Below are positions 1 through 64,000 of a stretch of DNA of 64,000 nucleotides, one piece after another. The position numbers and the translations under genes were made by a program. The notes under the pieces are model-generated. The model was not told where the DNA came from, made no database searches, and saw only the letters and a list, made by a program, of their open reading frames with translations. Source of the DNA: Acidimicrobiaceae bacterium (GTDB lineage: Bacteria > Actinomycetota > Acidimicrobiia > Acidimicrobiales > Aldehydirespiratoraceae); assembly GCA_009844405.1 (NCBI GenBank), contig VYBO01000022.1, forward strand, positions 33,878-97,877, given 5' to 3'. How positions within the stretch are numbered: the stretch's first letter is position 1; every line of letters begins with the position of its first letter.

Positions 1-1858
1 GACTTCGGGCTGATGGACGCAATCGAGTCGGGCCTGGTGAAGGTGCCCCGGGTGCCCGTCGACGACGACACCTCGGAGTCGCTGACCGCCTGGCGCCGCC
101 TGTACGACGCGACCCCGCACAAGAGGCTCCCCAAGCGAAGCGACGACCCCGCCGCGGTGCTGCCGGAGCCTCTCGCCGGGGCGCTGGCCGCCTCGGTGCG
201 GGAGTGGCGCGACGCCTACGAGCGGACCCTCGGCCGCCAGCCGACGCCGCCGGTGATGATCGTGGTGGCCAACACCGTCGCGAACGCGACGGCGCTCTAC
301 GAGCACATCGCCGGCTGCGAGACTCCCGACGGGCGACTGGTCGAGGGCCTCTACGAGGAGTTCTCCAACGTCGTTACGGCCGGCGAGGGCGCCGCTCCCG
401 CATGGCGCAGCGAGCCTCGCACGCTGCTGGTGCACTCGCGTCTCGACGACGACGACGCCATCGGGGCCGGCTTCAAGAAGCGGTTGGCGGAGCAGGCCAG
501 GCACATGGGCGACGACGCGCCCGCCGACGCGGTGCGCGAGGCGCTCAACACCGTCGGCAGGCAGCGCCGCCTCGGCGAGAAGGTGCGCTGCGTGGTGTCG
601 GTGTCGATGCTCACCGAGGGCTGGGACGCTCGCACCGTCACCCAGATCCTCGGCTTCCGGGCGTTCTCTTCGCAGCTGCTCTGCGAGCAGGTCACCGGCC
701 GGGCGCTCCGCCGCACGTCCTACGAGTCCTTCCGCGACGAGCCCGGCAAGGAGCATCTGCTGTCGCCGGAGTACGCCGAGGTGCTGGGCATCCCCTTCGA
801 GTTCATGCCGGCGAGGGAGTCCGCTGCGCCCGTCGACCCGCCGACGCGTGTGGCGGTGAGCACCGTCGAGGGACGATCCGGTCTGCGGATCAGCTGGCCT
901 GTCGTGGTCGATTACCTGACCGTGGCCTCATCGTCGGGATTCCGGCTCGACCCGGGCCGTGTGCGGCCGGCCTCGCTCAGCGAGAACGCCGAGGCCGAGA
1001 TCGTGGAGGTCGCGGGCGTGTCGGGCGCCACGCACCTGCTGTCGCCCGACGAGGACCGCCGCCAGAAGGCCGCGAGGGTGCGCTGCGCCGCCGAGGTGGC
1101 CAACCTCCTCACCGACGGCGCGGCGCCGCCCGCGGCGGGGCGCGAGCCGGCTGAGGACGGGCCCGGCGGGCCGCCGGACGGGCTCGCCGGCGCCGGAAGG
1201 GGCGCCCTGTTCGTGAGCGCCTACAGGGCGGTCGGCGACTGGCTCGCCCATCCCGGCGTCGACTGCCCCAGGCCGTCGGTGCTGCTGCGCCACCGCGACA
1301 AGCGCGACCATTACAATGACCTGATCGCCGCCTGTCGTTTCGCGCCCGAGACCCCCCCCCCGCAGGATCGCAGCTCTCGCGTCGAAGGCGCTCGACGACA
1401 CGGCAGACGTGCGCTTCGAGACCACGCTGCGGCACATCCACCAATGCGCTCGCAGCGAACTGTCGCACGCGGCGTGCCACTCACGGCTTGAACTCGACTG
1501 CGCCCGCATCCTCGATCAGCATCGGGCGGTAGAGGCCTGGGCCCGCAACTTCAGCCTCGGATGGTCGCTGCCGTACCACTTCGACGGCGCATGGCGGCGC
1601 TACGAGCCTGACTTCATCGTCCGGCTGGGCAACGGGCTGAACGTCATCGTCGAGTGCAAGGGGATCGCCGACGACAAGGCCCTCGCCGCTGAGGCCTGGA
1701 CCCGTGGGCACTGGATCCCGGCAGTCGAGGGCACGCCGCATCTGCCCGACGACCTGCGCCACTGGGCCTACGAGATCGTCTTCGAGGCGGATCGCCTGCC
1801 GGGTCGCCTCGACGAGCTCGCGAAGGCTCCCGTCAGGAGCGGGTCCGATGCCGGATGA
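1..1858 (+). pseudogene. res: Type III-like restriction enzyme Res subunit (SF2 helicase C-terminal half plus PD-(D/E)xK nuclease); 5' end cut by window edge; frameshifted at a C10 tract
   Basis: Frame of ORF 13..1491 is open from base 1 (DFGLMDAIESGLVKVPRVPV). It has the helicase motif V/VI region SMLTEGWDARTVTQILGFRAFSSQLLCEQVTGRALRR. After 1352-1361 this frame becomes Arg/Pro junk. The +1 frame (RRIAALASKALDDTADVRFETTL, then ORF 1409..1858) carries YEPDFIV...VIVECKG. Confidence 0.8.
1352..1361 (+). repeat. C10 homopolymer tract at the res frameshift point
   Basis: Direct count: a1351, c1352-c1361, g1362. Codons acc ccc ccc ccg match the track translation ETPPPQ. Confidence 0.95.
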
Positions 1859-1978
1859 CGCGTCTGTGCTCGGACGCGGACCAACGACCGTGGGCGGATC
1901 ACCGTCGAGCGAGCCTATGAACTCCGCCGTGTCACCGGAACTGCGATCGGGACTCGCTGAGCGGTCTGGGACCTCGCC

Positions 1979-4649
1979 GTGAGCGAGCCGCGCTCTTACG
2001 AGCACACCTCGTCGGAGCGGCTCAACCAGCCGACAGCGGAGACGTCGCCGCTGATGTCCGACGACGACCGGGCCCCGGCTCCGTTCACAGTGCCGAGACG
2101 GCTGCCGGAGGCGGTGGCGAACGCCTACGAGGCGGCGGTAGAACGCTGCGAGCCGGACCTCGACCGCGACCTGAGCGCGCATCCGCTGCTCGCCTGGGAC
2201 CGCGGCGGCGCCACCTCCCGGCTCGCCGGCGACGCCGGCGCCGACGCCGGCCACGACTTCTCGGGCGTGCCGCTGTACACGCGCGAGAAGGTCACGCCGG
2301 CGCTGCTGGTCGAGCAGCTGCGCCGTGTCGGGGCTCGCCACGAACTCCAGTTCGACTTCGACGGCTTGGCGGAGGACGGCGCGGAGCTGGAGTGGTACCA
2401 GCACTCGGGGCACTGGCAGAACCGCCTCATCCACGGCGACTCCTCCGCGGTGATGCAGTCGCTCATCGCCAAGGACGGGCTGCGCGGCCAGGTTCAGATG
2501 ATCTACTTCGACCCGCCCTACGGCCAGGCCTTCAAGTCGAACTTCCAGACCGAGGTCGGCAGCCTGGAGACCCCCGAGCGCCTCGACGGCGTGCCCTCGG
2601 GCGACACCGCCCCGCTGCGGGCCTTCCGCGACACCTACCGCAACGGCATCCACTCCTACCTCGACGGAATCCACGAACGGGCCGTGCTCGCACGAGAGCT
2701 GCTCACCGACACCGGATCGCTGTTCGTGCAGATAGGCGACATCAACGTCCACCGCCTCGCCCTCGTGCTCGACGAGGTGTTCGGTCCCGAGAACCGGATA
2801 GCCACGATCACCTGGCGCCCGACGGCGGGATCATCTGCCCGCACCCTGCCCGAGAGCGCCTCATACCTGCTCTGGTACGCCAAGGACAGGACGAGGTGCA
2901 AGTACAGGCAGCCATACGACGACCTGGACCGAGCAGGCGTTCTCGAGTTGTTCAGCAGCTACGCAATGATCGAAGAACCCGACGGAAGCACTCGGAAGCT
3001 CACAGTCAGCGAACGACTCGATCCCGCCTCCGAGATCGCCGATGACTGCCGTCTCGTACGTCGAATGAACCTGACCTCCATGGGATCATCCACGACCGGA
3101 CTTACGCGCTGGGTCGAGTACATTGGGCAGCGCTACCACTGCGGGGCCGGACGACACTGGCGCGCGTACGGCGGCAGAGCCGCCGTGCCCCGATCCCGAG
3201 CCGTGCGGATTGTGCTGGCTCGGCTGGAACGGTCGCCTTGACGCGAGCGGGGGAAGCCTCCAGTGGAAATGGTACGAGTCTGAAGTCCCAGGACGTCGAG
3301 TCGACAATGTCTGGCACGCCATGCGGCCAGTTGCAGGAAGAAGAAAGCGTTACGTGGTCCAGACATCCGATGCCATCGTCGAGCGCTGCGTGCTCATGAC
3401 CACCGATCCGGGAGATCTGGTGCTCGACCCGACCTGCGGGTCGGGGGTCACCGCCGATGTGGCTGAGGAGTGGGGGCGGCGCTGGATCACCATCGACGTG
3501 TCCCGGGTGGCCGTCGCGGTCGCCCGACAGCATCTCGCCACCTCCGCCTATTCGTGGCATCGCACCCTCGACGGCGGCAACGACCCCGCGGCCGGGTTCG
3601 TGTGCAGGACCATGCCCAAGGTGTCCGCCGGACGGCTCGCCGACCCCGGCACCGACTGGGAGCATCCCGACAACGTGATCCGCCTCGTCGACCAGACCGA
3701 CAAGGACGCCGGGCGGGTGCGGCTGTGCAGCCCGTTCACCGTCGAGTCGCACTCGCCGTACTCGTACCTGCCCTTCAGCGCTCCGGCGGCGGACTCCGGC
3801 GCCGGGCCCGGCCCGCCAAGCGATCTCGGGCTCGCCGCGGGCGACGCCGAACGGGCCGTGATCGAAGCGCTGCACCGGTCGCCGATCTGCGACTCCGGCG
3901 GCAGGACCCTGCTGGCGGTCGTCGACCACGAGCGCTGGCCCGAGGGCCGTCTCGCCACCCACGGCGTGACCTGCGTCCAGCCGGGCCGCGACGCCGAGAT
4001 CGCCGCCGCCTTGATGATCGCCGCGCCCGACGCGACGGTCACCGCCGAACTCGTCAAGCGGGCCGTCATCGAGGCGCGAAGGAACGTGCCGGACTGCCGC
4101 AACCTCATCGTCGTCGGCTTCGCGTTCGATCCCGACGTGCCCGCCGCGGTCAACGTCTGCAACGTTCACCGCGTGGTCGGCTCCAAGGACCTGCAGATAC
4201 CCGAGTTGTCCAAGAGCCCCGACGCGGGCACGTTCACGCTGCTGGGCGAGCCCGACTGCGAGGTGCGCCGCACCTCGGACGGGACCGGCCTGGTGGTGCG
4301 CCTCAACGGCTGCGACACCTACGACCCCAGCACCGGCATCGTGCGCGAGACCAGAACCGACGACATCGACTGCTGGATGATCGACACCGACCACGACTCC
4401 CTGTCGTTCATCGCCCGGCTGACGTTCTTCCCCAACGGCGTGCGCAACCGGTCCGGGCTCAAGGCGGCCATGCGCAGCCTCGCCAGAGACCTCGACCCCG
4501 ACGCCGAGGCCAACCTGACGTCGCTGCTGTCGCAGCCCTTCGACGTCCCCGGCAACAACCGGCCCGTCGCAGTGAAGGCCATCACCCGCACCGGCGCCGA
4601 GATGAACGCGGTCATCCACCCCGACGCCTGGCGGCCGGCCGACGAGTAG
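1979..4649 (+). pseudogene. mod: Type III-like DNA methyltransferase Mod (beta-class N6/N4 MTase with long C-terminal extension), split by a frameshift near 3225-3241
   Basis: ORF 1979..3241 has NRLIHGDSSAVMQSL and motif IV MIYFDPPYG. ORF 3123..4649 (other frame) has VVQTSDAIVERCVLMTTDPGDLVLDPTCGSGVTADVAEEWGRRWITIDV (motif I). The two ORFs overlap by 119 nt. Confidence 0.8.
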
Positions 4650-4690
4650 ACGCCCGGCCCTCAAGATCCTCGAAGCAGCGTGCCCGCCCC

Positions 4691-4954
4691 TCAGTTGGAG
4701 CGGTAGACGTGTCGGCGGTGCTGGATCCGGTGGATCATCACGACATCCTCGTCTTCCATGATTCTGTAGACGACCCGATACTCGCCTCTCCGGGCGGACC
4801 AGCAACCCATGAACTCGCCCTTGAGCGGCTTTCCTGCCCGTCGTGGATTCTCGGAGATCGCACCGATGACGGCAGCCATCGCCGCTTGGCGCACCTTCTC
4901 TGGAAGTTGGCCGAGGTTGCGCATAGCCTCAGCCGTGATCCTTGCCCGATACAA
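4691..4954 (-). CDS. RelE/ParE-family type II toxin
   Basis: 87 aa; LPEKVRQAAMAAVIGAISENPRRAGKPLKGEFMGCWSARRGEYRVVYRI is a typical RelE/ParE core. It lies 9 nt downstream of an antitoxin gene. Confidence 0.85.
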   Translation of the reverse strand: MYRARITAEAMRNLGQLPEKVRQAAMAAVIGAISENPRRAGKPLKGEFMGCWSARRGEYRVVYRIMEDEDVVMIHRIQHRRHVYRSN

Positions 4955-4963
4955 CGGGTTGCC

Positions 4964-5218
4964 TCAGAACGGGTCGGGAAAGGGCATGTGCTTCCCCTCG
5001 GCGGCTTCCTTGATCGACGTTCGAAGCGACTCGACCAGCTCGGGATCACTCATGATGTCGAGAGTCTCCTCGAGGGACTCGAGTTCGTCGGGACTCATCA
5101 ACACGAACGAGGGTCGGCCGTTGCGGGTCACCAGTATCCGGTCGTGCTGATGCTCGACGCGGTCGGCCATCTCAGAGAGACGGGCCTTGACTTCGGAGAA
5201 CGGTATCGTGTCTGGCAT
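4964..5218 (-). CDS. Phd/YefM-family type II antitoxin
   Basis: 84 aa; IPFSEVKARLSEMADRVEHQHDRILVTRNGRPSFVLMSPDELESLEETLDI is a typical Phd/YefM pattern. Confidence 0.85.
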   Translation of the reverse strand: MPDTIPFSEVKARLSEMADRVEHQHDRILVTRNGRPSFVLMSPDELESLEETLDIMSDPELVESLRTSIKEAAEGKHMPFPDPF

Positions 5219-5230
5219 GGCACCAGGATA

Positions 5231-5246
5231 GGTCAGAATATTGACC
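5231..5246. promoter_or_regulatory. AT-rich near-palindrome GGTCAGAATATTGACC just upstream of phd (candidate TA operator)
   Basis: 5-bp perfect arms GGTCA/TGACC, 13 nt from the phd start codon, in an otherwise GC-rich context. Confidence 0.3.
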
Positions 5247-5335
5247 TGTCAACTTCGCTCACCCCTGGGCGGGGACGGGTGGTTGAGAACCGGGCACTCT
5301 GCACTCAGGACCGAGCGGCGCGAGCCTGAGCCGGG

Positions 5336-7408
5336 TCAGCCACGGATCTCGGCCAGTTCTCTCCGTAGGTCTTTGATCTCGTCGCGCAGCCTTGCGGCGT
5401 ACTCGAAGCGGAGCTCGGCGGCGGCCTCCCGCATCTCCTCGTCGAGGGTTCGGATCAGGCGATCCAGCTCGGCGTCGGGCAGGTCGCCGAGGTCGGGGCC
5501 GTCCCGCCGACGGCGGGCCTCGGCCAACCCTCCCCCGCGCTCGCCCCCCACGCCGGCGTCGGGCACCGGCGCGCCGTCGCGGTCGGGGCGGATCATGGCC
5601 AGGATGTCGGTGACCGCCTTGCGGATGGTGGCCGGGTCGATCCCGTGGACCTCGTTGTGGGCCTCCTGGAGGCCCCGGCGCCGCATCGTCTCGGAGATCG
5701 CCCGCCGCATCGAGTCGGTGACCACGTCGGCGTACATCACCACCTGGCCGTCCACGTTGCGGGCCGCTCGCCCGATGGTCTGGATCAGCGACGTCTCGCT
5801 GCGCAGGAAGCCCTCCTTGTCGGCGTCGAGGATGGCCACCAGCGACACCTCCGGCAGGTCGAGCCCTTCCCGCAGCAGGTTGATCCCGACCAGCACGTCG
5901 AACTCCCCGAGTCTCAAGTCCCGCAGGATCTCGATGCGCTGGATCGTGTCGACCTCGCTGTGCAGGTACCGCACCCGCAGCCCCCGCTCCAGCAGGTAGT
6001 CGGTCAGGTCCTCGGCCATCTTCTTGGTGAGGGTGGTCACAAGCACCCGCTGGTCCCGCTCGGTGCGAGCCGAGATCTCGTCCAGCAAGTCGTCGATCTG
6101 GCCTTTGGTCGGCTTCACCACCACCTCGGGATCGACCAGCCCGGTGGGCCGCAGGATCTGCTCCACCACCTGCTCGGAGACCTGCAGCTCGTAGTCCCCC
6201 GGAGTGGCCGACATGAAGATCACCTGGTTGAGCCGGCTCATCACCTCGTCGAAGCGCAGCGGGCGGTTGTCGGCCGCCGACGGCAGCCGGAACCCGTGCT
6301 CGATCAGGGTCTCCTTGCGGCTGCGGTCGCCCTCGTACTGGCCGTGAAGCTGGGGCACGGCCACATGCGACTCGTCGATCACCATCAGGAAGTCCGCGGG
6401 GAAGTAGTCGAGCAGCGTGTACGGCGACTCGCCCGGACTCCGGCCGTCGATGGGCGCCGAGTAGTTCTCGATGCCGTTGCAGTAGCCGAGCTCGGCCATC
6501 ATCTCGAGGTCGTAGCTGGTGCGCATCTGCAGCCGCTGGGCCTCCAGCAGCTTGCCCTCTCGCTCGAAGCAGGCCAGGCGCGCGGCCAGCTCCACCTCGA
6601 TGCGCTCGATGGCGGCCTGCATCCGCTCCGCGGTGGTGGCGTAGTGGGTGGCCGGGAACACCACCAGGTCGTCCAGGGCCTCCAGCCGCTCGCCGGTCAG
6701 CGGGTCGACGACGGTGATGCGGTCCACCTCGTCGCCGAAGAGCTCGATCCGCACCGCGGCCTCGTCGTAGGCCCGGTGGATCTCGATGGTGTCGCCCCGC
6801 ACCCGGAACCTGCCCCTGGTCAGGTTCATGTCGTTGCGCTCGTACTGCATGTCCACCAGGCGGCGCAGGATCGACCGCTGGTCGTAGGTGGCTCCCCGGT
6901 GCAGCACGAGCAGCTGGGTCTCGTACTCGGTGGGGGAGCCGAGCCCGTAGATGGCCGACACCGACGCCACCACGATGGTGTCCCGCCGGGTGAGCAGCGC
7001 CGAGGTGGCCGAGTGGCGCAGCCGGTCGATCTCGTCGTTCACCGAAGAGTCCTTCTCGATGTAGGTGTCGCTGGCCGGCATGTACGCTTCGGGCTGGTAG
7101 TAGTCGTAGTAGCTGACGAAGTACTCCACCCGGTTGTGCGGGAACAGCTCCCGCAGCTCGTTGGCCAGCTGGGCGGCCAGCGACTTGTTGGGGGCCAGCA
7201 CCAGCGTGGGCCGCTGGGCCCGCTCGATGGTCCACGCGATGGTGGCGCTCTTGCCCGAGCCGGTGATGCCCAGCAGCGTCTGGAACCGGTGCCCGTCGGC
7301 CACGCCGGCGGCCAGGGCCTCGATCGCCTTGGGCTGGTCGCCGGCGGGCTCGAACGGGGCCACCACCTCGAAGGCCTTCCGATCGCTGGGCACGGTCACC
7401 GGCGGCAT
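5336..7408 (-). CDS. uvrB: Excinuclease ABC subunit B
   Basis: [13 protein letters not shown] Walker A, full-length UvrB-like sequence, C-terminal UVR domain ([12 protein letters not shown]). The start is set at [11 protein letters not shown] (7408). The ORF extension to 7552 is translated repeat DNA. Confidence 0.95.
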
Positions 7409-7464
7409 CGGTGCCGATCGTACCGACGCGGCCCCGGTCCGAGCCACGGATCGGCCCGTTCTTG

Positions 7465-7607
7465 GAGGCCGAGCGGATAGGGAGCGATTGATGAGCATCA
7501 CGAGGCGCGCAGCGAGGCCGTGGCCCGAGCGGCCCGTGAGCGCAGCGAACAAGAGCGGGAATGACGCCGCTGCGACGCGAAGGGCTTCCGCCTACTCGCG
7601 CTCGCTC
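7465..7607 (+). mobile_element. MITE/REP-like element, copy A (long form)
   Basis: Begins GAGGCCGAGCGGATAGG and ends CGCGCTCGCTC. Contains the conserved core GAGGCCGTGGCCCGAGCGGCCCGTGAGCGCAGCGAACAAGAGCGGGA. Flanked by TTG at 7462-7464 and 7608-7610. Confidence 0.7.
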
Positions 7608-7648
7608 TTGATGTAGTTGTTCCGCTCCGAGACGGACAACTACATCAA
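7608..7648. promoter_or_regulatory. 13-bp perfect inverted repeat TTGATGTAGTTGT-N15-ACAACTACATCAA in the uvrB/lacZ divergent intergenic region
   Basis: Arms at 7608-7620 and 7636-7648 are exact reverse complements. The site is AT-rich relative to its surroundings and lies 38 nt upstream of the lacZ start. Confidence 0.4.
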
Positions 7649-7685
7649 GTTGCGGTGAGGGTGCCTCACGTTACGGTTTCGCCCC

Positions 7686-10649
7686 GTGCTGCCGGTGATC
7701 GGAGAGCGACGGCCCTGGGCGGACCCGTCGGTGCTGGAGATGAACCGGCTGGCGATGCACGTCCCGCTGTCGGGGTTCCGCCGCCAGGGACTCGACGGCC
7801 TGTGGTCGCTCGAGTTGTTCGAGACTCCCGACGAGGTGCCGGCCGAGGCGCTGACCGGCATCCGGCCGGACGCTGTGCAGGTGGCCGTGCCCGGCAACTG
7901 GACCATGCAGAACCTCTCGAACGCCCGTGGCGAGGTGTTAGTCGACAGACCCCACTACACCAACGTCCAGATGCCGTTCGACGGCCCGCCGCCGCGGCTG
8001 CCCGACCGCAATCCGGCCGGGGTGTACCGCCGGACGGTGACGGTGCCCGCCGACTGGCACGGCGACCGGACCGTCCTTCACGTGGGCGGCGCCGAGAGCG
8101 TGCATGCGGTGTACGTCAACGGCCGGTTCGCGGGATACGGCACCGACAGCCGCCTGCCCAGCGAGTACGAGGTCGGCCGCCTGCTCACCCGGAAGACCAA
8201 CGAGCTGGCCATCGTCGTGATCCGGTACAGCGCCCACAGCTATATCGAGGACCAGGACCAGTGGTGGATGGCCGGACTGCACCGCTCGCTGTGGATCGAG
8301 TCCCGCCCCAATGGCCACATTGCTGACATCCGGGTGTCGACTGACTTCGATCGGGACACGGTCACAGGGAGGGTGGCTGCGACCGCGGTCGTCGACTTCG
8401 GCGGCATGTCAGCGCAGGGCTGGTCGATGCGGTTCGAACTGCACGATCCCTCCGGCTCCCGGGTGGGCCGCGAGATCGATGCACCTGTGGCCTTCGAGCG
8501 CGTCCAGGAGGCCGGCGAGCATGGGGCGGACGCGTGGTCGGGCGGAGGCCGGCGCGGGGCCGAAGCGGACGCGTGGTCGGGCGGAGGCCGGCGCGGGGCC
8601 GAAGCGGACGCGCGATGGGACCTTGCCCGGGCCGAAGCGTGGAGCGCGGAGACGCCCCGGCTCTACACCCTCGCCGCCGAGTTGGTGGATCCCGGCGGGA
8701 GTGTCATCCAGAGCGAGACGCAGCGGGTCGGGCTGCGCCGGGTGGAGGTGCGCGACCGGCAACTGCTGATGAACGGTCTCCCGATCCGCATCTTCGGCGT
8801 GAACCGCCACGACCATCACCCCGACACGGGCAAGGCCGTGACCGTCGAGGACATGCTGGACGACCTGAGGCTGATGCGGCTCCACAACATCAACGCCGTG
8901 CGGACGTCGCACTACCCCAACGACACCGCCTTCTACGCGCTCTGCGACGAGCTGGGCTTCTACGTGGTGGACGAGGCCAACCTCGAGGGCCACGCCTACG
9001 AGGACACCATCTGCGACGACGACGCCTACCGGGAAGCCTTCGTGGACCGCGGCGCCCGCATGGTGCAACGTGACCGGAACCACCCGTCGGTGATCGTGTG
9101 GAGCCTCGGAAACGAGACCGGCTACGGCGCCAGTCACGACGCCCTGGCCAAGTGGATCCGGGAAGCGGACCCGTCACGACCGCTGCACTACGAGCCGGCG
9201 ATCGACCTCCGGGGCTGGGACGACTGCGGTGAGACCGCCACCGACATCGTTTGCCCCATGTACCCGCAGCTCGACGCCATCCGCGGCTACGGCCAGGCCG
9301 GCGCCGGTCGGAGGCCGCTGATCATGTGCGAGTACAGCCACGCCATGGGCAACAGCAACGGCTCGCTGGCCGACTACTGGGACGTGATCGAGGCCACCCC
9401 CGGTCTCCAGGGGGGCTTCCTGTGGGAGTGGAAGGACCAGGCCCTGCGCCGGCGCCTCCCGGACGGCACGGCGAGGCTCGCCTACGGCGGCCAGTTCGGC
9501 GACGCCCCCCACGACGGCAACTTCGTGGCCGACGGGCTCGTGTCCGCCGACCTGGAGCCCCACCCGGCCATGCGGGAGGTCGCATGGGTGTACCGGCCGG
9601 TCGTGGTCACCGGCGACGGCCGCGGTCTGCGGATCGAGAACCGGCGGGCCTTCACGGGCCTAGCGGACCTGCGGGCCGGCTGGGAGTTGCTCGTGGACGG
9701 CGAGGCCGCCGATGGCGGCGTGCTGGCCGTGCCCGAGGTCGCTGGGCACGCATCTGCGACGATCCCCCTCCCGGAGGCCGCCCTCGATCCGGACCTGGAC
9801 CGCGACGCACATCTCACCGTCCGATGGGAGACCGTTCACGACGCCTGGTTCGCGTCGGCGGGCCATGTGGTGTCCTGGGACCAGATCGAGCTGGCCTGCG
9901 CCGGCGGCCCGGCGAGGCGAGGCCCCGGCGGGTCGCCGGCCGACCACCTGGTCTCCCCCACTCTCAACCTGTGGCGGGCCCCGACCGACAACGACGGCTT
10001 CAAGCTGACGCCCGAACTCTCGGAGCGCCTCGGGGTGGGCGGCCGGGCCCTTCACCGGTGGAGACAGGCCGGCCTCCACAACCGATCGGCCGACGAACTG
10101 GTCGCACACCGCCTGCAGGTCGAGCACGACGATCACGGCACCACCTACCGGCACTCGGTCGAGGTGCCGGAAGCGCTGGCCGACCTGCCCCGGATCGGCG
10201 TGCAGTTCGAGCTGCCTCCCCGGTTCCGCGAGCTCCGCTGGTACGGGCAGGGCCCTCACGAGAACTACCCGGACCGGAACCGCAGCGCCATGATGGGCGT
10301 CTGGCGCGGCCCGCCCGACGAACTGCCCTACCTGGTGCCCCAGGAGTTCGGGCTGCGCACCGGCTGCCGGTGGTTGGAGATCATCGATCCCGAGGGCGGC
10401 GAGGCGGTCCGCATCGGCGCCCTGCAGCCCAGCACGCTGAGCTTCTCGGCGACTCACCACCGTCCGTCGGATCTGTTCGAGGCGCCGACGCAGGCCGAGG
10501 TCCGGCGCCGCGACGGCCTGATGGTGTGCCTCGACGCCGCCCACCGGGGCCTGGGCACCGCCAGCTGCGGACCGGGCGTGCTGCCGGAGTACCGGATCGC
10601 GTCCGGACGCCACGAGTTCGCCTACAGGGTCAGCGTCACACCGGTCTGA
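7686..10649 (+). CDS. lacZ: Beta-galactosidase, glycoside hydrolase family 2
   Basis: 987 aa; NAVRTSHYPND, WSLGNETG (acid/base Glu), MCEYSHAMGNS (nucleophile Glu), C-terminal small-chain domain. Confidence 0.9.
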   Translation: MLPVIGERRPWADPSVLEMNRLAMHVPLSGFRRQGLDGLWSLELFETPDEVPAEALTGIRPDAVQVAVPGNWTMQNLSNARGEVLVDRPHYTNVQMPFDGPPPRLPDRNPAGVYRRTVTVPADWHGDRTVLHVGGAESVHAVYVNGRFAGYGTDSRLPSEYEVGRLLTRKTNELAIVVIRYSAHSYIEDQDQWWMAGLHRSLWIESRPNGHIADIRVSTDFDRDTVTGRVAATAVVDFGGMSAQGWSMRFELHDPSGSRVGREIDAPVAFERVQEAGEHGADAWSGGGRRGAEADAWSGGGRRGAEADARWDLARAEAWSAETPRLYTLAAELVDPGGSVIQSETQRVGLRRVEVRDRQLLMNGLPIRIFGVNRHDHHPDTGKAVTVEDMLDDLRLMRLHNINAVRTSHYPNDTAFYALCDELGFYVVDEANLEGHAYEDTICDDDAYREAFVDRGARMVQRDRNHPSVIVWSLGNETGYGASHDALAKWIREADPSRPLHYEPAIDLRGWDDCGETATDIVCPMYPQLDAIRGYGQAGAGRRPLIMCEYSHAMGNSNGSLADYWDVIEATPGLQGGFLWEWKDQALRRRLPDGTARLAYGGQFGDAPHDGNFVADGLVSADLEPHPAMREVAWVYRPVVVTGDGRGLRIENRRAFTGLADLRAGWELLVDGEAADGGVLAVPEVAGHASATIPLPEAALDPDLDRDAHLTVRWETVHDAWFASAGHVVSWDQIELACAGGPARRGPGGSPADHLVSPTLNLWRAPTDNDGFKLTPELSERLGVGGRALHRWRQAGLHNRSADELVAHRLQVEHDDHGTTYRHSVEVPEALADLPRIGVQFELPPRFRELRWYGQGPHENYPDRNRSAMMGVWRGPPDELPYLVPQEFGLRTGCRWLEIIDPEGGEAVRIGALQPSTLSFSATHHRPSDLFEAPTQAEVRRRDGLMVCLDAAHRGLGTASCGPGVLPEYRIASGRHEFAYRVSVTPV
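8528..8612 (+). repeat. 39-bp in-frame tandem duplication (x2.2) inside lacZ
   Basis: GGACGCGTGGTCGGGCGGAGGCCGGCGCGGGGCCGAAGC occurs at 8528-8566 and 8567-8605, then GGACGCG. It encodes the duplicated peptide (A)DAWSGGGRRGAEA. Confidence 0.9.
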
Positions 10650-10693
10650 AGCGCCGCATACCGGGTGAGCGTCACACCGGCCTGAGTCGCCGC
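10623..10693 (+). repeat. Imperfect 36-bp-period duplication of the lacZ 3' end including the stop codon
   Basis: 10623-10657 versus 10659-10693: 30 of 35 bases identical. Both copies read YRVSVTP(V/A)-stop. Confidence 0.7.
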
Positions 10694-10707
10694 CTGCCGC
10701 TCGGACG

Positions 10708-12804
10708 TCAGGCGGTGTCGAGGTGGATCAGCGCGGCCGTCTCGGGGTTCAGCGGGGGCAGCTGGAGGCCGAGACGGGCCAGATCGTCGCCTCGCAGCAC
10801 CGCGCCCTCGTCCCACCAGGGCGGCGACGAGTGGGTCGGGCCGCTGCGCTCGCCCGGGAGGGGCACCCGCTCTACCCGGTACCGCCGGCCGGGATCTAGC
10901 CCTGGCAGTAGCAGGGGCGGAGGGGTCAGGCTCGGGACCGGCGCAACCACGGCGAAGCTGATCAGCGCCTCCGAGAGGTCGGGCCGGTACACCCCGTGCG
11001 CCGTGTAGGCGGGCTCGGTGTCGAACCGCACCGCGTCGCCGCTGTGCAGCAGGGGCCTGAACCGCTTGTGTACCGATATGGCCTCGGCGAGGTCGTCCAA
11101 GGCCGCGTCTGAGAGTTCGAGCAGGTCGCACTCGACGCCGAGGTGCCCGAACAGAGCGGTTGCCGCCCTGAAGGCGAGAGCGTGGCGCCGGCCGGTGGTG
11201 TGGGAGCGCTCCGGCCCGATGTGGGCCCCCATCATCTCGGGCGGGATCAGCAGCGACGCGCCCCGCTGGATCGCCTGGCGCTCGAGCGGGTCGGTGCAGT
11301 CGCTGGTCCAGGCCCGCTCGGTGCGGCGGAGAATCTCGTGGTCGACCCGGGCCCCGCCGGAGGAGCAGCTCTCGATCTCCACTCCGGGATGCCGCCGGCG
11401 CAGCGCGTCCATGAGCCGGTACACGGCCAGCGTCTGGGCGTGGGTGCCGGCCCGGCCGCCGGCCCCGCCCGCTCCAATATGGTCGCGGTTCATGTCCCAC
11501 TTCAGGAAGGTGATGTCGTGGTCGGCGAGCAGGCTGTCGAGCTGGCCCAGAACGTGGTCGAACGCCTGGGGGCGGGCCAGGTCGAGCACGAGCTGGTTGC
11601 GGGCCAGCACGGGCTCGTAGCCGTCGTTGGCCAGCGCGCACTCGGGATGGGCCCGGTAGAGGTCGCTGTCGGGGTTGACCATGCCGGGCTCGACCCAGAT
11701 GCCGAAGGCCATTCCCAGACCGGTGACGTGAGCGATCAGGGGATCGAGGCCCTCCGGGTGGGCGTCGGCCGACACCGTCCAGTCGCCGAGGCCCGACGTG
11801 TCGTCGCGGCGGGAGCCGAACCAGCCGTCGTCGAGCACGAAACGCTCGATCCCGATCCGGGCTGCCCGCTCGGCCAGCGCCAGCAGCCGGTCGAGGTCGT
11901 GGTCGAAGTAAATGGCCTCCCAGGTGTTGAACACGACCGGCCTCGGCGACCGCGGGTGCTCGGGGCGGGCACGCAGCCGGCGATGGAACTGCTGGGTGGC
12001 TGCGGTCAGCCCCGCCTCGCTGTGGACGGCGACCACCTCGGGGCTGCGGTACGACTCTCCGGGCGCGAGCGCGATCTCGCCGGGATGGAGGAGCTCGCCG
12101 AGTTGCACGTACCGCCGCCCGTCGGGCAGCCGCTCGGCCAGGAGCGCATGGTTGCCGGTCCAGGCGAGGTGAGCGCCCCACACTGAGCCGGTGCTCTCAC
12201 CGAAGCCGGCGTCGCCGGCGAACACCAGCGGCGGATGCTCGTGGGATGTGCGGCCCCGCCGGTTCTCGACGGTGTGCGCGCCCCAGGACCAGGAAGTCCG
12301 CCGCACCTGGAACTCGCGGCCCCAGCGTCCGCCCAGCGTGAGGAGTTCGGAGGCCCGGGCCGGGACCGGCAGGGTGATGCTCATGCCATCGAGCCGGTAG
12401 GGCTCGTCCGGGCTCAGGTTGGCGACCTCGACCCGCACCGACAGGGCATGGTCGAGGCTGAGCGTCGTGGTCAGGGCGAGGCCGGCGACCTCGTCGAGCG
12501 CCTCCACGGTAAGCCGCCCCCCGTCGAGCGCATGCCGGGCGGGCCGGAACCGGGGGGCCCAGTCGCGCCCGTCGGGCCGCGAGCCCAGCAGCCCGGGCCG
12601 TCCCGGGAAGCCGGACCCGTGCTCGGGCACGACCGAGACCGGCGCGACCGTGTCGGGAGCGGCGTGCACCCGTGGACGCTCCAGAGCGGCCTCGAGCGCC
12701 GAGCCGTCGGGCTCGGACAACGGCGCGCCCCAGTGCACGATCTGTGGCGCGCCGTGCGACAGGTCGACCACCACGTCGGCGCCGCGGCCGCGCAGATGGA
12801 TCAT
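10708..12804 (-). CDS. Alpha-galactosidase, glycoside hydrolase family 36
   Basis: 698 aa; FVLDDGWF, FLKWDMNRD, CSSGGARVD are GH36 catalytic-region patterns. Confidence 0.9.
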   Translation of the reverse strand: MIHLRGRGADVVVDLSHGAPQIVHWGAPLSEPDGSALEAALERPRVHAAPDTVAPVSVVPEHGSGFPGRPGLLGSRPDGRDWAPRFRPARHALDGGRLTVEALDEVAGLALTTTLSLDHALSVRVEVANLSPDEPYRLDGMSITLPVPARASELLTLGGRWGREFQVRRTSWSWGAHTVENRRGRTSHEHPPLVFAGDAGFGESTGSVWGAHLAWTGNHALLAERLPDGRRYVQLGELLHPGEIALAPGESYRSPEVVAVHSEAGLTAATQQFHRRLRARPEHPRSPRPVVFNTWEAIYFDHDLDRLLALAERAARIGIERFVLDDGWFGSRRDDTSGLGDWTVSADAHPEGLDPLIAHVTGLGMAFGIWVEPGMVNPDSDLYRAHPECALANDGYEPVLARNQLVLDLARPQAFDHVLGQLDSLLADHDITFLKWDMNRDHIGAGGAGGRAGTHAQTLAVYRLMDALRRRHPGVEIESCSSGGARVDHEILRRTERAWTSDCTDPLERQAIQRGASLLIPPEMMGAHIGPERSHTTGRRHALAFRAATALFGHLGVECDLLELSDAALDDLAEAISVHKRFRPLLHSGDAVRFDTEPAYTAHGVYRPDLSEALISFAVVAPVPSLTPPPLLLPGLDPGRRYRVERVPLPGERSGPTHSSPPWWDEGAVLRGDDLARLGLQLPPLNPETAALIHLDTA

Positions 12805-12918
12805 GCCGATGTGGCCGGGCCCAGTTTCCCGCTCGTGTTCGCTTCGCTCACGGGCCGCTCAGGCCACGGCCTCGCTTGGGCTCGTGCGAAGCTGATCATG
12901 TCAACCCTGCTCGGCCTC
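12805..12918 (-). mobile_element. MITE/REP-like element, copy B (left boundary approximate)
   Basis: Core CCCGCTCGTGTTCGCTTCGCTCACGGGCCGCTCAGGCCACGGCCTCGC. Terminus CTGCTCGGCCTC ends at 12918, directly abutting the permease stop codon. Confidence 0.6.
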
Positions 12919-13833
12919 TCAGCCCTTGCTGGCGCCGAGGGTGAGGCCCGAGATGAACTGTTTCTGCAGGATCAGGTATACGACCAGCGTAGGCAGGGCT
13001 ATGAGGATGGACGCCGCTGCGATCAGGTTGAAGTCGCTGGCCCACTGGCCGTTGAGCACGGCGATCGAGGAGGTGATGGGGCGTTCGTCGCCCCGGTTGA
13101 GAAGCACCGCGCCCCAGAAGAAGTCGTTGTAGAGCCAGGTGAACTCCAGCGTGCCCAGCGCGGCGAGAGCGGGCCGGGTCAGCGGGAGGATGATCTTGAA
13201 GAAGCGACGCCACACTCCGGCCCCGTCGACGGCGGCGGCTTCGTCGATCTCCTTGGGGATGGTCTTCATGTAGTTCGACAGGACGAAGGTGCAGAATCCG
13301 ACCTGGAAGGCGACGTGGATCAGGATGACGGCGATCTTGGTGCCCAGCAGGCTGCCGGTGTCGGTGTCGGAGAGGATGTCGGGCCACGGCATCCGCTTGA
13401 AGAACTGGAACAGCGGCTGGAACAGCACCTGCTGGGGCATGAGGTTGCCGGCGGTGAACAGCACCAGGAAGGCGATGTTGAACTTCCAGCTGTAGCGGGT
13501 GCAGGCGTAGGCCACGATGGCGGCCAGCAGCAGGGTGAAGAACAGCGCCGGGATCACGATGAAGGCGGTGTTGCCGAACGTCTTGGCCATCTCGCCCACG
13601 TTCCAGGCGTCGCGGTAGTTGTCGAGGGTGAGGGTCTCGGGCAGCGAGAAGGCCCCGTTGGGCTGGGTGTCGGCCTCCCAGTAGCGGAAGGAGTTGTAGA
13701 CGGCGGTTCCGACGGGCACCAGCCAGGCCAGCGCCATCACGGTCAGGAAGGCGTACAGCAGGAGCCTCATGGGCTTCACGCGGGGCCCCCTGCGCTTGGC
13801 GGACGGAGGCGCGGCAACGACGGTGCCGCTCAC
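12919..13833 (-). CDS. Carbohydrate ABC transporter permease (MalG/UgpE-like)
   Basis: Multi-TM sequence with the EAA loop region IDEAAAVDGAGVWRRFFKIILPLTRPAL. GTG start at 13833 overlaps the upstream stop (GTGA); an alternative ATG lies at 13770. Confidence 0.85.
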   Translation of the reverse strand: MSGTVVAAPPSAKRRGPRVKPMRLLLYAFLTVMALAWLVPVGTAVYNSFRYWEADTQPNGAFSLPETLTLDNYRDAWNVGEMAKTFGNTAFIVIPALFFTLLLAAIVAYACTRYSWKFNIAFLVLFTAGNLMPQQVLFQPLFQFFKRMPWPDILSDTDTGSLLGTKIAVILIHVAFQVGFCTFVLSNYMKTIPKEIDEAAAVDGAGVWRRFFKIILPLTRPALAALGTLEFTWLYNDFFWGAVLLNRGDERPITSSIAVLNGQWASDFNLIAAASILIALPTLVVYLILQKQFISGLTLGASKG

Positions 13834-14807
13834 AGCTCGGACTCCCGGTAGTGGTTGATCACGTACCAGATGATGAAGCCGAGGCACAGCAGCAGCATCA
13901 CCACGCCGTACGCCGATCCGAACCCGACCCGCCCGCTGCCCTCGCCCAGGAGGCTCTTGGTGACCAGCGTGCCCATCACGTCGGTGCCGCGGGGCTCGTT
14001 GAGGGCGGCGATGATGTCGTAGGCCCGCAGAGCCTCGATGGCGGTGATCACGACCACGATCACGTTGATCGGCTTCAGGGACGGGAAGATCACCCGTCTG
14101 AACGCCTGCCACTCGTTGCATCCGTCGATGGCGGCCGCTTCCCGCAGAGCCTGATCGACCGCCTTCAGGCCGGCCAGGTACATCACCATGATGTAGCCGA
14201 TGTGCCGCCAGGCCATGGCCACCAGCAGGGCCGCGAAGTTCTTGGACAGCCCGAGGGCCGGGTCGAGGAACGGCAGGTCGAAGGAGAAGATCTTGGTGCC
14301 GTCCCCGACGAAGTCGATGGGCCCGCCCGGCCACAGCGTGTTGAGCAGGCCCCGGTCCCGGGAGAACATCGTCGACTTCCAGATGAAGCCGACGACGGCC
14401 AGCGACAGCACCACCGGGAAGTAGTAGACGCTCTGGTAGAAGCGGCTGCCCCGGATGTTCTTGTCGAGCAGGTAGGCGAACAGCATGCCGACCGCCGAGC
14501 AGACGGTGAGCCAGATGATCAGCACGAAGTTGTTGAACAGCGCCCCGAACAGGTCGCCCTCGAAGACTGTGAAGATGAACCAGTAGTTGCGGAAGCCGAC
14601 GTCGCGGATGTCGCTCAGCGGCGCCAGGTTGTCCCATTCGGCGAACGACAGGATGACGGTCAGAGTCGCCGGTATCCAGACCAGCCCGATGTGCAGGGCG
14701 GCGGGCACGCCGACCATCACCCACAGCCAGATGCGGTCGGTGCGTGAGAGATGGGTCGAGCGACGCCGGCGGCGCCCGGATCGGGAGGCCGCCGCCGTCG
14801 CTCGCAC
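13830..14807 (-). CDS. Carbohydrate ABC transporter permease (MalF/UgpA-like)
   Basis: 325 aa; EAA loop LREAAAIDGCNEWQAFRRVIFPSLKP; six predicted TM stretches. Confidence 0.85.
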   Translation of the reverse strand: MRATAAASRSGRRRRRSTHLSRTDRIWLWVMVGVPAALHIGLVWIPATLTVILSFAEWDNLAPLSDIRDVGFRNYWFIFTVFEGDLFGALFNNFVLIIWLTVCSAVGMLFAYLLDKNIRGSRFYQSVYYFPVVLSLAVVGFIWKSTMFSRDRGLLNTLWPGGPIDFVGDGTKIFSFDLPFLDPALGLSKNFAALLVAMAWRHIGYIMVMYLAGLKAVDQALREAAAIDGCNEWQAFRRVIFPSLKPINVIVVVITAIEALRAYDIIAALNEPRGTDVMGTLVTKSLLGEGSGRVGFGSAYGVVMLLLCLGFIIWYVINHYRESEL

Positions 14808-14868
14808 GGTGGGGATCGTAGCTATCCGCCGGGCGTCGCCCGCCGTGGAGCGCGCGATCCGAGGGTCG

Positions 14869-16221
14869 TCACTCGAAGGTGAAGGTCTGCTTCTTGGCCT
14901 CGATGTCGGCGAGGATCGTGCCGATGCTGCCGGGAGTTGCCAGGAAGTCGGCGATCCCGACGCCGACCACGTTGGCCGCGAAGTCGGGGTCGGTGTCGCG
15001 GTCGAGGAACTGGGCGATGTAGCTCGCCGTGGCGACCGCCTCGGCGGACTTGCGCTGCAGGGCGTTGTAGCCGCTGGTGTCGGCGTTGCTGTTGGCGGCC
15101 ACCACCGCCGGATCCACCGACAGGTAGGCGTCGATGGCCTCGACCGAGCCCAGGCCGGTGAGCAGGGCCTTGGCCCCCGCCTCGTTGGCTGGTTCGGCGG
15201 CCATCATGAAGCCGTCGATCGGCGCCTCGATGGCGTCCTGGCCGTGCTCCGGGTTCACCTCGGGGAACAGGAAGAAGTCGATGTCGTCGATGATGTCGGC
15301 CTGGGCTTCCCTGTCGAAGTTCGACACGACGAAGGTGCCGAGCAGGTACATGCCCGCCGACTTGTCGCCAAGGTTGTTGGCGGCGTCCTGCCAGGTGCGC
15401 CCGTTGGCGTCGGGCTGGTAGTAGGGAAGGATCTCCTCCCAGGTGCTGAACACGTTCTGCACCCGGGCGTCCTCCCAGTCCTCCCGGCCGCCCATGAGGC
15501 TGACATGGAAGTCGTAGCCGTTGATCCGCAGGTTCAGCATGTCGAACATGCCCATCTGGGGCCAGCGCCCGTCGTTGGCGGCGCACAGCGGGATGAGGCC
15601 GTCGGCCTCCATCGTGTCGCACAGGGCCTTGAACTCGTCCCAGTTGGCGGGGATGTCGTAGCCGTTGTCGGCGAACAGGCTCTTGCGGTAGTGGACGGCC
15701 CACGGGTAGAAGTAGAGCGGCACGAAGTACTGGTTGCCGTCGAGGCCCGAGGAGGCGCTGCGGAAGGCGCCGGACATCCCGTCGAGGTTGTCCCACACGT
15801 CGGAGATGTCGCCCACCACGCCCTTGCTGGCGAAGGCCCGCATGCGGTAGCCGGCGAACCAGGCCATCACGTCGTCGGGCTGCTGGACGTAGGTGTTGAA
15901 GTTGTCCTGGTAGGTGTTGTGGTCGATGGTGTTGATCTCGGTGTCGACGCCGGTCGCGGCCACGGCCGCGGCCAGGGCCGCCTTCGGGTTCGCGTCGGAG
16001 TAGTTCGAGCCGAGCGTGGTGGTGCCGACGCCGGTCTCGGCTGCCGCGGTGGTGGCGGGGGCCGCGGCGGTGGTCGTCGCGGCCGGTGCGGTCTCGTCGT
16101 CGCCGCAGGCGGCCAGCAACGCGGCGCCGCCGACCGCGGCCGCGCCGCTGCCGATCACGAAGTTGCGGCGGCTCACGCTCGAGTCGCGCAGGCTCTGAAG
16201 CCGGTTGGATGTGTTGGTCAT
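14869..16221 (-). CDS. ABC transporter sugar-binding lipoprotein
   Basis: 450 aa; Tat-like signal plus lipobox SRRNFVIGSGAAAVGGAALLAACG; family-1 solute-binding-protein-like body. Confidence 0.9.
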   Translation of the reverse strand: MTNTSNRLQSLRDSSVSRRNFVIGSGAAAVGGAALLAACGDDETAPAATTTAAAPATTAAAETGVGTTTLGSNYSDANPKAALAAAVAATGVDTEINTIDHNTYQDNFNTYVQQPDDVMAWFAGYRMRAFASKGVVGDISDVWDNLDGMSGAFRSASSGLDGNQYFVPLYFYPWAVHYRKSLFADNGYDIPANWDEFKALCDTMEADGLIPLCAANDGRWPQMGMFDMLNLRINGYDFHVSLMGGREDWEDARVQNVFSTWEEILPYYQPDANGRTWQDAANNLGDKSAGMYLLGTFVVSNFDREAQADIIDDIDFFLFPEVNPEHGQDAIEAPIDGFMMAAEPANEAGAKALLTGLGSVEAIDAYLSVDPAVVAANSNADTSGYNALQRKSAEAVATASYIAQFLDRDTDPDFAANVVGVGIADFLATPGSIGTILADIEAKKQTFTFE

Positions 16222-16284
16222 GGTTCCTCCTAGTGTCCTGAGTCGGGAAGTCGTTGTATCGCTTCCGGTTCAGTCGTTCATTGG

Positions 16285-16292
16285 TGATATCA
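16285..16292. promoter_or_regulatory. TGATATCA palindrome in the AT-rich patch of the binding-protein/GntR divergent promoter (candidate operator)
   Basis: Perfect 8-bp palindrome within CATTGGTGATATCATAAGATTAG, the only AT-rich stretch of the 114-bp intergenic region. Confidence 0.25.
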
Positions 16293-16335
16293 TAAGATTA
16301 GTTCCTGACGCAAGCCCGCGACTAGCCTCGCCGGA

Positions 16336-17097
16336 ATGGTCTTCGACTCCCGCACGGGAACCGGACTTCGCCAGCGTACGGTCGAGAGCATCGGCTACCG
16401 GATCATCGACAGCACCTACCCGCCCGGGCACCGGTTCTCCAACCAGGAGGACCTGTCGGCGGAGTTGGGCGTGTCCCGCACCGTGGTCCGCGAGGCCCTC
16501 GGCCTGCTGCGGGACAAGGGGTTGATCGAGTCCCGCCCGAAGTCGGGCACCGTGGTGGCCGACCGCCGGTCGTGGAACCTGCTCGATTCCGACGTCCTGC
16601 GCTGGAGCATCGCGGCGCGGTCGGCGCCGACGACGCTCGGCCACGTCGCCGAGGTGCGCCTGGTGATCGAGCCCCAGGCGGCCCGGCTGGCCGCCCGTCG
16701 GCGGAGCGACGAAGCGGCCGCGGAGCTCCGGGCCCAGTACGACGCCATGGCGGCGTCGGTCAGCGACTTCAACCGCTACATCGAAGCTGACCTGGCCTTC
16801 CACGACGCGGTGTTCCGCGCCGCCGCGAACCCGGTGCTGGCCCAGATGGCCGAGACCATCAGGGTGGCGCTGGAGGGCAGCCGGCAGGTGACCGTCCAGG
16901 TGCCCGGCGGCCCGGCCACCACCATCGAGCACCATGCCCGGGTGGCCCGGGCGATCCAGCATCGGGACGAGGCCGAGGCCGCTCGGGCCATGACCGAGTT
17001 GATCGAGGTCTCCACCAGCCACCTTCTGCGGCTGCTCCGACCGCCCGACGGTGACGGCCGTTCCGGCGGCGGCGCGGATCCCGATCCCGACGGGTAG
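16336..17097 (+). CDS. GntR/FadR-family transcriptional regulator
   Basis: N-terminal wHTH QEDLSAELGVSRTVVREALGLLRDKGLIESRPKSGTVV, followed by a helical FCD-type C-terminal domain. Confidence 0.9.
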   Translation: MVFDSRTGTGLRQRTVESIGYRIIDSTYPPGHRFSNQEDLSAELGVSRTVVREALGLLRDKGLIESRPKSGTVVADRRSWNLLDSDVLRWSIAARSAPTTLGHVAEVRLVIEPQAARLAARRRSDEAAAELRAQYDAMAASVSDFNRYIEADLAFHDAVFRAAANPVLAQMAETIRVALEGSRQVTVQVPGGPATTIEHHARVARAIQHRDEAEAARAMTELIEVSTSHLLRLLRPPDGDGRSGGGADPDPDG

Positions 17098-17136
17098 GCG
17101 CGACGGCGGGGAGACGCCGACCGGCTCACAGTTCGC

Positions 17137-18168
17137 CTACAGCACCCGGGCTCCCGCGCTGGCGATGGCGAGGAAGCCCCGATCGAGGGCCCCGGGTCGA
17201 CAGAGCGCCACCACTGCACCACCGAAGCCGGCGCCGGTGAGCCGGGCGCCATAGACGCCGGGGATCGCTGCCAGTTCGGCAACGAGCGTGTCGAGGGTCG
17301 GGGTCGAGACCTCGAAGTCCTGGCCGAGACTTCGGTGTGACTCGACCATCTGATGGCCGGCCTCGGAGTAGTCACCTTCAGCCAACGCTTCAGCGAAGTC
17401 TCGGACACGCTGGTTCTCACTCACAACATGACGGGCGCGGGCCCTCAAGATCGCGTCGTCGATTCCGGCGACCGCATCGAGCGGCGCCAGCCGCAGCGGG
17501 CCGATGACCTGTTGAGCGGACTCGCACTCGGCCCGCCGTGCTGCGTAGGCCGAGTTGGCCAATTCGCGGTGCTCGCCGGAGTGAACGATCACGACCTCGA
17601 CGTCTTCGGGGACGGGAACCGGCGCGACCTCCAGGCTGTGGCAGTCAATCAGCAGTGCGTGCCCGGCGACGCCGGCCGCCACGGTCAGCTGGTCCATGAT
17701 GCCGCACGGAACTCCGATGCTCCGGTGTTCAGCAGCCTGGCACAACTCTGCGACCGCGAGCGGTGGACCCGGGTGGCCCAGCATCAGCGCGACGGCCACT
17801 TGCACTGCAGCGCTCGATGACAGCCCCGCTACTGGGAGATCCGAGCTCAGCTCTCCGGTGAAGCCGACAGTCGCGTCCATCTCGGCCGCGACGCCGGCAA
17901 GGTGTCGGGCCCATGGCGGACTGACCGAGGCCGGGTCATCGATGGGCAGCTCGAGGCGAGCGCTCGTGCTCTCTCGACCGGAACGGACCTCGACGAGCGA
18001 TCCGCCTACCGTTCCAGTGATGCTCACCCCGCGATCGATGGCCATCGGGAACACAAGGCCCCCCATGTAGTCGGTGTGGTCACCGATGAGATTCACGCGG
18101 CCGGGCGCGAACACTCGTCGGAAGGGCGGCGCATCGCCCCGGCCCTCAGTCGTGGTCAGGACGGGCAA
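17137..18168 (-). CDS. galK: Galactokinase
   Basis: APGRVNLIGDHTDY signature and GHMP motif PVAGLSSSAAV. Confidence 0.9.
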   Translation of the reverse strand: MPVLTTTEGRGDAPPFRRVFAPGRVNLIGDHTDYMGGLVFPMAIDRGVSITGTVGGSLVEVRSGRESTSARLELPIDDPASVSPPWARHLAGVAAEMDATVGFTGELSSDLPVAGLSSSAAVQVAVALMLGHPGPPLAVAELCQAAEHRSIGVPCGIMDQLTVAAGVAGHALLIDCHSLEVAPVPVPEDVEVVIVHSGEHRELANSAYAARRAECESAQQVIGPLRLAPLDAVAGIDDAILRARARHVVSENQRVRDFAEALAEGDYSEAGHQMVESHRSLGQDFEVSTPTLDTLVAELAAIPGVYGARLTGAGFGGAVVALCRPGALDRGFLAIASAGARVL

Positions 18169-18781
18169 GGGAGGCGGCCCAGCGGTAGCAGGCGTCGATC
18201 TGGGGCTCCAGCTCTTCGAGGGTTCCGTCGTTGCTGACCACGAAATCGGCCACCTCCAGGCGCGACTCGCGGTCGGCCTGGCTGGCGATGCGGGCCCTGG
18301 CGTCCTCCTCGGAGAGTCCCCGCCGGGCCACGAGGCGCTGCACGGCGATCTCGGGGTCGGCGTCCACCACCACGATGCCCGAGAGGTCGCGGTAGCGCTC
18401 GGCGATGGGCTGGCCGCCGGGGCGCACCAGCAGCGGGATGTCGAGCACCACCACCGCGCCGGGCGACTGCTCGGCGGCCGCGGCCCTGCGCTCGACCATC
18501 TCGGCGCCCACCGCGGGATGGACGATGGCGTTGAGCGCGTCCAGCTCGCCGGAGTCCTTGAACACCAATGCGGACACCGCGGCCCGGTCCAGGGTGCCGT
18601 CGGCGGCGACCACGACGGGACCCCACCGCTTCACGATGGCGTCGAAGACGGGCCGGCCCGGCTGCTGGAGGTGCCTGACGATCTGGTCGGCGTCGATGAG
18701 GATCGCGCCCCGCTCGACCAGTCCGGCGCCCACCGTGGACTTGCCGGCGCCGATCCCCCCTGTCAGCGCGATCTCAGGCAG
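18146..18781 (-). CDS. coaE: Dephospho-CoA kinase (start codon non-canonical or uncertain)
   Basis: The ORF-track start (GTG 18733) lies inside the P-loop. The in-frame upstream sequence reads LPEIALTGGIGAGKSTVGAG with no ATG/GTG/TTG back to the rpsA stop. A CTG at 18781 is the first candidate. Confidence 0.85.
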   Translation of the reverse strand: MPEIALTGGIGAGKSTVGAGLVERGAILIDADQIVRHLQQPGRPVFDAIVKRWGPVVVAADGTLDRAAVSALVFKDSGELDALNAIVHPAVGAEMVERRAAAAEQSPGAVVVLDIPLLVRPGGQPIAERYRDLSGIVVVDADPEIAVQRLVARRGLSEEDARARIASQADRESRLEVADFVVSNDGTLEELEPQIDACYRWAASLARPDHD

Positions 18782-18784
18782 CGC

Positions 18785-20191
18785 TCAGGTCTCGTCGGCC
18801 GCGGCTTCGGCGTCGACGGCCTCGTCGGCGGAGGCTTCGGCGTCGGCGTCGGCATTCTCGTCCTCGTCCTCGTCCTCGGCGTCGTCGTCGCTGTACTCGG
18901 CGCCGGTCTCACTGGAGAAGTAGTCCTCCCAGGCCTGCTGGCCCTCGGACCCTCCGCCGCCGATGTAGTTCCCTTCCGCGTCGTAGGCGTGGTCGCCGAA
19001 GTGCTCCTGGTACTCGGCCGCGACCACGCCGCCCTCGGCGGCCTGCTTGATCGACAGGCTGATGCGGCGGCGCTGAAGGTCGAGGTCGATGATCTTCACC
19101 CACAGCTCCTCGCCGGGGGTCACCACCTGCTCGGGCAGCTCCACATGGTGCGCGGACATCTCCGAGATGTGCACCAGGCCCTCGATGCCGTCGCCGACCT
19201 GCACGAACGATCCGAACGGCACCAGCTTGGTGATGCGCCCGTACACCAGCTCCCCCACCCGGTGGCTGGCCGCGAACTCCTGCCACGGATCCTGCTGGGT
19301 GGCCTTGAGCGACAGGCTGATGCGCTCCCGGTCCAGGTCGACCTCCAGCACCTGCACGTCGATGCGGTCACCGGCCGACACCACCGCGCTGGGATGGTCG
19401 ACGTGCTTCCAGGACAGCTCCGACACATGGACCAGGCCGTCCATCCCGCCGAGGTCCACGAACGCGCCGAAGTTCACCACCGACGACACCACGCCGCTGC
19501 GTACCTCGCCCGGCCTGAGGTTGTCGAGGAACGCCTCGCGCTGCTCGCGCTGGGTCTCCTCCAGCCAGGCCCGCCGGCTCAGCACCACGTTGTTGCGGTT
19601 CTTGTCGAGCTCGATGATCTTGGCGTCGAGCTCGCGGCCCACATACGGCTGGAGGTCGCGCACCCGGCGCAACTCCACCAGCGACGCGGGCAGGAAGCCC
19701 CTCAGGCCGATGTCGACGATCAGACCGCCCTTGACGACCTCGATGACCATGCCCTTGACCGCTTCGTCAGCCTCCCGCTGCTCCTCGATCCGTCCCCAGG
19801 CCCGCTCGTACTGGGCCCGCTTCTTGGACAGGATCAGGCGGCCCTCCTTGTCCTCCCGGGTGATGACCAGGGCCTCGATCACCTCGCCCATGTCGACGAT
19901 CTCGCCGGGGTCGACGTCGTGGCGGATGCTCAGCTCGCGGGCCGGTATGACGCCCTCGGACTTGTAGCCGATGTCGAGCAGGACCTCTTCCTTGTCGATC
20001 CGGACGACGGTGCCGTCCACGATCTGGCCGTCCTCGACGACCACCATGGTGGAGGCGTAGGCGTCGTCGAGGCTGATGTCGCCGAGGTCGTCCTCGACGA
20101 TCTGGCGTGGGATGTAGGAGCCGTCCTCGGCGAACGTGCCCATCTCGCTGGGGGCAGGCGGTTCGAGGACGGCGGTGGCGGTGTCGGTCAC
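18785..20191 (-). CDS. rpsA: 30S ribosomal protein S1
   Basis: Four S1 repeats; EGVIPARELSIRHDVDPGEIV and EDKEGRLILSKKRAQYERAWG closely match actinobacterial RpsA. GTG at 20191 is preceded by GGAAAG. The ORF maximum is 20257. Confidence 0.95.
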   Translation of the reverse strand: MTDTATAVLEPPAPSEMGTFAEDGSYIPRQIVEDDLGDISLDDAYASTMVVVEDGQIVDGTVVRIDKEEVLLDIGYKSEGVIPARELSIRHDVDPGEIVDMGEVIEALVITREDKEGRLILSKKRAQYERAWGRIEEQREADEAVKGMVIEVVKGGLIVDIGLRGFLPASLVELRRVRDLQPYVGRELDAKIIELDKNRNNVVLSRRAWLEETQREQREAFLDNLRPGEVRSGVVSSVVNFGAFVDLGGMDGLVHVSELSWKHVDHPSAVVSAGDRIDVQVLEVDLDRERISLSLKATQQDPWQEFAASHRVGELVYGRITKLVPFGSFVQVGDGIEGLVHISEMSAHHVELPEQVVTPGEELWVKIIDLDLQRRRISLSIKQAAEGGVVAAEYQEHFGDHAYDAEGNYIGGGGSEGQQAWEDYFSSETGAEYSDDDAEDEDEDENADADAEASADEAVDAEAAADET

Positions 20192-20313
20192 GGTGTCTTT
20201 CCGGGCTGGTCGGTAGCGGTCAAGGGACCCAGTGAGGCTACCGGCCCGAGAACTCAACGAGTCCGGCGTCGGCGGCGGATCTGCGCCGGGTTGCGGTCGG
20301 GGCCGTCGCTGCC

Positions 20314-21438
20314 GTGCAATCCGGCTGGACCCGCCACAATGGAGCCGTGTCCGGGATCCGATGCATGCTCATGCGGGGTGGGACCTCGAAGGGCGCCGTC
20401 TTCACCGCCGCCGATCTGCCCAGCGACGACGCTGAGCGCGACGAGCTGCTCCTGGCCGTCATGGGATCGCCCGACGCTCGCCAGATCGACGGGCTCGGCG
20501 GGGCGAGCCCGCTAACCAGCAAGGTCGCCGTCGTGAAGCCGAGCGATCGCGCCGACGCCGACGTCGACTACCTCTTCCTCCAGGTCAGCGTCGATGAGGC
20601 CCTCGTCAGCGACCGTCAGAACTGCGGCAACATGCTCGCCGCGGTCGCACCGTTCGCCATCGAACGGGGGTTGGTCCCAGCAGCCGGCCACGAAGCCGCA
20701 CCGTTCGCCGCCGTCAGGGTCTACATGCAGAACACCGGCTCGCTGGCGACGGCGACGGTGCCCCTCGCCGACGGGCTCCCGGACTACGCGGGCGACACCT
20801 CCATCGACGGCGTTCCCGGCACGGCTGCGGCCGTGCGACTCGACTTCGGCGGCATCGCCGGTGGATCATGCGGCGCCCTGCTGCCCACCGGCGACACCCT
20901 CGACACGATCGACGGGCTCGACGTGACGCTGGTCGACAACGGCATGCCCGTGGTGGTCCTGCGGGCCGTCGACATGGGAATCGAGGGAACCGAGTCGCCC
21001 GCCGACCTCGAAGCCGACGATGCGCTGCGCGGGCGGCTGGAATCGATCCGGTTGCAGGCGGGCCGCCTGATGAAGCTCGGTGACGTGGCCGGCACCACCG
21101 TCCCAAAGCTCACGATGGTCTCTCCGCCGGCCGGGAAGGGCGACATCTCGACTCGCACGTTCATCCCCCACCGTTGCCACGAGGCGATCGGGGTTCTCGG
21201 GGCCGTCTCGGTCGCCACCGCTGCCCTCCTGCCCGGCTCGACCGCGTCGACCGTGCTGCGGCCCGGAGCGGCCGCCGGCGGAACCCTGTCGCTGGAACAT
21301 CCGACGGGCCAGTTCACAGCCGTGATCGAACTCGACCCCGGCGCTCACCCGCCGGCCGTGCAGCGGGCCGGGATCATCCGGACCGCCCGCAAGATCATGG
21401 ACGGCACCGTCTACCCCGCACCCCGTCACCGACGATGA
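20314..21438 (+). CDS. PrpF-superfamily isomerase, likely 4-oxalomesaconate tautomerase (LigU/GalD-like)
   Basis: MLMRGGTSKGAVF N-terminus typical of PrpF/GalD; genomic context with ligI/ligJ. Confidence 0.75.
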   Translation: MQSGWTRHNGAVSGIRCMLMRGGTSKGAVFTAADLPSDDAERDELLLAVMGSPDARQIDGLGGASPLTSKVAVVKPSDRADADVDYLFLQVSVDEALVSDRQNCGNMLAAVAPFAIERGLVPAAGHEAAPFAAVRVYMQNTGSLATATVPLADGLPDYAGDTSIDGVPGTAAAVRLDFGGIAGGSCGALLPTGDTLDTIDGLDVTLVDNGMPVVVLRAVDMGIEGTESPADLEADDALRGRLESIRLQAGRLMKLGDVAGTTVPKLTMVSPPAGKGDISTRTFIPHRCHEAIGVLGAVSVATAALLPGSTASTVLRPGAAAGGTLSLEHPTGQFTAVIELDPGAHPPAVQRAGIIRTARKIMDGTVYPAPRHRR

Positions 21439-22304
21439 AGTCGATCCAGGCGCCGCATCCCAACCCGCATGCCCCGACCCGGTGGACGCCGCCGCCGAAC
21501 GCCACCGACGCGCACTGCCACGTGTTCGGTCCAGCAGAGACGTTCCCGTTCTCGCCCGAGCGCTCCTACACGCCACCCGACTCGGGGGTCGTCGACTTCA
21601 TGGCGCTCCAGGAACGCCTCGGGCTGTCGCGGGCAGTATTCGTCCAAGCATCGTGTCACGGCACCGACAACGCCGCCATGCTCGACGCCATGCGGCGAGG
21701 CCGGGGCCGCTACGCCGGGGTCGCGATGATCGACGAGTCGTTCAGCGAGGCCGACATCGCCGAACTGCATTCCGCCGGCGCTCGGGGAACGAGGTTCAAC
21801 TTCGTGAAACACCTCGGCGGCGCTCCCGACCTCGACGTGTTCTGGCGGTTGGTCGACCGGGTGCAGCCCTTCGGCTGGCACATCGTGCTGCACTTCGACG
21901 CCAGGGACCTGCCCGGCTACTCCGACCTCCTCGATCGGATGCCGTGCCCGTACATCATCGATCACATGGCCCGCGTCCCGACCGCCGGCGGGGTCGAGCA
22001 GGCCCCGTTCCAGGCGCTCCTCGAAATGATGAGAGACGAGCGCGCCTGGGTCAAGATCTCCGGCGCCGAACGGCTGACCGCCGGAGGGGCGCCGCCCTAC
22101 GACGACGTCGTGCCCTACGCCCGTGCGCTGGTGGCGGCGGCGCCCGACCGTGTCCTCTGGGGAACCGACTGGCCCCATCCGAACGTCCGCCACGTGCCCG
22201 ACGACGGCGACCTCGTCGACCTCCTGGTCGATCTCATACCCGACGAGGCCACGCGGCGTCGGGTGCTGGTGACCAACCCGGAGACCCTGTACGACTTCGG
22301 CTGA
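21435..22304 (+). CDS. Amidohydrolase-2 family, likely 2-pyrone-4,6-dicarboxylate lactonase (LigI-like)
   Basis: DAHCHVFGP ... WGTDWPHPN pattern. The ATG overlaps the upstream stop (ATGA). Confidence 0.75.
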   Translation: MKSIQAPHPNPHAPTRWTPPPNATDAHCHVFGPAETFPFSPERSYTPPDSGVVDFMALQERLGLSRAVFVQASCHGTDNAAMLDAMRRGRGRYAGVAMIDESFSEADIAELHSAGARGTRFNFVKHLGGAPDLDVFWRLVDRVQPFGWHIVLHFDARDLPGYSDLLDRMPCPYIIDHMARVPTAGGVEQAPFQALLEMMRDERAWVKISGAERLTAGGAPPYDDVVPYARALVAAAPDRVLWGTDWPHPNVRHVPDDGDLVDLLVDLIPDEATRRRVLVTNPETLYDFG

Positions 22305-22316
22305 TGACGCGCCCGC

Positions 22317-23339
22317 TCATCCGGAGCCTCCCGGGGTCCGGAGCCGCGGGAAGACGCGGCGAGCGTTGCCCTCGAAGATCCTGGAGCGTTGCTCGCCGGT
22401 CAGATCGGCACGATCGATGTACAGCTTCGTGTCGTCATAGCCCTCGCCTGTGGTGGGGTCGGCCGCCTTGACGGCGCCCAGCATCTCCGAGCCGAAGAGG
22501 ATGTTGCCGGTCGGCACGACGTCCACGAGCAGGTCGATCCCGGGCTGGTGGTAGACGCAGGTGTCGAAGAAGACGTTGTCCATCAGCTGATCGAGTCGAG
22601 CCCAGGCCTCGTTGCTCTCGGCCATGCCCTTGAACCGCCCCCAGTGGTACGGCACCGCTCCGCCGCCGTGGGGGATGATCCAACGCATCGTCGGAAAGTC
22701 GGCGAAGAGCCCCGAGGTCATGGCCTGGACGAATGCGGTGGTGTCGGCGCCGAGGTAGTGCGAGCTGGTGAAGTGGAAGTTGGGGTTGCAAGTGGCGCTG
22801 ACATGCAGCATGGCGGGCACATCGAGCTCGCACATCGCCTCGTAGAGCGGCCACCAGTACGAGTCGAAGAGCGGCGGGCCGCTCCAGTAGCCGCCGGACG
22901 GATCGGGGTTGAGGTTGCACCCGACGAAACCCATCTCCTCGACACAACGGCGGAGTTCGACCACTGAGGACTCGACGCCGGCGCCGGGTGACTGCGGCAG
23001 TTGACAGACCGGAGCGAAGTTCGACGGGCACAGGTCGCAGATGCGGCGGATCAGTTCGTTGCAGTGCTCGGACCAGAACCGGCTGGTGTGCTCGTTGCCG
23101 ATGTGATGACCCATCCACGACGCTCTCGGCGAGAACAGCGTCAGGTCGATGCCGCGCTCGCGCTGGAGGCGGAGCTGGTTGCCCTCGATGCTCTCCCTCA
23201 ACTGGTCGTCGGAGATGTCGAGCCGGCCTTTCTCGCCGATGTGCAGCGGGTCGTCGGCGAGAGCCGCCTTCTGCGCGTCCCGGTAGGCGCCGAGTTCCGG
23301 GGGCGCCGTCGTGTAGTGGCCGTGGCAGTCGATGATCAT
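22317..23339 (-). CDS. Amidohydrolase-2 family, likely 4-oxalomesaconate hydratase (LigJ-like)
   Basis: MIIDCHGHYTT ... IIPHGGGAVPYHWGRF pattern of LigJ-type hydratases. Confidence 0.75.
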   Translation of the reverse strand: MIIDCHGHYTTAPPELGAYRDAQKAALADDPLHIGEKGRLDISDDQLRESIEGNQLRLQRERGIDLTLFSPRASWMGHHIGNEHTSRFWSEHCNELIRRICDLCPSNFAPVCQLPQSPGAGVESSVVELRRCVEEMGFVGCNLNPDPSGGYWSGPPLFDSYWWPLYEAMCELDVPAMLHVSATCNPNFHFTSSHYLGADTTAFVQAMTSGLFADFPTMRWIIPHGGGAVPYHWGRFKGMAESNEAWARLDQLMDNVFFDTCVYHQPGIDLLVDVVPTGNILFGSEMLGAVKAADPTTGEGYDDTKLYIDRADLTGEQRSRIFEGNARRVFPRLRTPGGSG

Positions 23340-26080
23340 GCGCCCCGTCCTCGCTCTCCGCTCGGACTCTTGGCCCCCGCCCAGGTGGCCGCCACCTGGA
23401 GGTCGACCTCGAGAGGCACCCGCAGCTCGAACGCTCCCCGCATCACGTCCCGGGTGAGCTCCGATGCCGCCGCGATCTCGGTCTCGGGCGATTCCAGGAT
23501 GATCTCGTCGTGGACCTGCAGCACGATCCGCGACGACAGTTCGCGCTCCTGTAGGGCCCGGTCGAGGCGGACCAGCGCCACTTTGAAGATGTCGGCGGCC
23601 AGTCCCTGGATTCCGGCGTTCATGGCTTGGCGCTCCCCTGCCTGGCGCAGCCGCACGTTGGGGCTGGCCAGCTCGGGGATCTGCCGGCGCCGGCCGAACA
23701 GGGTCTCGGTGTAGCCCTTGCTGCGGGCCTCGGCCACGGTCCGGTCCATGTACTGGCGCACCGCACCGAAGGCCTCGAAGTAGGCGTCGAGGATCTCGGC
23801 CGCCTCCCCGGTCGGGATGTTAAGGCGCTGGGCCAGGCCGTACGCCTCCATCCCGTAGGCCAGCCCGTAGGACACCATCTTGGCGGTGGCCCTCTCCTCC
23901 ACCCCCACCTCCGACACCGCGATGTCGAACACCCGGGCCGCGGTGGCGGTGTGGATGTCGTCGCCCGCCTCGAAGGCCGCGATCAGGCCCGGATCCTCGG
24001 CCAGATGGGCGATGCAGCGCAGCTCGATCTGGTCGTAGTCGGCGACCAGCAGCCTGTGCCCCGGCGGCGCCACGAAGGCGGTGCGGAACACCCGCCCCCG
24101 CTCGGAGCGCACCGGGATGTTGTGGAGGTTGGGCGCATCGGAGCTGAGGCGGCCGGTGCGGGCCACGGTCTGGTTGAAGGTGGCCCGGATGCGGTCGTCC
24201 GCCCCGACCTCGGCCAGCAGCCCGACCCCGTAGGTGGAGCGCAGCTTCTCCACCTCCCGGTAGCCGAGCAGGTGGTCGACGATGGGGTGCTCGCCCCGCA
24301 GCTTCTCCAGCGACTGCGCGTCGGTCGAGAACCCGGTCTTGGTCCGCTTGGTGGGCGTGAGCCCGAGATCGTCGAAGAGCACCTCGGCGAGCTGCTTGGG
24401 CGAGTTGACGTTGACGTCGCGCCCGGCGTCGGCCAACACCTCGCGGCGGAGATCCTCGGCCTCGGTGTCGAGTTCGTCGCGGATGGTCTCCAGCACGGCG
24501 CGGTCCACGCCTATCCCGACGTGCTCCATCCGGGCCAGGACCCGCACCAGCGGCACCTCCACCTCGTCGTTGAGGCGGTCCAGGCCCTGCGCCGCCAGAG
24601 CCTCGCGCAGGGGCGCGACCAGGCGGTCGATGGCCAGGACGGCCCACCCGGCCTGCTCGGCGGGCTCGGCCGCGTCCCCGTCGAGGTCCAGGCGCCCCTC
24701 CGGCTGGGCGTGCGCGGGCGGGTCGAGGCCGGCGTAGCGGCCGGCCACGTCGCTCAGGTCGTAGCGGGCGTCGGCCGGGTCGAGCAGGTAGGCGGCCAGC
24801 ATCGTGTCGATCAGCGGGTCGCGCATCTCCACACCCCGGTCGAGCAGCGGGCGCATGAGGGACTTGCCGTCGTGCGCGGCCAGCGGCCGGTGCCGCTCGC
24901 CGGTGCCGGGTTGGCCGCCTGCGCCGGCGCCGACGAGCCCGGCCAGCGCCTCGGAGACCTCGTGGTCGTCCAGCAGCTCGCCGGCAACGAAGGCCACCCG
25001 GCCCGCGTCGGGGTCGACCGCCCAGGCCAGGCCGGCAGCCAGGCCCCCGGCCGGGGTGGCCAGCGCCAGCCGGGTCCCCGCGGCCTCGGGGGCGGCTGCG
25101 GCTCGCAGCGCCTCGACCGCCTGCGCGGCGGTGGCCAGCACCGACACCACGGGCTCGGGGGTCCGGGCGGCAAGCTCTGCGCCATCCGACGCGTCGGCGC
25201 CGAGCGCGTCGCCGAGCACGTCGGCCAGGCGGCCGTGCAGCGACCGGAACTCCAGGAAGTCGAACAGCTTGCGCACCGCCTCCGCGTCGACCTGTCCCAG
25301 GGCCAGCTCGTCGAGCCCGGCATGGAGGGGCACGTCGCGCACCAGCACCATCACCTCTGCGTTGGTGCGCACCTGCGCCTCCGTGGCGGCCAGGTTCTCC
25401 CGCAGCTTGGGCGACAGCTCGTCCAGCGAGGCGAAGATCCCGTCGAGCCCTCCCCTGTCGTTGACGAGCTTCGCCGCGGTCTTCTCCCCCACTCCGGGCA
25501 CTCCGGGCAGGTTGTCGCTGGCGTCGCCCCTAAGGGCCGCGTAGTGGACATAGTCGGCGGGACTCACGCCGGTGCGCTCCAGAATGCCGGCCTCGTCGTA
25601 CAGCTTGTAGTCCGACACTCCCCGCATGTTGTAGAGCACCTTCACGTGCGGGTCCTCCACCAGCTGGTAGGTGTCGCGGTCGCCGGTCACGACGATCACG
25701 TCGTCGCCCCGGTCGCGGCCCGCGGTGGCCAGCGTGGCGATCACGTCGTCCGCCTCGAAGCCGGCCGCGTCCACCATGGGCAAGGCCAAGGCGTCGAGCA
25801 CCTCGCGTACCAGGCCCATCTGCTGGCGCAGGATGTCGGGCGCGGCGTCGCGGGTGCCCTTGTAGGTGGGGACCTTGGTATGGCGGAACGTCGGCTCGGG
25901 TCGGTCGAAGGCGACGATGATCTGGTCGGGCCCGTGGTCGCGCCACAGGTTGATGAGCATCGAGGTGAATCCGAACACCGCGTTGGTGATCTGCCCCGAG
26001 GCGGTGGCCATGTCGGTGGGCAGGGCGAAGAAGGCGCGGTAGGCCAGGGAGTTGCCGTCGATCAGCATCACCTTGGCCAC
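23336..26080 (-). CDS. polA: DNA polymerase I
   Basis: 914 aa; 5'-3' exonuclease N-terminus (LIDGNSLAYRAFFAL); polymerase motifs DYDQIELRCIAHL and QVHDEIILE. Confidence 0.95.
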   Translation of the reverse strand: MAKVMLIDGNSLAYRAFFALPTDMATASGQITNAVFGFTSMLINLWRDHGPDQIIVAFDRPEPTFRHTKVPTYKGTRDAAPDILRQQMGLVREVLDALALPMVDAAGFEADDVIATLATAGRDRGDDVIVVTGDRDTYQLVEDPHVKVLYNMRGVSDYKLYDEAGILERTGVSPADYVHYAALRGDASDNLPGVPGVGEKTAAKLVNDRGGLDGIFASLDELSPKLRENLAATEAQVRTNAEVMVLVRDVPLHAGLDELALGQVDAEAVRKLFDFLEFRSLHGRLADVLGDALGADASDGAELAARTPEPVVSVLATAAQAVEALRAAAAPEAAGTRLALATPAGGLAAGLAWAVDPDAGRVAFVAGELLDDHEVSEALAGLVGAGAGGQPGTGERHRPLAAHDGKSLMRPLLDRGVEMRDPLIDTMLAAYLLDPADARYDLSDVAGRYAGLDPPAHAQPEGRLDLDGDAAEPAEQAGWAVLAIDRLVAPLREALAAQGLDRLNDEVEVPLVRVLARMEHVGIGVDRAVLETIRDELDTEAEDLRREVLADAGRDVNVNSPKQLAEVLFDDLGLTPTKRTKTGFSTDAQSLEKLRGEHPIVDHLLGYREVEKLRSTYGVGLLAEVGADDRIRATFNQTVARTGRLSSDAPNLHNIPVRSERGRVFRTAFVAPPGHRLLVADYDQIELRCIAHLAEDPGLIAAFEAGDDIHTATAARVFDIAVSEVGVEERATAKMVSYGLAYGMEAYGLAQRLNIPTGEAAEILDAYFEAFGAVRQYMDRTVAEARSKGYTETLFGRRRQIPELASPNVRLRQAGERQAMNAGIQGLAADIFKVALVRLDRALQERELSSRIVLQVHDEIILESPETEIAAASELTRDVMRGAFELRVPLEVDLQVAATWAGAKSPSGERGRGA

Positions 26081-26119
26081 GACGAGAAATCTACGGCACC
26101 CAGACCCGGTGCCGGGCAG

Positions 26120-26707
26120 TCACGGCGAGATGCGGCCCTCCAGCACGTCGCCGGCCACGTCGCGCATGGTGCGGCGCTGCGACATGGCTGTGCGCTGGAG
26201 GAAGGCGTAGGCGTCCTGCTCGCTCATCCGATGATCGTCGAGGAGTCGTCCCTTGGCCCGGTCGACGACCTTGCGCACCTCCAGGCGGTCCTCGAGGTCG
26301 CCGATCCGGCCCTCCAGCGCCTCCATCTCCCGGTAGCGGGCCAGGGCCAGCTCCACCGCTGGCACCAGGGAGTCGCGCCGGTAGGGCTTGATCAGGTAGG
26401 TCATGGCCCCGGCCTCGCGAGCCTGCTCCACCAGCTCACGCTGGCTGAAGGCGGTGAGGATCACCACCGCGGTGCCCCGCTGCGGAGCGATCCGCTTGGC
26501 GGCCTCGATACCGTCGAGGCCGGGCATCTTCACATCGAGGATGGCCACATCGGGACGGTGCTCGGCCACCAGTCTCACCGCCTCGTCGCCCCGACCGGTG
26601 TCGGCCACGACGTCGAAGCCCTGCTCGCGCAGGGTCTCCACCAGATCGAGCCGGATGATGGCCTCGTCCTCCGCCACCACCACCCGAACCGCGCCGGCGG
26701 CGCTCAC
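26120..26707 (-). CDS. pdtaR: Response regulator with ANTAR RNA-binding output domain (PdtaR-like)
   Basis: Receiver domain VRVVVAEDEAIIRLDL...AILDVKMPGLDG and ANTAR VDRAKGRLLDDHRMSEQDAYAFLQRTAMSQRRTMRDVA. GTG start at 26707 overlaps the upstream stop. Confidence 0.85.
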   Translation of the reverse strand: MSAAGAVRVVVAEDEAIIRLDLVETLREQGFDVVADTGRGDEAVRLVAEHRPDVAILDVKMPGLDGIEAAKRIAPQRGTAVVILTAFSQRELVEQAREAGAMTYLIKPYRRDSLVPAVELALARYREMEALEGRIGDLEDRLEVRKVVDRAKGRLLDDHRMSEQDAYAFLQRTAMSQRRTMRDVAGDVLEGRISP

Positions 26708-26991
26708 AACGCCGTGAACCGATCCAGCAACGCGTCCTGGTCGGCCTCGAGGCGGACGATGCGGGCCGCGATCTCGTCGCGGTGCCGCTTCAGCCGGTCG
26801 GCGTGGCGCTGCGCCTCGCGGTACTCGCGCTCGGCCAGCGGCGTCTCCGACACCAGGGCCCGCAGCCGGCACTCGTCGGCCTCCTCGCTGACCTGGACCA
26901 GCTGCTCCTCGCAGACGCGAAGGTCGGTCCGCAACGCGTTCAACTGCTGTCCAACCCCCCGCAGCCGACGCTCGATCCGGTCGCGCGACAT
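26704..26991 (-). CDS. Small coiled-coil hypothetical protein (95 aa)
   Basis: MSRDRIERRLRGVGQQLNALRTDLRVCEEQLVQ... is heptad-like and charged. GTGA overlap with pdtaR suggests co-translation. Confidence 0.5.
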   Translation of the reverse strand: MSRDRIERRLRGVGQQLNALRTDLRVCEEQLVQVSEEADECRLRALVSETPLAEREYREAQRHADRLKRHRDEIAARIVRLEADQDALLDRFTAL

Positions 26992-27014
26992 GCCCCCCAG
27001 TCTAGGAGGAGCCC

Positions 27015-27956
27015 CTAGAGCTGCTGTTCGATCTGGTGGAGCACCTCGTAGCAGGGCAGCACCGAGGCCGCGCCGGCGACCGGCTCGCGGTCCTCGGCGA
27101 TGGCCGCGATGAAGTCGCGGTCCTGGAGCTCGATGCCGTTCATCGAGACGTCCACGCCGGACACGTCGACGGGCTCGTCGTCGCCGCTGACGAGATCGTC
27201 GTAGCGGGCGATGTAGGTCCCGGTGTCGCCGATGTAGCGGAAGAACGTGCCGAAGGGCCCGTCGTTGTTGAACGACAGCGCCAGCGTGCACAACTGGCCG
27301 GCCCCGGTCTGCAACTGGATCGACATGTCCATGGCGATGCCGAGTTCGGGGTGGATCGGCCCTTGCACCGCCTGGGCCGCTACGACCGGGCTGCCGGTCT
27401 GGTACTGGAACAGGTCGACGGTGTGGGCGGCGTGGTGCCACAGAAGGTGGTCGGTCCAGCTGCGGGGCTCGCCCAGGGCGTTGGTGTTGGTTCGGCGGAA
27501 GAAGAAGGTCTGCACATCCAGGTGCTGGATCGAGAAGTCACCGGCCTGGATGCGGTTGCGCACCCATTGGTGGCTGGGGTTGAACCGGCGGGTGTGCCCG
27601 CAGGCGGCCACCTTGCCCGAGCGTCGCTGGGCTTCGACGACGGCCCGCCCGTCGGCCAGGTTGTCGCACAGTGGGATCTCGACCTCGACGTGCTTGCCGG
27701 CCTCCAGGCAGGCGATGGCCTGCTCCGCGTGCACGGGTGTGGGCGTCGCCAGGATCACCGCGTCGACGCCGTCGTCGGCCAGCACCGCGTCGAGGTTGGT
27801 CTCGACCCGCTCTATGCCGCGGGACTCCGCAGCCTTGCGGGCTGCAGCCTCGACGGGATCGACGACGGCGACCACATCGGCTCCGGGGATCGACGCCAGC
27901 CCGTCCAGGTGCTTGTTCCCGAAGGCGCCCGCACCGGCCACCGCCACCCTCACCAT
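27015..27956 (-). CDS. Gfo/Idh/MocA oxidoreductase, likely 4-carboxy-2-hydroxymuconate-6-semialdehyde dehydrogenase (LigC-like)
   Basis: MVRVAVAGAGAFGNKHL Rossmann N-terminus, EIPL motif; divergent from ligAB. Confidence 0.75.
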   Translation of the reverse strand: MVRVAVAGAGAFGNKHLDGLASIPGADVVAVVDPVEAAARKAAESRGIERVETNLDAVLADDGVDAVILATPTPVHAEQAIACLEAGKHVEVEIPLCDNLADGRAVVEAQRRSGKVAACGHTRRFNPSHQWVRNRIQAGDFSIQHLDVQTFFFRRTNTNALGEPRSWTDHLLWHHAAHTVDLFQYQTGSPVVAAQAVQGPIHPELGIAMDMSIQLQTGAGQLCTLALSFNNDGPFGTFFRYIGDTGTYIARYDDLVSGDDEPVDVSGVDVSMNGIELQDRDFIAAIAEDREPVAGAASVLPCYEVLHQIEQQL

Positions 27957-28051
27957 CTCGCACCCCTTCCCGTGCTGCCGGGTCCGGCGGGGAGGATTCC
28001 CACAATCCCGCCGAACTCTGGCATCCTCTTCGCGGCGCCCAGCGGGCGTCT

Positions 28052-28077
28052 GCCGAGCAGTATGGCCGAGCAGTATG
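28052..28077 (+). repeat. Perfect 13-bp tandem repeat GCCGAGCAGTATG x2 in the ligC/ligA divergent promoter
   Basis: 28052-28064 and 28065-28077 are identical; 36 nt upstream of the ligA ATG. Confidence 0.9.
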
Positions 28078-28112
28078 TCGGTCCGCCCTACCGGTACCAA
28101 AAGCGGAGCACC

Positions 28113-28520
28113 ATGGCCCTCGACAAGCCCTATCTCGACGTCCCGGGGACCACCGTCTTCGACACCGACCAGGCCGCGAAGGGATACCACCTCAACCAGT
28201 TCGCCATGTCCCTCATGAGGGCCGAGAACCGCGAGCGGTTCAAGGCCGACCCCGACGCCTGTCTCGACGAGTGTCCCATGACCGGCGAGCAGAAGCAGGC
28301 CGTGCGCGACCGCGACTTCAACCGCATGATCGAACTCGGCGGCAACATCTACTTCCTGGCCAAGATCGGCGCGACCGACGGGCTCGACTACGTGCAGATC
28401 GTCAGTTCGATGACCGAGAACGACGCCGACGCCCACACCGAGATGATGCTGAACGGCGGCCGCTCGCCCGACGGCAACCGCTACCTCCACGAGTGGCAGC
28501 ACGAGCGCGAGCGTGACTAG
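28113..28520 (+). CDS. ligA: Protocatechuate 4,5-dioxygenase alpha subunit (LigA family)
   Basis: GYHLNQFAMSLMRAENRERFKAD ... GGNIYFLAKI is a LigA-domain pattern. GGAG lies 6 nt upstream of the ATG. Confidence 0.85.
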   Translation: MALDKPYLDVPGTTVFDTDQAAKGYHLNQFAMSLMRAENRERFKADPDACLDECPMTGEQKQAVRDRDFNRMIELGGNIYFLAKIGATDGLDYVQIVSSMTENDADAHTEMMLNGGRSPDGNRYLHEWQHERERD

Positions 28521-28642
28521 GTGAGAGCCCTACGCTCCGCATCGGTGTGTCACTCCCGCTCTTGTTCGCTTCGCTCACGGGCCGCTCGGGCCACGGCCTC
28601 GCCCGTGCGGGCCCGGGTCGGCCCGCGGTTCCGCTCGGCCTC
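28503..28642 (-). mobile_element. MITE/REP-like element, copy C (long form) in the ligA-ligB spacer
   Basis: GAGCGCGAGCG ... core CCCGCTCTTGTTCGCTTCGCTCACGGGCCGCTCGGGCCACGGCCTCGC ... GGTTCCGCTCGGCCTC. It overlaps the last 6 codons (including the stop) of ligA. Confidence 0.65.
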
Positions 28643-28654
28643 AGGGCGCTGACC

Positions 28655-29515
28655 ATGGCCAGGATCACCGCAAGCGTCTACACCAGCCATGTGCCCGCCA
28701 TAGGCGTGGCCATGGACCTCGGCAGGACGGAGACGCCCTACTACGCGCCGCTGTTCGCCGGATACAGGCCCGCACGCGAGTGGATGGCGGACAACACGCC
28801 CGACGTCGTGGTGCTGGTCTTCAACGACCACGCCAACGCGTTCAGCCTCGAGATGGTGCCCACCTTCGCGCTCGGCATGTCGGCGCGGTACGAGCCCGCC
28901 GACGAGGGCTGGGGCGCCCGGCCGGTGCCTCCCGTCGTCGGGCATCCGGCGCTGTCGGCCCACATAGCGCACTCCGTCATCCGGGAGGACTTCGACCTGA
29001 CGCTGGTCAACGACATGCCTGTCGACCATGGCTGCACGGTGCCCCTGTCGATCATGTTCGGGCAGCCCGACGCGTGGCCGTGTCGCGTCGTGCCGCTGGT
29101 CGTGAACGTGGTGCAGTACCCCGTTCCCTCCGGGCGTCGCTGCCTGGAGCTCGGCAAGGCCATACGCCGGGCCGTCGAGAGATTCGACGAGGACCTGGAC
29201 GTGCAGGTATGGGGCACCGGCGGCATGAGCCACCAGCTCCAGGGGCCGCGGGCCGGCCTCATCAACCAGCCGTGGGACAACCGGTTCCTCGATCGGATGG
29301 TCGACGATCCCGAGGGCCAGGCGGAGGTGGAGCACGTCGAGTACGTGCGCGAGGCGGGATCGGAGGGGATCGAGCTCGTCATGTGGCTGGTGGCCCGGGG
29401 CGCCATGGCCGACCTCGCCGGCGGCGGCGCACCCACCGAGGTCCACCGTCTGTACCACGTGCCCGCCAGCAACACCGCGGTCGGCCAGCTCGTCCTCGAG
29501 GACGCCCCGGCCTGA
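28655..29515 (+). CDS. ligB: Protocatechuate 4,5-dioxygenase beta subunit (LigB, class III extradiol dioxygenase)
   Basis: 286 aa; ARITASVYTSHVPAIG ... FNDHANAF ... VDHGCTVPL ... GTGGMSHQL. Confidence 0.9.
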   Translation: MARITASVYTSHVPAIGVAMDLGRTETPYYAPLFAGYRPAREWMADNTPDVVVLVFNDHANAFSLEMVPTFALGMSARYEPADEGWGARPVPPVVGHPALSAHIAHSVIREDFDLTLVNDMPVDHGCTVPLSIMFGQPDAWPCRVVPLVVNVVQYPVPSGRRCLELGKAIRRAVERFDEDLDVQVWGTGGMSHQLQGPRAGLINQPWDNRFLDRMVDDPEGQAEVEHVEYVREAGSEGIELVMWLVARGAMADLAGGGAPTEVHRLYHVPASNTAVGQLVLEDAPA

Positions 29516-29592
29516 GCGGTCTGCTGACCTCGATGTCGAGAGGTCGTGCCGCTCGGGCACTCCGCCCGCCGGATCGGCCAACCGCTACAGGG

Positions 29593-29700
29593 GGCGGAGG
29601 GATCCAGTCTCATTGTCGTTGCTGGTGGGTGATCCCGGACTGGCTCGCCACCAACACCGACCTTGGCGGAGGGATCCAGTCTCATTGTCGTTGCTGGTGG
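29593..29700. repeat. 36-bp perfect direct repeat x2 separated by a 36-bp spacer
   Basis: GGCGGAGGGATCCAGTCTCATTGTCGTTGCTGGTGG at 29593-29628 and 29665-29700; spacer 29629-29664. Confidence 0.9.
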
Positions 29701-29710
29701 TGCTGAACAG

Positions 29711-29726
29711 GGGCCGTCCACGGCCC
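29711..29726. terminator. GC-rich hairpin GGGCCG-TCCA-CGGCCC (no U-tract)
   Basis: Perfect 6-bp stem. On the minus strand it follows the small ORF that ends at 29735. Confidence 0.3.
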
Positions 29727-29734
29727 ATAAGGGC

Positions 29735-29881
29735 TCAGGCCTCGATTGTTCGCGCGCTCACCCCGAGTGTGCGGGCGGCGTCCATTAGCGCTTCGTTGCG
29801 GTCGGCGGGGGCTAGGCATATCTCGGCGTCGAGGACGCGTGCCGCGGCGATTGCTTCCAGCGACAGCAGGTTCAGCCGCAA
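29735..29881 (-). CDS. Possible 48-aa HTH peptide or gene remnant (TTG start)
   Basis: MRLNLLSLEAIAAARVLDAEICLAPADRNEALMDAARTLGVSARTIEA. The ending LGVSARTI resembles an HTH recognition segment. Below the ORF-track size cutoff. Confidence 0.2.
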   Translation of the reverse strand: MRLNLLSLEAIAAARVLDAEICLAPADRNEALMDAARTLGVSARTIEA

Positions 29882-29926
29882 TCCACCGCCGCCTCAGAGT
29901 TTACGACGGGTGTGAGCCGCTCTGGG

Positions 29927-30655
29927 TTAGATGTTGAGGAGTGGGCCGATCTCCCGGAGGCGGGCGCGCCGTAGTCGGTAGTCGGGCACGGCCTGGGCGA
30001 CCACCCCCCAGTACTCGGGCGTGTGGCCGCGGACGCGCAGGTGCGCCAACTCGTGGGCGATCACGTAGTCGAGAAGGGCGGGCGGGGCCATGACGGCACG
30101 CCAGTTGAAGCGAAGCGTGCCGTCCGGAGCGCAACTCGCCCAGCGGCGGCGCTGATCGCGGATGAGGACAGCCTTCGGCTGCGCGCCGAGAAGGCTCGCA
30201 ATCCGCTCGACACGCGGCGGAAGCTTCTTCGAGGCACGGTCGCGGTACCACGCTTCGAATGCGGCCCGCACCTTCTCGAGCCGTTCCTCGCCTTGGAGAG
30301 AGCGAGGGACGTCAACGTCGAACTCCCAATGGTGGAAACTGACGGCGACTCTGGCGTCGTCGGTGGGGTGCACGGTGAGACGCACCGATCGGCCGAGGTA
30401 GGGAAGGGACTCGCCGCTGACGAACCGGCGAGGCGGTGCGCCCGCCGCGGCCGCGCCGTCTTGGCGGATGATCCAACCGGCGCGGCGGCGCACGGTCTCC
30501 TCGACTTGCTCCGCGGGTGTGTCGACAGGTGCCGCCACCCTGACGACACCGGGCGCATCGACGGTCAGCTCGATCGTCTTGCGCCGCCTCGGGCTGCGGA
30601 CAACCTGGTACTTGATCCGGGCGTCGCCGAAGACGATCTCCCCCCGCTCTGTCAC
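29927..30655 (-). CDS. YgjP-like metal-dependent hydrolase (DUF45/M48-like zinc peptidase)
   Basis: HEXXH in VIAHELAHLRVRGHTPEYW. Overlaps the hsdR stop by 4 nt; this family typically follows hsdR. Confidence 0.85.
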   Translation of the reverse strand: MTERGEIVFGDARIKYQVVRSPRRRKTIELTVDAPGVVRVAAPVDTPAEQVEETVRRRAGWIIRQDGAAAAGAPPRRFVSGESLPYLGRSVRLTVHPTDDARVAVSFHHWEFDVDVPRSLQGEERLEKVRAAFEAWYRDRASKKLPPRVERIASLLGAQPKAVLIRDQRRRWASCAPDGTLRFNWRAVMAPPALLDYVIAHELAHLRVRGHTPEYWGVVAQAVPDYRLRRARLREIGPLLNI

Positions 30656-33600
30656 GCCAGCCTCTTGCGGGCCATCTCCATCACCTGGCGGGCCAGCTCC
30701 TCGACTTCGCCCTCGCCGTAAGGACCGGCACGCAGGCGGCGCTTGATGTCGCGCCGCACCTCGCGCTGGCTCTCGAGGTTCTCGTGCCAGTCGATCAAGG
30801 ACTGGAGCCGTTGAACGATCACCTCGATGTCGAGGGCCATCTCCTTCACCTTGGCGTCGATGTCGGCGGGTTGGAACTCCATGTGCTCCGATGCTGCGGG
30901 TGAGGAGCCGCTGGGGTCGCCTGCCTCAGCGCGTTTGCGGTCCAGCAGGCCGTACACCGCGTAGGACATCGGTGAGAGGCCCTGATCCGCAGCGAAGGCC
31001 TCCTCTTTGGTGACCTGCCCACGCAGCGCGGCCATGCGCTTGCAGCCCTCGGCCGCGTCGATCACCTTGGCCCGCAGCTCTCCGATGATGCGGGCGAGCG
31101 CCTCAGAGAGCCTCTCGTAGAGGGCGGGATTCTCTGCGACCCGCTCGTTGATCTGCGCCCGCAGCGCGTGCTCCATCAGCGAGGCCCGTGCCTCGTCGTG
31201 GGGCAGGCTCTCGATCTTCTGCTCGAAGTCGCGGTCGAGGATGGAGACGGGTGCCATCAGCCATCGGACGCCGGCGTCGATGCGGGTGTCGATCAGATGC
31301 TTGACCTTCGCGCCGACGGCGGTCCAGTCGATGTCGGCCCGCTCCCGCAGGAACTGGGCTCGCGCGTAGGACCGGATGACGGTGAGGCGGCGCAGACGGT
31401 CGAGATAGACGAGCGCCGCCGGGTCGGGCAGGTAACGGTCCATCAGCTTCGAGAAGTCGCCGTATTCGCGGTCGAACCGTTCATAGGCGTCAGCCTTGTA
31501 GTCACCCTCGGTGGCCGCGTCCGCGGCAAACTGGCTCACACATGACCACGGGTCGTCGAGGTCGCGACCGCGGAAGTGGGCTTCGGCGCGGTCGGCGGCA
31601 GCCTGAATCACGGGACCCGGATCCTCCAGCTCGGAGAGCGCCTGCTGGACGTCGCCGTCCTCAAAGACGGCGAGGGCGTCCTCAAGCTCGCGTGACACGC
31701 CGTGGTAGTCGACCACGAGCCCGTGGTGCTTCTCCGTCACGACGCCGTTCCTACGGTGCGAGAATCGGCGGTTCACACGGGCGATGGCTTGCAGCAGCGT
31801 GTGTTCCCGGATGGAGCGGTCGAGGTAGAGGACCTGCTCGACGGGCGCGTCGAAACCCGTGATGAGCTTGTCGACCACCACCAGGATCTGCGGCTCGCCG
31901 TCGGGGTCGATGAAGTCCTCGACGATCTTGTCTTGGTCGAGCTCCCTGGCTCGGGCGAACTCGGGGCCGTCGTTGTGGGAGGTGGTGATGATCGGGTAGG
32001 CGGACAGAGCGAAGTCGTTGAGATGCCGCTCGTAGCTCAGCGCGGCGGCGCGGCTCGCGGTTACGACCTGGGCCTTGAAGCCGTTCGGCTGGACCTTCTT
32101 GGCGAAGTGCTCGGAGATGTCGAGCGCGATCTGCTCAATGCGCTTGGCTGCCTCCGCGATGCGCTCCTTGCTGGCGAAGCGTCGCCGGATCTCGGTGCGC
32201 GTCGCTTCGGGTTCGTCGCCGAAGAGCGCCTCGAACAGCCGGTCGAGCGTCTGCGGGCCTTCGATGTGCAGGTCGGGGAGCCGGGCCTCGTAGTAGATGG
32301 GGACCGTAGTGCGGTCCTCGACGGACTGCGGGATGGTGTAGGAGTCGATCAGGTCGCCGAACACTCCCAGTGTCGTCCGCCGGAAGCCCTTGTCGATGGG
32401 GGTGCCGGTGAAGCCGACGAAGGTGGCCTGCGGCATAGCCGCTCGCATCTTCGCGGCGAGGCGCCCGTACTGCGTGCGGTGGGCCTCGTCGACCATCACG
32501 ATGACGTTGTCGGCGTCGTTGAGCCAGGTGCGTGCGCCGGCGGGAGCGTTCAGCACGTCCTCGAACTTCTGGATGGTGGTCATGATGGTGCGGCCGTTGT
32601 TGGTCTGGAGCAGCTCGCGGAGGCGCCGGGTGGTATTGGCCCGCTCGGGCACGTCGACCGCGGACTGCTGGAAGGTCCTGGTGATCTGCCGGTCGAGCTG
32701 GGTGCGGTCGGTGACGGCGACGATGGTGGGGTTGCGCAGGGCGGGCGTGCGCCGCAGCTTCGTGGCCAGCCACAGCATCGTCAGCGACTTGCCGGAGCCC
32801 TGAGTGTGCCAGACGACCCCGCCGCGCTCGGCCGGCGTGCGGCCCCGCACGATGCGGTCGAGGGCGCGGGTCACGGCCCGGTACTGCTGGTAGCGAGGCA
32901 GCTTCTTGATGAGCCGTCCCTGTTCGTGCTCGTAGACCACGAAGTCACGCAGGATGTCGAGCAAGACCGTGGGATTGAGCAGGCCGGCGATGAGCCGCGC
33001 CTGACCGTCGGGAGGCGTGCCGAGTCGGTGTTCGAAGTCGCTCTCGGTGAAGGGCTCGATCGACGTCCAGCCGGTGTAGGCGTTCTGAGGCGCGCCGACG
33101 GCTCCGAAGTGGGCGTCGGCGCCGCAGTTGGCGACGCACAGCAGATTGGTGTCGAAGAGCTCGGGAGCGCCCGTGCCGTGCCACTCCGGACCGGCCTCCT
33201 GGTAGCGGTGCAGCTGCTTGACGGCCTGCTCCTTCCAGATCTCCAGCAGCGTCGGCGACTTGGCCTCCATGACCACGAGCGGTATGCCGTTCACGAACAG
33301 CACCAAGTCCGGCTTGACGACCCGCTCGTCGTTCTCGCCGGCGCGCGGTTTGCCGCGCTCGCTGCCACGGCGCACCCGGAACTGCGTGGTGACGACGTAC
33401 TCGTTCAGTCCCACGCCAGGTTCGGGGTGCTCGAAGTCGAAGAAGCGCACGGTGGGCGTCTCCTGGCGGCCACCCCGGTCGACGGTGAGGGGCATGCCGT
33501 GCGACAGGTACTCATGGACGGCCTGGTTGCGGGCCAGGCCGGTGGCATCAATGTGCTGCAGATTGAAGATGACCCGTTGCGCCTGGTCGTCGGTCATCCA

Positions 33601-33693
33601 AGGATTGAGACGCTTGAGAGCCGCTGTGAGCCGACCGGCCAGCAGCACATCCCGCTCGTCGTCGCGCTCCTGTGCCAGCGTCTCCCGCGGCAC
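30652..33693 (-). CDS. hsdR: Type I restriction enzyme R subunit (conserved N-terminus continues upstream to about 33776 without a canonical start)
   Basis: 1013 aa; VVWHTQGSGKSLTM Walker A, VMVDEAHRTQYG DEAH box, QAIARVNR motif VI. Confidence 0.95.
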   Translation of the reverse strand: MPRETLAQERDDERDVLLAGRLTAALKRLNPWMTDDQAQRVIFNLQHIDATGLARNQAVHEYLSHGMPLTVDRGGRQETPTVRFFDFEHPEPGVGLNEYVVTTQFRVRRGSERGKPRAGENDERVVKPDLVLFVNGIPLVVMEAKSPTLLEIWKEQAVKQLHRYQEAGPEWHGTGAPELFDTNLLCVANCGADAHFGAVGAPQNAYTGWTSIEPFTESDFEHRLGTPPDGQARLIAGLLNPTVLLDILRDFVVYEHEQGRLIKKLPRYQQYRAVTRALDRIVRGRTPAERGGVVWHTQGSGKSLTMLWLATKLRRTPALRNPTIVAVTDRTQLDRQITRTFQQSAVDVPERANTTRRLRELLQTNNGRTIMTTIQKFEDVLNAPAGARTWLNDADNVIVMVDEAHRTQYGRLAAKMRAAMPQATFVGFTGTPIDKGFRRTTLGVFGDLIDSYTIPQSVEDRTTVPIYYEARLPDLHIEGPQTLDRLFEALFGDEPEATRTEIRRRFASKERIAEAAKRIEQIALDISEHFAKKVQPNGFKAQVVTASRAAALSYERHLNDFALSAYPIITTSHNDGPEFARARELDQDKIVEDFIDPDGEPQILVVVDKLITGFDAPVEQVLYLDRSIREHTLLQAIARVNRRFSHRRNGVVTEKHHGLVVDYHGVSRELEDALAVFEDGDVQQALSELEDPGPVIQAAADRAEAHFRGRDLDDPWSCVSQFAADAATEGDYKADAYERFDREYGDFSKLMDRYLPDPAALVYLDRLRRLTVIRSYARAQFLRERADIDWTAVGAKVKHLIDTRIDAGVRWLMAPVSILDRDFEQKIESLPHDEARASLMEHALRAQINERVAENPALYERLSEALARIIGELRAKVIDAAEGCKRMAALRGQVTKEEAFAADQGLSPMSYAVYGLLDRKRAEAGDPSGSSPAASEHMEFQPADIDAKVKEMALDIEVIVQRLQSLIDWHENLESQREVRRDIKRRLRAGPYGEGEVEELARQVMEMARKRLA

Positions 33694-33773
33694 ATACGAC
33701 CAGCCGAGCCGCTCCAGCAGTTCGAGGGCAGGCTTCTCGGCCAGGTTGAACTCGTCAAGCCTTGCGGTCCCAG

Positions 33774-34157
33774 CTATGGCTGTTCCTCCTCCAAGAGCCG
33801 CTTGGCCTGCACCAGCAAGTCGGGAAGGTCGGTCTGAATGATGTCCCAGATCACATCGTCATCGAGTCCCAGGTAGGCGTGCGCCAATCGATTCCGGGTT
33901 GCGATCACCTGTCGCCACTTGATCTGAGGATTCGCCTCGCGAACCTCGTTAGGAACATGAGTCGCGGCCTCTCCGATGAGTTGGAGGTTTCTCAGCGTGG
34001 CATCGTATGTGCGCCCGTCGGACGTGAAGGCGTCCTGTTCAAAGCCATCGGTGTACCTGACGACTCGCAGGGCGAAATCAATCATGTCCTGAATGTAGAG
34101 CCTCCAGTGACGAGCCTTCTCGCGAGCGTCAGACATCGATGGCCTCTCGCTCAACAT
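33774..34157 (-). CDS. hepT: HepT (DUF86, HEPN RNase) type VII toxin
   Basis: Rx4HxY HEPN motif in ATRNRLAHAYLGLD; 127 aa; overlaps the MNT gene. Confidence 0.85.
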   Translation of the reverse strand: MLSERPSMSDAREKARHWRLYIQDMIDFALRVVRYTDGFEQDAFTSDGRTYDATLRNLQLIGEAATHVPNEVREANPQIKWRQVIATRNRLAHAYLGLDDDVIWDIIQTDLPDLLVQAKRLLEEEQP

Positions 34158-34479
34158 ACGGACGGAGTTCGGCGCGTAGTGCCTTGTCGGTCACAAGGTC
34201 CACACGCCGACCCAGCAAATCCTCGAGATAGAACTGAACCCCAAAGTAGGCCCGAGATGTCGTCGGCCCGTCGAACCGCACGAGAAGGTCAAGATCGCTA
34301 CCGGCGCTCGCCTGATCCCGCGCCACCGAACCGAACAGTGAGATGCTGATGACGCCGAACCGCTCGGCCAGCGTTGCCTTATGCGCCCGCAGTGCTTCTA
34401 GGACTTGATCCCTCCCGAGTTGGTCCACAGGCCTACTTCTTTCGTTGATCCACTCGCACACGTCCCGTGAGTAGCGCAT
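34129..34479 (-). CDS. mntA: MNT minimal nucleotidyltransferase antitoxin
   Basis: SLFGSVARDQASAGSDLDLLV (GSx10DxD). Likely GTG start at 34428, just after the hsdS stop. Confidence 0.85.
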   Translation of the reverse strand: MRYSRDVCEWINERSRPVDQLGRDQVLEALRAHKATLAERFGVISISLFGSVARDQASAGSDLDLLVRFDGPTTSRAYFGVQFYLEDLLGRRVDLVTDKALRAELRPYVEREAIDV

Positions 34480-35759
34480 CCGAAATCGACGTTACGACAG
34501 TCGAAAGAACGGCGCGCTCCTCGCGGGCTCGCTCAATGCTGGCATCCACACTGTCGAGAACCGCAGCGATAGCTGTCTGCTCCTCGGGAGTCGGGAGACC
34601 AAATGTGTACGACGCCACATCATCTGGCCGCACTGCCGGATAAGCCTGTCCAGTTGTTGCCTTCTCGAGGTGGCTAGCGAAGGGAGCAGACATCACATGT
34701 TGGTAAGCGTATGAGCCACTGACACCCTGCCACGCCGAGAGTACAGCGAAACCCGACGACGCGATCAGGTTCGCTGGTGCCTCCCTAATGCGGGCGAAGC
34801 CCCGAAGGTTGGGACGAACAGTGCTGACTAGGATGTCCCCGCTCGCTACTCGTCGTCTCGCTCGGCTAGGTGCCCTGTCCGAATTGATCTCGCGAGCACC
34901 GAGACCGTGGAGGACTCCGTCAGCATGGAGACGCTCGGCTAGGTGCCCTGTCCGAATTGATCTCGCGAGGCTCGGCGACCTCACCCGGAGCGACGACTGC
35001 CGTCAAGTCAAGGTAGCGGATGGTCTCCGATTCACTCCCAAGTGACCACGAACATGGATTAATGCCGCACACATCCCCCAAGCGTACGGCCTGCCAGGAA
35101 GCGGGGATGGTGCCCACGCCGGGCACTTCCTTCCACTCTGAGTGCTGGCCGGGGAGACCTCGGGTCAGGAGTTCGTGAAGAAGGGCGTCACGGAGACGCT
35201 CGGTAGCTGCGATGACTTCGTCCGCGCTCTCGATTGCCTCGTCAATCGAGTCCAACACCGCAGCGATAGCTGTCTGCTCAGCCAGAGGCGGAAGTGCCAC
35301 CGGCAGAGACGAGTACTCGGTAGCGTTGATATTCGGCTGAGCACCTGCACGCAACATTGAGGCGACCCATCTGCGGTAGAACTGTCCGCGGGTCCAGAGT
35401 TCTAGGAATCTCGGGACGGCAGCGTTGCTCCGCGCCCTGAACCGAATCAGGTATCCCGCATACACACATGGGCCGTCCTCCGGTCGATAGAGATACGACC
35501 TGCCTACACTCCCACTCCTAGCGAAGAGCAGGTCGCCTGCTTGGAGTTCATAGCCTTCGACCCTCTCGGGATCGGCCGAACGAGCGTCAGTTCGACGAAG
35601 GTGGCCGTCATCCGTGATATCGGTGATGCGAACGTAACGAGGCTGGTTCGGGTCGAACGGTTGCGCCGGCGCGCCAGCACCGTACCGGGGAACGTCACAC
35701 ACCTTGCCGAGGCGGGCAATACGCCAGCCCTCGGGGACTTGGGTAGCGTCGATTCTCAA
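34433..35759 (-). pseudogene. hsdS: Type I specificity subunit HsdS (two target-recognition domains, TRDs), frameshifted by a 73-bp duplication in TRD2
   Basis: N-part (ORF 34920..35888, TTG start at 35759) and C-part (ORF 34433..34984) both carry the conserved region EQTAIAAVLDS(I/V)D. Both contain REINSDRAPSRA. Removing 73 bp gives a 417-aa ORF. Confidence 0.85.
34859..34969. repeat. 38-bp perfect direct repeat at 73-bp period inside hsdS
   Basis: CGCTCGGCTAGGTGCCCTGTCCGAATTGATCTCGCGAG at 34859-34896 and 34932-34969. Confidence 0.95.
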
Positions 35760-36260
35760 CTCGTGTAGGCGGGCTCGGGGAACCCGCGGACGGCTTCGGG
35801 TACCCGGACCTCGATCTCTACGAACTCGAACCGTGTAGCGACTGGTGGCACGTCGTCCCCGTGCTCCAGATACGACTCCATGATCCAATCCTCAATCGGC
35901 TCGTTGTGGTAGGCGATCGCCTCATCGATGGACATCTTGGGCGCCGGCAGCGGGTCACCGTCCTCCAGCATGCTCTCGATGTGGAACGTTAGAGGCCCCG
36001 CGGATAGGCGGGCGACCCGGCCCATACGGGGCGGGGCCGTGGCCCGAGCGGCCCGTGAGCGAAGCGAACAGGAGCGGAAATGACCACCCCGCGCCGCGAT
36101 CGGCCGCCGATCAATCCGCGCTCGCTCTTAGGGCTTCGTCGATCATCTCGAGCATCTCCTCCCAAGTGTCGCCGACGCTCACGCAGACAGGTGCATCAGG
36201 CACATATGCACACCAGTTGCTGGGGGCCTTCTCGAATACGACCGCGTACGTCAACTTCAT
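35756..36260 (-). pseudogene. HicB-family antitoxin paralogue interrupted by MITE copy D
   Basis: N-fragment MKLTYAVVFEKAPSNWCAYVPDAPVCVSVGDTWEEMLEMIDEAL (36260 down to 36111, stop in the element). C-fragment TFHIESMLEDGDPLPAPKMSIDEAIAYH (ORF 35756..36025). Both are collinear with the neighbouring hicB. Confidence 0.8.
35992..36127 (+). mobile_element. MITE/REP-like element, copy D, inserted in the hicB paralogue
   Basis: GAGGCCCCGCGGATAGGCGG ... core ... CCGCGCTCGCTC; TTA at 35989-35991 and 36128-36130. Deleting 139 bp leaves a 366-nt intact ORF. Confidence 0.85.
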
Positions 36261-36296
36261 TGGAACCGGTCCAGCACAAACGCCGAGCCTCGCAGA

Positions 36297-36668
36297 TCAT
36301 CCCACTTGGGCAGGCTCGGGGATCCCCCGGACGGCTTCAGGCACCCGAACCTCGATTTCGACGGGCTCGATCCGTGTCGCCAGAGTGGGCGGCTGATCGC
36401 TGAAGTCCAGTCCGAAGTCGCTGAGGTCACAGTCGTCGCCGATGAAGTCCAGATGGTAGGTTAGGGCCTCTTCGATAGACATCTTCGGTGCCGGGATCGG
36501 CTCCCCGAATTCCAGCATGACCTCTATATGGCCGGTCAGGGCCTCGTTGATCATCTCCAGCATGTGGTCCCATGTGCCGCCGACACTCACGCAGCCAGGC
36601 ACATCGGGCACATATGCGTCCCAGCCGTTGGCATCCCGGCAGAACACGACGATGTACTTCAGCTTCAT
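36297..36668 (-). CDS. hicB: HicB-family antitoxin
   Basis: 123 aa; MKLKYIVVFCRDANGWDAYVPDVPGCVSVGGTWDHMLEMINEAL is a typical HicB N-terminal domain; directly downstream of hicA. Confidence 0.85.
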   Translation of the reverse strand: MKLKYIVVFCRDANGWDAYVPDVPGCVSVGGTWDHMLEMINEALTGHIEVMLEFGEPIPAPKMSIEEALTYHLDFIGDDCDLSDFGLDFSDQPPTLATRIEPVEIEVRVPEAVRGIPEPAQVG

Positions 36669-36687
36669 GATCTCTTCCTTCTTGATC

Positions 36688-36862
36688 TCATCTCAAGCCC
36701 GCTTGCCGCAGGATACCTTTCCAAGTCTTCTCTGGCAGTTCCTTGCCGAGCGGGCCTGGAATCGTCACTGTGCCCGGCTTCACGGGATGCCGGAACTGGC
36801 GGTGGCTGCCACGCGTGCGGACATGGAACCAGCCGTCGCGCTCGACGGTGCGGATCGCCTCT

Positions 36863-36879
<17 letters not shown>
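36688..36879 (-). CDS. hicA: HicA mRNA-interferase toxin
   Basis: 63 aa; GWFHVRTRGSHRQFRHP core typical of HicA. The start overlaps the hsdM 3' end by 17 nt. Confidence 0.9.
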
Positions 36880-38401
<1,522 letters not shown>

Positions 38402-38403
38402 GG

Positions 38404-38991
38404 CTAACTCCTTTCGCGACCTGTCGTCGCGATGTCGGCAATCACAGAGTCCCGAACTATGTCGTGTCGGATCCGCACGGCTTCGAGCGCGGCGCGGCGC
38501 GATGCCGCCGCCGCCTCGGCCAAGTCTGCTATGCGCGGCAGCTCCGGTGCCGGTGGCACGACGACAGGCACCTCGCCCAGCGCCCCGGCCGACAGCGACG
38601 GCAGCGACGTCGCCGTGAATCGGGCGGCGACCTCGGCCCGCCCGAGGGTCGAGGTCAGGTAGTACCAGAGGTAGTGCGCCAGGCCCATGCCAGGATCAGG
38701 TGTCCTCACGACCAGGAGCGTCACCGCTGCGACGGTGCGGTGAACGCCCGGCGGCACCAGCGCCACCTTCGCCGCCCGCGCACGAGCCGCGACAACAAGG
38801 TCGAAGGGTTCCAGCAGATGAGCCGCCGTCCTGACGCCCTGTCTCAACCCAACCTCGCGCAACTCCCGCATAGACAGTTGATCGTCGAGAATGTCGGCGC
38901 TGTCGACAACGCGAACTCGCCAGTCGCCCCGCTGGGCCCCGGCGCCGCGACCAGCCATCGCCAGCCCTTGACGAACATCAGCGATCTCCAT
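38404..38991 (-). CDS. Half-size (single-TRD) HsdS-like specificity protein
   Basis: 195 aa from ATG 38991; LEPFDLVVAAR ... LLVVRTPDP ... AHYLWYYLTS ... LSAGALGEVPVVVPPAPELPRIADL is the TRD plus conserved-helix pattern. The stop lies 3 nt before the hsdM start. Confidence 0.7.
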   Translation of the reverse strand: MEIADVRQGLAMAGRGAGAQRGDWRVRVVDSADILDDQLSMRELREVGLRQGVRTAAHLLEPFDLVVAARARAAKVALVPPGVHRTVAAVTLLVVRTPDPGMGLAHYLWYYLTSTLGRAEVAARFTATSLPSLSAGALGEVPVVVPPAPELPRIADLAEAAAASRRAALEAVRIRHDIVRDSVIADIATTGRERS

Positions 38992-39095
38992 GAGGCGAGT
39001 CACTGTAGGTACTGTAGCCGTGGTAGGGTATTTTCTCAACACTTGCTCGTGTAGTTGCCTCGGACACCCTTGTATCGCCACCGGAAGGCAGAGCG

Positions 39096-39323
39096 ATGAT
39101 TTCAGAAGCGATAACCGGACGCCGTGTAGGCCGCAACACCGCGATCCAGGCATGTGGCGCGCAAGCCACCGCCACGGCGGCTTCTCCAGGCGAGGCTCTG
39201 GAGCCCTGCCAGCGAGCGATCCTGTCGGTTCTGAGCCTGTGGCCACGCGGCACCGATAAAGCCGCGGTCGCTCACCGCGCCGGCCTCGATGCCACAACCG
39301 CCGCTGCGCAAAGGCAACCCTAG
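39096..39323 (+). CDS. Hypothetical 75-aa protein, possibly winged-helix
   Basis: Only the ORF and a weak pattern (CQRAILSVLSLWPRGTDKAAVAHRAGLD) support it; sits in the lower-GC spacer next to the tRNA. Confidence 0.2.
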   Translation: MISEAITGRRVGRNTAIQACGAQATATAASPGEALEPCQRAILSVLSLWPRGTDKAAVAHRAGLDATTAAAQRQP

Positions 39324-39383
39324 CGGCCCATGACCGGCCCAGAGGCGATCCGAGTGTGGGACATATGGTTGGACAATAGCCGC

Positions 39384-39418
39384 AAGCCTGAGCAAGAAAT
39401 AGCGTCTGAAGCAGGCTT
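39384..39418. terminator. Hairpin AAGCCTG-N21-CAGGCTT followed by TTT, just downstream of the tRNA-Leu 3' end
   Basis: 7-bp perfect stem; T-run on the plus strand, A-run on the minus strand. Confidence 0.3.
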
Positions 39419-39432
39419 TTGATGATGATCCA

Positions 39433-39519
39433 TGGTGCCCGGAGAGGGATTCGAACCCTCACACCCTTGCGGGCGGCGGATTTTGAGTCCGCTGCGTCTG
39501 CCAGTTCCGCCATCCGGGC
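39433..39519 (-). tRNA. tRNA-Leu (anticodon CAA), class II with long variable arm, encoded CCA
   Basis: GCCCGGATGGCGGAACTGGCAGACGCAGCGGACTCAAAATCCGCCGCCCGCAAGGGTGTGAGGGTTCGAATCCCTCTCCGGGCACCA. Acceptor GCCCGGA/TCCGGGC, anticodon loop CTCAAAA, T-arm GAGGG-TTCGAAT-CCCTC. Confidence 0.95.
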
Positions 39520-39746
39520 CGTAGGCGCACGAGCCTACCGCTCGGGCACCAGGGCAGCGGCCGGCGGGCCGCTCGCGCCCGCGCAGCGCTAGCCTTGGAC
39601 CCTTGCGCACCAGCCGGCACGGCCGAGGGGGCTATCGCTACTGCCATGAGCGACCGTCATGAAACGCGACCGGGTCGCGCAGAGTCTGAACGTGAACCGG
39701 CCCAGAGCATCGGCGGGTCCAGTTTCGCGGTGAGAGGGCTCCACCG

Positions 39747-40922
39747 ATGATCGTCTTCATGTATCCGGGCCAGGGGTCCCAACAGCCCGGCATGGGCGAG
39801 CCCTGGACCGATCATCCCTCCTGGGAGCTGGTGGCAGAGGCGTCGGTCGCCTCCGACCGGGACGTCGCCCGCCTGCTTCTCACCGCCGGCGCCGAGGAGC
39901 TGACCCAGACCCGAAACAGCCAGCTCGCCACCTTCGTCATGTCCATGGTCGTGCTCGACGCGGTGACCCGGCTCGGCACCGAGGCCGCCGGCCACGCCGG
40001 CCACAGCCTCGGCGAGTACTCGGCGCTGACCGCGTCGGGCGTGCTCGACTTCGGCGACGCGGTGGCGCTGGTGGCCGAGCGGGGCGACGCCATGCAAGCT
40101 GCCGCCGAGGAGCGCGAGGGCACCATGGCGGCCGTCCTGGGCCTCGATGACGACGACGTGCTGATCGCCTGCAGCCGCGCTCCCGGCGAGGTGTGGCTGG
40201 CCAACCACAACGCCCCCGGCCAGGCGGTCATCGCCGGCACCCCCGAGGCCATCGAACTGGCCGCGGGCATAGCCCGCGAACTCGGCGCCAAGCGGGTCAT
40301 GCCCCTGCAGGTCGGCGGCGCGTTCCACACTCCGTTCATGGCGCCGGCACGCGACCGGCTCACCAAGGCCATCGACCGCACCGAGTTCCGCGACCCCGAA
40401 GGAACGGTGATCGCCAACGTCGACGCGGCCGCCCACAACCGGGGATCCGACTGGCCCGACCTGCTCAAAGCCCAGCTCACCAGCCCGGTGCGGTGGCGCC
40501 AGACGCTGACCTCTCTCAGCGACGCCGGGTTCACCAACTACGTCGAGCTCGGTCCGGGAGAGGTCCTGGGCCGCCTCGCCAAGCGCACTCTCAAAGGGAC
40601 GCGGGCGCTGTCGGTGGCCGTGCCCGACGATCTCGACATCCTGCTCGAGGCGCTGGCCGCCTCCCCTGGCCGGTCCACGACCCCTCTGGAGGGAGAGCAC
40701 CTGTTCGCCACCGAGCGGCTCGTGGTCAGTCCCGCGGCCGGCATCTTCCACGCCAGCGACGAGGTCGGCGTCGGTGCGGTGGTCGGCGTCGGCCATCTCG
40801 TCGGCCGCGTCGGCGACCACGAGGTCCGCAGCCCCTTCGCGGGAGAACTAATGGGTGTTCTGGCCCTCGACGGCGAGCGGGTGACGGCCAGCCAGCCGAT
40901 CGCCTGGCTGAGGACGAACTGA
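39747..40922 (+). CDS. fabD: Malonyl-CoA:ACP transacylase with an approximately 85-aa C-terminal biotinyl/lipoyl-like extension
   Basis: YPGQGSQ, GHSLGEYSAL active-site Ser, GAFHTP. The body ends near residue 305, then ...ERLVVSPAAGIFHA...VGDHEVRSPFAGELMGVLALDGERVTASQPIAWL. Confidence 0.9.
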   Translation: MIVFMYPGQGSQQPGMGEPWTDHPSWELVAEASVASDRDVARLLLTAGAEELTQTRNSQLATFVMSMVVLDAVTRLGTEAAGHAGHSLGEYSALTASGVLDFGDAVALVAERGDAMQAAAEEREGTMAAVLGLDDDDVLIACSRAPGEVWLANHNAPGQAVIAGTPEAIELAAGIARELGAKRVMPLQVGGAFHTPFMAPARDRLTKAIDRTEFRDPEGTVIANVDAAAHNRGSDWPDLLKAQLTSPVRWRQTLTSLSDAGFTNYVELGPGEVLGRLAKRTLKGTRALSVAVPDDLDILLEALAASPGRSTTPLEGEHLFATERLVVSPAAGIFHASDEVGVGAVVGVGHLVGRVGDHEVRSPFAGELMGVLALDGERVTASQPIAWLRTN

Positions 40923-40953
40923 TGGTATTGACTAGGGGTTCCGCAGGGGGGTC

Positions 40954-41877
40954 TTGATGGGCGCAACAGTCATCGGCATAGGAACATCACTGCCGGAGAA
41001 GGTCCTCACCAACGACGATCTGGCCGCGATGATGGACACCAGCGACGAGTGGATCCGGGAGCGCACCGGGATCCGCGAGCGCCGCATCGGCCTGCCCACG
41101 TCCACAATGGGCATCGAGTCCGGTCGGGCTGCGATGGAGATGGCCGGTGTAGAGCCCGCCGGTATCGACCTGATGATCCTGGCCACCACCACCCCCGACC
41201 AGCGCGTGCCGGGGACCTCGGCGGTGATCCACGCCGAGTTGGGACTCGGTTGCGGCGCGTTCGACCTGAATGCGGCCTGCGCCGGCTTCACCTACGGGTT
41301 CGTCACCGCGAACGCGATGATCGACGCTCCCGGCGGTCCCGAGCGGGTGCTGCTCATCGGCGCCGACTCCCTGTCACCGCTTACCGACTGGTCCGACAGG
41401 GGTACAGCCATCCTGTTCGCCGACGGCGGCGGGTCTGTCGTCCTCGAGCGCACGGACCGTTCCACGCTGCTGGGGTGGGATCTGGGAGCTGACGGCAACC
41501 ACCGCCGGCTGCTGATGGGCGATCACGACTCCTTCATCACGATGGAGGGCCGAGACGTGTTCAAGGTGGCGGTCCGGGCCGTGTCGGACTCGGTGCTGAC
41601 TGCCTTGGAGCGGGCGGGCGTCACGCCCGAAGAGGTCGATGTGCTCCTCCCCCACCAGGCCAACATCAGGATCATCGAGGCCATCTGCAAGCGCAGCGGC
41701 ATCGACTTCGCCAAGAGTCACAACGTCATCGACCACACCGGGAACAACTGCGCGGCCACAATCCCGCTCTCGATGGCGAAGGCCCATGCCGACGGGGCTC
41801 TCGAGCCCGGAGCGATCGTGGTGATGACCGGTTTCGGCGCCGGCATGACCTGGGCGTCCACGGTGGTCCGCTGGTAA
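40954..41877 (+). CDS. fabH: 3-oxoacyl-ACP synthase III
   Basis: DEWIRERTGIRERR, NAACAGF active Cys, C-terminal GFGAGMTWASTVVRW. An ATG at 40957 is an alternative start. Confidence 0.9.
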   Translation: MMGATVIGIGTSLPEKVLTNDDLAAMMDTSDEWIRERTGIRERRIGLPTSTMGIESGRAAMEMAGVEPAGIDLMILATTTPDQRVPGTSAVIHAELGLGCGAFDLNAACAGFTYGFVTANAMIDAPGGPERVLLIGADSLSPLTDWSDRGTAILFADGGGSVVLERTDRSTLLGWDLGADGNHRRLLMGDHDSFITMEGRDVFKVAVRAVSDSVLTALERAGVTPEEVDVLLPHQANIRIIEAICKRSGIDFAKSHNVIDHTGNNCAATIPLSMAKAHADGALEPGAIVVMTGFGAGMTWASTVVRW

Positions 41878-41881
41878 CGGT

Positions 41882-42631
41882 GTGAGCGACGGACGCGACG
41901 GGGGCGACGCACCCACCCCCGGGCGAGTAGCGCTAGTCACCGGCGGCAACCGGGGCATCGGGCTGGCCATCGCCCGCCGCCTCAGCCGCGCCGGGCACCG
42001 GGTGGCCGTCACCTACCGCAGCGAGCGGCCGGCCGACGCCGAGGCGTACAACCTGACGTGCGTCCGCTGCGACGTCACCGACCCCGAGTCGGTCGCGGCC
42101 GCCCTGGCCACCACCACCGAGCGGCTGGGAGCACCCGAGATCGTCGTCTGCAACGCCGGCCTCACCCGCGACGGGCTCGTTCTGCGGATGTCGGAGGAGG
42201 ACTTCGGCGCGGTGATCGACGCCAACCTCACCGGCAGCTTCCGGGTGGCCAAGCAGGCGGTGAGGGCCATGGTGAGGGGCCGCTGGGGACGCATCGTGTT
42301 CATCTCGTCGGTGTCGGGCATCGGCGGCCAGCCCGGCCAAGCCAACTACTCGGCCTCCAAGGCCGGGCTGATCGGCCTCGCCCGGTCATTGGCCAAGGAG
42401 TTCGCCTCCCGCAACGTCACCGTGAACGTGATCGCCCCCGGCGCGGTCGGCACCGACATGCTGGCCGCCTTGAACGAGGACCAGCTCGACGCCATCGTGT
42501 CGCGGGTGCCGCTGGGCCGTGTCGGCGAGGCCGACGAGATCGCCGCCGCGGTCGAGTTCCTCGCGTCGGAGGACGCGAGCTACGTCACCGGTATCGTACT
42601 TGCGGTGGACGGCGGCCTCTCGATGGGCTGA
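41882..42631 (+). CDS. fabG: 3-oxoacyl-ACP reductase (SDR)
   Basis: VTGGNRGIGLAIA, NYSASKAG catalytic YxxxK. Confidence 0.9.
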   Translation: MSDGRDGGDAPTPGRVALVTGGNRGIGLAIARRLSRAGHRVAVTYRSERPADAEAYNLTCVRCDVTDPESVAAALATTTERLGAPEIVVCNAGLTRDGLVLRMSEEDFGAVIDANLTGSFRVAKQAVRAMVRGRWGRIVFISSVSGIGGQPGQANYSASKAGLIGLARSLAKEFASRNVTVNVIAPGAVGTDMLAALNEDQLDAIVSRVPLGRVGEADEIAAAVEFLASEDASYVTGIVLAVDGGLSMG

Positions 42632-42697
42632 GGCGCCGCAGCAACTACAACGGCCCGACCGGATCCTGTCGCAAGCTAGGAATGGAAGGAAGAAGTC

Positions 42698-42934
42698 GTG
42701 AGTGACGAGAACTTCGAGCGATTCAAGCAGTGCGCCGTGAAAGTACTCTCGGTCGATGAGGCCGCCGTGGTGCCGGAGGCGGATTTCGCGGACGACCTCG
42801 ACGCCGACAGTCTCGACATCGTCGAGCTGGTGATGGCCCTGGAGGAAGAGTTCGACGTCAACGTCGACGAGGAGGAGCTCGAGGGTGTGGCCACCGTCGC
42901 TGAGGCCTTTGAGCTGATCACGTCGAAGCTCTGA
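42698..42934 (+). CDS. acpP: Acyl carrier protein
   Basis: 78 aa; DLDADSLDIVELVMALEEEF (phosphopantetheine Ser in DSL). Confidence 0.95.
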   Translation: MSDENFERFKQCAVKVLSVDEAAVVPEADFADDLDADSLDIVELVMALEEEFDVNVDEEELEGVATVAEAFELITSKL

Positions 42935-44121
42935 TGGGCAGACCCGAGCGCAGGCGGGTCGCAGTCACCGGCCTGGGTGTCGTATCGGCGGCCGGCATAG
43001 GCATAGAGGCCTACTTCGAAGGTCTGTGCAGCGCTGCGCCCGTGGGCGATCGCAGGGTGACGGATTTCGACCCCATCGACCATTTCGACAGCCCCAAGGA
43101 GGCGCGGCGGTCCGACCCGTACACGCAGTTCCTGGTGGCGGCCGCCGACCAGGCTCTGGCCCAGGCCGGCGACATCGAGGCCGATCCCACCCGTTGCGGG
43201 GCCATGATCGGCACCGGCGTGGGCGGGATCACCACGCTGGAGCAGCAGATCGGCGTGCTCCACACCAAGGGGGCCCGCCGGGTGTCGCCGTTCCTGGTGC
43301 CGATGATGATGGCCAACGCCGGAGGCGCGACCCTGTCGATGCGCTACGGCTGGATGGGCCCCTCGGAGAACGTGGTCACCGCCTGCGCCGCCGGGACCCA
43401 CGCGGTGGGCAACGCGGCCCGCCTCATCGCCGACGGCCGCTGCGACGCCGTGCTGGCGGGCGGCACCGAGGCCCCGTTCACGCCGGCCGCGGTGGCCGGA
43501 TTCACCAACATGACCGCCCTGTCATCGAGCGGCGTCAGCCGCCCGTTCGATGCGCAGCGGGACGGTTTCGTCATGGCCGAGGGAGCCGCGGTGCTGGTCC
43601 TCGAGGACTGGGACATGGCCCAGGCTCGGGGGGCGCGGATCCTGGCCGAGGTGCTCGGCTCGGCGTCCACCGCGGACGCACACCACATAACCGCCCCGTC
43701 GCCGGGCGGCAGCGGTGCCGTGCACTGCATGCAGCTGGCTCTGGACGATGCCGGCGTGCGCCCCGCCGACGTGGTCCACGTCAACGCCCACGGCACCTCC
43801 ACCGACCTCAACGACGCAGCCGAGGCCGAGGCCCTGTCGAAGGTCTTCGGCACCTCGCCGGGCCCGCTGGTGACCTCGACCAAGGGTGTGACGGGCCACG
43901 CCCTGGGAGCCGCTGGCGCATTGGAGGCGCTCGCGGTGGTGCTGGCCATGCAGAAGGAGCTCATCCCGCCGACGGCCGGCCTCACCGAGCTGGATCCCGA
44001 ACTGCCGCCCATCCATGTGGTGGCGGGCGAGCCCGCGCCCTGGGAGCCCGGAGTGTCGATCTCGAACTCCTTCGGCTTCGGCGGCCACAACGGCACACTG
44101 GTGATGGCCCCGGCCGCCTAG
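42934..44121 (+). CDS. fabF: 3-oxoacyl-ACP synthase II
   Basis: VTACAAGTHAVG active Cys, NAHGTSTDLND, GHALGAAG, C-terminal SNSFGFGGHN. Confidence 0.9.
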   Translation: MGRPERRRVAVTGLGVVSAAGIGIEAYFEGLCSAAPVGDRRVTDFDPIDHFDSPKEARRSDPYTQFLVAAADQALAQAGDIEADPTRCGAMIGTGVGGITTLEQQIGVLHTKGARRVSPFLVPMMMANAGGATLSMRYGWMGPSENVVTACAAGTHAVGNAARLIADGRCDAVLAGGTEAPFTPAAVAGFTNMTALSSSGVSRPFDAQRDGFVMAEGAAVLVLEDWDMAQARGARILAEVLGSASTADAHHITAPSPGGSGAVHCMQLALDDAGVRPADVVHVNAHGTSTDLNDAAEAEALSKVFGTSPGPLVTSTKGVTGHALGAAGALEALAVVLAMQKELIPPTAGLTELDPELPPIHVVAGEPAPWEPGVSISNSFGFGGHNGTLVMAPAA

Positions 44122-44136
44122 CAGGCGGCCTGCCGG

Positions 44137-44562
44137 TCAGGCGTCGGCGATCACGAACATCAGGTCGCACTCCGCGGCGACCCTCCCGTCCAGCAGCGCC
44201 CGGCCGGAGCCCCGTCCCGCCCGGCTCGACAGGCGGGCCATCTCCACTTCGAGCTCGAGAGTGTCGCCGGGGCGGACCTGCCGCCGGAAGCGGGCCCGGT
44301 CGAGCCCCCCGAACAGCGGCAGCCGCCCGGCGTAGCGCTCGTCGGCGAGCAGCGCCACCGCACCGAGCTGGGCGATGGCCTCGCACATCAGCACGCCGGG
44401 CACGGTGGGCAGACCCGGGAAGTGCCCCTCGAAGAAGGGCTCGTCGCCGCGCGGGCGCCAGCGGCCGCGGACCCGCTCTCCCGGCACCAGCTCCGTGACC
44501 TCGTCCACGAACAGGAACGGGTCGCGGTGCGGGATTACCTCCTCGGGTCGGGGCAGACTCAC
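44137..44562 (-). CDS. fabZ: 3-hydroxyacyl-ACP dehydratase
   Basis: IPHRDPFLFVDEV ... FFEGHFPGLPTVPGVLMCEAIAQ. Confidence 0.9.
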   Translation of the reverse strand: MSLPRPEEVIPHRDPFLFVDEVTELVPGERVRGRWRPRGDEPFFEGHFPGLPTVPGVLMCEAIAQLGAVALLADERYAGRLPLFGGLDRARFRRQVRPGDTLELEVEMARLSSRAGRGSGRALLDGRVAAECDLMFVIADA

Positions 44563-44643
44563 GGGTCGCCGCCGGGGCGGCCGGCGAGCATCAGCCTCGG
44601 GCTGCGGACAGAGCCACGGGTTCCGCCGCGGCGCTGGACCGGC

Positions 44644-44919
44644 TCAGCGCTTGACAGCGGACTTGAGCCTGGCGCCGGCCTGGATCTTCACGCCGGTCGA
44701 CGCCGGCACGGCCACCGCCTCGCCGGTCTGGGGATTGCGGCCCGTGCGGGCGGCCCGCTGCACCGTCGAGATCTTCATGTAGCCGGTCAGGTTGATCTCG
44801 CCTCCGGCGGCCAGCTGGTCACAGGCAAGCTCCATGAGTCCGTCGATGCACTTCGCGGCATCCGTCTGGGAGACGCCCGCCCTGAGGGCCACGTCAGCGA
44901 CAACATCACGCTTGTTCAT
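44644..44919 (-). CDS. hup: HU-family nucleoid-associated DNA-binding protein
   Basis: 91 aa; RTGRNPQTGEAVAVPASTGVKIQAGARLK arm motif. Confidence 0.9.
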   Translation of the reverse strand: MNKRDVVADVALRAGVSQTDAAKCIDGLMELACDQLAAGGEINLTGYMKISTVQRAARTGRNPQTGEAVAVPASTGVKIQAGARLKSAVKR

Positions 44920-45383
44920 TGATTGCTCCTTTGCGATGACGGCGCCGCTTCCGGCACCGATTGCGGCCCGGCACTATAGGGCGAGACCCGCCGCGCCCCG
45001 GGGATGCTCGCGGAATCGGGGCCGCGGGGACTGCGATCGCCGCGCCGGGGCGGAGGGCGTCAGCGGCGGACGATCACCGACGAGCCGTGCCCGAACAGGC
45101 CCTGGTTGACGGTGATGCCCACTCTGGCCCCGCCGCACAGCAGTTCTTGTTGGGGACGCTGGGCGGCGCCGGGTTCGGACGGCGCGTGTGAGCGCCGGAT
45201 CGGCGGTGTCGGGCTGCGCCGTGGCGGCTATGCGCCCGGGCCTTGTGCCCACCTGCGGTGGCGGATGCATCAGATGAATGGTCGCCGCCTTCGGCGAGCA
45301 TGGGCCCGGTCCTGCCTGTAGCCCCGACATTGGGGCCGCCATTCCGCTCGGCCTCCGGGTCCCCGGGATAGATTCGCGTATCG

Positions 45384-48281
<2,898 letters not shown>

Positions 48282-48465
48282 GCCTCCAGGCGCTGGCCGG
48301 CCGGCACCCAGGGAGCCGACCATGCCCGACGCCCAGGCCTTGGAGAAGGCGCATGAGATCGCCGGGGTTCACCGGCACCTGACCCGAACTGGCAGCGATA
48401 CGACCCCTATAGGGGGCAAGACGCTGCCAATTCTTGGGGGTGAGGGCGGTAGGGTGCCTCGCTCG

Positions 48466-49827
48466 ATGCGCCACTTCGACCTGCTGATCATCGGCGCCGG
48501 TTCGGGCAACTCGGTGATTGGCCCCGAGCACGACGACTGGGACATCGCCATCGCCGAGCACGGCCTGTTCGGCGGCACCTGCCTCAACGTCGGGTGCATC
48601 CCGTCCAAGATGTTCGTGTACGCCGCGGAGGTGGCCGAGCTGGCCGCCGACTCCGAGCGCCTCGGCGTGCACACCAGCTTCGACGGCGCCGACTGGCCTG
48701 CGATACGCGACCGGATCTTCGGCCGGATCGACCCCATCGCGGAGGGCGGCCTCGACTACCGCATGGGGCTGCCCAACGTGACCGTGTACGCCGGCACCGC
48801 CCGGTTCACCGGTCCCAGCACGGTGGCGGTGGGAGACGACACCATCACCGCCGACAAGATCGTGGTCGCGGCCGGAGCCCGGCCCGCCGTCCCGGACGTT
48901 CCCGGCCTGGCCGGCCTCGGCTACCACACCTCCGACACGATCATGCGCCTGGACGCCCTCCCCGAACGGCTGGTAGTCCTCGGCGGGGGCTACATCGCGG
49001 CCGAATTGGGCTCCGTCATGGGCGCCTTCGGCTCGCACGTCACGTTCGTGCTGAGAGGCGACACCTTCCTGCGCCGGGAGGACGACGAGATCCGCGAGCG
49101 GTTCACCGCGGCCTACAGCCGCCGCTTCGACGTGCGCCTGAACACACCGGTGCTGGCCGCCCGCCGCGACGGACCCGAAGTAGTGCTGGAAGTGCAGGAC
49201 GGCCACAATGAGCGCACCGAGCTGCGGGCCGACGAACTGCTGGTGGCCACGGGCCGCATACCCAACGGCGACCGGCTCGACGTGGCTGCCGGAGGCATCG
49301 ACACCGACCCGGCCGGCTATGTGGCCACCGACGACCAGTTGAGGACCACCGCCGAGGGCGTGTGGGCGCTGGGCGACGTGACCAACCCGGTGCAGCTCAA
49401 GCACGTCGCCAATCACGAGGCCCGGGTAGTGCGCCACAACCTCTCGCATCCCGATGACCCGGCCCATGTCGACCATCGCTTCATCCCCCACGCCGTATTC
49501 GGCTACCCGCAGGTGGCCAGCGTCGGCCTCACCGAGAGGGAATGCCGGGAGCGCTCACTCCCCTATCGCAGCCATGTGCAGCCCTTCAGCTCGGCCGCCT
49601 ACGGCTGGGCCATGGAGGACACCTCCAGCGCGGTCAAGGTGATCGCCCACGCCGAGACCCGCCGCCTGCTGGGAGCGCACATCATCGGCCCCCAAGCGTC
49701 GACGCTGATCCAGCAGCTCATCCAGGGCATGCACTTCGACCTGACCGTCGACCAGATGGCCCGCCACCAGTACTACATCCACCCCGCCCTGCCAGAAGTA
49801 GTAGAGCAAGCCCTCCTGGAGCTCTAG
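48466..49827 (+). CDS. Pyridine nucleotide-disulfide oxidoreductase, mycothione/glutathione-reductase-like
   Basis: MRHFDLLIIGAGSGNS, redox CxxxxC in GGTCLNVGCIPSK, C-terminal dimerisation domain with HP motif. The start is trimmed from the ORF maximum 48322. Confidence 0.8.
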   Translation: MRHFDLLIIGAGSGNSVIGPEHDDWDIAIAEHGLFGGTCLNVGCIPSKMFVYAAEVAELAADSERLGVHTSFDGADWPAIRDRIFGRIDPIAEGGLDYRMGLPNVTVYAGTARFTGPSTVAVGDDTITADKIVVAAGARPAVPDVPGLAGLGYHTSDTIMRLDALPERLVVLGGGYIAAELGSVMGAFGSHVTFVLRGDTFLRREDDEIRERFTAAYSRRFDVRLNTPVLAARRDGPEVVLEVQDGHNERTELRADELLVATGRIPNGDRLDVAAGGIDTDPAGYVATDDQLRTTAEGVWALGDVTNPVQLKHVANHEARVVRHNLSHPDDPAHVDHRFIPHAVFGYPQVASVGLTERECRERSLPYRSHVQPFSSAAYGWAMEDTSSAVKVIAHAETRRLLGAHIIGPQASTLIQQLIQGMHFDLTVDQMARHQYYIHPALPEVVEQALLEL

Positions 49828-49863
49828 AACGGGCTGCGGCAGGGCGGTCCGTATGCTGAATGC

Positions 49864-50970
49864 ATGGCCAGCAAGTTCGGCGCCCTCTTCCGGGTCACCA
49901 CTTTCGGCGAGTCGCACGGCGGCGGCGTCGGTGTGGTGGTCGACGGCTGCCCGCCCAGGCTGGCCCTCGACCCCGCGGACATTCAGGCCGACCTCGACCG
50001 GCGCCGCCCGGGCCAGAGCCGGCTCGTCACCCAGCGCGCCGAGTCCGACACCGCCGAGGTCCTGTCGGGCACTTTCGGCGGATACACGACCGGGACCCCG
50101 ATCGCGATCCTGGTGCGCAACTCCGACGCCCGCCCGGAGGCCTACGAGCATCTACGCGACGTGTACCGGCCCTCCCACGCCGACTTCACCTACGACGCCA
50201 AGTACGGCTTCCGCGATTGGACCGGCGGGGGCCGGGCCTCGGCCCGCGAGACCGTGGGCCGGGTCGCGGCAGCGGCCATCGCCCGCAAGCTGCTGCACAC
50301 CGCGGCCGGCATCGAGGTACTGGGATGGGTGCAGTCGGTAAGCGACATCGAAGCGGCCACCGATCCGACCGCAGTCACCCTCCAGGACGTGGAGGCCGGA
50401 CCCACCCGCTGCCCCGCCCCGGACGCCGCGGCCCGCATGATCGAGGCCATCGAAGCGGCCCGGCGCGACGGCGACTCTCTGGGCGGCGTGGTCGAATGCG
50501 TCTGCCGGGGCGTGCCCGCCGGATTGGGCGAGCCGGTCTTCGACAAACTGGAGGCCTCGCTGGCCGGGGCCATGCTGTCGCTGCCGGCGGCCAAGGGCTT
50601 CGAGATCGGCAGCGGCTTCAGCGGCACCCGCCTCACCGGCCTGTCTCACAACGACCCGTTCAGGACGGACCCCTCCGACGGGATCCGCACCGTGTCGAAC
50701 CGCTCCGGCGGTGTGCAGGGCGGCATCTCCAACGGAGAGGACATCGTGGTGAGGGTGGCGTTCAAGCCCACCTCCACCATCGCCTCCGAGCAGCAGACCG
50801 TCACCCGCGAGGGCGAGGCCACGACCCTGGCCGCCCGCGGCCGCCACGACCCGTGCGTACTGCCCCGCGCCGTACCAATGGTCGAGTCCATGGCCCTGCT
50901 GGTGCTGGCCGACCACTGGCTCCGCCAGCAAGCAGTGGACGTACTCGATCCCCTGCCCGAACGTCCCTGA
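49864..50970 (+). CDS. aroC: Chorismate synthase
   Basis: [30 protein letters not shown]. Confidence 0.95.
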
Positions 50971-50984
50971 GCGTCGCCCCAGCA

Positions 50985-51031
50985 TTCTGTGAGCAACCAA
51001 GCCGCCCTGAGCGGCATATCTGCTCACAGAA
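50985..51031. terminator. 11-bp perfect inverted repeat TTCTGTGAGCA-N25-TGCTCACAGAA between convergent aroC and gcvT
   Basis: Arms at 50985-50995 and 51021-51031 are exact complements. They sit between two stop codons (50970 and 51039). Confidence 0.5.
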
Positions 51032-51038
51032 CGAGCGG

Positions 51039-52115
51039 TCAGCGGTGGAAGGGCGGCTTGACCACCGTGGCAGGAAGATCGCGGCCGCGTACGTCGATGG
51101 TGACCTTGTCGCCGATTGCTATATCCGGAGCCAGGAACGCCAGCGCGATGCCCTGGCCCAGTACTGGCGAGAAGTTGCCGCTGGTGACTACTCCGACCTC
51201 GTCGTCGCCTCGCCGGACCGCGCAGCCGTCCCGTGGCGGTCTGCCCTTGTCTGCCAACAGGCCTAGGAGTCGCCGCCACGGCCCGGCATCGCGCTCGGCC
51301 TCCAGCGCGGCCCGGCCCCTGAAATCGCCCTTGTCCCAGCGCACGACCCAGCCCAGCCCGGCCTGCAGAGGGGTGATGCCTGGACCCAGCTCGTGGCCGT
51401 GCAGGGGCAGCCCCGCCTCGAGGCGCAGGGTGTCGCGGGCCCCCAGGCCGGCCGGCGAGACGCCCGCGTCCACCAGGCGCTGCCACACCGCCGGGGCGTC
51501 GTCGACCCCGACCGCCATCTCGACGCCGTCCTCTCCGGTGTAGCCGGTGCCGGCCACCGTGACCGGGATCTCGCCGAAACGGGCGGTCGCGACCTTGAAT
51601 CTCCCGATCGAGGCGACCTCCTCCCCGCCGGCGGCTGCGAGCCGGGCTCGGGCCTCGGGACCCTGGACGGCGATCACCGCCCGGTCCGCGGTGACGTCCG
51701 CGATGTCCAGGCCGTCCGACCGCTCGCTCAGGGCGCCGACAACCCGGCCGGTGTTGGAGGCGTTCGGCATCACGTCGAAGAGGTCGGGGCCGACCCACCA
51801 CACGATGATGTCGTCGAGCACGGAGGCGTCGGAGGCATCCAGCAGGTGTGTGTACTGGGCTGATCCCACCCCGACGCGGTCCAGATCGTTGGTCAGCGCC
51901 CACTGCAGGCTGCGGTGGGCGGCTTCGCCCTGCACCCGGACCGTCCCCAGGTGGGACACGTCGAACATGGCGGCGCGCGAGCGGCAGGCCATGTGCTCGG
52001 CCACCGTGCCGCTGGAGTACTGAAGCGGCATGTTCCAGCCACCGAAGGGCACCAGCTTGGCGCCGGCCTGCTCATGCACGTCGCGCAGAGGCGACTGTCT
52101 CAACTCGTCAGCCAT
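51039..52115 (-). CDS. gcvT: Glycine cleavage system aminomethyltransferase T
   Basis: 358 aa; SPLRDVHEQAGAKLVPFGGWNMPLQY, FDVSHLG. Confidence 0.95.
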   Translation of the reverse strand: MADELRQSPLRDVHEQAGAKLVPFGGWNMPLQYSSGTVAEHMACRSRAAMFDVSHLGTVRVQGEAAHRSLQWALTNDLDRVGVGSAQYTHLLDASDASVLDDIIVWWVGPDLFDVMPNASNTGRVVGALSERSDGLDIADVTADRAVIAVQGPEARARLAAAGGEEVASIGRFKVATARFGEIPVTVAGTGYTGEDGVEMAVGVDDAPAVWQRLVDAGVSPAGLGARDTLRLEAGLPLHGHELGPGITPLQAGLGWVVRWDKGDFRGRAALEAERDAGPWRRLLGLLADKGRPPRDGCAVRRGDDEVGVVTSGNFSPVLGQGIALAFLAPDIAIGDKVTIDVRGRDLPATVVKPPFHR

Positions 52116-52127
52116 CTAGATGAGGTC

Positions 52128-52196
52128 CAGTCATGTCCGCTCCTGTTCGCTGCGACCGGGGGGCCGCTCGGGCCACGGCCTCTCAAGCTCGGCCTC
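52128..52196 (-). mobile_element. MITE/REP-like element, copy E (short form; left boundary approximate)
   Basis: GTCCGCTCCTGTTCGCTGCGACCGGGGGGCCGCTCGGGCCACGGCCTCTCAAGCTCGGCCTC. Its terminus overlaps the stop codon of the 52195..52551 gene. Confidence 0.55.
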
Positions 52197-52551
52197 AGGC
52201 CGCGACCGGGAGGCCGTACTTGCGGCCGATCCACTCCATGTCTCGACGGTTCAGGAGCTTGACCCGAACGTCGGGATGAGTCTCAGCCAGGAGCCTCAGT
52301 TTCTGCTTCTTGCGGTTGACCAGCCGCTGACGCAACGTCGTGAGCTCCACGTACATGTCGAAGTCGGGCAGGTAGAAGTCGGGGGTGAATCCGCACGCCG
52401 TGTTGCCGTCGGAATCCCGTTCGAGCACGAACATGCGGGGTTCGTACTCCCAACGGATCCCATAGGAGTCGAGCAGGCTGGCGAAGGCCTGCTCGGAGGG
52501 ATGGGCGAACGTCATCAGGTCAGGACCCGCCGATCGCCGTCCGGAACTCAT
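52195..52551 (-). CDS. Conserved hypothetical protein (118 aa)
   Basis: Good coding look (FASLLDSYGIRWEYEPRMFVLERDSDGN...FTPDFYLPDFDMYVELT). Its position after the MerR gene matches the actinobacterial gcv neighbourhood. Function unknown. Confidence 0.6.
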   Translation of the reverse strand: MSSGRRSAGPDLMTFAHPSEQAFASLLDSYGIRWEYEPRMFVLERDSDGNTACGFTPDFYLPDFDMYVELTTLRQRLVNRKKQKLRLLAETHPDVRVKLLNRRDMEWIGRKYGLPVAA

Positions 52552-53035
52552 CGGTGGCCTCGTCCACCTCGTCTGCGGTCTCGTCGTCGGCGTCGTCGGC
52601 GGAGGGCCGCAACTCGATGATGGCTACGTCCACCTCCTGCTTCACGTTCGACAGCGGCAGGACGTTGAGCACGCCCTGGCCTCTCTGCAGCACGTCGACG
52701 AACTCGGCCTCGCTGCGGGCGCACACGACGTTGGAGCCGTCGATCACGAGGTTGGCCCGCGAGACGTCCTCCCGCAGCTCGCTGCGCATGTACTCGAAGA
52801 TCGACCGGACCTTCTCCAGCTTGATCCCCGAGTCGAGCAGCCGCTTGATGACCTTCAGCTCCAGCAGGTTGGCGTAGCTGTACAGGCGGCGGCTCCCGCT
52901 GCCAGCGGCCCGGGCCACCGACGGCACGACCAGGTCGGTGCGGGCCCAGTAGTCGAGCTGGCGGTAGGTGATGCCGACAACGTCGGCGGCGAGCTTCGCG
53001 CTGTACCCCTGGACGGTGTGCTCCGTTGAGTCCAC
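52520..53035 (-). CDS. MerR-family transcriptional regulator
   Basis: YSAKLAADVVGITYRQLDYWARTDLVVPS is a MerR HTH. Confidence 0.85.
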   Translation of the reverse strand: MDSTEHTVQGYSAKLAADVVGITYRQLDYWARTDLVVPSVARAAGSGSRRLYSYANLLELKVIKRLLDSGIKLEKVRSIFEYMRSELREDVSRANLVIDGSNVVCARSEAEFVDVLQRGQGVLNVLPLSNVKQEVDVAIIELRPSADDADDETADEVDEATDEFRTAIGGS

Positions 53036-53243
53036 TAGCCGCTCCTTGCTTGTCGCTGGTGGCCGCCGCGGACGACGATCACGATGGCCGGTCGCTACGA
53101 CCGGTGCAATGACAACCCCGAAACTACGACGCTGTCACCTGTGGAGACTCTAAGGCTCCGAGGGGCGCGCGTCAACCACCGGGCACCGAACGCCACTCAT
53201 GGCAGACCGAGTTGCGGTCGTCGGCGCGTGCCGATCCGGTGCG

Positions 53244-53744
53244 CTAGTGGCTGCCGAAGTCCTCGGGCGAGACGGAGTCGATGAACTCCTTGAACTGCTC
53301 CACGACCTCTTCGGCCTGCTCCTGCCCCGCCACCGCGACGCCGTCGGTGGTGTAGCCCGCCTCCTGTATCACCGCCTCCTCAGCGAAGATCGGCGTGCCG
53401 GTGCGGGCCGCCAGCGCGATTGCGTCCGAGGGGCGGCTCGACAGCACGAAGCGGCCGCCGTCGCGCAGCAGGTGCAGCTCCGCGTAGAACGTCTTGTCCC
53501 GCAACTCGGTGACTACGACACGCTCGAGGTCGGCTGACAGCTCGTCGAGCACGTTGCGGAGCAGGTCGTGGGTCATGGGCCTGGGAGTCGTGACCCCGTC
53601 GAGGGCGATGGCAATGGCCGTCGCCTCGGGAGCCCCGATGAAGATGGGGAGCAGCCGAGCCGAATCCGACATCTCGCGCAGCAGCACTATCGGCGTGTTG
53701 GAGGGCAGTTCCACCCTCACACCGATCAGCTCCATCTGCTGCAC
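53244..53744 (-). CDS. Bifunctional nuclease family protein (DUF151)
   Basis: MELIGVRVELPSNTPIVLLRE...LLPIFIGAPEATAIAIALDGVTTPRPMTHDLL is the canonical DUF151 pattern. Confidence 0.85.
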   Translation of the reverse strand: MQQMELIGVRVELPSNTPIVLLREMSDSARLLPIFIGAPEATAIAIALDGVTTPRPMTHDLLRNVLDELSADLERVVVTELRDKTFYAELHLLRDGGRFVLSSRPSDAIALAARTGTPIFAEEAVIQEAGYTTDGVAVAGQEQAEEVVEQFKEFIDSVSPEDFGSH

Positions 53745-53753
53745 GGCGGCATC

Positions 53754-54335
53754 CTAGCCGGGGGGTGCCTTGGTGGATGATCCGTAGAAGACCGGGACGT
53801 AGGCGTCGGGGTCGTCGGCCAGCAACTCCATGTTGGCTGCGGCGACGAGACGCAAGTTGCGGTAGCGGCCCTCATGGTCGAGCCCGAAGCCGATCACGAA
53901 CGCGTCGGAGACCTCAGCTCCCGCGAAGTCGATTTCCACGGGCACCACCCGCCGGATCCGCCGGTCCAGCAGCGTGCACACGGCCACCGAGCGAGGCCGG
54001 CGGCGCTGGAGCTCGGAACGCAGGAAGGCGGTGCTGAGACCGGTGTCGACGATGTCCTCGACGATCACCGCGTCGCGGCCGACGATGTCGAGGTCGAGAT
54101 CCTTGAGCAGGCGGACACGGCCGGAGCCGGGGGTGTAGGGCGTGATGGCCATGAAGTCAACGCTCACGGGGGCGGTCATGGCCCTGGCGAGGTCGGCCAG
54201 GAACGGCACGCTGCCCCGGAGCACGCCGATGAGCACAACACCGTCGGGATAGCGGGCCGACATCTCCGCGGCCAGGCGAGCGACGATCGCGTCGATCTGC
54301 TCGGCGGTCAGCAGCACGCGCGGCTCGGCCGGCAT
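53754..54335 (-). CDS. hpt: Hypoxanthine-guanine phosphoribosyltransferase
   Basis: VLRGSVPFLADL, PRPP-binding loop AVIVEDIVDTGLS. The start is set at MPAEPRV; the ORF extension to 54449 is repeat DNA. Confidence 0.9.
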   Translation of the reverse strand: MPAEPRVLLTAEQIDAIVARLAAEMSARYPDGVVLIGVLRGSVPFLADLARAMTAPVSVDFMAITPYTPGSGRVRLLKDLDLDIVGRDAVIVEDIVDTGLSTAFLRSELQRRRPRSVAVCTLLDRRIRRVVPVEIDFAGAEVSDAFVIGFGLDHEGRYRNLRLVAAANMELLADDPDAYVPVFYGSSTKAPPG

Positions 54336-54375
54336 CGAGGGGTCGGAGGGCACCGTGGTCAGTGCGATCGCCGAC

Positions 54376-54504
54376 GAGTGCGAGCCGGTCGCGGCGCAGC
54401 GATGTCTCTCCCGCTCTTGTTCGCTGCGCTCACGGGCCGCTCGGGCCACGGCCTCGCTCGGCTCCCTGCGATACTCATGAGTCGCTCCGTGCCCGCTCGG
54501 CCTC
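54376..54504 (-). mobile_element. MITE/REP-like element, copy F (long form)
   Basis: GAGTGCGAGCC ... core CCCGCTCTTGTTCGCTGCGCTCACGGGCCGCTCGGGCCACGGCCTCGC ... GCCCGCTCGGCCTC. It overlaps the last 9 codons and the stop of the MerR gene 54475..55266. Confidence 0.65.
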
Positions 54505-55266
54505 TGGGTCCAGGTGGGCGCGGAGCGTGCGTTGCAGCAGCAGCCGCCGCAGTTGTTCGGTCAGCTCGACGATCTCGGCCAGCTCGGCGCGCAGGCGGTC
54601 CCTCTCGCCCCGTGCGATCAGCGGTCCCAGCAGTTGCTCGTAGACGCCGGCCTCGCGGTCGGCGGCCACCTTGAACATCCGCAGATTCCGGGCTGGTATG
54701 CCGTGGTCGGCGAGAGCCGTCGCCGTCCGCGCCGCCAGAAGCGCATCATGGTCGAACACTGGTTCCGCTTCGCCGTCGCCGTCGGCGCGCTCCGCGACCG
54801 GGACGATGACGCCGAGTCGCTGGAGTTCGGCTATGTGCGCTGCGTCTATGCCGACGGCCCGGGCCAGACCGTCCGCGGTGAGGCCGACCGATCCGTCCGG
54901 CGCGGCTCTGGCCGCCGCTGCCGCGTCAGCGTCGGCACCGGCGCGCGAGCGGGCGGTGAACAGCGACGGCGTCGCGGCGATGGCCTCGGCACCGGCGCCG
55001 GCGCGCGGCGCGGCTCTGGCCGCCGCGCCCGAAGCCAGCCGGCGTTTGATCTCCTTGAGGGGCAGGAAGTGGTCGCGCTGCTGGATCAGCACCCAGTTGA
55101 GCCGCTCGATGTCGGCCTCGAAGAACTTCCGGTAGCCCGACGGGGTCCGCTGCGGGGCGATCAGGCCCTGGCTCTCCAGGAACCGGATCTTGGATATCGT
55201 CAGGTCCGGGTGCTCGTCTGCGAGCAGCGAGAGCACCTCGCCGATGGACCGGTGGGCGCGGCTCAC
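54475..55266 (-). CDS. MerR-family regulator (actinobacterial FtsR/Rv1828-like)
   Basis: SIGEVLSLLADEHPDLTISKIRFLESQGLIAPQRTPSGYRKF; second MerR-like repeat in the C-terminal half. Confidence 0.85.
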   Translation of the reverse strand: MSRAHRSIGEVLSLLADEHPDLTISKIRFLESQGLIAPQRTPSGYRKFFEADIERLNWVLIQQRDHFLPLKEIKRRLASGAAARAAPRAGAGAEAIAATPSLFTARSRAGADADAAAAARAAPDGSVGLTADGLARAVGIDAAHIAELQRLGVIVPVAERADGDGEAEPVFDHDALLAARTATALADHGIPARNLRMFKVAADREAGVYEQLLGPLIARGERDRLRAELAEIVELTEQLRRLLLQRTLRAHLDPEAERARSDS

Positions 55267-55727
55267 TGGGGCGACGTCCCGTGCACGAACACGAGCTTGA
55301 ACTTCCCGACCTGCACTTCGTCGCCCTCGTTGAGCTCGCCTTCATCGACGAGTCGGCGGTTGACGTAGGTGCCGTTCAGCGAGCCCACGTCGCGGATCGA
55401 GTACCGGGCCCCGTCCCGGGCCACTTCGGCATGGCGGCGCGACACCGTGATGTCGTCGAGGAAGATGTCGCTGTCGGGGTCGCGCCCCAACGACACCACG
55501 TCGGAGTCGAGGGCGTAGCGGGCGCCGGCCTTGGGACCCTGGTTGACCACGAAGAGGCCTTGATGGCATCCGAAAGCCGACCGGTCCACGTGCACCGTTC
55601 CCGGAGTAGCATCGGGCTCCACGGCCCGGTGCTCGGTGGTGGCGTCCTCGGGCTCCAGCCGCTCGGTGCCGGACACGTCGGCGTCTTCTCGGCGTCTGCC
55701 GTCGCCCGGGCCCGGCGTGGACGCCAC
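55263..55727 (-). CDS. garA: FHA-domain regulator GarA/OdhI-like
   Basis: SLGRDPDSDIFLDDITVSRRHAEV...SLNGTYVNR FHA core; located between gcvH and the MerR gene. Confidence 0.9.
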   Translation of the reverse strand: MASTPGPGDGRRREDADVSGTERLEPEDATTEHRAVEPDATPGTVHVDRSAFGCHQGLFVVNQGPKAGARYALDSDVVSLGRDPDSDIFLDDITVSRRHAEVARDGARYSIRDVGSLNGTYVNRRLVDEGELNEGDEVQVGKFKLVFVHGTSPQ

Positions 55728-55731
55728 TTCC

Positions 55732-56112
55732 CTACCCCGCTGTCAGATCCCTGTAGCCGTCGGCGTCGAGCAGGCTGTCGAACTCGGCGGCGTCATCGAA
55801 CGCGATCGTGCAGATCCAACCGTCTCCGTAGGGGTCCTCGTTGAGCCGCTGCGGAGCGCCGGCCAGATCGTCGTTGACTTCGCTCACCACCCCGCTCACC
55901 GGGGCGAACAGCTCCGACACCGACTTGGTCGACTCGACCTCCCCGAACGGTTCGCCCTGGTCGACCCGGTCCCCCGCCTGGGGCAGTTCCACGTAGACGA
56001 CGTCGCCGAGGGCGTCCTGCGCATAGTCGGTTATTCCGATGCGAGCGACGTCCCCGTCGACTGCCGCCCACTCGTGGTCGGTCGAGTAGCGCAAGTCCTC
56101 AGGAATGTTCAT
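55732..56112 (-). CDS. gcvH: Glycine cleavage system H protein
   Basis: 126 aa; lipoyl-Lys motif [12 protein letters not shown]. Confidence 0.95.
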
Positions 56113-56153
56113 GCCCCGAAGCTACCCCATACAGGCGACGAACTCGCGACCGG

Positions 56154-56243
56154 CCTGGGCTCGAGCGGCCCGTGAGCGGAGCGAACAGGAGCGGGAGACC
56201 TGGGCTCGAGCGGCCCGTGAGCGGAGCGAACAGGAGCGGGAGA
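56154..56243 (+). repeat. Perfect 45-bp tandem duplication of the MITE core (copy G)
   Basis: CCTGGGCTCGAGCGGCCCGTGAGCGGAGCGAACAGGAGCGGGAGA at 56154-56198 and 56199-56243. Confidence 0.9.
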
Positions 56244-56347
56244 CACGCAGCGGCGGGCGCCGATACGGGTGCTTTCCCGTCGCCGGGCAGGCCCGGTTGG
56301 TGTTATCGTGCTGTTGCAAGCGTTTACGAGGTTTCGGGAGAGGTCCG

Positions 56348-57532
<1,185 letters not shown>

Positions 57533-57597
57533 CCAGTCGTCCAACACTCGGCGCTTCGGGTCAGGGAGCCGCCAGGGCTACAGTTCCCATTGGGCGT

Positions 57598-57930
57598 GTG
57601 GATGGCGCACACAGAGAGTCGGATCTGCTTGACGGTGATCCTGGCGGCGGACCTGTCGAGCGAGACCCGTGCGCCTGTTGGGACGGGAGGACCTTCGACA
57701 CCGACATCGAAGAGGCGTTCGCCCAGCCGGACACCGCAGGTGGCGACACCGCCACTAGCGTCGACTGGCAGACCGTGGGCATATCCGGCCCGCTCACCGA
57801 AATCTCGTGCTTCCTCGGAGGCAGCGTCGAAGCCGACGACCGCCGGGCCTGGGAGCGAGACCCGCTATCGGATTGCCGCCGCTGGTTCGCCGATGCCGGG
57901 CAGGCAGCCAGCCTGGACCGTTGCCGGCGC
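57598..57930 (+). CDS. Hypothetical acidic protein; C-terminus unclear
   Basis: High-GC3 frame with plausible composition (CWDGRTFDTDIEEAFAQP...VDWQTVGISGPLTEISCFLGGSVEADD). The antisense frame shares the wobble position but is Ser/Pro/Arg junk. No in-frame stop until 58257. Confidence 0.3.
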
Positions 57931-58035
57931 CAGTCACACGTCCATGCGGACGATGAAGTCGGCCACCCAGACGGTGCAGATCGGCACCGAGTCGGAGGGC
58001 GCCAGTCACACTCCATGCGGACGATGAAGTCGGCC
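57926..58035. repeat. 38/39-bp direct repeat at 72-bp period
   Basis: GGCGCCAGTCACACGTCCATGCGGACGATGAAGTCGGCC (57926-57964) and the same minus one G (57998-58035). Confidence 0.9.
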
Positions 58036-58135
58036 CGGTCGCGAGTCGTCTTGATCAGCTGGGCGTTTCGCTCGTCGGCGTTGCGGACGAAACGCTCTGC
58101 CTCGGTCCGGGTCTTGCCGTGTCGCACATGGTCCG
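57935..58135 (-). pseudogene. C-terminal fragment of a P-loop nucleoside/nucleotide kinase-like gene, with duplicated 3' end
   Basis: RHGKTRTEAERFVRNADERNAQLIKTTRDRADFIVRM resembles the C-terminus of Udk/PRK-type kinases. No P-loop-bearing N-terminus lies upstream. The downstream repeat copy reads ADFIVRMDV-stop. Confidence 0.4.
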
Positions 58136-58174
58136 ACCGGGATCGGACCCGCCACCGGCTCTTCGACGCCGCGA

Positions 58175-58262
58175 TCAAGCGTCGGCGCATACATGACGGT
58201 GTCGCCGGCCGCTCACGGTGGCATACGACACTCCCGCCGCCATCGCGATTTCGCTGATCGTT
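58175..58262 (-). pseudogene. LacI-family HTH fragment
   Basis: RTTISEIAMAAGVSYATVSG matches the LacI/GalR N-terminal HTH, then runs into a stop after 10 more codons. No ligand-binding domain follows. Confidence 0.45.
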
Positions 58263-58290
58263 GTCCGCCTCTCGGCCGAGGCCGATCGAT

Positions 58291-59937
58291 CTACGGCTGG
58301 GTGTGATCCTGCGCCAGTATGACGGTTGACTCGGCGGGTACGGAAACGGCGTCGTGGGCTGGGTGGTCCAGGCGGCTGCCGTCCTGACTGGCGAAGACCG
58401 GCTCCCATCCAGGGGATCCCAGGCTGACGTCGGCGCGCTGTCCGGACAGATTGGCGACCACGGCGATCGAGCCCCGCCGCAGGGCGGCGACCTCCGGGTC
58501 TGCGGTCTCGATCCATTCGAGTGGCGCCCGCCACATGTCGGGGTGCTGCCGGCGCACGGCCAGCAGGCTGCGGTAGCGGTGCAGTGGCGCATCCGGATCG
58601 TTCCGCTGCCCCTCGACGGTGTGCTCCGGCGGGCGGGGCTCCGAGACGATCCACGGGTCGCCGGTGGAGAAGCCGTTGCAGGGGCTGCTGTCCCACGGCA
58701 TCGGCGTCCGGCACCCGTCCCGGCCGCTGGTCGCGCCCGCGTTCCTGACCGACACCGGATCGTGGAAGCCGGCGCGCAGCACCCCGTCGGGCAGGGCGAG
58801 CTCCTCTCCCTGGAACAGGAAGGGGGTGCCCCCGAGGGCCATGAACAGGGTGCTGACGGCCAGCGACCGCCGCACGCCGTCCTCTCCCCCGCCGAAGCGG
58901 CTCACCGGCCGGGAACGGTCATGGTTGCTCAGCACCCACGAGATCCCCTGCGGCGCGGCGTCGTGCATGGCCCGCAGCATCGTCAGCAGGGTCTCCGGCG
59001 CCCAGCCGAGGAAGGCGGCCTGCAAAAAGAACGCCTGGTGGAGCGCGCCGGGCTCGACGTACCGGGCTTGGCGGTCCGGCCAGGGCGCGTTGACCTCCCC
59101 GAGGAGCATCGCCTGCCGGGGGGCGCAGACCCGGTTCCAGCGGCGGAAGATCTCGACGTTCTCGGACTGGTCCATGTCGTAGCGGTGCTCGAAGGCGTCG
59201 AAGGCGTCGAAGGGGTCCATGCCGGGCACGATCGGCGCGATCTGGGGGTTGTCGCGCAGTCGGTCGTCCTTGACGAGGCCGTGGGCCACGTCGACCCGGA
59301 AGCCGTCGGCGCCGCGGTCCATCCACCACTCCAGGATCGAGTCGAAGTCGTCCCGGACGGCGGGGTTGCGCCAGTTGAGGTCGGGCTGCTCGGGCAGGAA
59401 GAGATGGCACCAGTACTGGCTGGACGCCTCGTCGAGGGTCCAGGCCGGGCCTCCGAAGTGGCTTCGCCAGTTGTTGGGAGGACCTCCGCCGGAGGCCGGG
59501 GAGGCCCAGAGGTAGCGGTCCCGGTCGGGTCCGTCCGGGTAGCGCCGGGCCCGGGCGAACCACTCGTGCTCGATCGAGGTGTGGTTGGGCACGATGTCGA
59601 CCATCACCCGCAGGTGCCGCCGGTGGGCCTCCTCCACGAGAACGTCGAAGTCGTCGAGTGTGCCATGGCGGGGCGACACCGCGCAGTAGTCGCTGACGTC
59701 GTAGCCGTGGTCGTGGCCCGGCGACGGGTAGAAGGGGGTGAGCCAGACGGCGTCGACCCCCAGCCAGCTCAGATAGTCGAGTCGGCCGGTGATGCCGGCC
59801 AGGTCGCCCACCCCGTCGCCGTCGGAGTCTGCGAAGGAGCGCACGTAGATCTCGTAGCCGACAGCCCCGCGCCACCAGGGCCCGGCCGGGTCACGTCCAA
59901 CGGTGGTCTCTTCCAGCGCGCTGCCCGTCACTCGCAA
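58291..59937 (-). CDS. Glycoside hydrolase family 13 alpha-glucosidase / oligo-1,6-glucosidase-like
   Basis: 548 aa; YEIYVRSFADSDGDGVGDL, GVDAVWLTPF, GADGFRVDVAHG, MLLGEV, VLSNHD. Confidence 0.9.
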   Translation of the reverse strand: MRVTGSALEETTVGRDPAGPWWRGAVGYEIYVRSFADSDGDGVGDLAGITGRLDYLSWLGVDAVWLTPFYPSPGHDHGYDVSDYCAVSPRHGTLDDFDVLVEEAHRRHLRVMVDIVPNHTSIEHEWFARARRYPDGPDRDRYLWASPASGGGPPNNWRSHFGGPAWTLDEASSQYWCHLFLPEQPDLNWRNPAVRDDFDSILEWWMDRGADGFRVDVAHGLVKDDRLRDNPQIAPIVPGMDPFDAFDAFEHRYDMDQSENVEIFRRWNRVCAPRQAMLLGEVNAPWPDRQARYVEPGALHQAFFLQAAFLGWAPETLLTMLRAMHDAAPQGISWVLSNHDRSRPVSRFGGGEDGVRRSLAVSTLFMALGGTPFLFQGEELALPDGVLRAGFHDPVSVRNAGATSGRDGCRTPMPWDSSPCNGFSTGDPWIVSEPRPPEHTVEGQRNDPDAPLHRYRSLLAVRRQHPDMWRAPLEWIETADPEVAALRRGSIAVVANLSGQRADVSLGSPGWEPVFASQDGSRLDHPAHDAVSVPAESTVILAQDHTQP

Positions 59938-60002
59938 TCCTTCCGCAAACGTTTACAGACGGGGGCACTCTACAGACCGACACCCCACGCGTGCCAAGTC
60001 TC

Positions 60003-61100
60003 TCAGGCTCGGTCGGGCCGGGCGAGATGGCCGTGGTCGAGGCGGGGCAGGACATGGCGGCCGACCCGGTCGCACTCGTCCCGGTGGGGGTACCCCGACA
60101 GGATGAACGCGTCGATCCCGACGCCGCGGTACTGCTCCAGCTTGGCCACCACCTCGTCGGGATCGCCGACGATGGCTGCGCCCGCGCCGGAGCGGGCCCG
60201 ACCGATGCCGGTCCACAGATTGGCCTCGACGTAGCCGTCGCCGTCGCTCAGGCCCCGCAGTTCCGCCTGCCTGCGCACCCCGACCGAGGCCGCATCGAGG
60301 GACCGGCCCCTGATGGCCGCGCCGACGGAGTCGTCGAGACGGCTGACCAGCCCTGCGGCCGCGGCCCGGGCGGCCTCCGGCGTCTCCCGCACGATCACAT
60401 GGCTGCGCAGGCCGAAGCGGAGGGTCCGGCCGTAGCGGGCAGCCCTGGACTTCATGTCGGCGACCGTGCCGGCGACGCCGGCCACCGTGTCCGGCCAGGT
60501 GAGGAAGACGTCGCACCCGGCGGACGCGGTCTCCTTGGCCGCCTCGGAGAACCCGCCGAAGTAGAACAGCGGGCAACGGCCCGACACGGTGGTGGCCCTG
60601 GGCGGATCGAGGGTCAGGTCGACGAACTCGCCGTGGAAGTCCACCGGCCGGCCGTCGAGCAGCGTGCGGAGCACGTGCATCCATTCCAGCGTGCGGCGGT
60701 ATCTCGGGGCCGGCTCCAGGGACTCGCCGGGCATGTCGCTGGAAATGATGTTCACGGTGAGCCGCCCGCCGAGCATCCGGTCGATGGTGGCGATCTGGCG
60801 GGCCAGCTGCGGCAGCCACAGCTCCCCCATCCGCACCGCCAGCAGCAGCCGCATGCGCTCGGTGAGGGGCGCGATCCCGGCCGCGAAGGCAGTGGCGTCA
60901 ATGCCGAGCGTGTAGCCCGACGGCAGCAGGATATTGTCGAAGCCGTTGCGCTCGGCCGCGAGGGTGATGTCACGGCAGTGCTCCCAACTGCTGGCCAGAT
61001 CCGGGTCGGGCACGCCCAGGTACCGGTAGTCGTCGTCGCACAGGGCGCCGAACCAGGCGACCTCCGCGGGTTCGGCACCGTTCGTCCCGTCTCCGTTCAT
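60003..61100 (-). CDS. LLM-class flavin-dependent oxidoreductase (SsuD-like monooxygenase family)
   Basis: 365 aa from MNGDG; GFDNILLPSGY, FYFGGFSEAA, typical TIM-barrel luciferase-like pattern. The ORF extension to 61370 is Arg/Pro-rich. Confidence 0.85.
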   Translation of the reverse strand: MNGDGTNGAEPAEVAWFGALCDDDYRYLGVPDPDLASSWEHCRDITLAAERNGFDNILLPSGYTLGIDATAFAAGIAPLTERMRLLLAVRMGELWLPQLARQIATIDRMLGGRLTVNIISSDMPGESLEPAPRYRRTLEWMHVLRTLLDGRPVDFHGEFVDLTLDPPRATTVSGRCPLFYFGGFSEAAKETASAGCDVFLTWPDTVAGVAGTVADMKSRAARYGRTLRFGLRSHVIVRETPEAARAAAAGLVSRLDDSVGAAIRGRSLDAASVGVRRQAELRGLSDGDGYVEANLWTGIGRARSGAGAAIVGDPDEVVAKLEQYRGVGIDAFILSGYPHRDECDRVGRHVLPRLDHGHLARPDRA

Positions 61101-62002
61101 GGCAGCCGTGCCCCCTCGGAGGCCTCGATCACGTCGTACACGTCGTTGCGCTCGAGGTGCACGCCGGTTGCGCCGGCCAGCTGGGCGAGCCGGTCGGGGC
61201 GCTGGGTGCCCAGCAGGGCCACCGGCTTGGACGGATGGGCCAGCACGAACGCCACCGCCAGCGTGGCCCGGTCGACGCCCTCGCGCTCGGCGAGGCGGTC
61301 GATCACGGCCACCAGCTCGGCCCGCACGCCGGAACCGTCGGCCAGCCGGCCTCCGCCCAGCGGGCTCCATGCCAGCGGCAGCACCCCGTCACGCATGCAC
61401 AGGTCGAACGTGCCGTCGCGCAGGGGCGCCAGGTGCGCGGCGGAGTACTCGGGCTGGGAACTGGCCAGCGGGAACGGCAGGTGGGCGGCCAGAGCCTCGT
61501 GCTGAGCGGTGGTGAAGTTCGAGACGCCCGCCTCGCGGATCTTGCCCGCGGCCCGCAGGTCGTCGAGCGACCCGGCCAGTTCCGCCGGGTGTGTCAGCAT
61601 GTCCGGGCGATGGATCTGGTACAGGTCGATCACGTCGGTGCGCAGGCGGCGAAGCGACGCCTCGCAGGCTGCGGTGATCGCGTCGCGGCCCGAGTTGTAC
61701 GGGACTGTCGGGATGATGCCGCCCTTGGTGGCCAGCACCATCCGGTCGCGCAGACCCGGAGCACCGGCGAGGATGCGCCCCAGGTTCTCCTCGGCCTCGC
61801 CGAAGGCCTGACCGCCCCATCCGAGCCCATAGATGTCGGCGGTGTCGACCAGGTTCATGCCCAGGTCCAGTCCGGTCTCGACCACCGCCCTCAACTCGTC
61901 CTCGGGCCGGGCCACGAGCCTCCAGCAGCCGACGCCGAGGGGCCCCACTTGGAAATCCCGACCGAGCGGGCGACGATTAGGGTCTGTGAGTCTTGATGTC
62001 AC
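61097..62002 (-). CDS. Aldo/keto reductase
   Basis: LVDTADIYG, LATKGG, IDLYQIHRPD, GVSNF. GTG start at 62002; 4-nt overlap with the downstream LLM gene. Confidence 0.85.
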   Translation of the reverse strand: MTSRLTDPNRRPLGRDFQVGPLGVGCWRLVARPEDELRAVVETGLDLGMNLVDTADIYGLGWGGQAFGEAEENLGRILAGAPGLRDRMVLATKGGIIPTVPYNSGRDAITAACEASLRRLRTDVIDLYQIHRPDMLTHPAELAGSLDDLRAAGKIREAGVSNFTTAQHEALAAHLPFPLASSQPEYSAAHLAPLRDGTFDLCMRDGVLPLAWSPLGGGRLADGSGVRAELVAVIDRLAEREGVDRATLAVAFVLAHPSKPVALLGTQRPDRLAQLAGATGVHLERNDVYDVIEASEGARLP

Positions 62003-62075
62003 TCGATCACTCCATCTGCGAGAGCCGCGACACCCGAAGTTCCGGGCCACGCCGCGACTGGGATAGGAGAGTCGG

Positions 62076-63161
62076 ATGAGCGGGCCCGAACTGCGCTGCG
62101 GCGTGATCGGCACCGGGATGATGGGCCGCGAGCACATCGCCAACCTCTCGCGCCTGCCCGGCGCCCGGGTCACGGCACTGGCCGATCCGCACCCGCCCTC
62201 GCTGGAGGAGGCTTCGAAGCTCGCGCCGGCCGCGGCCCGGTTCAGCGGCCATCGCGACCTCATCGATGCCGGCCTTTGCGACGCGCTGGTGATCGCCACG
62301 CCGAACATGACCCATGCGGCTGTGCTCGACGACGTTCTCGGCACCGATCTGCACGTGCTGGTGGAGAAGCCTCTGTGCACCACCGTGGCCGATTGCCAGA
62401 GGGTTCTCACCGCGGCCGCCGATCACCGGGGGCTGGTCTGGGTGGGTCTGGAGTACCGCTACATGGCGCCGTTCGCGCGTCTCATCGACGAGGTGCGGGC
62501 CGGCACCGCGGGCCGGGTGCGCATGGTGTCGCTGCGCGAGCACCGCTTCCCGTTCCTGGAGAAGGTCGGGGACTGGAACCGCTTCGCCGCCAACACCGGC
62601 GGCACGCTGGTGGAGAAGTGCTGCCACTTCTTCGACCTCATGAACCAGGTCATGGCGGGCAGGCCCGAGCGGGTCTACGCCTCGGGCAGCCAGCTGGTCA
62701 ACCATCTCGACGAGCGCTACAACGGGAGCACTCCCGACATCATCGACAGCGCATATGTGGTCCTCGACTACGACGACGGCGCCCGCGCCCTGCTCGACCT
62801 TTGCATGTTCGCCGAAGCCACCCACCACCAGCAGGAGTTCGCGGTGATGGGCGACGAGGGCAAGATCGAGGCCTGCGTCCCGTCCGACATCGTGCGGATC
62901 GGGATCAGGGGGACCCACGGGATCGGCGACGTGCGGACCGTCGCCGCGCCCAGCACGGCCGCCTACGAGGGCCTCCATCACGGCTCCAGCTACGTCGAGC
63001 ATCAGCGCTTCCTCGAGGCGGTCAACTCGCTCGACGCGGAGGGCCGACAGGTGTCGTCGCGGGCCAGCCTGTCGGCAGGACTGCTGTCGGTGGCCATGGG
63101 CGTCGCCGGGCACCGGTCGATCACCACAGGAGCGCCGGTGCCGATAGCCGACGTGCTGTAG
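62076..63161 (+). CDS. Gfo/Idh/MocA-family oxidoreductase
   Basis: LRCGVIGTGMMGREHI Rossmann N-terminus, LVEKPL motif. Confidence 0.85.
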   Translation: MSGPELRCGVIGTGMMGREHIANLSRLPGARVTALADPHPPSLEEASKLAPAAARFSGHRDLIDAGLCDALVIATPNMTHAAVLDDVLGTDLHVLVEKPLCTTVADCQRVLTAAADHRGLVWVGLEYRYMAPFARLIDEVRAGTAGRVRMVSLREHRFPFLEKVGDWNRFAANTGGTLVEKCCHFFDLMNQVMAGRPERVYASGSQLVNHLDERYNGSTPDIIDSAYVVLDYDDGARALLDLCMFAEATHHQQEFAVMGDEGKIEACVPSDIVRIGIRGTHGIGDVRTVAAPSTAAYEGLHHGSSYVEHQRFLEAVNSLDAEGRQVSSRASLSAGLLSVAMGVAGHRSITTGAPVPIADVL

Positions 63162-63231
63162 GCCCGCGTCTCCCGCTCCTGTTCGCTGCGCTCACGGGCC
63201 GCTCGGGCCACGGCCTCGCAAGCTCGGCCTC
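63162..63231 (-). mobile_element. MITE/REP-like element, copy H (short form)
   Basis: GTCTCCCGCTCCTGTTCGCTGCGCTCACGGGCCGCTCGGGCCACGGCCTCGCAAGCTCGGCCTC fills the gap between two convergent stop codons. Confidence 0.55.
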
Positions 63232-63235
63232 ATGA

Positions 63236-64000
63236 TCATCCCTTGACGGAACCGGCCAGCAGGCCCCGCACGAAGTGCCGCTGGAGGCTGAAGAACACGA
63301 TCAGCGGTACCACCATGATCACGAACGCGGAGGCGAAGCGGAGCTGGAAGTTGGAGCCGCGCTCGCCCACCAGGTTCACCAGGGCGATGGTCATCGGCTC
63401 GTTCTCGTTGAGGAACACCGAGGCGATCAGGTAGTCGTTCCAGGTCCACAGGAACTGGAACACCGCGAACGCAGCCAGCGCCGGGCGGGCCAGCGGGACG
63501 ACCAGCCGGCAGAAGATGGTGAAATGGCTGGCGCCGTCGATGCGGGCCGCCTCGAAGATGTCGCGGGGCAGCTGGCTGACGAAGTTGTGCAGCAGCAGCA
63601 CGGCCAGCGGCAGACCGAACGCGGTGTGGGTGAGCCAGACCGCGGCCGCAGTGTTGGCGATGCCCGCGTCGGGCAGCAGCGCCAGTGTCCAGTCGACGCC
63701 GGGGATGGTGAACCGGGCGCCGCCGTTGAAGAGCTGGAGAAGGGGCACGAACGCCATCTGGTTGGGCAGCGCGATCATCGACACCAGCCCGATGAAGAGC
63801 CAGTTGCGGCCTCGGAAGTCCATCCAGGCGAACCCGTAGGCCGCGAAGGCCGCCACCGCGATCGGGATGATCGTGGCCGGCACGACGATGGCCACCGAGT
63901 TGAGGGCGAACTCCCACATCGAAGGCTGGGCCGCGGACTCACGGAAGATGTCCCGGTAGTTCTGGAGCGTCAGGTTGTCGAGATCGTTCCAGGCGGTCCA
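63236..64000 (-). CDS. Carbohydrate ABC transporter permease, N-terminus beyond window end
   Basis: EAA loop FEAARIDGASHFTIFCRLVVPLARPAL. The frame stays open to base 64000 (WTAWNDLDNLTLQNYRDIF). Confidence 0.85.
   Translation of the reverse strand, partial: WTAWNDLDNLTLQNYRDIFRESAAQPSMWEFALNSVAIVVPATIIPIAVAAFAAYGFAWMDFRGRNWLFIGLVSMIALPNQMAFVPLLQLFNGGARFTIPGVDWTLALLPDAGIANTAAAVWLTHTAFGLPLAVLLLHNFVSQLPRDIFEAARIDGASHFTIFCRLVVPLARPALAAFAVFQFLWTWNDYLIASVFLNENEPMTIALVNLVGERGSNFQLRFASAFVIMVVPLIVFFSLQRHFVRGLLAGSVKG

Follow-up and report, generated by a model that had tools for sequence, protein, structure and literature searches.

What kind of sequence lies at positions 7465-7607 of the window (the whole stretch of 64,000 nucleotides analysed here, on a contig of an uncultured sponge-symbiont Acidimicrobiaceae bacterium), and what are the related sequences found at other loci of the same stretch? 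A sequence-only reading had taken it for one copy of a dispersed MITE/REP-like family with imperfect inverted termini and 3-bp target duplications. This interpretation turns out to be largely right in its MITE-like part and not in its REP-like part; clean 3-bp duplications are exceptional. In our judgement, the repeats are probably non-autonomous mobile elements, small and non-coding, whose family behaves like MITEs and is built like BOX elements. The literature yielded no paper with the core or end sequences and none linking Acidimicrobiia with MITEs, and the family appears to be undescribed so far.

A dispersed repeat family in the window

The 47-nt core of the repeat is found in nine copies at eight loci of the 64-kb window, for a chance expectation of zero. 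Six of the matches have at most 2 mismatches, none being expected from 100 dinucleotide shuffles: 7514-7560(+), 12827-12873(-), 28554-28600(-), 36033-36079(+), 54409-54455(-) and 63171-63217(-), in what we call copies A, B, C, D, F and H, respectively. A search with a 21-nt sub-core gave two extra tandem cores at 56158-56223 (locus G) and a profile search a degenerate one at 52137-52182(-) (copy E), so that core, sub-core and profile searches together recover all eight loci reported earlier; full-length profiles of the window returned the same eight and no others. The same sequences are present in eight independent assemblies at 99.3-100% identity, and therefore are not an assembly artefact of a single MAG. 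The repeat family in the window is confirmed as real, dispersed, non-coding and multi-copy.

The copies differ in form and setting. Copy A (7465-7607, +), a long type I element with its 5′ arm at 7465-7513 and its 3′ arm at 7561-7607, sits between the divergent uvrB(-) and a GH2 lacZ-like gene(+). Copy B (-), of type I with diverged arms, directly follows the TGA of an ABC sugar permease gene; its locus had been correctly seen at about 12805-12918 but its extent had not, since the long type I profile aligns over 12795-12918, reaching past the predicted start codon (12804) of a GH36 alpha-galactosidase gene whose start the 3′ arm overlaps. Copy C (28503-28642, -), a long type II element, lies antisense between ligA(+) and ligB(+), with the final codons and stop of ligA inside it, and copy D (35992-36127, +), also long type II, occupies an island of lower GC content that also carries a HicB-like gene and a type I R-M S subunit. 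In copy E (52120-52196, -), a short form that overlaps the upstream TGA and has the gcvT start 20 nt further on, the 5′ box GAGGCCGAGCTTGA is fused directly to the degenerate core (about 52135-52182). Copy F (54362-54504, -) is a long type I element in whose 5′ arm the upstream MerR-family gene terminates; the end formerly set at 54376 is probably near 54362. Locus G (56150-56244, +), between gcvH(-) and a msiK/malK-like ABC ATPase gene(+), consists of two arm-less tandem cores, and the tandem core-only locus proposed there is indeed a perfect array with a 45-nt period (56154-56244, 2.0 copies, 100% match). Copy H (63162-63231, -), a short form made of the 5′ box, TTGC and the core, stands in an intergenic region between convergent genes, immediately behind the stop codon of an ABC permease gene. 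Finally, the possible solo terminus at 45342-45355 is a true 5′-box match (GAGGCCGAGCGGAATGG at 45355-45339), upstream of gcvP; the core is absent, and the weak core-less candidate to which it could belong (45236-45355, -, with a possible 3′ end CCATTC...ATCCGC) is not significant with the family profiles.

Modular architecture

Outside the window, exact matches to the core were found in 114 or more stretches from other genomes, every one an Acidimicrobiia MAG; they include Ca. Aldehydirespirator, Ca. Poriferisodalis and Microthrixaceae. The family census, which covers the window and 114 loci from these MAGs retrieved by an exact 24-base match within the core, amounts to 167 copies in 0.94 Mb. 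No core match was found in plasmids or viral contigs, and spread by phage or plasmid was discarded on this ground.

The elements are 70-150 nt long and consist of a 5′ arm and a 3′ arm enclosing a core, whose tandem copies (45-nt period) number from 0 to about 5. The 5′ arm (module A) begins (A)GAGGCCGAGCGG and measures 14, 18, about 41 or about 52 nt according to the subfamily; the core (module B) is the 45-47-nt sequence GAGGCCGTGGCCCGAGCGGCCCGTGAGCGNAGCGAACANGAGCGGGA; the 3′ arm (module C), of about 47 nt, ends CCTATCCGCGCnnnnTC(T), with the pattern CCGCGC....TC. Element termini are of the AGAGGCCGAGCGG type. The outermost 17 nt of module A and of module C form an imperfect inverted repeat, in which about 11-12 of the 17 positions match (GAGGCCGAGCGGATAGG against the reverse complement GAGCGAGCGCGGATAGG); the repeat extends to A…T at -1/+1 and its 3′ end is variable. 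The imperfectly inverted termini GAGGCC(GA/CC)GCGG... and ...CGCGCTCGCTC were found as first described. The motif GAGCG(G) is found in the 5′ box, has three occurrences within the core and reappears in inverted form in the 3′ end. There is no conserved ORF or start codon and no transposase coding capacity; one frame is open in the 135-nt type II consensus.

Among the 167 copies, 50 are of type I, 43 of type II and 22 short, while 52 have no 5′ box; the two subfamilies and the short forms distinguished in the window thus both exist. Single-core copies are the majority. Multi-core forms, with 2-5 cores, occur at L080, L076, L103, L107 and window positions 56154-56244, and the arrays of L103 (five cores), L107 and L076 are perfect 45-nt tandem repeats. 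Conversely, core-less 'AC' minis are found at L002:6180 and L028:6753. Naked cores without arms also exist, some of them directly upstream of start codons. At orthologous sites the array length varies, 196 nt at L103 versus 85 nt at L003, and L029, L040 and L080 have 1, 1.4 and 2 cores, respectively; core number changes through tandem duplication and deletion. In two other assemblies the locus G array is interrupted by N-gaps, which implies more core copies but makes the copy number there unreliable; strain-level VNTR variation at locus G was not retained, as the two assemblies that suggest longer arrays are the ones with N-gaps. The sequence-only reading had not dwelt on the arm-core(n)-arm modules, the core-only arrays and the core-less minis, as well as the conservation of the centre above the termini and the cross-family identity of the core.

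This organisation is close to that of the BOX elements, boxA-boxB(n)-boxC, for which mobilisation by an IS has been proposed but not proven (PMC3049150). As in the BOX of Streptococcus pneumoniae and S. suis, two end modules of about 50 nt resembling inverted repeats enclose a middle module of about 45 nt that is absent, single or tandem and whose number varies between strains or relatives (PMC3049150). Both families have A1C1-like minis, are intergenic and able to modify gene ends, and in both the mobilising IS is unproven. The likeness is one of architecture; sequence homology would not be expected, the host lineages being unrelated and their base composition different. The host here is a 70% G+C Acidimicrobiia and not a low-GC Firmicute, conservation is highest in the middle module, which also stands alone in arm-less arrays, the core has no tight predicted fold, and several arm subfamilies are common to one core.

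Gene context

The copies are packed tightly against genes. Of 33 copies, 12 have the upstream stop codon at -3 to -1 and 22 have it at most 9 nt away. Orientation is mixed, as had been noted, but it is not random: the ratio of sense to antisense relative to genes is about 2:1, one third of the copies being antisense or in convergent or divergent regions. No common function links the neighbouring genes. A portable ribosome-binding site was rejected, as the downstream start lies at scattered distances from the core and few copies (L001, L103) have AGGAG at Shine-Dalgarno distance. Both ligA and the MerR-family gene have C-termini encoded by the element. Insertions that can be read as protein tails are also known for the Rickettsia palindromic elements (RPE); unlike these, the copies described here are overwhelmingly intergenic and not in-frame within genes.

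Adjacency to stop codons and tandem arrays invite comparison with the mycobacterial MIRUs, which are tandem units at gene junctions carrying an ORF that overlaps the stop and start codons of their neighbours (PMC12548453). With these our family has in common an actinobacterial host, units of 45-77 nt, a variable tandem number, proximity to stop and start codons and, at some loci, small coupled ORFs (PMC12548453). The whole family could then be a minisatellite with a unit of about 45 nt at gene junctions, evolving by slippage or recombination without any transposase, whose small ORFs would preserve the translation of the neighbours. Besides the perfect arrays, their differing length at orthologous sites and the N-gaps within the array of locus G, this would agree with copy E, where a 6-codon ORF begins at AGGAG-N5-ATG and ends in a TAG adjoining the gcvT ATG, and with L071, where 11 nt of the stop/start junction are duplicated on either side of the element. 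However, the majority of copies are single, with arms that form inverted repeats, tandem loci are only a part of the total, the 2:1 orientation leaves a third of them outside the sense arrangement, no ORF is conserved, and the codon after the core is not conserved either (ATG, GTG, GAC and AAC are all found). Homology to MIRU, suggested by a shared GAGCGCAGCGA…GAGCGG…ATGAC, was rejected: the best local alignment to MIRU292 (PMC7977185) scores 23, and 160 of 1000 dinucleotide shuffles score as high. We regard a MIRU-like origin as unlikely.

RNA structure

Repeats found next to genes could also be accounted for by a multi-copy structured RNA, either non-coding or cis-regulatory (a leader, a riboswitch, an sRNA or a terminator). 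Some copies are located in 5′ regions (lacZ-like, msiK-like, gcvT and gcvP genes), the arms are predicted to be able to pair into a long stem, and the type I alignment has some compensatory changes in the terminal stem. Nevertheless, Rfam at gathering score returned only a tRNA over the window, and at E<=10 nothing plausible over copies A and G. The element sequences fold no better than shuffles (z-scores from -1.7 to +1.4), and the core folds worse, with a minimum free energy of -13.3 kcal/mol when its shuffles average -16.6 (z +1.2; +1.4 for the reverse strand). With RNAalifold, neither the core nor the type II alignment had any pairs with compensatory changes, and the copy-specific complementarity between the ends is significant but tiny (6.71 versus 6.39 of 9 pairs). 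The elements have no promoter or terminator consensus, which also disposes of a portable promoter or terminator, and they occur in both orientations and in 3′, 5′, convergent and antisense contexts. The structured-RNA reading is largely refuted, and we grant it hardly any probability; the absence of a riboswitch or leader role, argued earlier from orientation, is upheld by the Rfam, covariation and folding results.

The label 'REP-like' fails on the same data, the core being non-palindromic and folding worse than shuffles. REP, BIME and REPIN (RAYT) sequences are likewise highly abundant intergenic repeats located after genes, with a conserved sequence possibly bound by a host protein, but REPs are imperfect palindromes of 20-40 nt, often arranged in inverted pairs.

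Mobility and target site

In syntenic comparisons, 10 of 16 intergenic indels of at least 35 nt correspond to this element, and about nine syntenic sites are polymorphic and about six shared. The cleanest pair is L108, AAGCTA[GAGGCC…GGGAGA]TAGCGCGCC, versus the empty L068, AAGCTAGCGCGCC. Related genomes differ by gains or losses of copies, with precise junctions, and the search for empty sites in relatives, suggested along with the first description, backs mobility. Other empty sites (L058, L092, L004 and L013) are less clean and retain GAGGCC(G)-like or 5′-box-like remnants or a replaced segment, so that some polymorphisms may be deletions or homology-guided events and not insertions.

The flank logo, C-Y-N-A|…|T-N-R-G, defines a palindromic context. 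The robust signal is that its variable central base is duplicated (position -2 = +2) in 24 of 37 copies for 12 expected (p=1e-4), control registers not being significant. The triplets read as 3-bp target duplications in the window are present at copy A (TTG/TTG) and copy D (TTA/TTA), but exact triplets are a minority family-wide, in 6 of 36-45 copies for about 2 expected. The best 2-3-nt duplication registers are all consistent with a 3-nt window; the flank data fit a stagger of 1, 2 or 3 nt in a C-Y-N-R-G/CTNAG-like target, and the clean empty site is compatible with duplication of T, TA or (C/A)TA. Tandem long copies share the junction triplet, as at L086 (TTA-copy-TTA-copy-TTA). Longer duplications are seen in a few cases (14 nt at L017 and L102, 11 nt at L071, 11/13 at L055); as a general, copy-specific property they were rejected (own-copy 4.61, other-copy 4.28, p=0.05).

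Within the 0.94 Mb formed by the window and the 114 loci, we found no autonomous element or transposase with matching ends, no 5′ boxes paired in inverted orientation at the spacing of an IS, and, synteny blocks apart, no segments of 0.5-3.5 kb that are repeated. Solo 5′ boxes were considered as ends of a parent IS and discarded, being mostly chance matches in coding sequence ('EAE') or mini-elements.

These properties are largely those of bacterial MITEs such as Correia, RUP, Nezha and ERIC: small size, lack of coding capacity, dispersed copies, terminal inverted repeats, duplication of a short stretch at targets containing T/A, presence/absence polymorphism, and extension or truncation of neighbouring ORFs. 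However, MITEs are usually AT-rich and tightly folding, with termini as their best conserved part, whereas this element is GC-rich and weakly folding, with the centre best conserved, and has no parent IS in the 0.94 Mb.

Conservation of the core

Pairwise identity is strongly uneven along the element, 0.94-0.97 for the core versus 0.57-0.59 for the 3′ terminal 17 nt. Overall, cores are about 93-100% identical and arms about 50-75%, orthologous sites included; between copies A and F, the core matches at 47/47 positions and the arms at 37/49 and 34/49. One identical core is found in species of at least three families of Acidimicrobiales, the subfamilies of the arms being lineage-specific. Part of this conservation is ascertainment, because the loci were retrieved by an exact match to 24 bases of the core. 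Even so, at orthologous sites the half of the core not used for retrieval is identical at 124 of 134 positions (92.5%), versus about 64-65% for the arms, and the mostly coding flanks are 80-90% identical. A core kept at orthologous sites while the arms diverge points to a constraint acting after insertion, which pure selfish transposition would not predict. A centre so far above the termini in conservation is the reverse of a typical MITE and speaks against our main explanation.

The 39-47-nt core could also be a cis-element used by the host, a putative site for a DNA- or RNA-binding protein acting in chromosome organisation or mRNA fate, with a role comparable to that of REP/BIME in E. coli; the arms and their mobility would then be its former vehicle, and the proposal is compatible with the mobile-element explanation. 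The identity of the core across families and its retention at orthologous sites argue for such a use, as do the recurrence of GAGCG(G) in the 5′ box, core and 3′ end and the existence of arm-less cores, some of them directly upstream of start codons. Against it, about 60% of the syntenic sites are polymorphic for presence or absence, the orientation bias is just 2:1, the distance to neighbouring start codons is variable and the adjoining genes have unrelated functions; furthermore, core conservation is partly ascertainment, and gene conversion among hundreds of copies could homogenise the core too. We consider host use of the core possible, though not probable. A more specific version, which we put forward only tentatively and hold to be rather doubtful, is that the core is a domesticated genome-wide cis-element of sponge-symbiotic Acidimicrobiales, a putative binding site for a conserved protein or RNA, which purifying selection would have maintained, in intergenic copies numbering in the hundreds, from a time before Aldehydirespiratoraceae, Poriferisodalaceae and Microthrixaceae diverged.

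A model for the family and its significance

Under the mobile-element explanation that we favour, a DDE transposase acting in trans would recognise the two ends and catalyse insertion. The target cut would be a short palindromic CTNAG/CYNRG-like sequence with a 1-3-nt stagger, as for IS5/PIF-Harbinger or IS630-type elements. Most such T/A-containing targets in a genome of 70% G+C would be stop codons and their surroundings, and we propose that copies lie near stop codons because such targets concentrate there. Short, core-only, core-less and multi-core forms would be secondary, arising by slippage or recombination at the internal direct repeats GAGGCC and GAGCGG. The near-invariance of the core might reflect either a need for it in mobilisation together with gene conversion among the hundreds of copies, or its use by the host.

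Whatever its motor, this family accounts for most of the large intergenic length differences between related genomes of sponge-symbiont Acidimicrobiia. It rewrites gene ends, as seen for the C-termini of ligA and the MerR-family gene and possibly for the GH36 start, it creates spurious ORFs, and its tandem arrays collapse or break short-read assemblies; annotation of these uncultured symbionts needs a model of this repeat. The core is a lineage-specific marker and a possible handle for VNTR-type strain typing. What is unusual is that the centre is frozen across bacterial families while the transposon-like ends drift, which would mean either that the mobilisation machinery reads the centre or that the host has co-opted the core. 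If the core is indeed domesticated, it would stand as a new functional repeat system akin to REP/BIME but differently built.

A repeat family of Acidimicrobiia

The window, with a G+C content of about 70%, contains six matches to the 47-nt core with at most two mismatches, at 7514(+), 12827(-), 28554(-), 36033(+), 54409(-) and 63171(-), and 100 dinucleotide shuffles of the window contained none. Two further tandem core copies at 56158-56223 were found with a 21-nt sub-core, and a degenerate one at 52137-52182 was picked up by profile search. Full-length profiles later built from other genomes recovered exactly eight loci in the window (copies A to H). The repeat family at eight loci that the sequence-only reading had proposed is thereby confirmed, and that reading gave the termini correctly, as well as the flanks of copies A (TTG/TTG) and D (TTA/TTA). 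The window DNA is present in eight independent assemblies with 99.3-100% identity, and VXVY01000032.1 of GCA_009836165.1, a sponge-derived MAG, is identical to it.

A single scan of 185,579 species-representative genomes with 24 specified bases of the core gave matches in at least 114 stretches. Among the matches listed, all are Acidimicrobiia MAGs, namely Ca. Aldehydirespirator(aceae), Ca. Poriferisodalis, Microthrixaceae (different families within Acidimicrobiales) and other sponge bins. The core had no match in viral contigs or plasmids, the element had none in Rfam, and a literature search found its sequences in no paper. Profile search of the window and 114 retrieved loci (0.94 Mb) yielded 167 copies. 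With a copy every 7 kb of the window and, near the retrieved matches, about one additional copy every 20 kb, extrapolation implies hundreds of copies per genome. This is an abundant, real and apparently undescribed repeat family, so far limited, among the matches listed, to Acidimicrobiia MAGs that are sponge-associated where identifiable.

Modular organization of the element

When all copies are stacked in a single orientation, the element appears modular, with a 5′ arm (A), the core (B) and a 3′ arm (C). Module A starts with GAGGC(C/T)GAGC(GG) and has discrete lengths: about 52 nt in type I (window copies A, F and B), about 41 nt in type II (C and D), 14 nt in the short form (E and H) and 18 nt, with GAGGCTGAGCC, in type III. 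Module C is about 47 nt long and ends in CCTATCCGCGCnnnnTC. The outer 17 nt of modules A and C form an imperfect inverted repeat, which is lengthened by A at -1 and T at +1, both conserved. Type I has 50 copies and type II 43; another 22 are short or type III, and 52 cores have no 5′ box at a distance of up to 60 nt. Each subfamily is specific to its lineages: Aldehydirespirator(aceae) and the window have types I and II, Poriferisodalis has type III, and the Microthrixaceae MAG has naked cores only.

Other forms occur among the loci from other genomes (L numbers, followed by the position within the locus). Two consist of the two ends only (L002:6180, L028:6753), L080 and L076 carry a duplicated core between the arms, and L011, L018 and L109 have partial duplications inside the core. 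Arm-less perfect core arrays with a 44-45-nt unit are found in the window at 56154-56244 (2.0 copies), in L103 (about 5) and in L107 (3-4). In two assemblies of near-identical strains, runs of N interrupt the tandem-core array (L121:636-735, L122:691-700); the array is probably longer than the two copies of the window, and short-read assemblies break or collapse there. The 5′ box alone is in tandem at L089:4490-4530 (13-nt unit AGAGG(C/T)CGAGCAC, about 4 copies), and the end module can therefore expand by slippage too.

Two further small elements were noticed. At L096:7126-7263 the core is interrupted by an insertion of 83 nt with low G+C (TAGCCCTATGTCAAGC…GGTGGTACA), at whose borders 8 nt of the core (CCCGTGAG) are duplicated; it looks like another small mobile element nested within this one. 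An unrelated small hairpin element, CAGCCGAATTGGCAGCGTCTTGCTCGCTATGCGTGCATCCTGCTGCCAATTCCC, forms a tandem pair at L070:2244-2377 and is missing from the orthologous L106 site; it seems to belong to a second family of intergenic repeats in these genomes, and is polymorphic between relatives.

Mobility and target site

Among syntenic pairs of retrieved loci, the element accounts for 10 of the 16 indels of at least 35 nt that interrupt collinear alignments; about 9 sites are polymorphic for its presence and about 6 are shared. In the cleanest pair, the filled site (L108) reads AAGCTA[GAGGCC…core…GGGAGA]TAGCGCGCC and the empty one (L068) AAGCTAGCGCGCC: arm A and core are inserted into CTAG, with duplication of T, TA or near-CTA. 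A second pair (L113 and L084) is consistent with a 3-nt duplication (CCG), and tandem long copies have a junction triplet in common, as in L086 (TTA-copy-TTA-copy-TTA). Some "empty" alleles are not clean, with GAGGCC(G)-like or 5′-box-like remnants in L058, L092 and L004 and a replaced 14-nt segment in L013, and for this reason some polymorphisms may have arisen by internal deletion or homology-guided events instead of insertion.

The 5′ flank follows C(57%)-Y(92%)-N-A(76%) and the 3′ flank T(72%)-N-R(85%)-G(75%), jointly a palindromic context. The middle N, the sole unconstrained flank position, agrees between the two flanks in 24 of 37 copies, where 12 are expected (p=1e-4), and none of the control registers was significant. 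The palindromic flanks and this central identity speak for a short duplication, with N at its centre, within a CTNAG/CYNRG-like target, and fit a stagger of 1, 2 or 3 nt. As to the 3-bp target duplications claimed from the sequence alone, of 36-45 long copies whose 3′ end is canonical, a minority of 6 have identical flanking triplets (about 2 expected), so that this label needs softening. A general long duplication was also considered, the 5′ flank resembling the copy's own 3′ end in L017, L102, L071 and L055, but family-wide the effect was marginal (p=0.05).

A conserved core

The mean pairwise identity of the core is 0.97 in type II and 0.94 in type I, as compared with 0.73 and 0.51 for the left arm, 0.63 and 0.59 for the right arm and 0.57 and 0.59 for the last 17 nt. 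Window copies, which were not selected by the genome scan, behave alike: A and F are identical at 47/47 core positions and at 37/49 and 34/49 in the arms, and C and D at 44/47, 33/43 and 33/52. As retrieval used an exact match to core positions 20-45, orthologous pairs were scored on positions 1-19 only, which are identical at 124/134, against 194/301 and 194/299 for the 40 nt on each side. Non-retrieving copies at orthologous sites keep 44/47 (L070:457) and 38/39 (L106:3661) core positions, with flanks 80-87% identical and arms that cannot be aligned. Because the core is kept while the arms diverge in orthologous and window copies, it appears to be constrained after insertion, whether selection or gene conversion among the many copies is the cause. 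In the core the GAGCG(G) motif occurs three times; the 5′ box has it as well and the 3′ end has it inverted, and a protein may bind at these repeated sites.

A reading of the element as a structured RNA is essentially excluded. Dinucleotide shuffles fold as well as the consensus and the window copies (z -1.7 to +0.6), and the core folds worse than shuffles on both strands (z +1.2, +1.4). RNAalifold found no compensatory pairs in the type II alignment, and in type I, where copies were partly selected for complementarity, it found them in the terminal stem only. When end complementarity was tested without bias, at fixed offsets, 6.71 of 9 pairs formed within a copy and 6.39 between copies (p=0.01), a tiny though real effect compatible with the subfamily structure.

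Relation to neighbouring genes

With the coding strand inferred from codon-position G+C across all copies, the upstream gene is sense to the element in 65 cases and antisense in 34; co-directional contexts comprise 23 sense and 12 antisense copies. Of 33 stop codons of sense upstream genes, 12 begin at -3 to -1 relative to the first G of the element, 22 begin within 9 nt of it and 6 are inside the element. This placement would be explained by T/A-containing targets, which in a genome of 70% G+C are largely stop codons and their surroundings. Distances from core to downstream start codon are scattered, and the copies do not coincide with any promoter or terminator consensus.

In the window, Pfam context places copy A between divergent uvrB and GH2 lacZ-like genes, B between ABC permease and GH36 genes, C, antisense, between ligA and ligB with the ligA stop within it, D in a type I R-M S subunit/HicB-like island, E between a hypothetical gene and gcvT, F between a MerR-family gene running into it and a phosphoribosyltransferase gene, G between divergent gcvH and msiK-like ATPase genes, and H between convergent ABC permease and GFO-family oxidoreductase genes. 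A host function of the core would account for its conservation and is compatible with transposition of the element; it is the less probable reading, and 60% site polymorphism, a weak orientation bias and unrelated neighbouring genes speak against a role for every copy.

Several local features deserve mention. Between the divergent uvrB and lacZ-like genes, some 40 nt upstream of the latter, lies an inverted repeat with perfect 14-bp arms (CTTGATGTAGTTGT…(15 nt)…ACAACTACATCAAG, 7607-7649) that looks like the operator of a dimeric regulator; its first base is the last of copy A, which is inserted at its edge, and it takes in the TTG "duplication". The lacZ-like gene itself holds a perfect 39-nt tandem duplication, a multiple of 3 nt (13 codons), at 8526-8612 (2.2 copies, 100% match). 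All three glycine-cleavage loci of the window (gcvP, gcvT, gcvH) have an element or candidate directly upstream (45355, 52120-52196, 56150-56244); no glycine riboswitch was reported in the window by Rfam at gathering score, the sole such match being a tRNA gene at 39436-39519(-). The stretch 34000-36700, with a G+C content of 0.61 against about 0.70, is probably a defence or mobile island, in which copy D lies between a type I R-M specificity subunit gene, 34920-35888(-), and a HicB-like antitoxin gene, 36297-36668(-).

Mechanism and classification

It is reasonably probable that the element is a non-autonomous, BOX-like composite MITE. A putative DDE transposase would act in trans and cut a short palindromic target, and internal direct repeats would then allow secondary slippage or recombination to produce the short, core-only, core-less and multi-core forms. 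The layout is that of the pneumococcal BOX elements, in which a variable number of tandem boxB units stands between boxA and boxC and A1C1 forms also exist (PMC3049150); here too, arms accompany a core present in none, one or several copies. Against this reading, a search of the 0.94 Mb of the window and 114 loci revealed no parent IS, conservation is stronger in the centre than at the ends, where a typical MITE shows the opposite pattern, and several empty sites are untidy.

A MIRU-like minisatellite would fit the tandem arrays, the placement at stop/start junctions and the mini-ORF of copy E (AGGAG-N5-ATG…TAG-ATG of gcvT), but the arms, the antisense copies and the lack of a conserved ORF make it improbable. 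MIRU292 of M. avium subsp. paratuberculosis is likewise an actinobacterial intergenic repeat, whose sequence likeness to the element is not above chance (160/1000 dinucleotide shuffles). As a mere curiosity, core positions 25-47 and the next 5 nt have the ordered blocks GAGCGCAGCGA … GAGCGG … ATGAC in common with it (36/48 aligned columns identical). The family is best filed under the MITE/BOX kind of composite repeats; the earlier MITE interpretation was largely right, with "REP-like", as well as the 3-bp label, too strong and to be softened.

In the MAG of the window the repeat is rewriting gene ends: it provides the last codons and stop of ligA (…HERERD*, 28503-28520, on the strand opposite to the element) and the tail of the MerR-family gene (…EAERARSDS*, 54475-54504), and the predicted GH36 start at 12804 falls within the 3′ arm of copy B. 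The frozen central core, common to several bacterial families, is the feature worth pursuing.

Follow-up and report, generated by a model that had tools for sequence, protein, structure and literature searches.

PrrC is a defence gene nested in a Type I restriction-modification (R-M) operon, EcoprrI. [quoted passage not shown] The locus described here is an instance of this already recognised nesting of defence genes in restriction operons. The first-pass annotation took the arrangement to be undescribed, a view that these precedents do not support. PrrC-like guarding has no support at this locus: each toxin is paired with its own antitoxin and the cargo is interchangeable.

Organization of the locus

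The locus is found in a window of 64,000 nt, the whole stretch of DNA analysed, whose sequence is identical to contig VXVY01000032.1 of GCA_009836165.1. The operon is 9.07-kb and lies on the minus strand 3' of tRNA-Leu(CAA), in the order half-hsdS, hsdM, hicA, hicB, second hicB, hsdS, mnt, hepT, hsdR, ygjP. Profile searches and a tRNA scan give the same gene order as the first-pass annotation. The features are:

39433–39519, minus strand, tRNA-Leu(CAA) (ARAGORN; Rfam tRNA 57 bits)
38992–39432, minus strand, non-coding leader separating tRNA and operon, not common to related operons
38404–38991, minus strand, half-size HsdS-like gene, 195 aa (PADLOC Specificity_I 4e-9; half-S fold)
36863–38401, minus strand, hsdM, N6-adenine methyltransferase subunit, 512 aa, intact (Pfam N6_Mtase 6e-94, HsdM_N 2e-22)
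36688–36879, minus strand, hicA RNase toxin, 63 aa (Pfam HicA_toxin 3e-19; GSH motif)
36297–36668, minus strand, hicB copy 1, antitoxin, 123 aa (Pfam HicB_lk_antitox 1e-12)
35756–36260, minus strand, hicB copy 2 (hicB2), split by an insertion (DNA alignment to hicB1; rejoined protein HicB_lk_antitox 1e-13)
35990–36128, minus strand, MITE-like insertion in hicB2, 139 nt (empty site in L093, L094)
34433–35759, minus strand, hsdS, specificity subunit with two target-recognition domains (TRDs), frameshifted (Methylase_S on both fragments)
34859–34969, minus strand, insertion footprint in hsdS (exact 38-nt direct repeat around a 35-nt filler)
34129–34428, minus strand, mnt, MntA-like nucleotidyltransferase antitoxin, 99 aa (Pfam NTP_transf_2 1e-14)
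33774–34136, minus strand, hepT, HEPN RNase toxin, 120 aa (Pfam HepT-like 1e-28)
30652–33777, minus strand, hsdR, restriction/translocase subunit (SWI2_SNF2 2e-76, HSDR_N 3e-28, TIGR00348 6e-151)
29927–30655, minus strand, ygjP-like (DUF45) HExxH metallopeptidase gene (Pfam YgjP-like 2e-54)
27006–39434, no strand assigned, strain-variable chromosomal segment (comparison with L099)

The strain-variable segment contains an oxidoreductase gene, ligA, ligB, a VapC-like remnant and the operon. No integrase or recombinase is present among the called genes, and GC content is 0.58–0.64 across 33.5–36.9 kb versus 0.66–0.70 in the flanks; both points agree with the first-pass annotation.

HsdM has the DPTAGSAG and NPPF motifs and a dN/dS of 0.13–0.18 in comparison with relatives. 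The HicB_lk_antitox match of HicB copy 1 spans residues 10–68 only, and a Pfam profile search detected no DNA-binding domain in this protein. MNT matches PADLOC PDC-S09 (1.5e-27), has the GSx10DxD motif, and scores 4.7e-11 against NCBIfam MntA, which is under that model's cutoff. HepT contains RNRLAHAY, in which a Tyr follows the Rx4H motif. In 60 of 62 related loci, hsdR is followed by a ygjP gene in the same orientation.

The half-S product consists of one target-recognition domain and one long helix. It has no match in Pfam or NCBIfam profile searches; it matches 41 PADLOC Specificity_I models (best 4e-9) and, among PDB profiles, HsdS (3e-6) and Esub1 (7e-6). The AlphaFold2 model has a pLDDT of 82.8, and Foldseek places Esub1 best (TM 0.71–0.74), followed by S subunits. 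The gene is upstream of hsdM in 33 of 79 related loci and has 213 homologues. It belongs to the conserved gene set of this operon family and is no peculiarity of one locus, although the first-pass annotation counted the extra half-S as part of an arrangement not recognised as described.

Gene junctions and transcription signals

Gaps within the operon are at most 36 nt, and genes overlap at five junctions. The first 17 nt of hicA lie within the 3' end of hsdM, and relatives have the same overlap. The hicB2 stop and the TTG start of hsdS (35759) share four nt (TTGA), as do the hsdR stop and the GTG start of ygjP (GTGA), and the hepT stop falls inside the open hsdR frame. These four junctions are exactly as first annotated. 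Two others are near-abutting as annotated but shorter by one nt: 2 nt, not 3, from the half-hsdS stop to the hsdM ATG, and 4 nt, not 5, from the hsdS stop to the mnt GTG at 34428. There are 19 nt between hicA and hicB copy 1. An 8-nt overlap (ATGTCTGA) joins the mnt stop to the hepT start. A hepT start at 34157 was rejected in favour of ATG 34136, since stop codons lie ahead of the second ATG in relatives.

A promoter and terminator scan, not tuned to high-GC Actinobacteria, gave nothing above shuffled sequences; its one sigma-70-like match (39039–39011) is no better than shuffles. The leader at 38992–39432 is likely the promoter region. The junction geometry makes co-transcription of the cassettes with the hsd genes plausible. 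TA modules usually autoregulate from their own promoters, and internal promoters may be present within coding sequence, e.g., upstream of hicA within the end of hsdM.

The hsdR start codon

The hsdR open reading frame from its first canonical start, GTG 33693, covers 30652–33693, and frame analysis reveals no ATG, GTG or TTG in this frame ahead of that codon. The conserved N-terminus begins at ATA 33777–33775, which overlaps the hepT stop TAG (33776–33774). The lack of a canonical start at the homologous position was overlooked in the first-pass annotation. Relatives carry ATG or GTG here, e.g., ATG in L005 and ATGA or GTGA in Chloroflexota loci. ATA is found in the window and in L002, L003, L004, L081, L082 and L094, and the hepT alleles next to ATA-start hsdR genes are only 72–89% identical. 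A Shine-Dalgarno-like run, GGAGGAGG, is upstream of the start position.

The dN/dS of hsdR is 0.16–0.20 overall and 0.09–0.24 for the 24 codons that precede GTG 33693, values in which part of the divergence may predate the ATA, since the ATA may move with a swapped cassette. They indicate that hsdR, including the codons ahead of the first canonical start, is under purifying selection. Judging from this conservation, translation appears to initiate at the AUA, a very weak initiator in the bacteria studied.

Related loci and the two variable positions

Homology to 80 related loci begins at about 38970–39002, and operon homology to other genomes is restricted to about 29,920–39,000. The gene order recurs in uncultured relatives: it is present in Acidimicrobiia loci L002, L003, L004, L007, L081, L082, L089 and L101, and is partly kept in Chloroflexota loci L014, L015, L017, L037 and L040. 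Across genomes, hicAB and mnt-hepT are linked to hsd genes in a conserved order, which bears out the proposed association; by this sequence comparison it is not due to chance.

Cargo was counted in 44 loci whose HsdM is 69% identical or more. The hsdM/hsdS junction (slot A) is occupied in 35 of these, by HicAB directly after hsdM (11), DUF4160/DUF2442 (17) or Phd with or without PIN (7). The hsdS/hsdR junction (slot B) is likewise occupied in 35/44, with MNT/HepT before hsdR in 11; other cargo here includes PIN pairs, CAP12/Pycsar-type TIR, DUF6414, DUF3644 and ATPases. Six loci carry both hicAB and mnt-hepT. Both slots are empty in L005, whose HsdM is 94% identical. There are 2–3 hicB copies per hicA. 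Metagenomic HepT relatives at least 70% identical are all within this operon type, with more distant ones elsewhere, and HicA relatives at 67–73% identity are stand-alone pairs (4/5 sampled).

Recombination and the chromosomal site

Comparison of the same pairs of loci shows protein identities of 89–96% for hsdM, hsdR and ygjP versus 34–91% for hicA, hicB, hsdS, mnt and hepT. The corresponding dS values are 0.13–0.32 for the backbone versus 0.27–1.8 for the cargo. The dN/dS values of the cassette genes, 0.09–0.31, indicate purifying selection. The low-GC stretch matches the variable core in position. One population has three hsdS alleles at one chromosomal site (TRDs a-b, g-b and g-a), and a diverged mnt (83%)/hepT (72%) cassette is found there within an otherwise near-identical backbone. 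The operon-less L099 has the same fabD and tRNA-Leu, with 5.5 kb of unrelated genes replacing the variable segment. Homology to L099 ends at position 39435; the variable region starts exactly at the tRNA-Leu(CAA) 3' end, where the first-pass annotation placed the island boundary.

Lesions in hsdS and hicB2

The full hsdS and the second hicB have been broken recently. The hsdS frame is broken by a net gain of 73 nt, a 35-nt filler plus a duplicated 38-mer whose copies (34859–34896 and 34932–34969) are an exact direct repeat. Removal of the 73 nt restores a 417-aa open reading frame (Methylase_S 3e-18). At this site on the chromosome, L093 and L094 carry intact alleles of 416–418 aa; in L094, L097 and L098 the 38-mer occurs once and the filler is absent. 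No source of the filler was found in the window or in IMG/VR. The annotated hsdS is not intact, and the first-pass annotation missed this frameshift.

The second hicB is disrupted as first described; the cause, overlooked then, is the insertion of a 139-nt MITE-like repeat. Alignment to uninserted hicB2 shows a 139-column gap. The insertion is bounded by imperfect terminal inverted repeats, with a TA/CTA duplication of the target, and L093 and L094 show the empty site, GACGAAGCCCTA|ACGTTC. The element is a dispersed repeat, the core of which has 6 copies in the window versus 0 expected. The protein rejoined across the insertion is 121 aa and 61% identical to HicB copy 1; intact 121-aa alleles are found in L093, L094 and L098. 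Both lesions are polymorphic, with intact alleles on sister contigs at the same site and flanks that differ by 0–2 nt.

With the full hsdS broken, any remaining R-M activity would have to rest on the half-S gene, and the composite system may not operate as a whole in the source genome.

Alternative explanations

Chance co-location of independent genes in a defence island would fit the general clustering of defence genes and the absence of an integrase or att repeat marking one unit. Identical order and overlapping junctions in at least eight loci, from different species and two phyla, and homology that starts and stops exactly at the operon edges effectively refute it, and it is extremely improbable. 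It is also doubtful that the operon in the source genome is a fossil whose arrangement has no current function. The two lesions, the hsdR lacking a canonical start and the VapC-like remnant just downstream give this reading some weight. However, both lesions are recent and polymorphic, the remaining genes are all of full length and show purifying selection, the ATA start is common to at least six other loci with an intact 1,04x-codon hsdR, and the intact half-S gene could still supply specificity.

Guard-type action as in PrrC/EcoprrI would make the cassettes functionally dependent on R-M: HicA and/or HepT would be restrained by, or monitor, HsdMSR, and be freed once a phage anti-restriction protein disables it. 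Such action has been proposed for R-M-linked HEPN clades (PMC3710099), and is consistent with the position between hsd genes conserved across several species, the overlaps of hepT with hsdR and hicA with hsdM, and the surplus hicB copies, which hint at unusual regulation. The coupling suggested by the first-pass annotation is nevertheless improbable. Both toxins have cognate antitoxins, unrelated cargo (DUF4160/DUF2442, Phd-PIN, TIR, DUF3644) takes the same slots, and the 94%-identical L005 operon has none. HicA relatives at 67–73% identity stand alone, mnt-hepT has been exchanged for a 72–83% identical allele with HsdM and HsdR unchanged, and no ABC-ATPase or other sensor domain is present. 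A rather unlikely reading, somewhat better placed than guarding, is that the cassettes are selfish, exploit a hot spot of recombination around hsdS and are maintained only by addiction, adding nothing to defence or R-M regulation. Fast cargo turnover and frequent absence, origin in generic mobile TA families and exchange together with TRDs are as expected, and TA pairs are known to stabilise islands (e.g., PMC8978831). Against this, the non-TA cargo is enriched for defence domains: CAP12/Pycsar-type TIR, ATPase-nuclease genes and DUF3644-HEPN, the domain of HEC-08, which was shown to defend (10.1101/2024.01.29.577857). The insertions are also seamless and in operon orientation, not random, and the cassette genes are under purifying selection.

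Proposed model

The locus is probably a mobile Type I operon in which hsdS is flanked by two cargo slots; recombination exchanges their contents, which are probably expressed together with the hsd genes. The family order is half-S, hsdM, slot A, hsdS, slot B, hsdR, ygjP, with hicA-hicB-hicB in slot A and mnt-hepT in slot B in the window lineage, and the operon would be horizontally mobile. The cassettes would be ordinary self-contained TA modules taken from the mobile TA pool, not R-M-specific proteins. The low-GC core from hicA to hepT is swapped along with the hsdS TRDs, most likely by homologous recombination in which the conserved hsdM and hsdR act as anchors. Because adjacent genes overlap or almost touch at their start and stop codons along the whole operon, a single transcript most likely carries all ten; it would start 3' of tRNA-Leu and be translationally coupled. 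Initiation of hsdR in this clade at a near-cognate AUA overlapping the hepT stop would hold HsdR output low and tie it to cassette translation.

Two benefits are probable. The toxins may represent a second, RNA-level abortive layer that moves and is co-regulated with restriction, and the cassettes may provide addiction-type stabilisation of a Type I locus lacking addiction of its own.

Organization of the operon

The best-supported reading of this locus is a cargo-carrying Type I R-M operon with two self-contained RNase toxin-antitoxin (TA) modules that flank hsdS. The window sequence is identical to that of contig VXVY01000032.1 of the NCBI MAG GCA_009836165.1, labelled 'Acidimicrobiaceae bacterium'. 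The nearest hsdM relatives come from MAGs of Acidimicrobiales, among them 'Ca. Poriferisodalis' and 'Ca. Aldehydirespirator', and these names alone suggest a sponge association of the source. The operon is downstream of a tRNA gene, and profile searches assign its genes as follows.

Features of the operon and the adjoining tRNA gene (window coordinates)
39433-39519, minus strand, tRNA-Leu(CAA)
38404-38991, minus strand, HsdS-like half gene (half-S)
36863-38401, minus strand, hsdM
36688-36879, minus strand, hicA
36297-36668, minus strand, hicB1
35756-36260, minus strand, hicB2
34433-35759, minus strand, hsdS
34129-34428, minus strand, mnt
33774-34136, minus strand, hepT
30652-33777, minus strand, hsdR
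29927-30655, minus strand, ygjP-like metallopeptidase gene

The junctions listed in the first-pass annotation are right to within 1 nt. There are gaps of 2 nt between half-S and hsdM, 19 nt between hicA and hicB, and 4 nt between hsdS and mnt. hsdM and hicA overlap by 17 nt, hicB2 and hsdS by TTGA, and hsdR and ygjP by GTGA. The mnt/hepT overlap is 8 nt when hepT is started at its real ATG at 34136, upstream of which relatives have stop codons. The lower GC content noted earlier is also borne out (0.58-0.64 compared with 0.66-0.70) and at 33.5-36.9 kb corresponds exactly to hicA through hepT. An Rfam scan of 28.4-40 kb shows the tRNA alone, with no riboswitch or sRNA. A promoter/terminator scan of 29.5-39.8 kb reveals two promoter-like and four terminator-like sites, no more than are found in shuffled sequences. 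Just downstream of ygjP on the minus strand (29740-29880) is a short reading frame with the translation ...LNLLSLEAIAAARVLDAEICLAPADRNEALMDAARTLGVSARTIEA, which looks like a putative C-terminal remnant of a PIN/VapC toxin gene.

HsdM has the N6-adenine methyltransferase domain and SAM-binding motifs of a Type I subunit (Pfam N6_Mtase 6e-94 and HsdM_N 2e-22; NPPF and DPTAGSAG in the translation). HsdR has an N-terminal nuclease domain and an SF2 translocase, likewise of Type I, with domains HSDR_N, SWI2_SNF2, ResIII, T1R_D3 and a C-terminal T1RH, a TIGR00348 score of 504 bits against a cutoff of 285, and D...EAK and DEAH motifs in the translation. The YgjP translation contains a HELAH motif. 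HicA has the dsRBD-like toxin domain with its conserved His (HicA_toxin 3e-19, GSH motif) and is followed by HicB-fold antitoxin genes (HicB_lk_antitox 1e-12 and 1e-13), which is the type II HicAB arrangement. The Pfam match in HicB covers only residues 10-68 of 123, and Pfam shows no RHH or HTH DNA-binding domain. The mnt product is a minimal nucleotidyltransferase (NTP_transf_2 1e-14) with a GSx10DxD motif, GSVARDQASAGSDLDL, and it also matches the PADLOC candidate family PDC-S09. It precedes a HepT/DUF86 HEPN protein with an Rx4-6H motif (HepT-like 1e-28; RNRLAHAY in the translation), i.e., the domain pair of type VII systems. NCBIfam scores of 42.5 and 45.2 bits are below the MntA/HepT equivalog cutoff of 60, and this points to a pair that probably belongs to the MntA/HepT superfamily but to another subfamily.

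The half-S gene

The first gene of the operon has no Pfam or NCBIfam match. It matches 41 PADLOC Specificity_I profiles, over one half of each (best 4e-9), and aligns to the first target-recognition domain (TRD1) and central helix of the local hsdS with 25% identity (E 7e-5). A profile of 40 homologues compared with the PDB finds the HsdS of Thermoanaerobacter tengcongensis (3e-6) and Esub1 (7e-6). The AlphaFold2 model (pLDDT 82.8) displays a beta-rich head and a single 45-residue helix at residues 148-193, and a Foldseek search places Esub1 first (TM 0.71-0.74) and full S subunits next. The protein thus has the architecture of Esub1 from Streptococcus pyogenes (PDB 8VSQ/8VSR), one TRD and one long coiled-coil helix in about 190-200 aa, although sequence identity is only 19%. 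Esub1, a homodimeric 'half of an S subunit' with no convincing binding to HsdM (PMC11754733), is encoded away from hsd genes, whereas only 2 nt separate half-S from the hsdM downstream of it. Half-S can also be likened to truncated half-HsdS subunits that dimerise. There are 213 homologues in the database, of 184-212 aa, annotated as hypothetical proteins where named. The gene diverges faster than hsdM (dS 1.1-1.5) and is under selection (dN/dS 0.12-0.18). From the modeled fold and the gene position only, half-S is likely a dimerising subunit that would give HsdM/HsdR a second, palindromic specificity.

Conservation of cargo slots in related operons

Related loci (designated L001 and so on) were compared for cargo between hsdM and hsdS (slot A) and between hsdS and hsdR (slot B). 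By tblastn, a hicA overlapping the end of hsdM and followed by one to three hicB genes is present in L001-L004, L006, L007, L014, L015, L017, L037, L038, L081, L082, L089 and the TARA contig L101. By the same method, mnt-hepT is directly before hsdR in L002-L004, L007, L008, L022, L024, L039, L040, L043, L081, L082, L085 and L089. Conserved linkage of both cassettes with hsd genes across genomes, which the first-pass annotation had named as the check on its proposal, is therefore found, and chance co-location is excluded.

An ORF-based census covered 74 loci, 44 with HsdM at least 69% identical and 30 more distant (55-60%).

Occupancy of the two cargo slots in the 44 closer loci
Slot A (hsdM to hsdS) occupied: 35/44
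Slot B (hsdS to hsdR) occupied: 35/44
Hic genes in slot A: 11/44
MNT/HepT in slot B: 11/44
Both Hic in slot A and MNT/HepT in slot B: 6/44

Besides Hic genes, slot A carries DUF4160/DUF2442 pairs in 17 loci and Phd, alone or with PIN, in 7 loci. Further slot B cargo comprises PIN pairs, CAP12/Pycsar-type TIR proteins (7 loci), DUF6414, DUF3644 (HEPN), ATPases and nucleases. At least eight cargo families recur in the slots, on the same strand as the operon and variable from locus to locus, as is characteristic of embedded cargo. Both slots are empty in L005, a close relative (94% HsdM identity). No hic or mnt-hepT cargo is detectable in the 30 distant operons, and 13 of the 30 have other cargo in slot B. 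Unlike the cargo, two components are conserved in this operon family: ygjP follows hsdR in 60/62 loci and a half-S gene precedes hsdM in 33/79.

The embedded cassettes have one hicA and two or three tandem, diverged hicB genes that are ~55-65% identical to each other (window 35756-36668; L002 11723-12892; also L004, L006, L007, L081, L082 and L101). These embedded HicB proteins share the conserved C-terminal tail T-R-I/F-E-x-V-E-I-E-V-R-V-P-E-A-V-R-G. An extra gene of 425-430 aa (cluster c10), without a match to any window protein, is found between hsdS and mnt-hepT at L040 6391-7683 and in L081 and L082.

The hsdR start

hsdR has no ATG, GTG or TTG before the GTG at 33693, which is 28 codons past the homologous start. 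This lack was missed in the first-pass annotation. A conserved HsdR N-terminus (LDEFNLAEKPALELLERLGW) is encoded upstream of this GTG, and gene-caller products are either shortened (1013 aa) or over-extended (1065 aa). In relatives the protein starts M-T-(S/T)-x-A-K-L-N-E-L, and in the cassette-free L005 the start reads ...GCAGCCATGACC.... At the hsdR start, Chloroflexota loci that carry hepT upstream read ATGA or GTGA. ATA is found at this codon in all Acidimicrobiia loci with an upstream hepT (the window, L002, L003, L004, L081, L082 and L094), where it forms ATAG or ATAA with the hepT stop (window 33774-33777). A Shine-Dalgarno-like run, GGAGGAGG, is just upstream of the ATA, and the adjoining hepT alleles are only 72-89% identical. 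The full-length hsdR reading frame has a dN/dS of 0.16-0.20, and for the 24 codons ahead of the first canonical start the value is 0.09-0.24.

Because the feature is conserved within the clade, the missing canonical start is probably not inactivating. We infer that HsdR is still made, presumably with initiation at or near the AUA. The likely route is either near-cognate initiation directed by the Shine-Dalgarno-like run or termination-reinitiation after HepT. With such a start, HsdR would be produced at a low level and its synthesis linked to cassette translation. A caveat to the AUA reading is that the ATA may travel with a swapped cassette.

Variable core and conserved backbone

Protein identity to the window in three related operons (%)
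L002: hsdM 96, hsdR 94, ygjP 96, hicA 67, hicB 56-84, hsdS 56, mnt 91, hepT 89
L003: hsdM 95, hsdR 89, ygjP 90, hicA 76, hicB 65, hsdS 34, mnt 81, hepT 78
L004: hsdM 94, hsdR 89, ygjP 88, hicA 75, hicB 57-66, hsdS 40, mnt 75, hepT 79

Synonymous divergence is likewise different, with dS of 0.13-0.32 in the backbone and 0.27-1.8 in mnt, hicA, hicB and half-S. The dN/dS is 0.08-0.31 for every gene measured, a set that leaves out hepT since its estimate rested on a wrong annotated start; all measured genes are thus under purifying selection. The contrast between backbone and core, together with shuffling in the population (below), fits an exchange of the low-GC core by homologous recombination that would be anchored in hsdM and hsdR.

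The exact HsdM protein is found on 22 contigs. Contigs from other samples have the same chromosomal flanks, some of them 0-2 substitutions from the window outside the variable part. In these sister contigs the TRD order of hsdS differs: a-b in the window, g-b in L094, and g-a in L093, where TRD a is now second. L094 also has diverged mnt (83%) and hepT (72%) genes in a backbone otherwise 99-100% identical. This shows that shuffling is active in the population.

Two genes of the window operon are interrupted. hsdS, whose damage was missed in the first-pass annotation, is frameshifted by a net 73-nt insertion, an exact 38-nt direct repeat (34859-34896 and 34932-34969) around a unique 35-nt filler, so that the two-TRD frame is broken into ORFs of 322 and 183 aa. 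Taking out the 73 nt in silico restores a 417-aa HsdS with two TRDs. hicB2 is split by a 139-nt insertion (35990-36128), missed in the first-pass annotation, with imperfect terminal inverted repeats and a TA/CTA target duplication. An intact 121-aa hicB2 is present in the sister contigs L093, L094 and L098, with the predicted empty site GACGAAGCCCTA|ACGTTC, and hsdS is intact in these and in L097. TRD b in L094, L097 and L098 has a single 38-mer and no filler. Both lesions are therefore recent polymorphisms and not assembly errors, and L097 places the MITE-like hicB2 insertion before the 73-nt insertion.

The hicB2 insertion belongs to a dispersed MITE-like family whose ~50-nt core (TCCCGCTCTTGTTCGCTTCGCTCACGGGCCGCTCGGGCCACGGCC) occurs six times in the window against an expectation of 0. 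The core copies are at 7516-7549, 12838-12871, 28565-28598, 36035-36068, 54420-54453 and 63182-63215 and are mostly intergenic. The copies at 35990-36128 and near 7516 have terminal inverted repeats in common, and related copies are found in L002, from another Acidimicrobiales genome, and beside ygjP in L082. Perfect tandem duplications are present at 8526-8603 (39 nt x2) and 56154-56243 (45 nt x2), the latter inside a copy of the MITE-like repeat.

Repeat-filler-repeat footprints of near-equal geometry occur three times (34859-34969, 57927-58035 and 29593-29700), with repeats of 36-39 nt, fillers of 33-36 nt and periods of 71-73 nt. At hsdS, the empty site in sister contigs marks the footprint as a true new insertion. 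The intergenic one consists of a 72-nt tandem unit that varies in copy number, with three copies in L093. The geometry resembles a CRISPR repeat-spacer unit. Ectopic spacer integration by Cas1-Cas2 is a speculative cause of the hsdS insertion, suggested by the 38-nt repeat and 35-nt filler and by the two similar footprints; no CRISPR array was found in the window, and neither the window nor IMG/VR contains a match to the fillers. An NHEJ-type templated insertion is one alternative idea.

Boundaries and mobility of the operon

Homology between the window and 80 hsdM-related loci in other genomes starts and stops at the operon edges, ~29,920 and ~39,000. No synteny of the flanks with these loci was found, and none of the close relatives has tRNA-Leu(CAA) beside the operon. 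An association with that tRNA is therefore not a fixed property of the operon, and the 9.07-kb segment moves as a unit. The backbone (half-S, hsdM, hsdR and ygjP) is common to Acidimicrobiia and many Chloroflexota MAGs (L008-L045: Dehalococcoidia, Tepidiformaceae, SAR202 and Caldilineaceae) with HsdM identities of 73-88%. This is far above the identity between the phyla and implies recent transfer from phylum to phylum, apparently among co-habiting uncultured bacteria. The Chloroflexota locus L022 has a tRNA-Leu(GAG) gene (9821-9906) ~95 nt upstream of hsdM, in the usual half-S position, and is a second, independent operon adjoining a tRNA-Leu gene.

L099, a contig of the same species that has the same tRNA site without the operon, shares fabD (97.7% nucleotide identity) and the tRNA-Leu with the window. 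The two sequences diverge exactly at the tRNA 3' end (39435) and rejoin at 27005, with 5.5 kb of unrelated genes between. In L099 this segment (1962-7501) encodes an F420H2-dependent quinone reductase, GntR/PBP, PNP_UDP and ABC transporter genes, and in the window (27006-39434) it holds an oxidoreductase, LigAB and the R-M operon. The earlier placement of an island edge at the 3' side of tRNA-Leu(CAA) is confirmed by this break, and the tRNA is a genuine boundary of the strain-variable segment 27006-39434. As stated before, there is no integrase among the called genes (Pfam), and 27-41 kb contains no att-like direct repeat of the tRNA 3' end at a far boundary. The site is a replacement hot spot without a visible integrase.

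Relation to known systems

PrrC in EcoprrI (Type IC) is a HEPN-family RNase encoded between hsd genes, as is hepT here. PrrC is a single ABC-ATPase-HEPN protein without an antitoxin; the R-M complex itself keeps it silent, and the T4 Stp peptide sets it off. Unlike PrrC, the window toxins are small, and each has its own antitoxin. They have no ATPase or sensor domain as would be characteristic of PrrC/RloC, and a PrrC-like guard mechanism, the precedent named in the first-pass annotation, finds no support. An association of HEPN proteins with R-M systems is known in general (PMC3710099).

A close layout is seen in the EPEC RRDM island, where DarTG2 is in a Type I R-M operon and is regulated by RptR (PMC12255303). 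There, as here, a complete TA pair is between hsdS and hsdR in operon orientation. The site is a proposed recombination hot spot for defence cargo and an upstream promoter drives the island (PMC12255303). The DarTG2 toxin is a DNA ADP-ribosyltransferase, whereas the toxins here are RNases; that island has one cassette and the window operon two. No RptR-like regulator gene is seen in the window operon, which has half-S at the first position instead. Defence by the DarTG2 island was shown by experiment (PMC12255303), whereas the window operon is known here from sequence. Payne et al. (bioRxiv 10.1101/2024.01.29.577857; 'guilt-by-embedding') took a large census of cargo genes in Type I RM, BREX and DISARM systems. 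Its searched passages describe variable genes between core defence genes, as in the window operon, and do not name HicA or MNT. DUF3644-HEPN, found in slot B of relatives, is the domain of the tested HEC-08. The arrangement had been taken as not described; its kind is known from PrrC in EcoprrI, from the DarTG2 island (PMC12255303) and, as far as those passages go, from the census (10.1101/2024.01.29.577857). No paper on HicAB or MNT-HepT specifically in Type I operons was found in the open-access literature, which also gave nothing useful on a link of YgjP/DUF45 to Type I R-M.

The modules themselves are familiar. The Shewanella type VII MntA-HepT system SO_3165/SO_3166 (PMC4621449) has the same domains in the order mnt then hepT, and type II HicAB systems have hicA then hicB and the GSH motif, as in the window pair. 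The known pairs also have overlapping genes and the catalytic motifs seen in the window (Rx4H then Tyr, GSx10DxD). The window pairs differ in that they are embedded in a larger operon and do not stand alone, and in having 2-3 hicB genes per hicA.

Origin and role of the embedded cassettes

Relatives of each toxin were located in turn. Metagenome relatives of HepT with an identity of 70% or more and usable flanks (L081, L082 and L089) are all in the operon, as is L085 (53%); L086 (54%) and L088 (38%) are outside. For HicA, one of five sampled relatives (75% identity) is in the operon, and the other four (67-73%) are plain hicAB pairs that stand alone, each with one shorter HicB (70-114 aa), among metabolic genes or on an integrative element. 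The cassettes are thus captured generic mobile TA modules and not families dedicated to R-M. In the cargo-carrying operon they are probably co-expressed with the hsd genes, and they are exchanged together with the TRDs. They may add a second, abortive layer that is portable, act as addiction modules where the Type I locus by itself is not addictive, or do both.

A joint reading that we consider improbable is that the cassettes are not passengers but are wired into restriction control. HsdR would then be made only by reinitiation, in which ribosomes that have just completed HepT restart on the AUA over its stop, and HsdR dose would be slaved to expression of the toxin cassette. The RNase toxins, with their extra HicB copies, would in turn react to R-M complex status. 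A palindromic specificity that stays fixed while the full S shuffles would come from the conserved half-S. If true, this would be a two-toxin, translationally interlocked R-M/abortive-infection machine. Overall the observation in the first-pass annotation stands with the corrections described, and its interpretation is supported in part.

Significance

The locus is a clean natural example of Type I R-M operons carrying other defence genes, with two fixed slots that flank the specificity gene and receive seamless insertions. At a single chromosomal site, the population data capture exchanged cassettes, reshuffled TRDs and recent insertions that inactivate genes. The features of greater interest are the AUA hsdR start, the surplus hicB copies, the half-S family and the 73-nt insertion. 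The locus offers testable handles on whether embedded TA modules are co-regulated with restriction, on how HsdR dosage is set, where the feature to look at is the conserved AUA start joined to the hepT stop, and on the role of the conserved, unannotated half-S family. Current views are extended and not overturned, to uncultured Acidimicrobiia and Chloroflexota that share the operon (75-88% HsdM identity).
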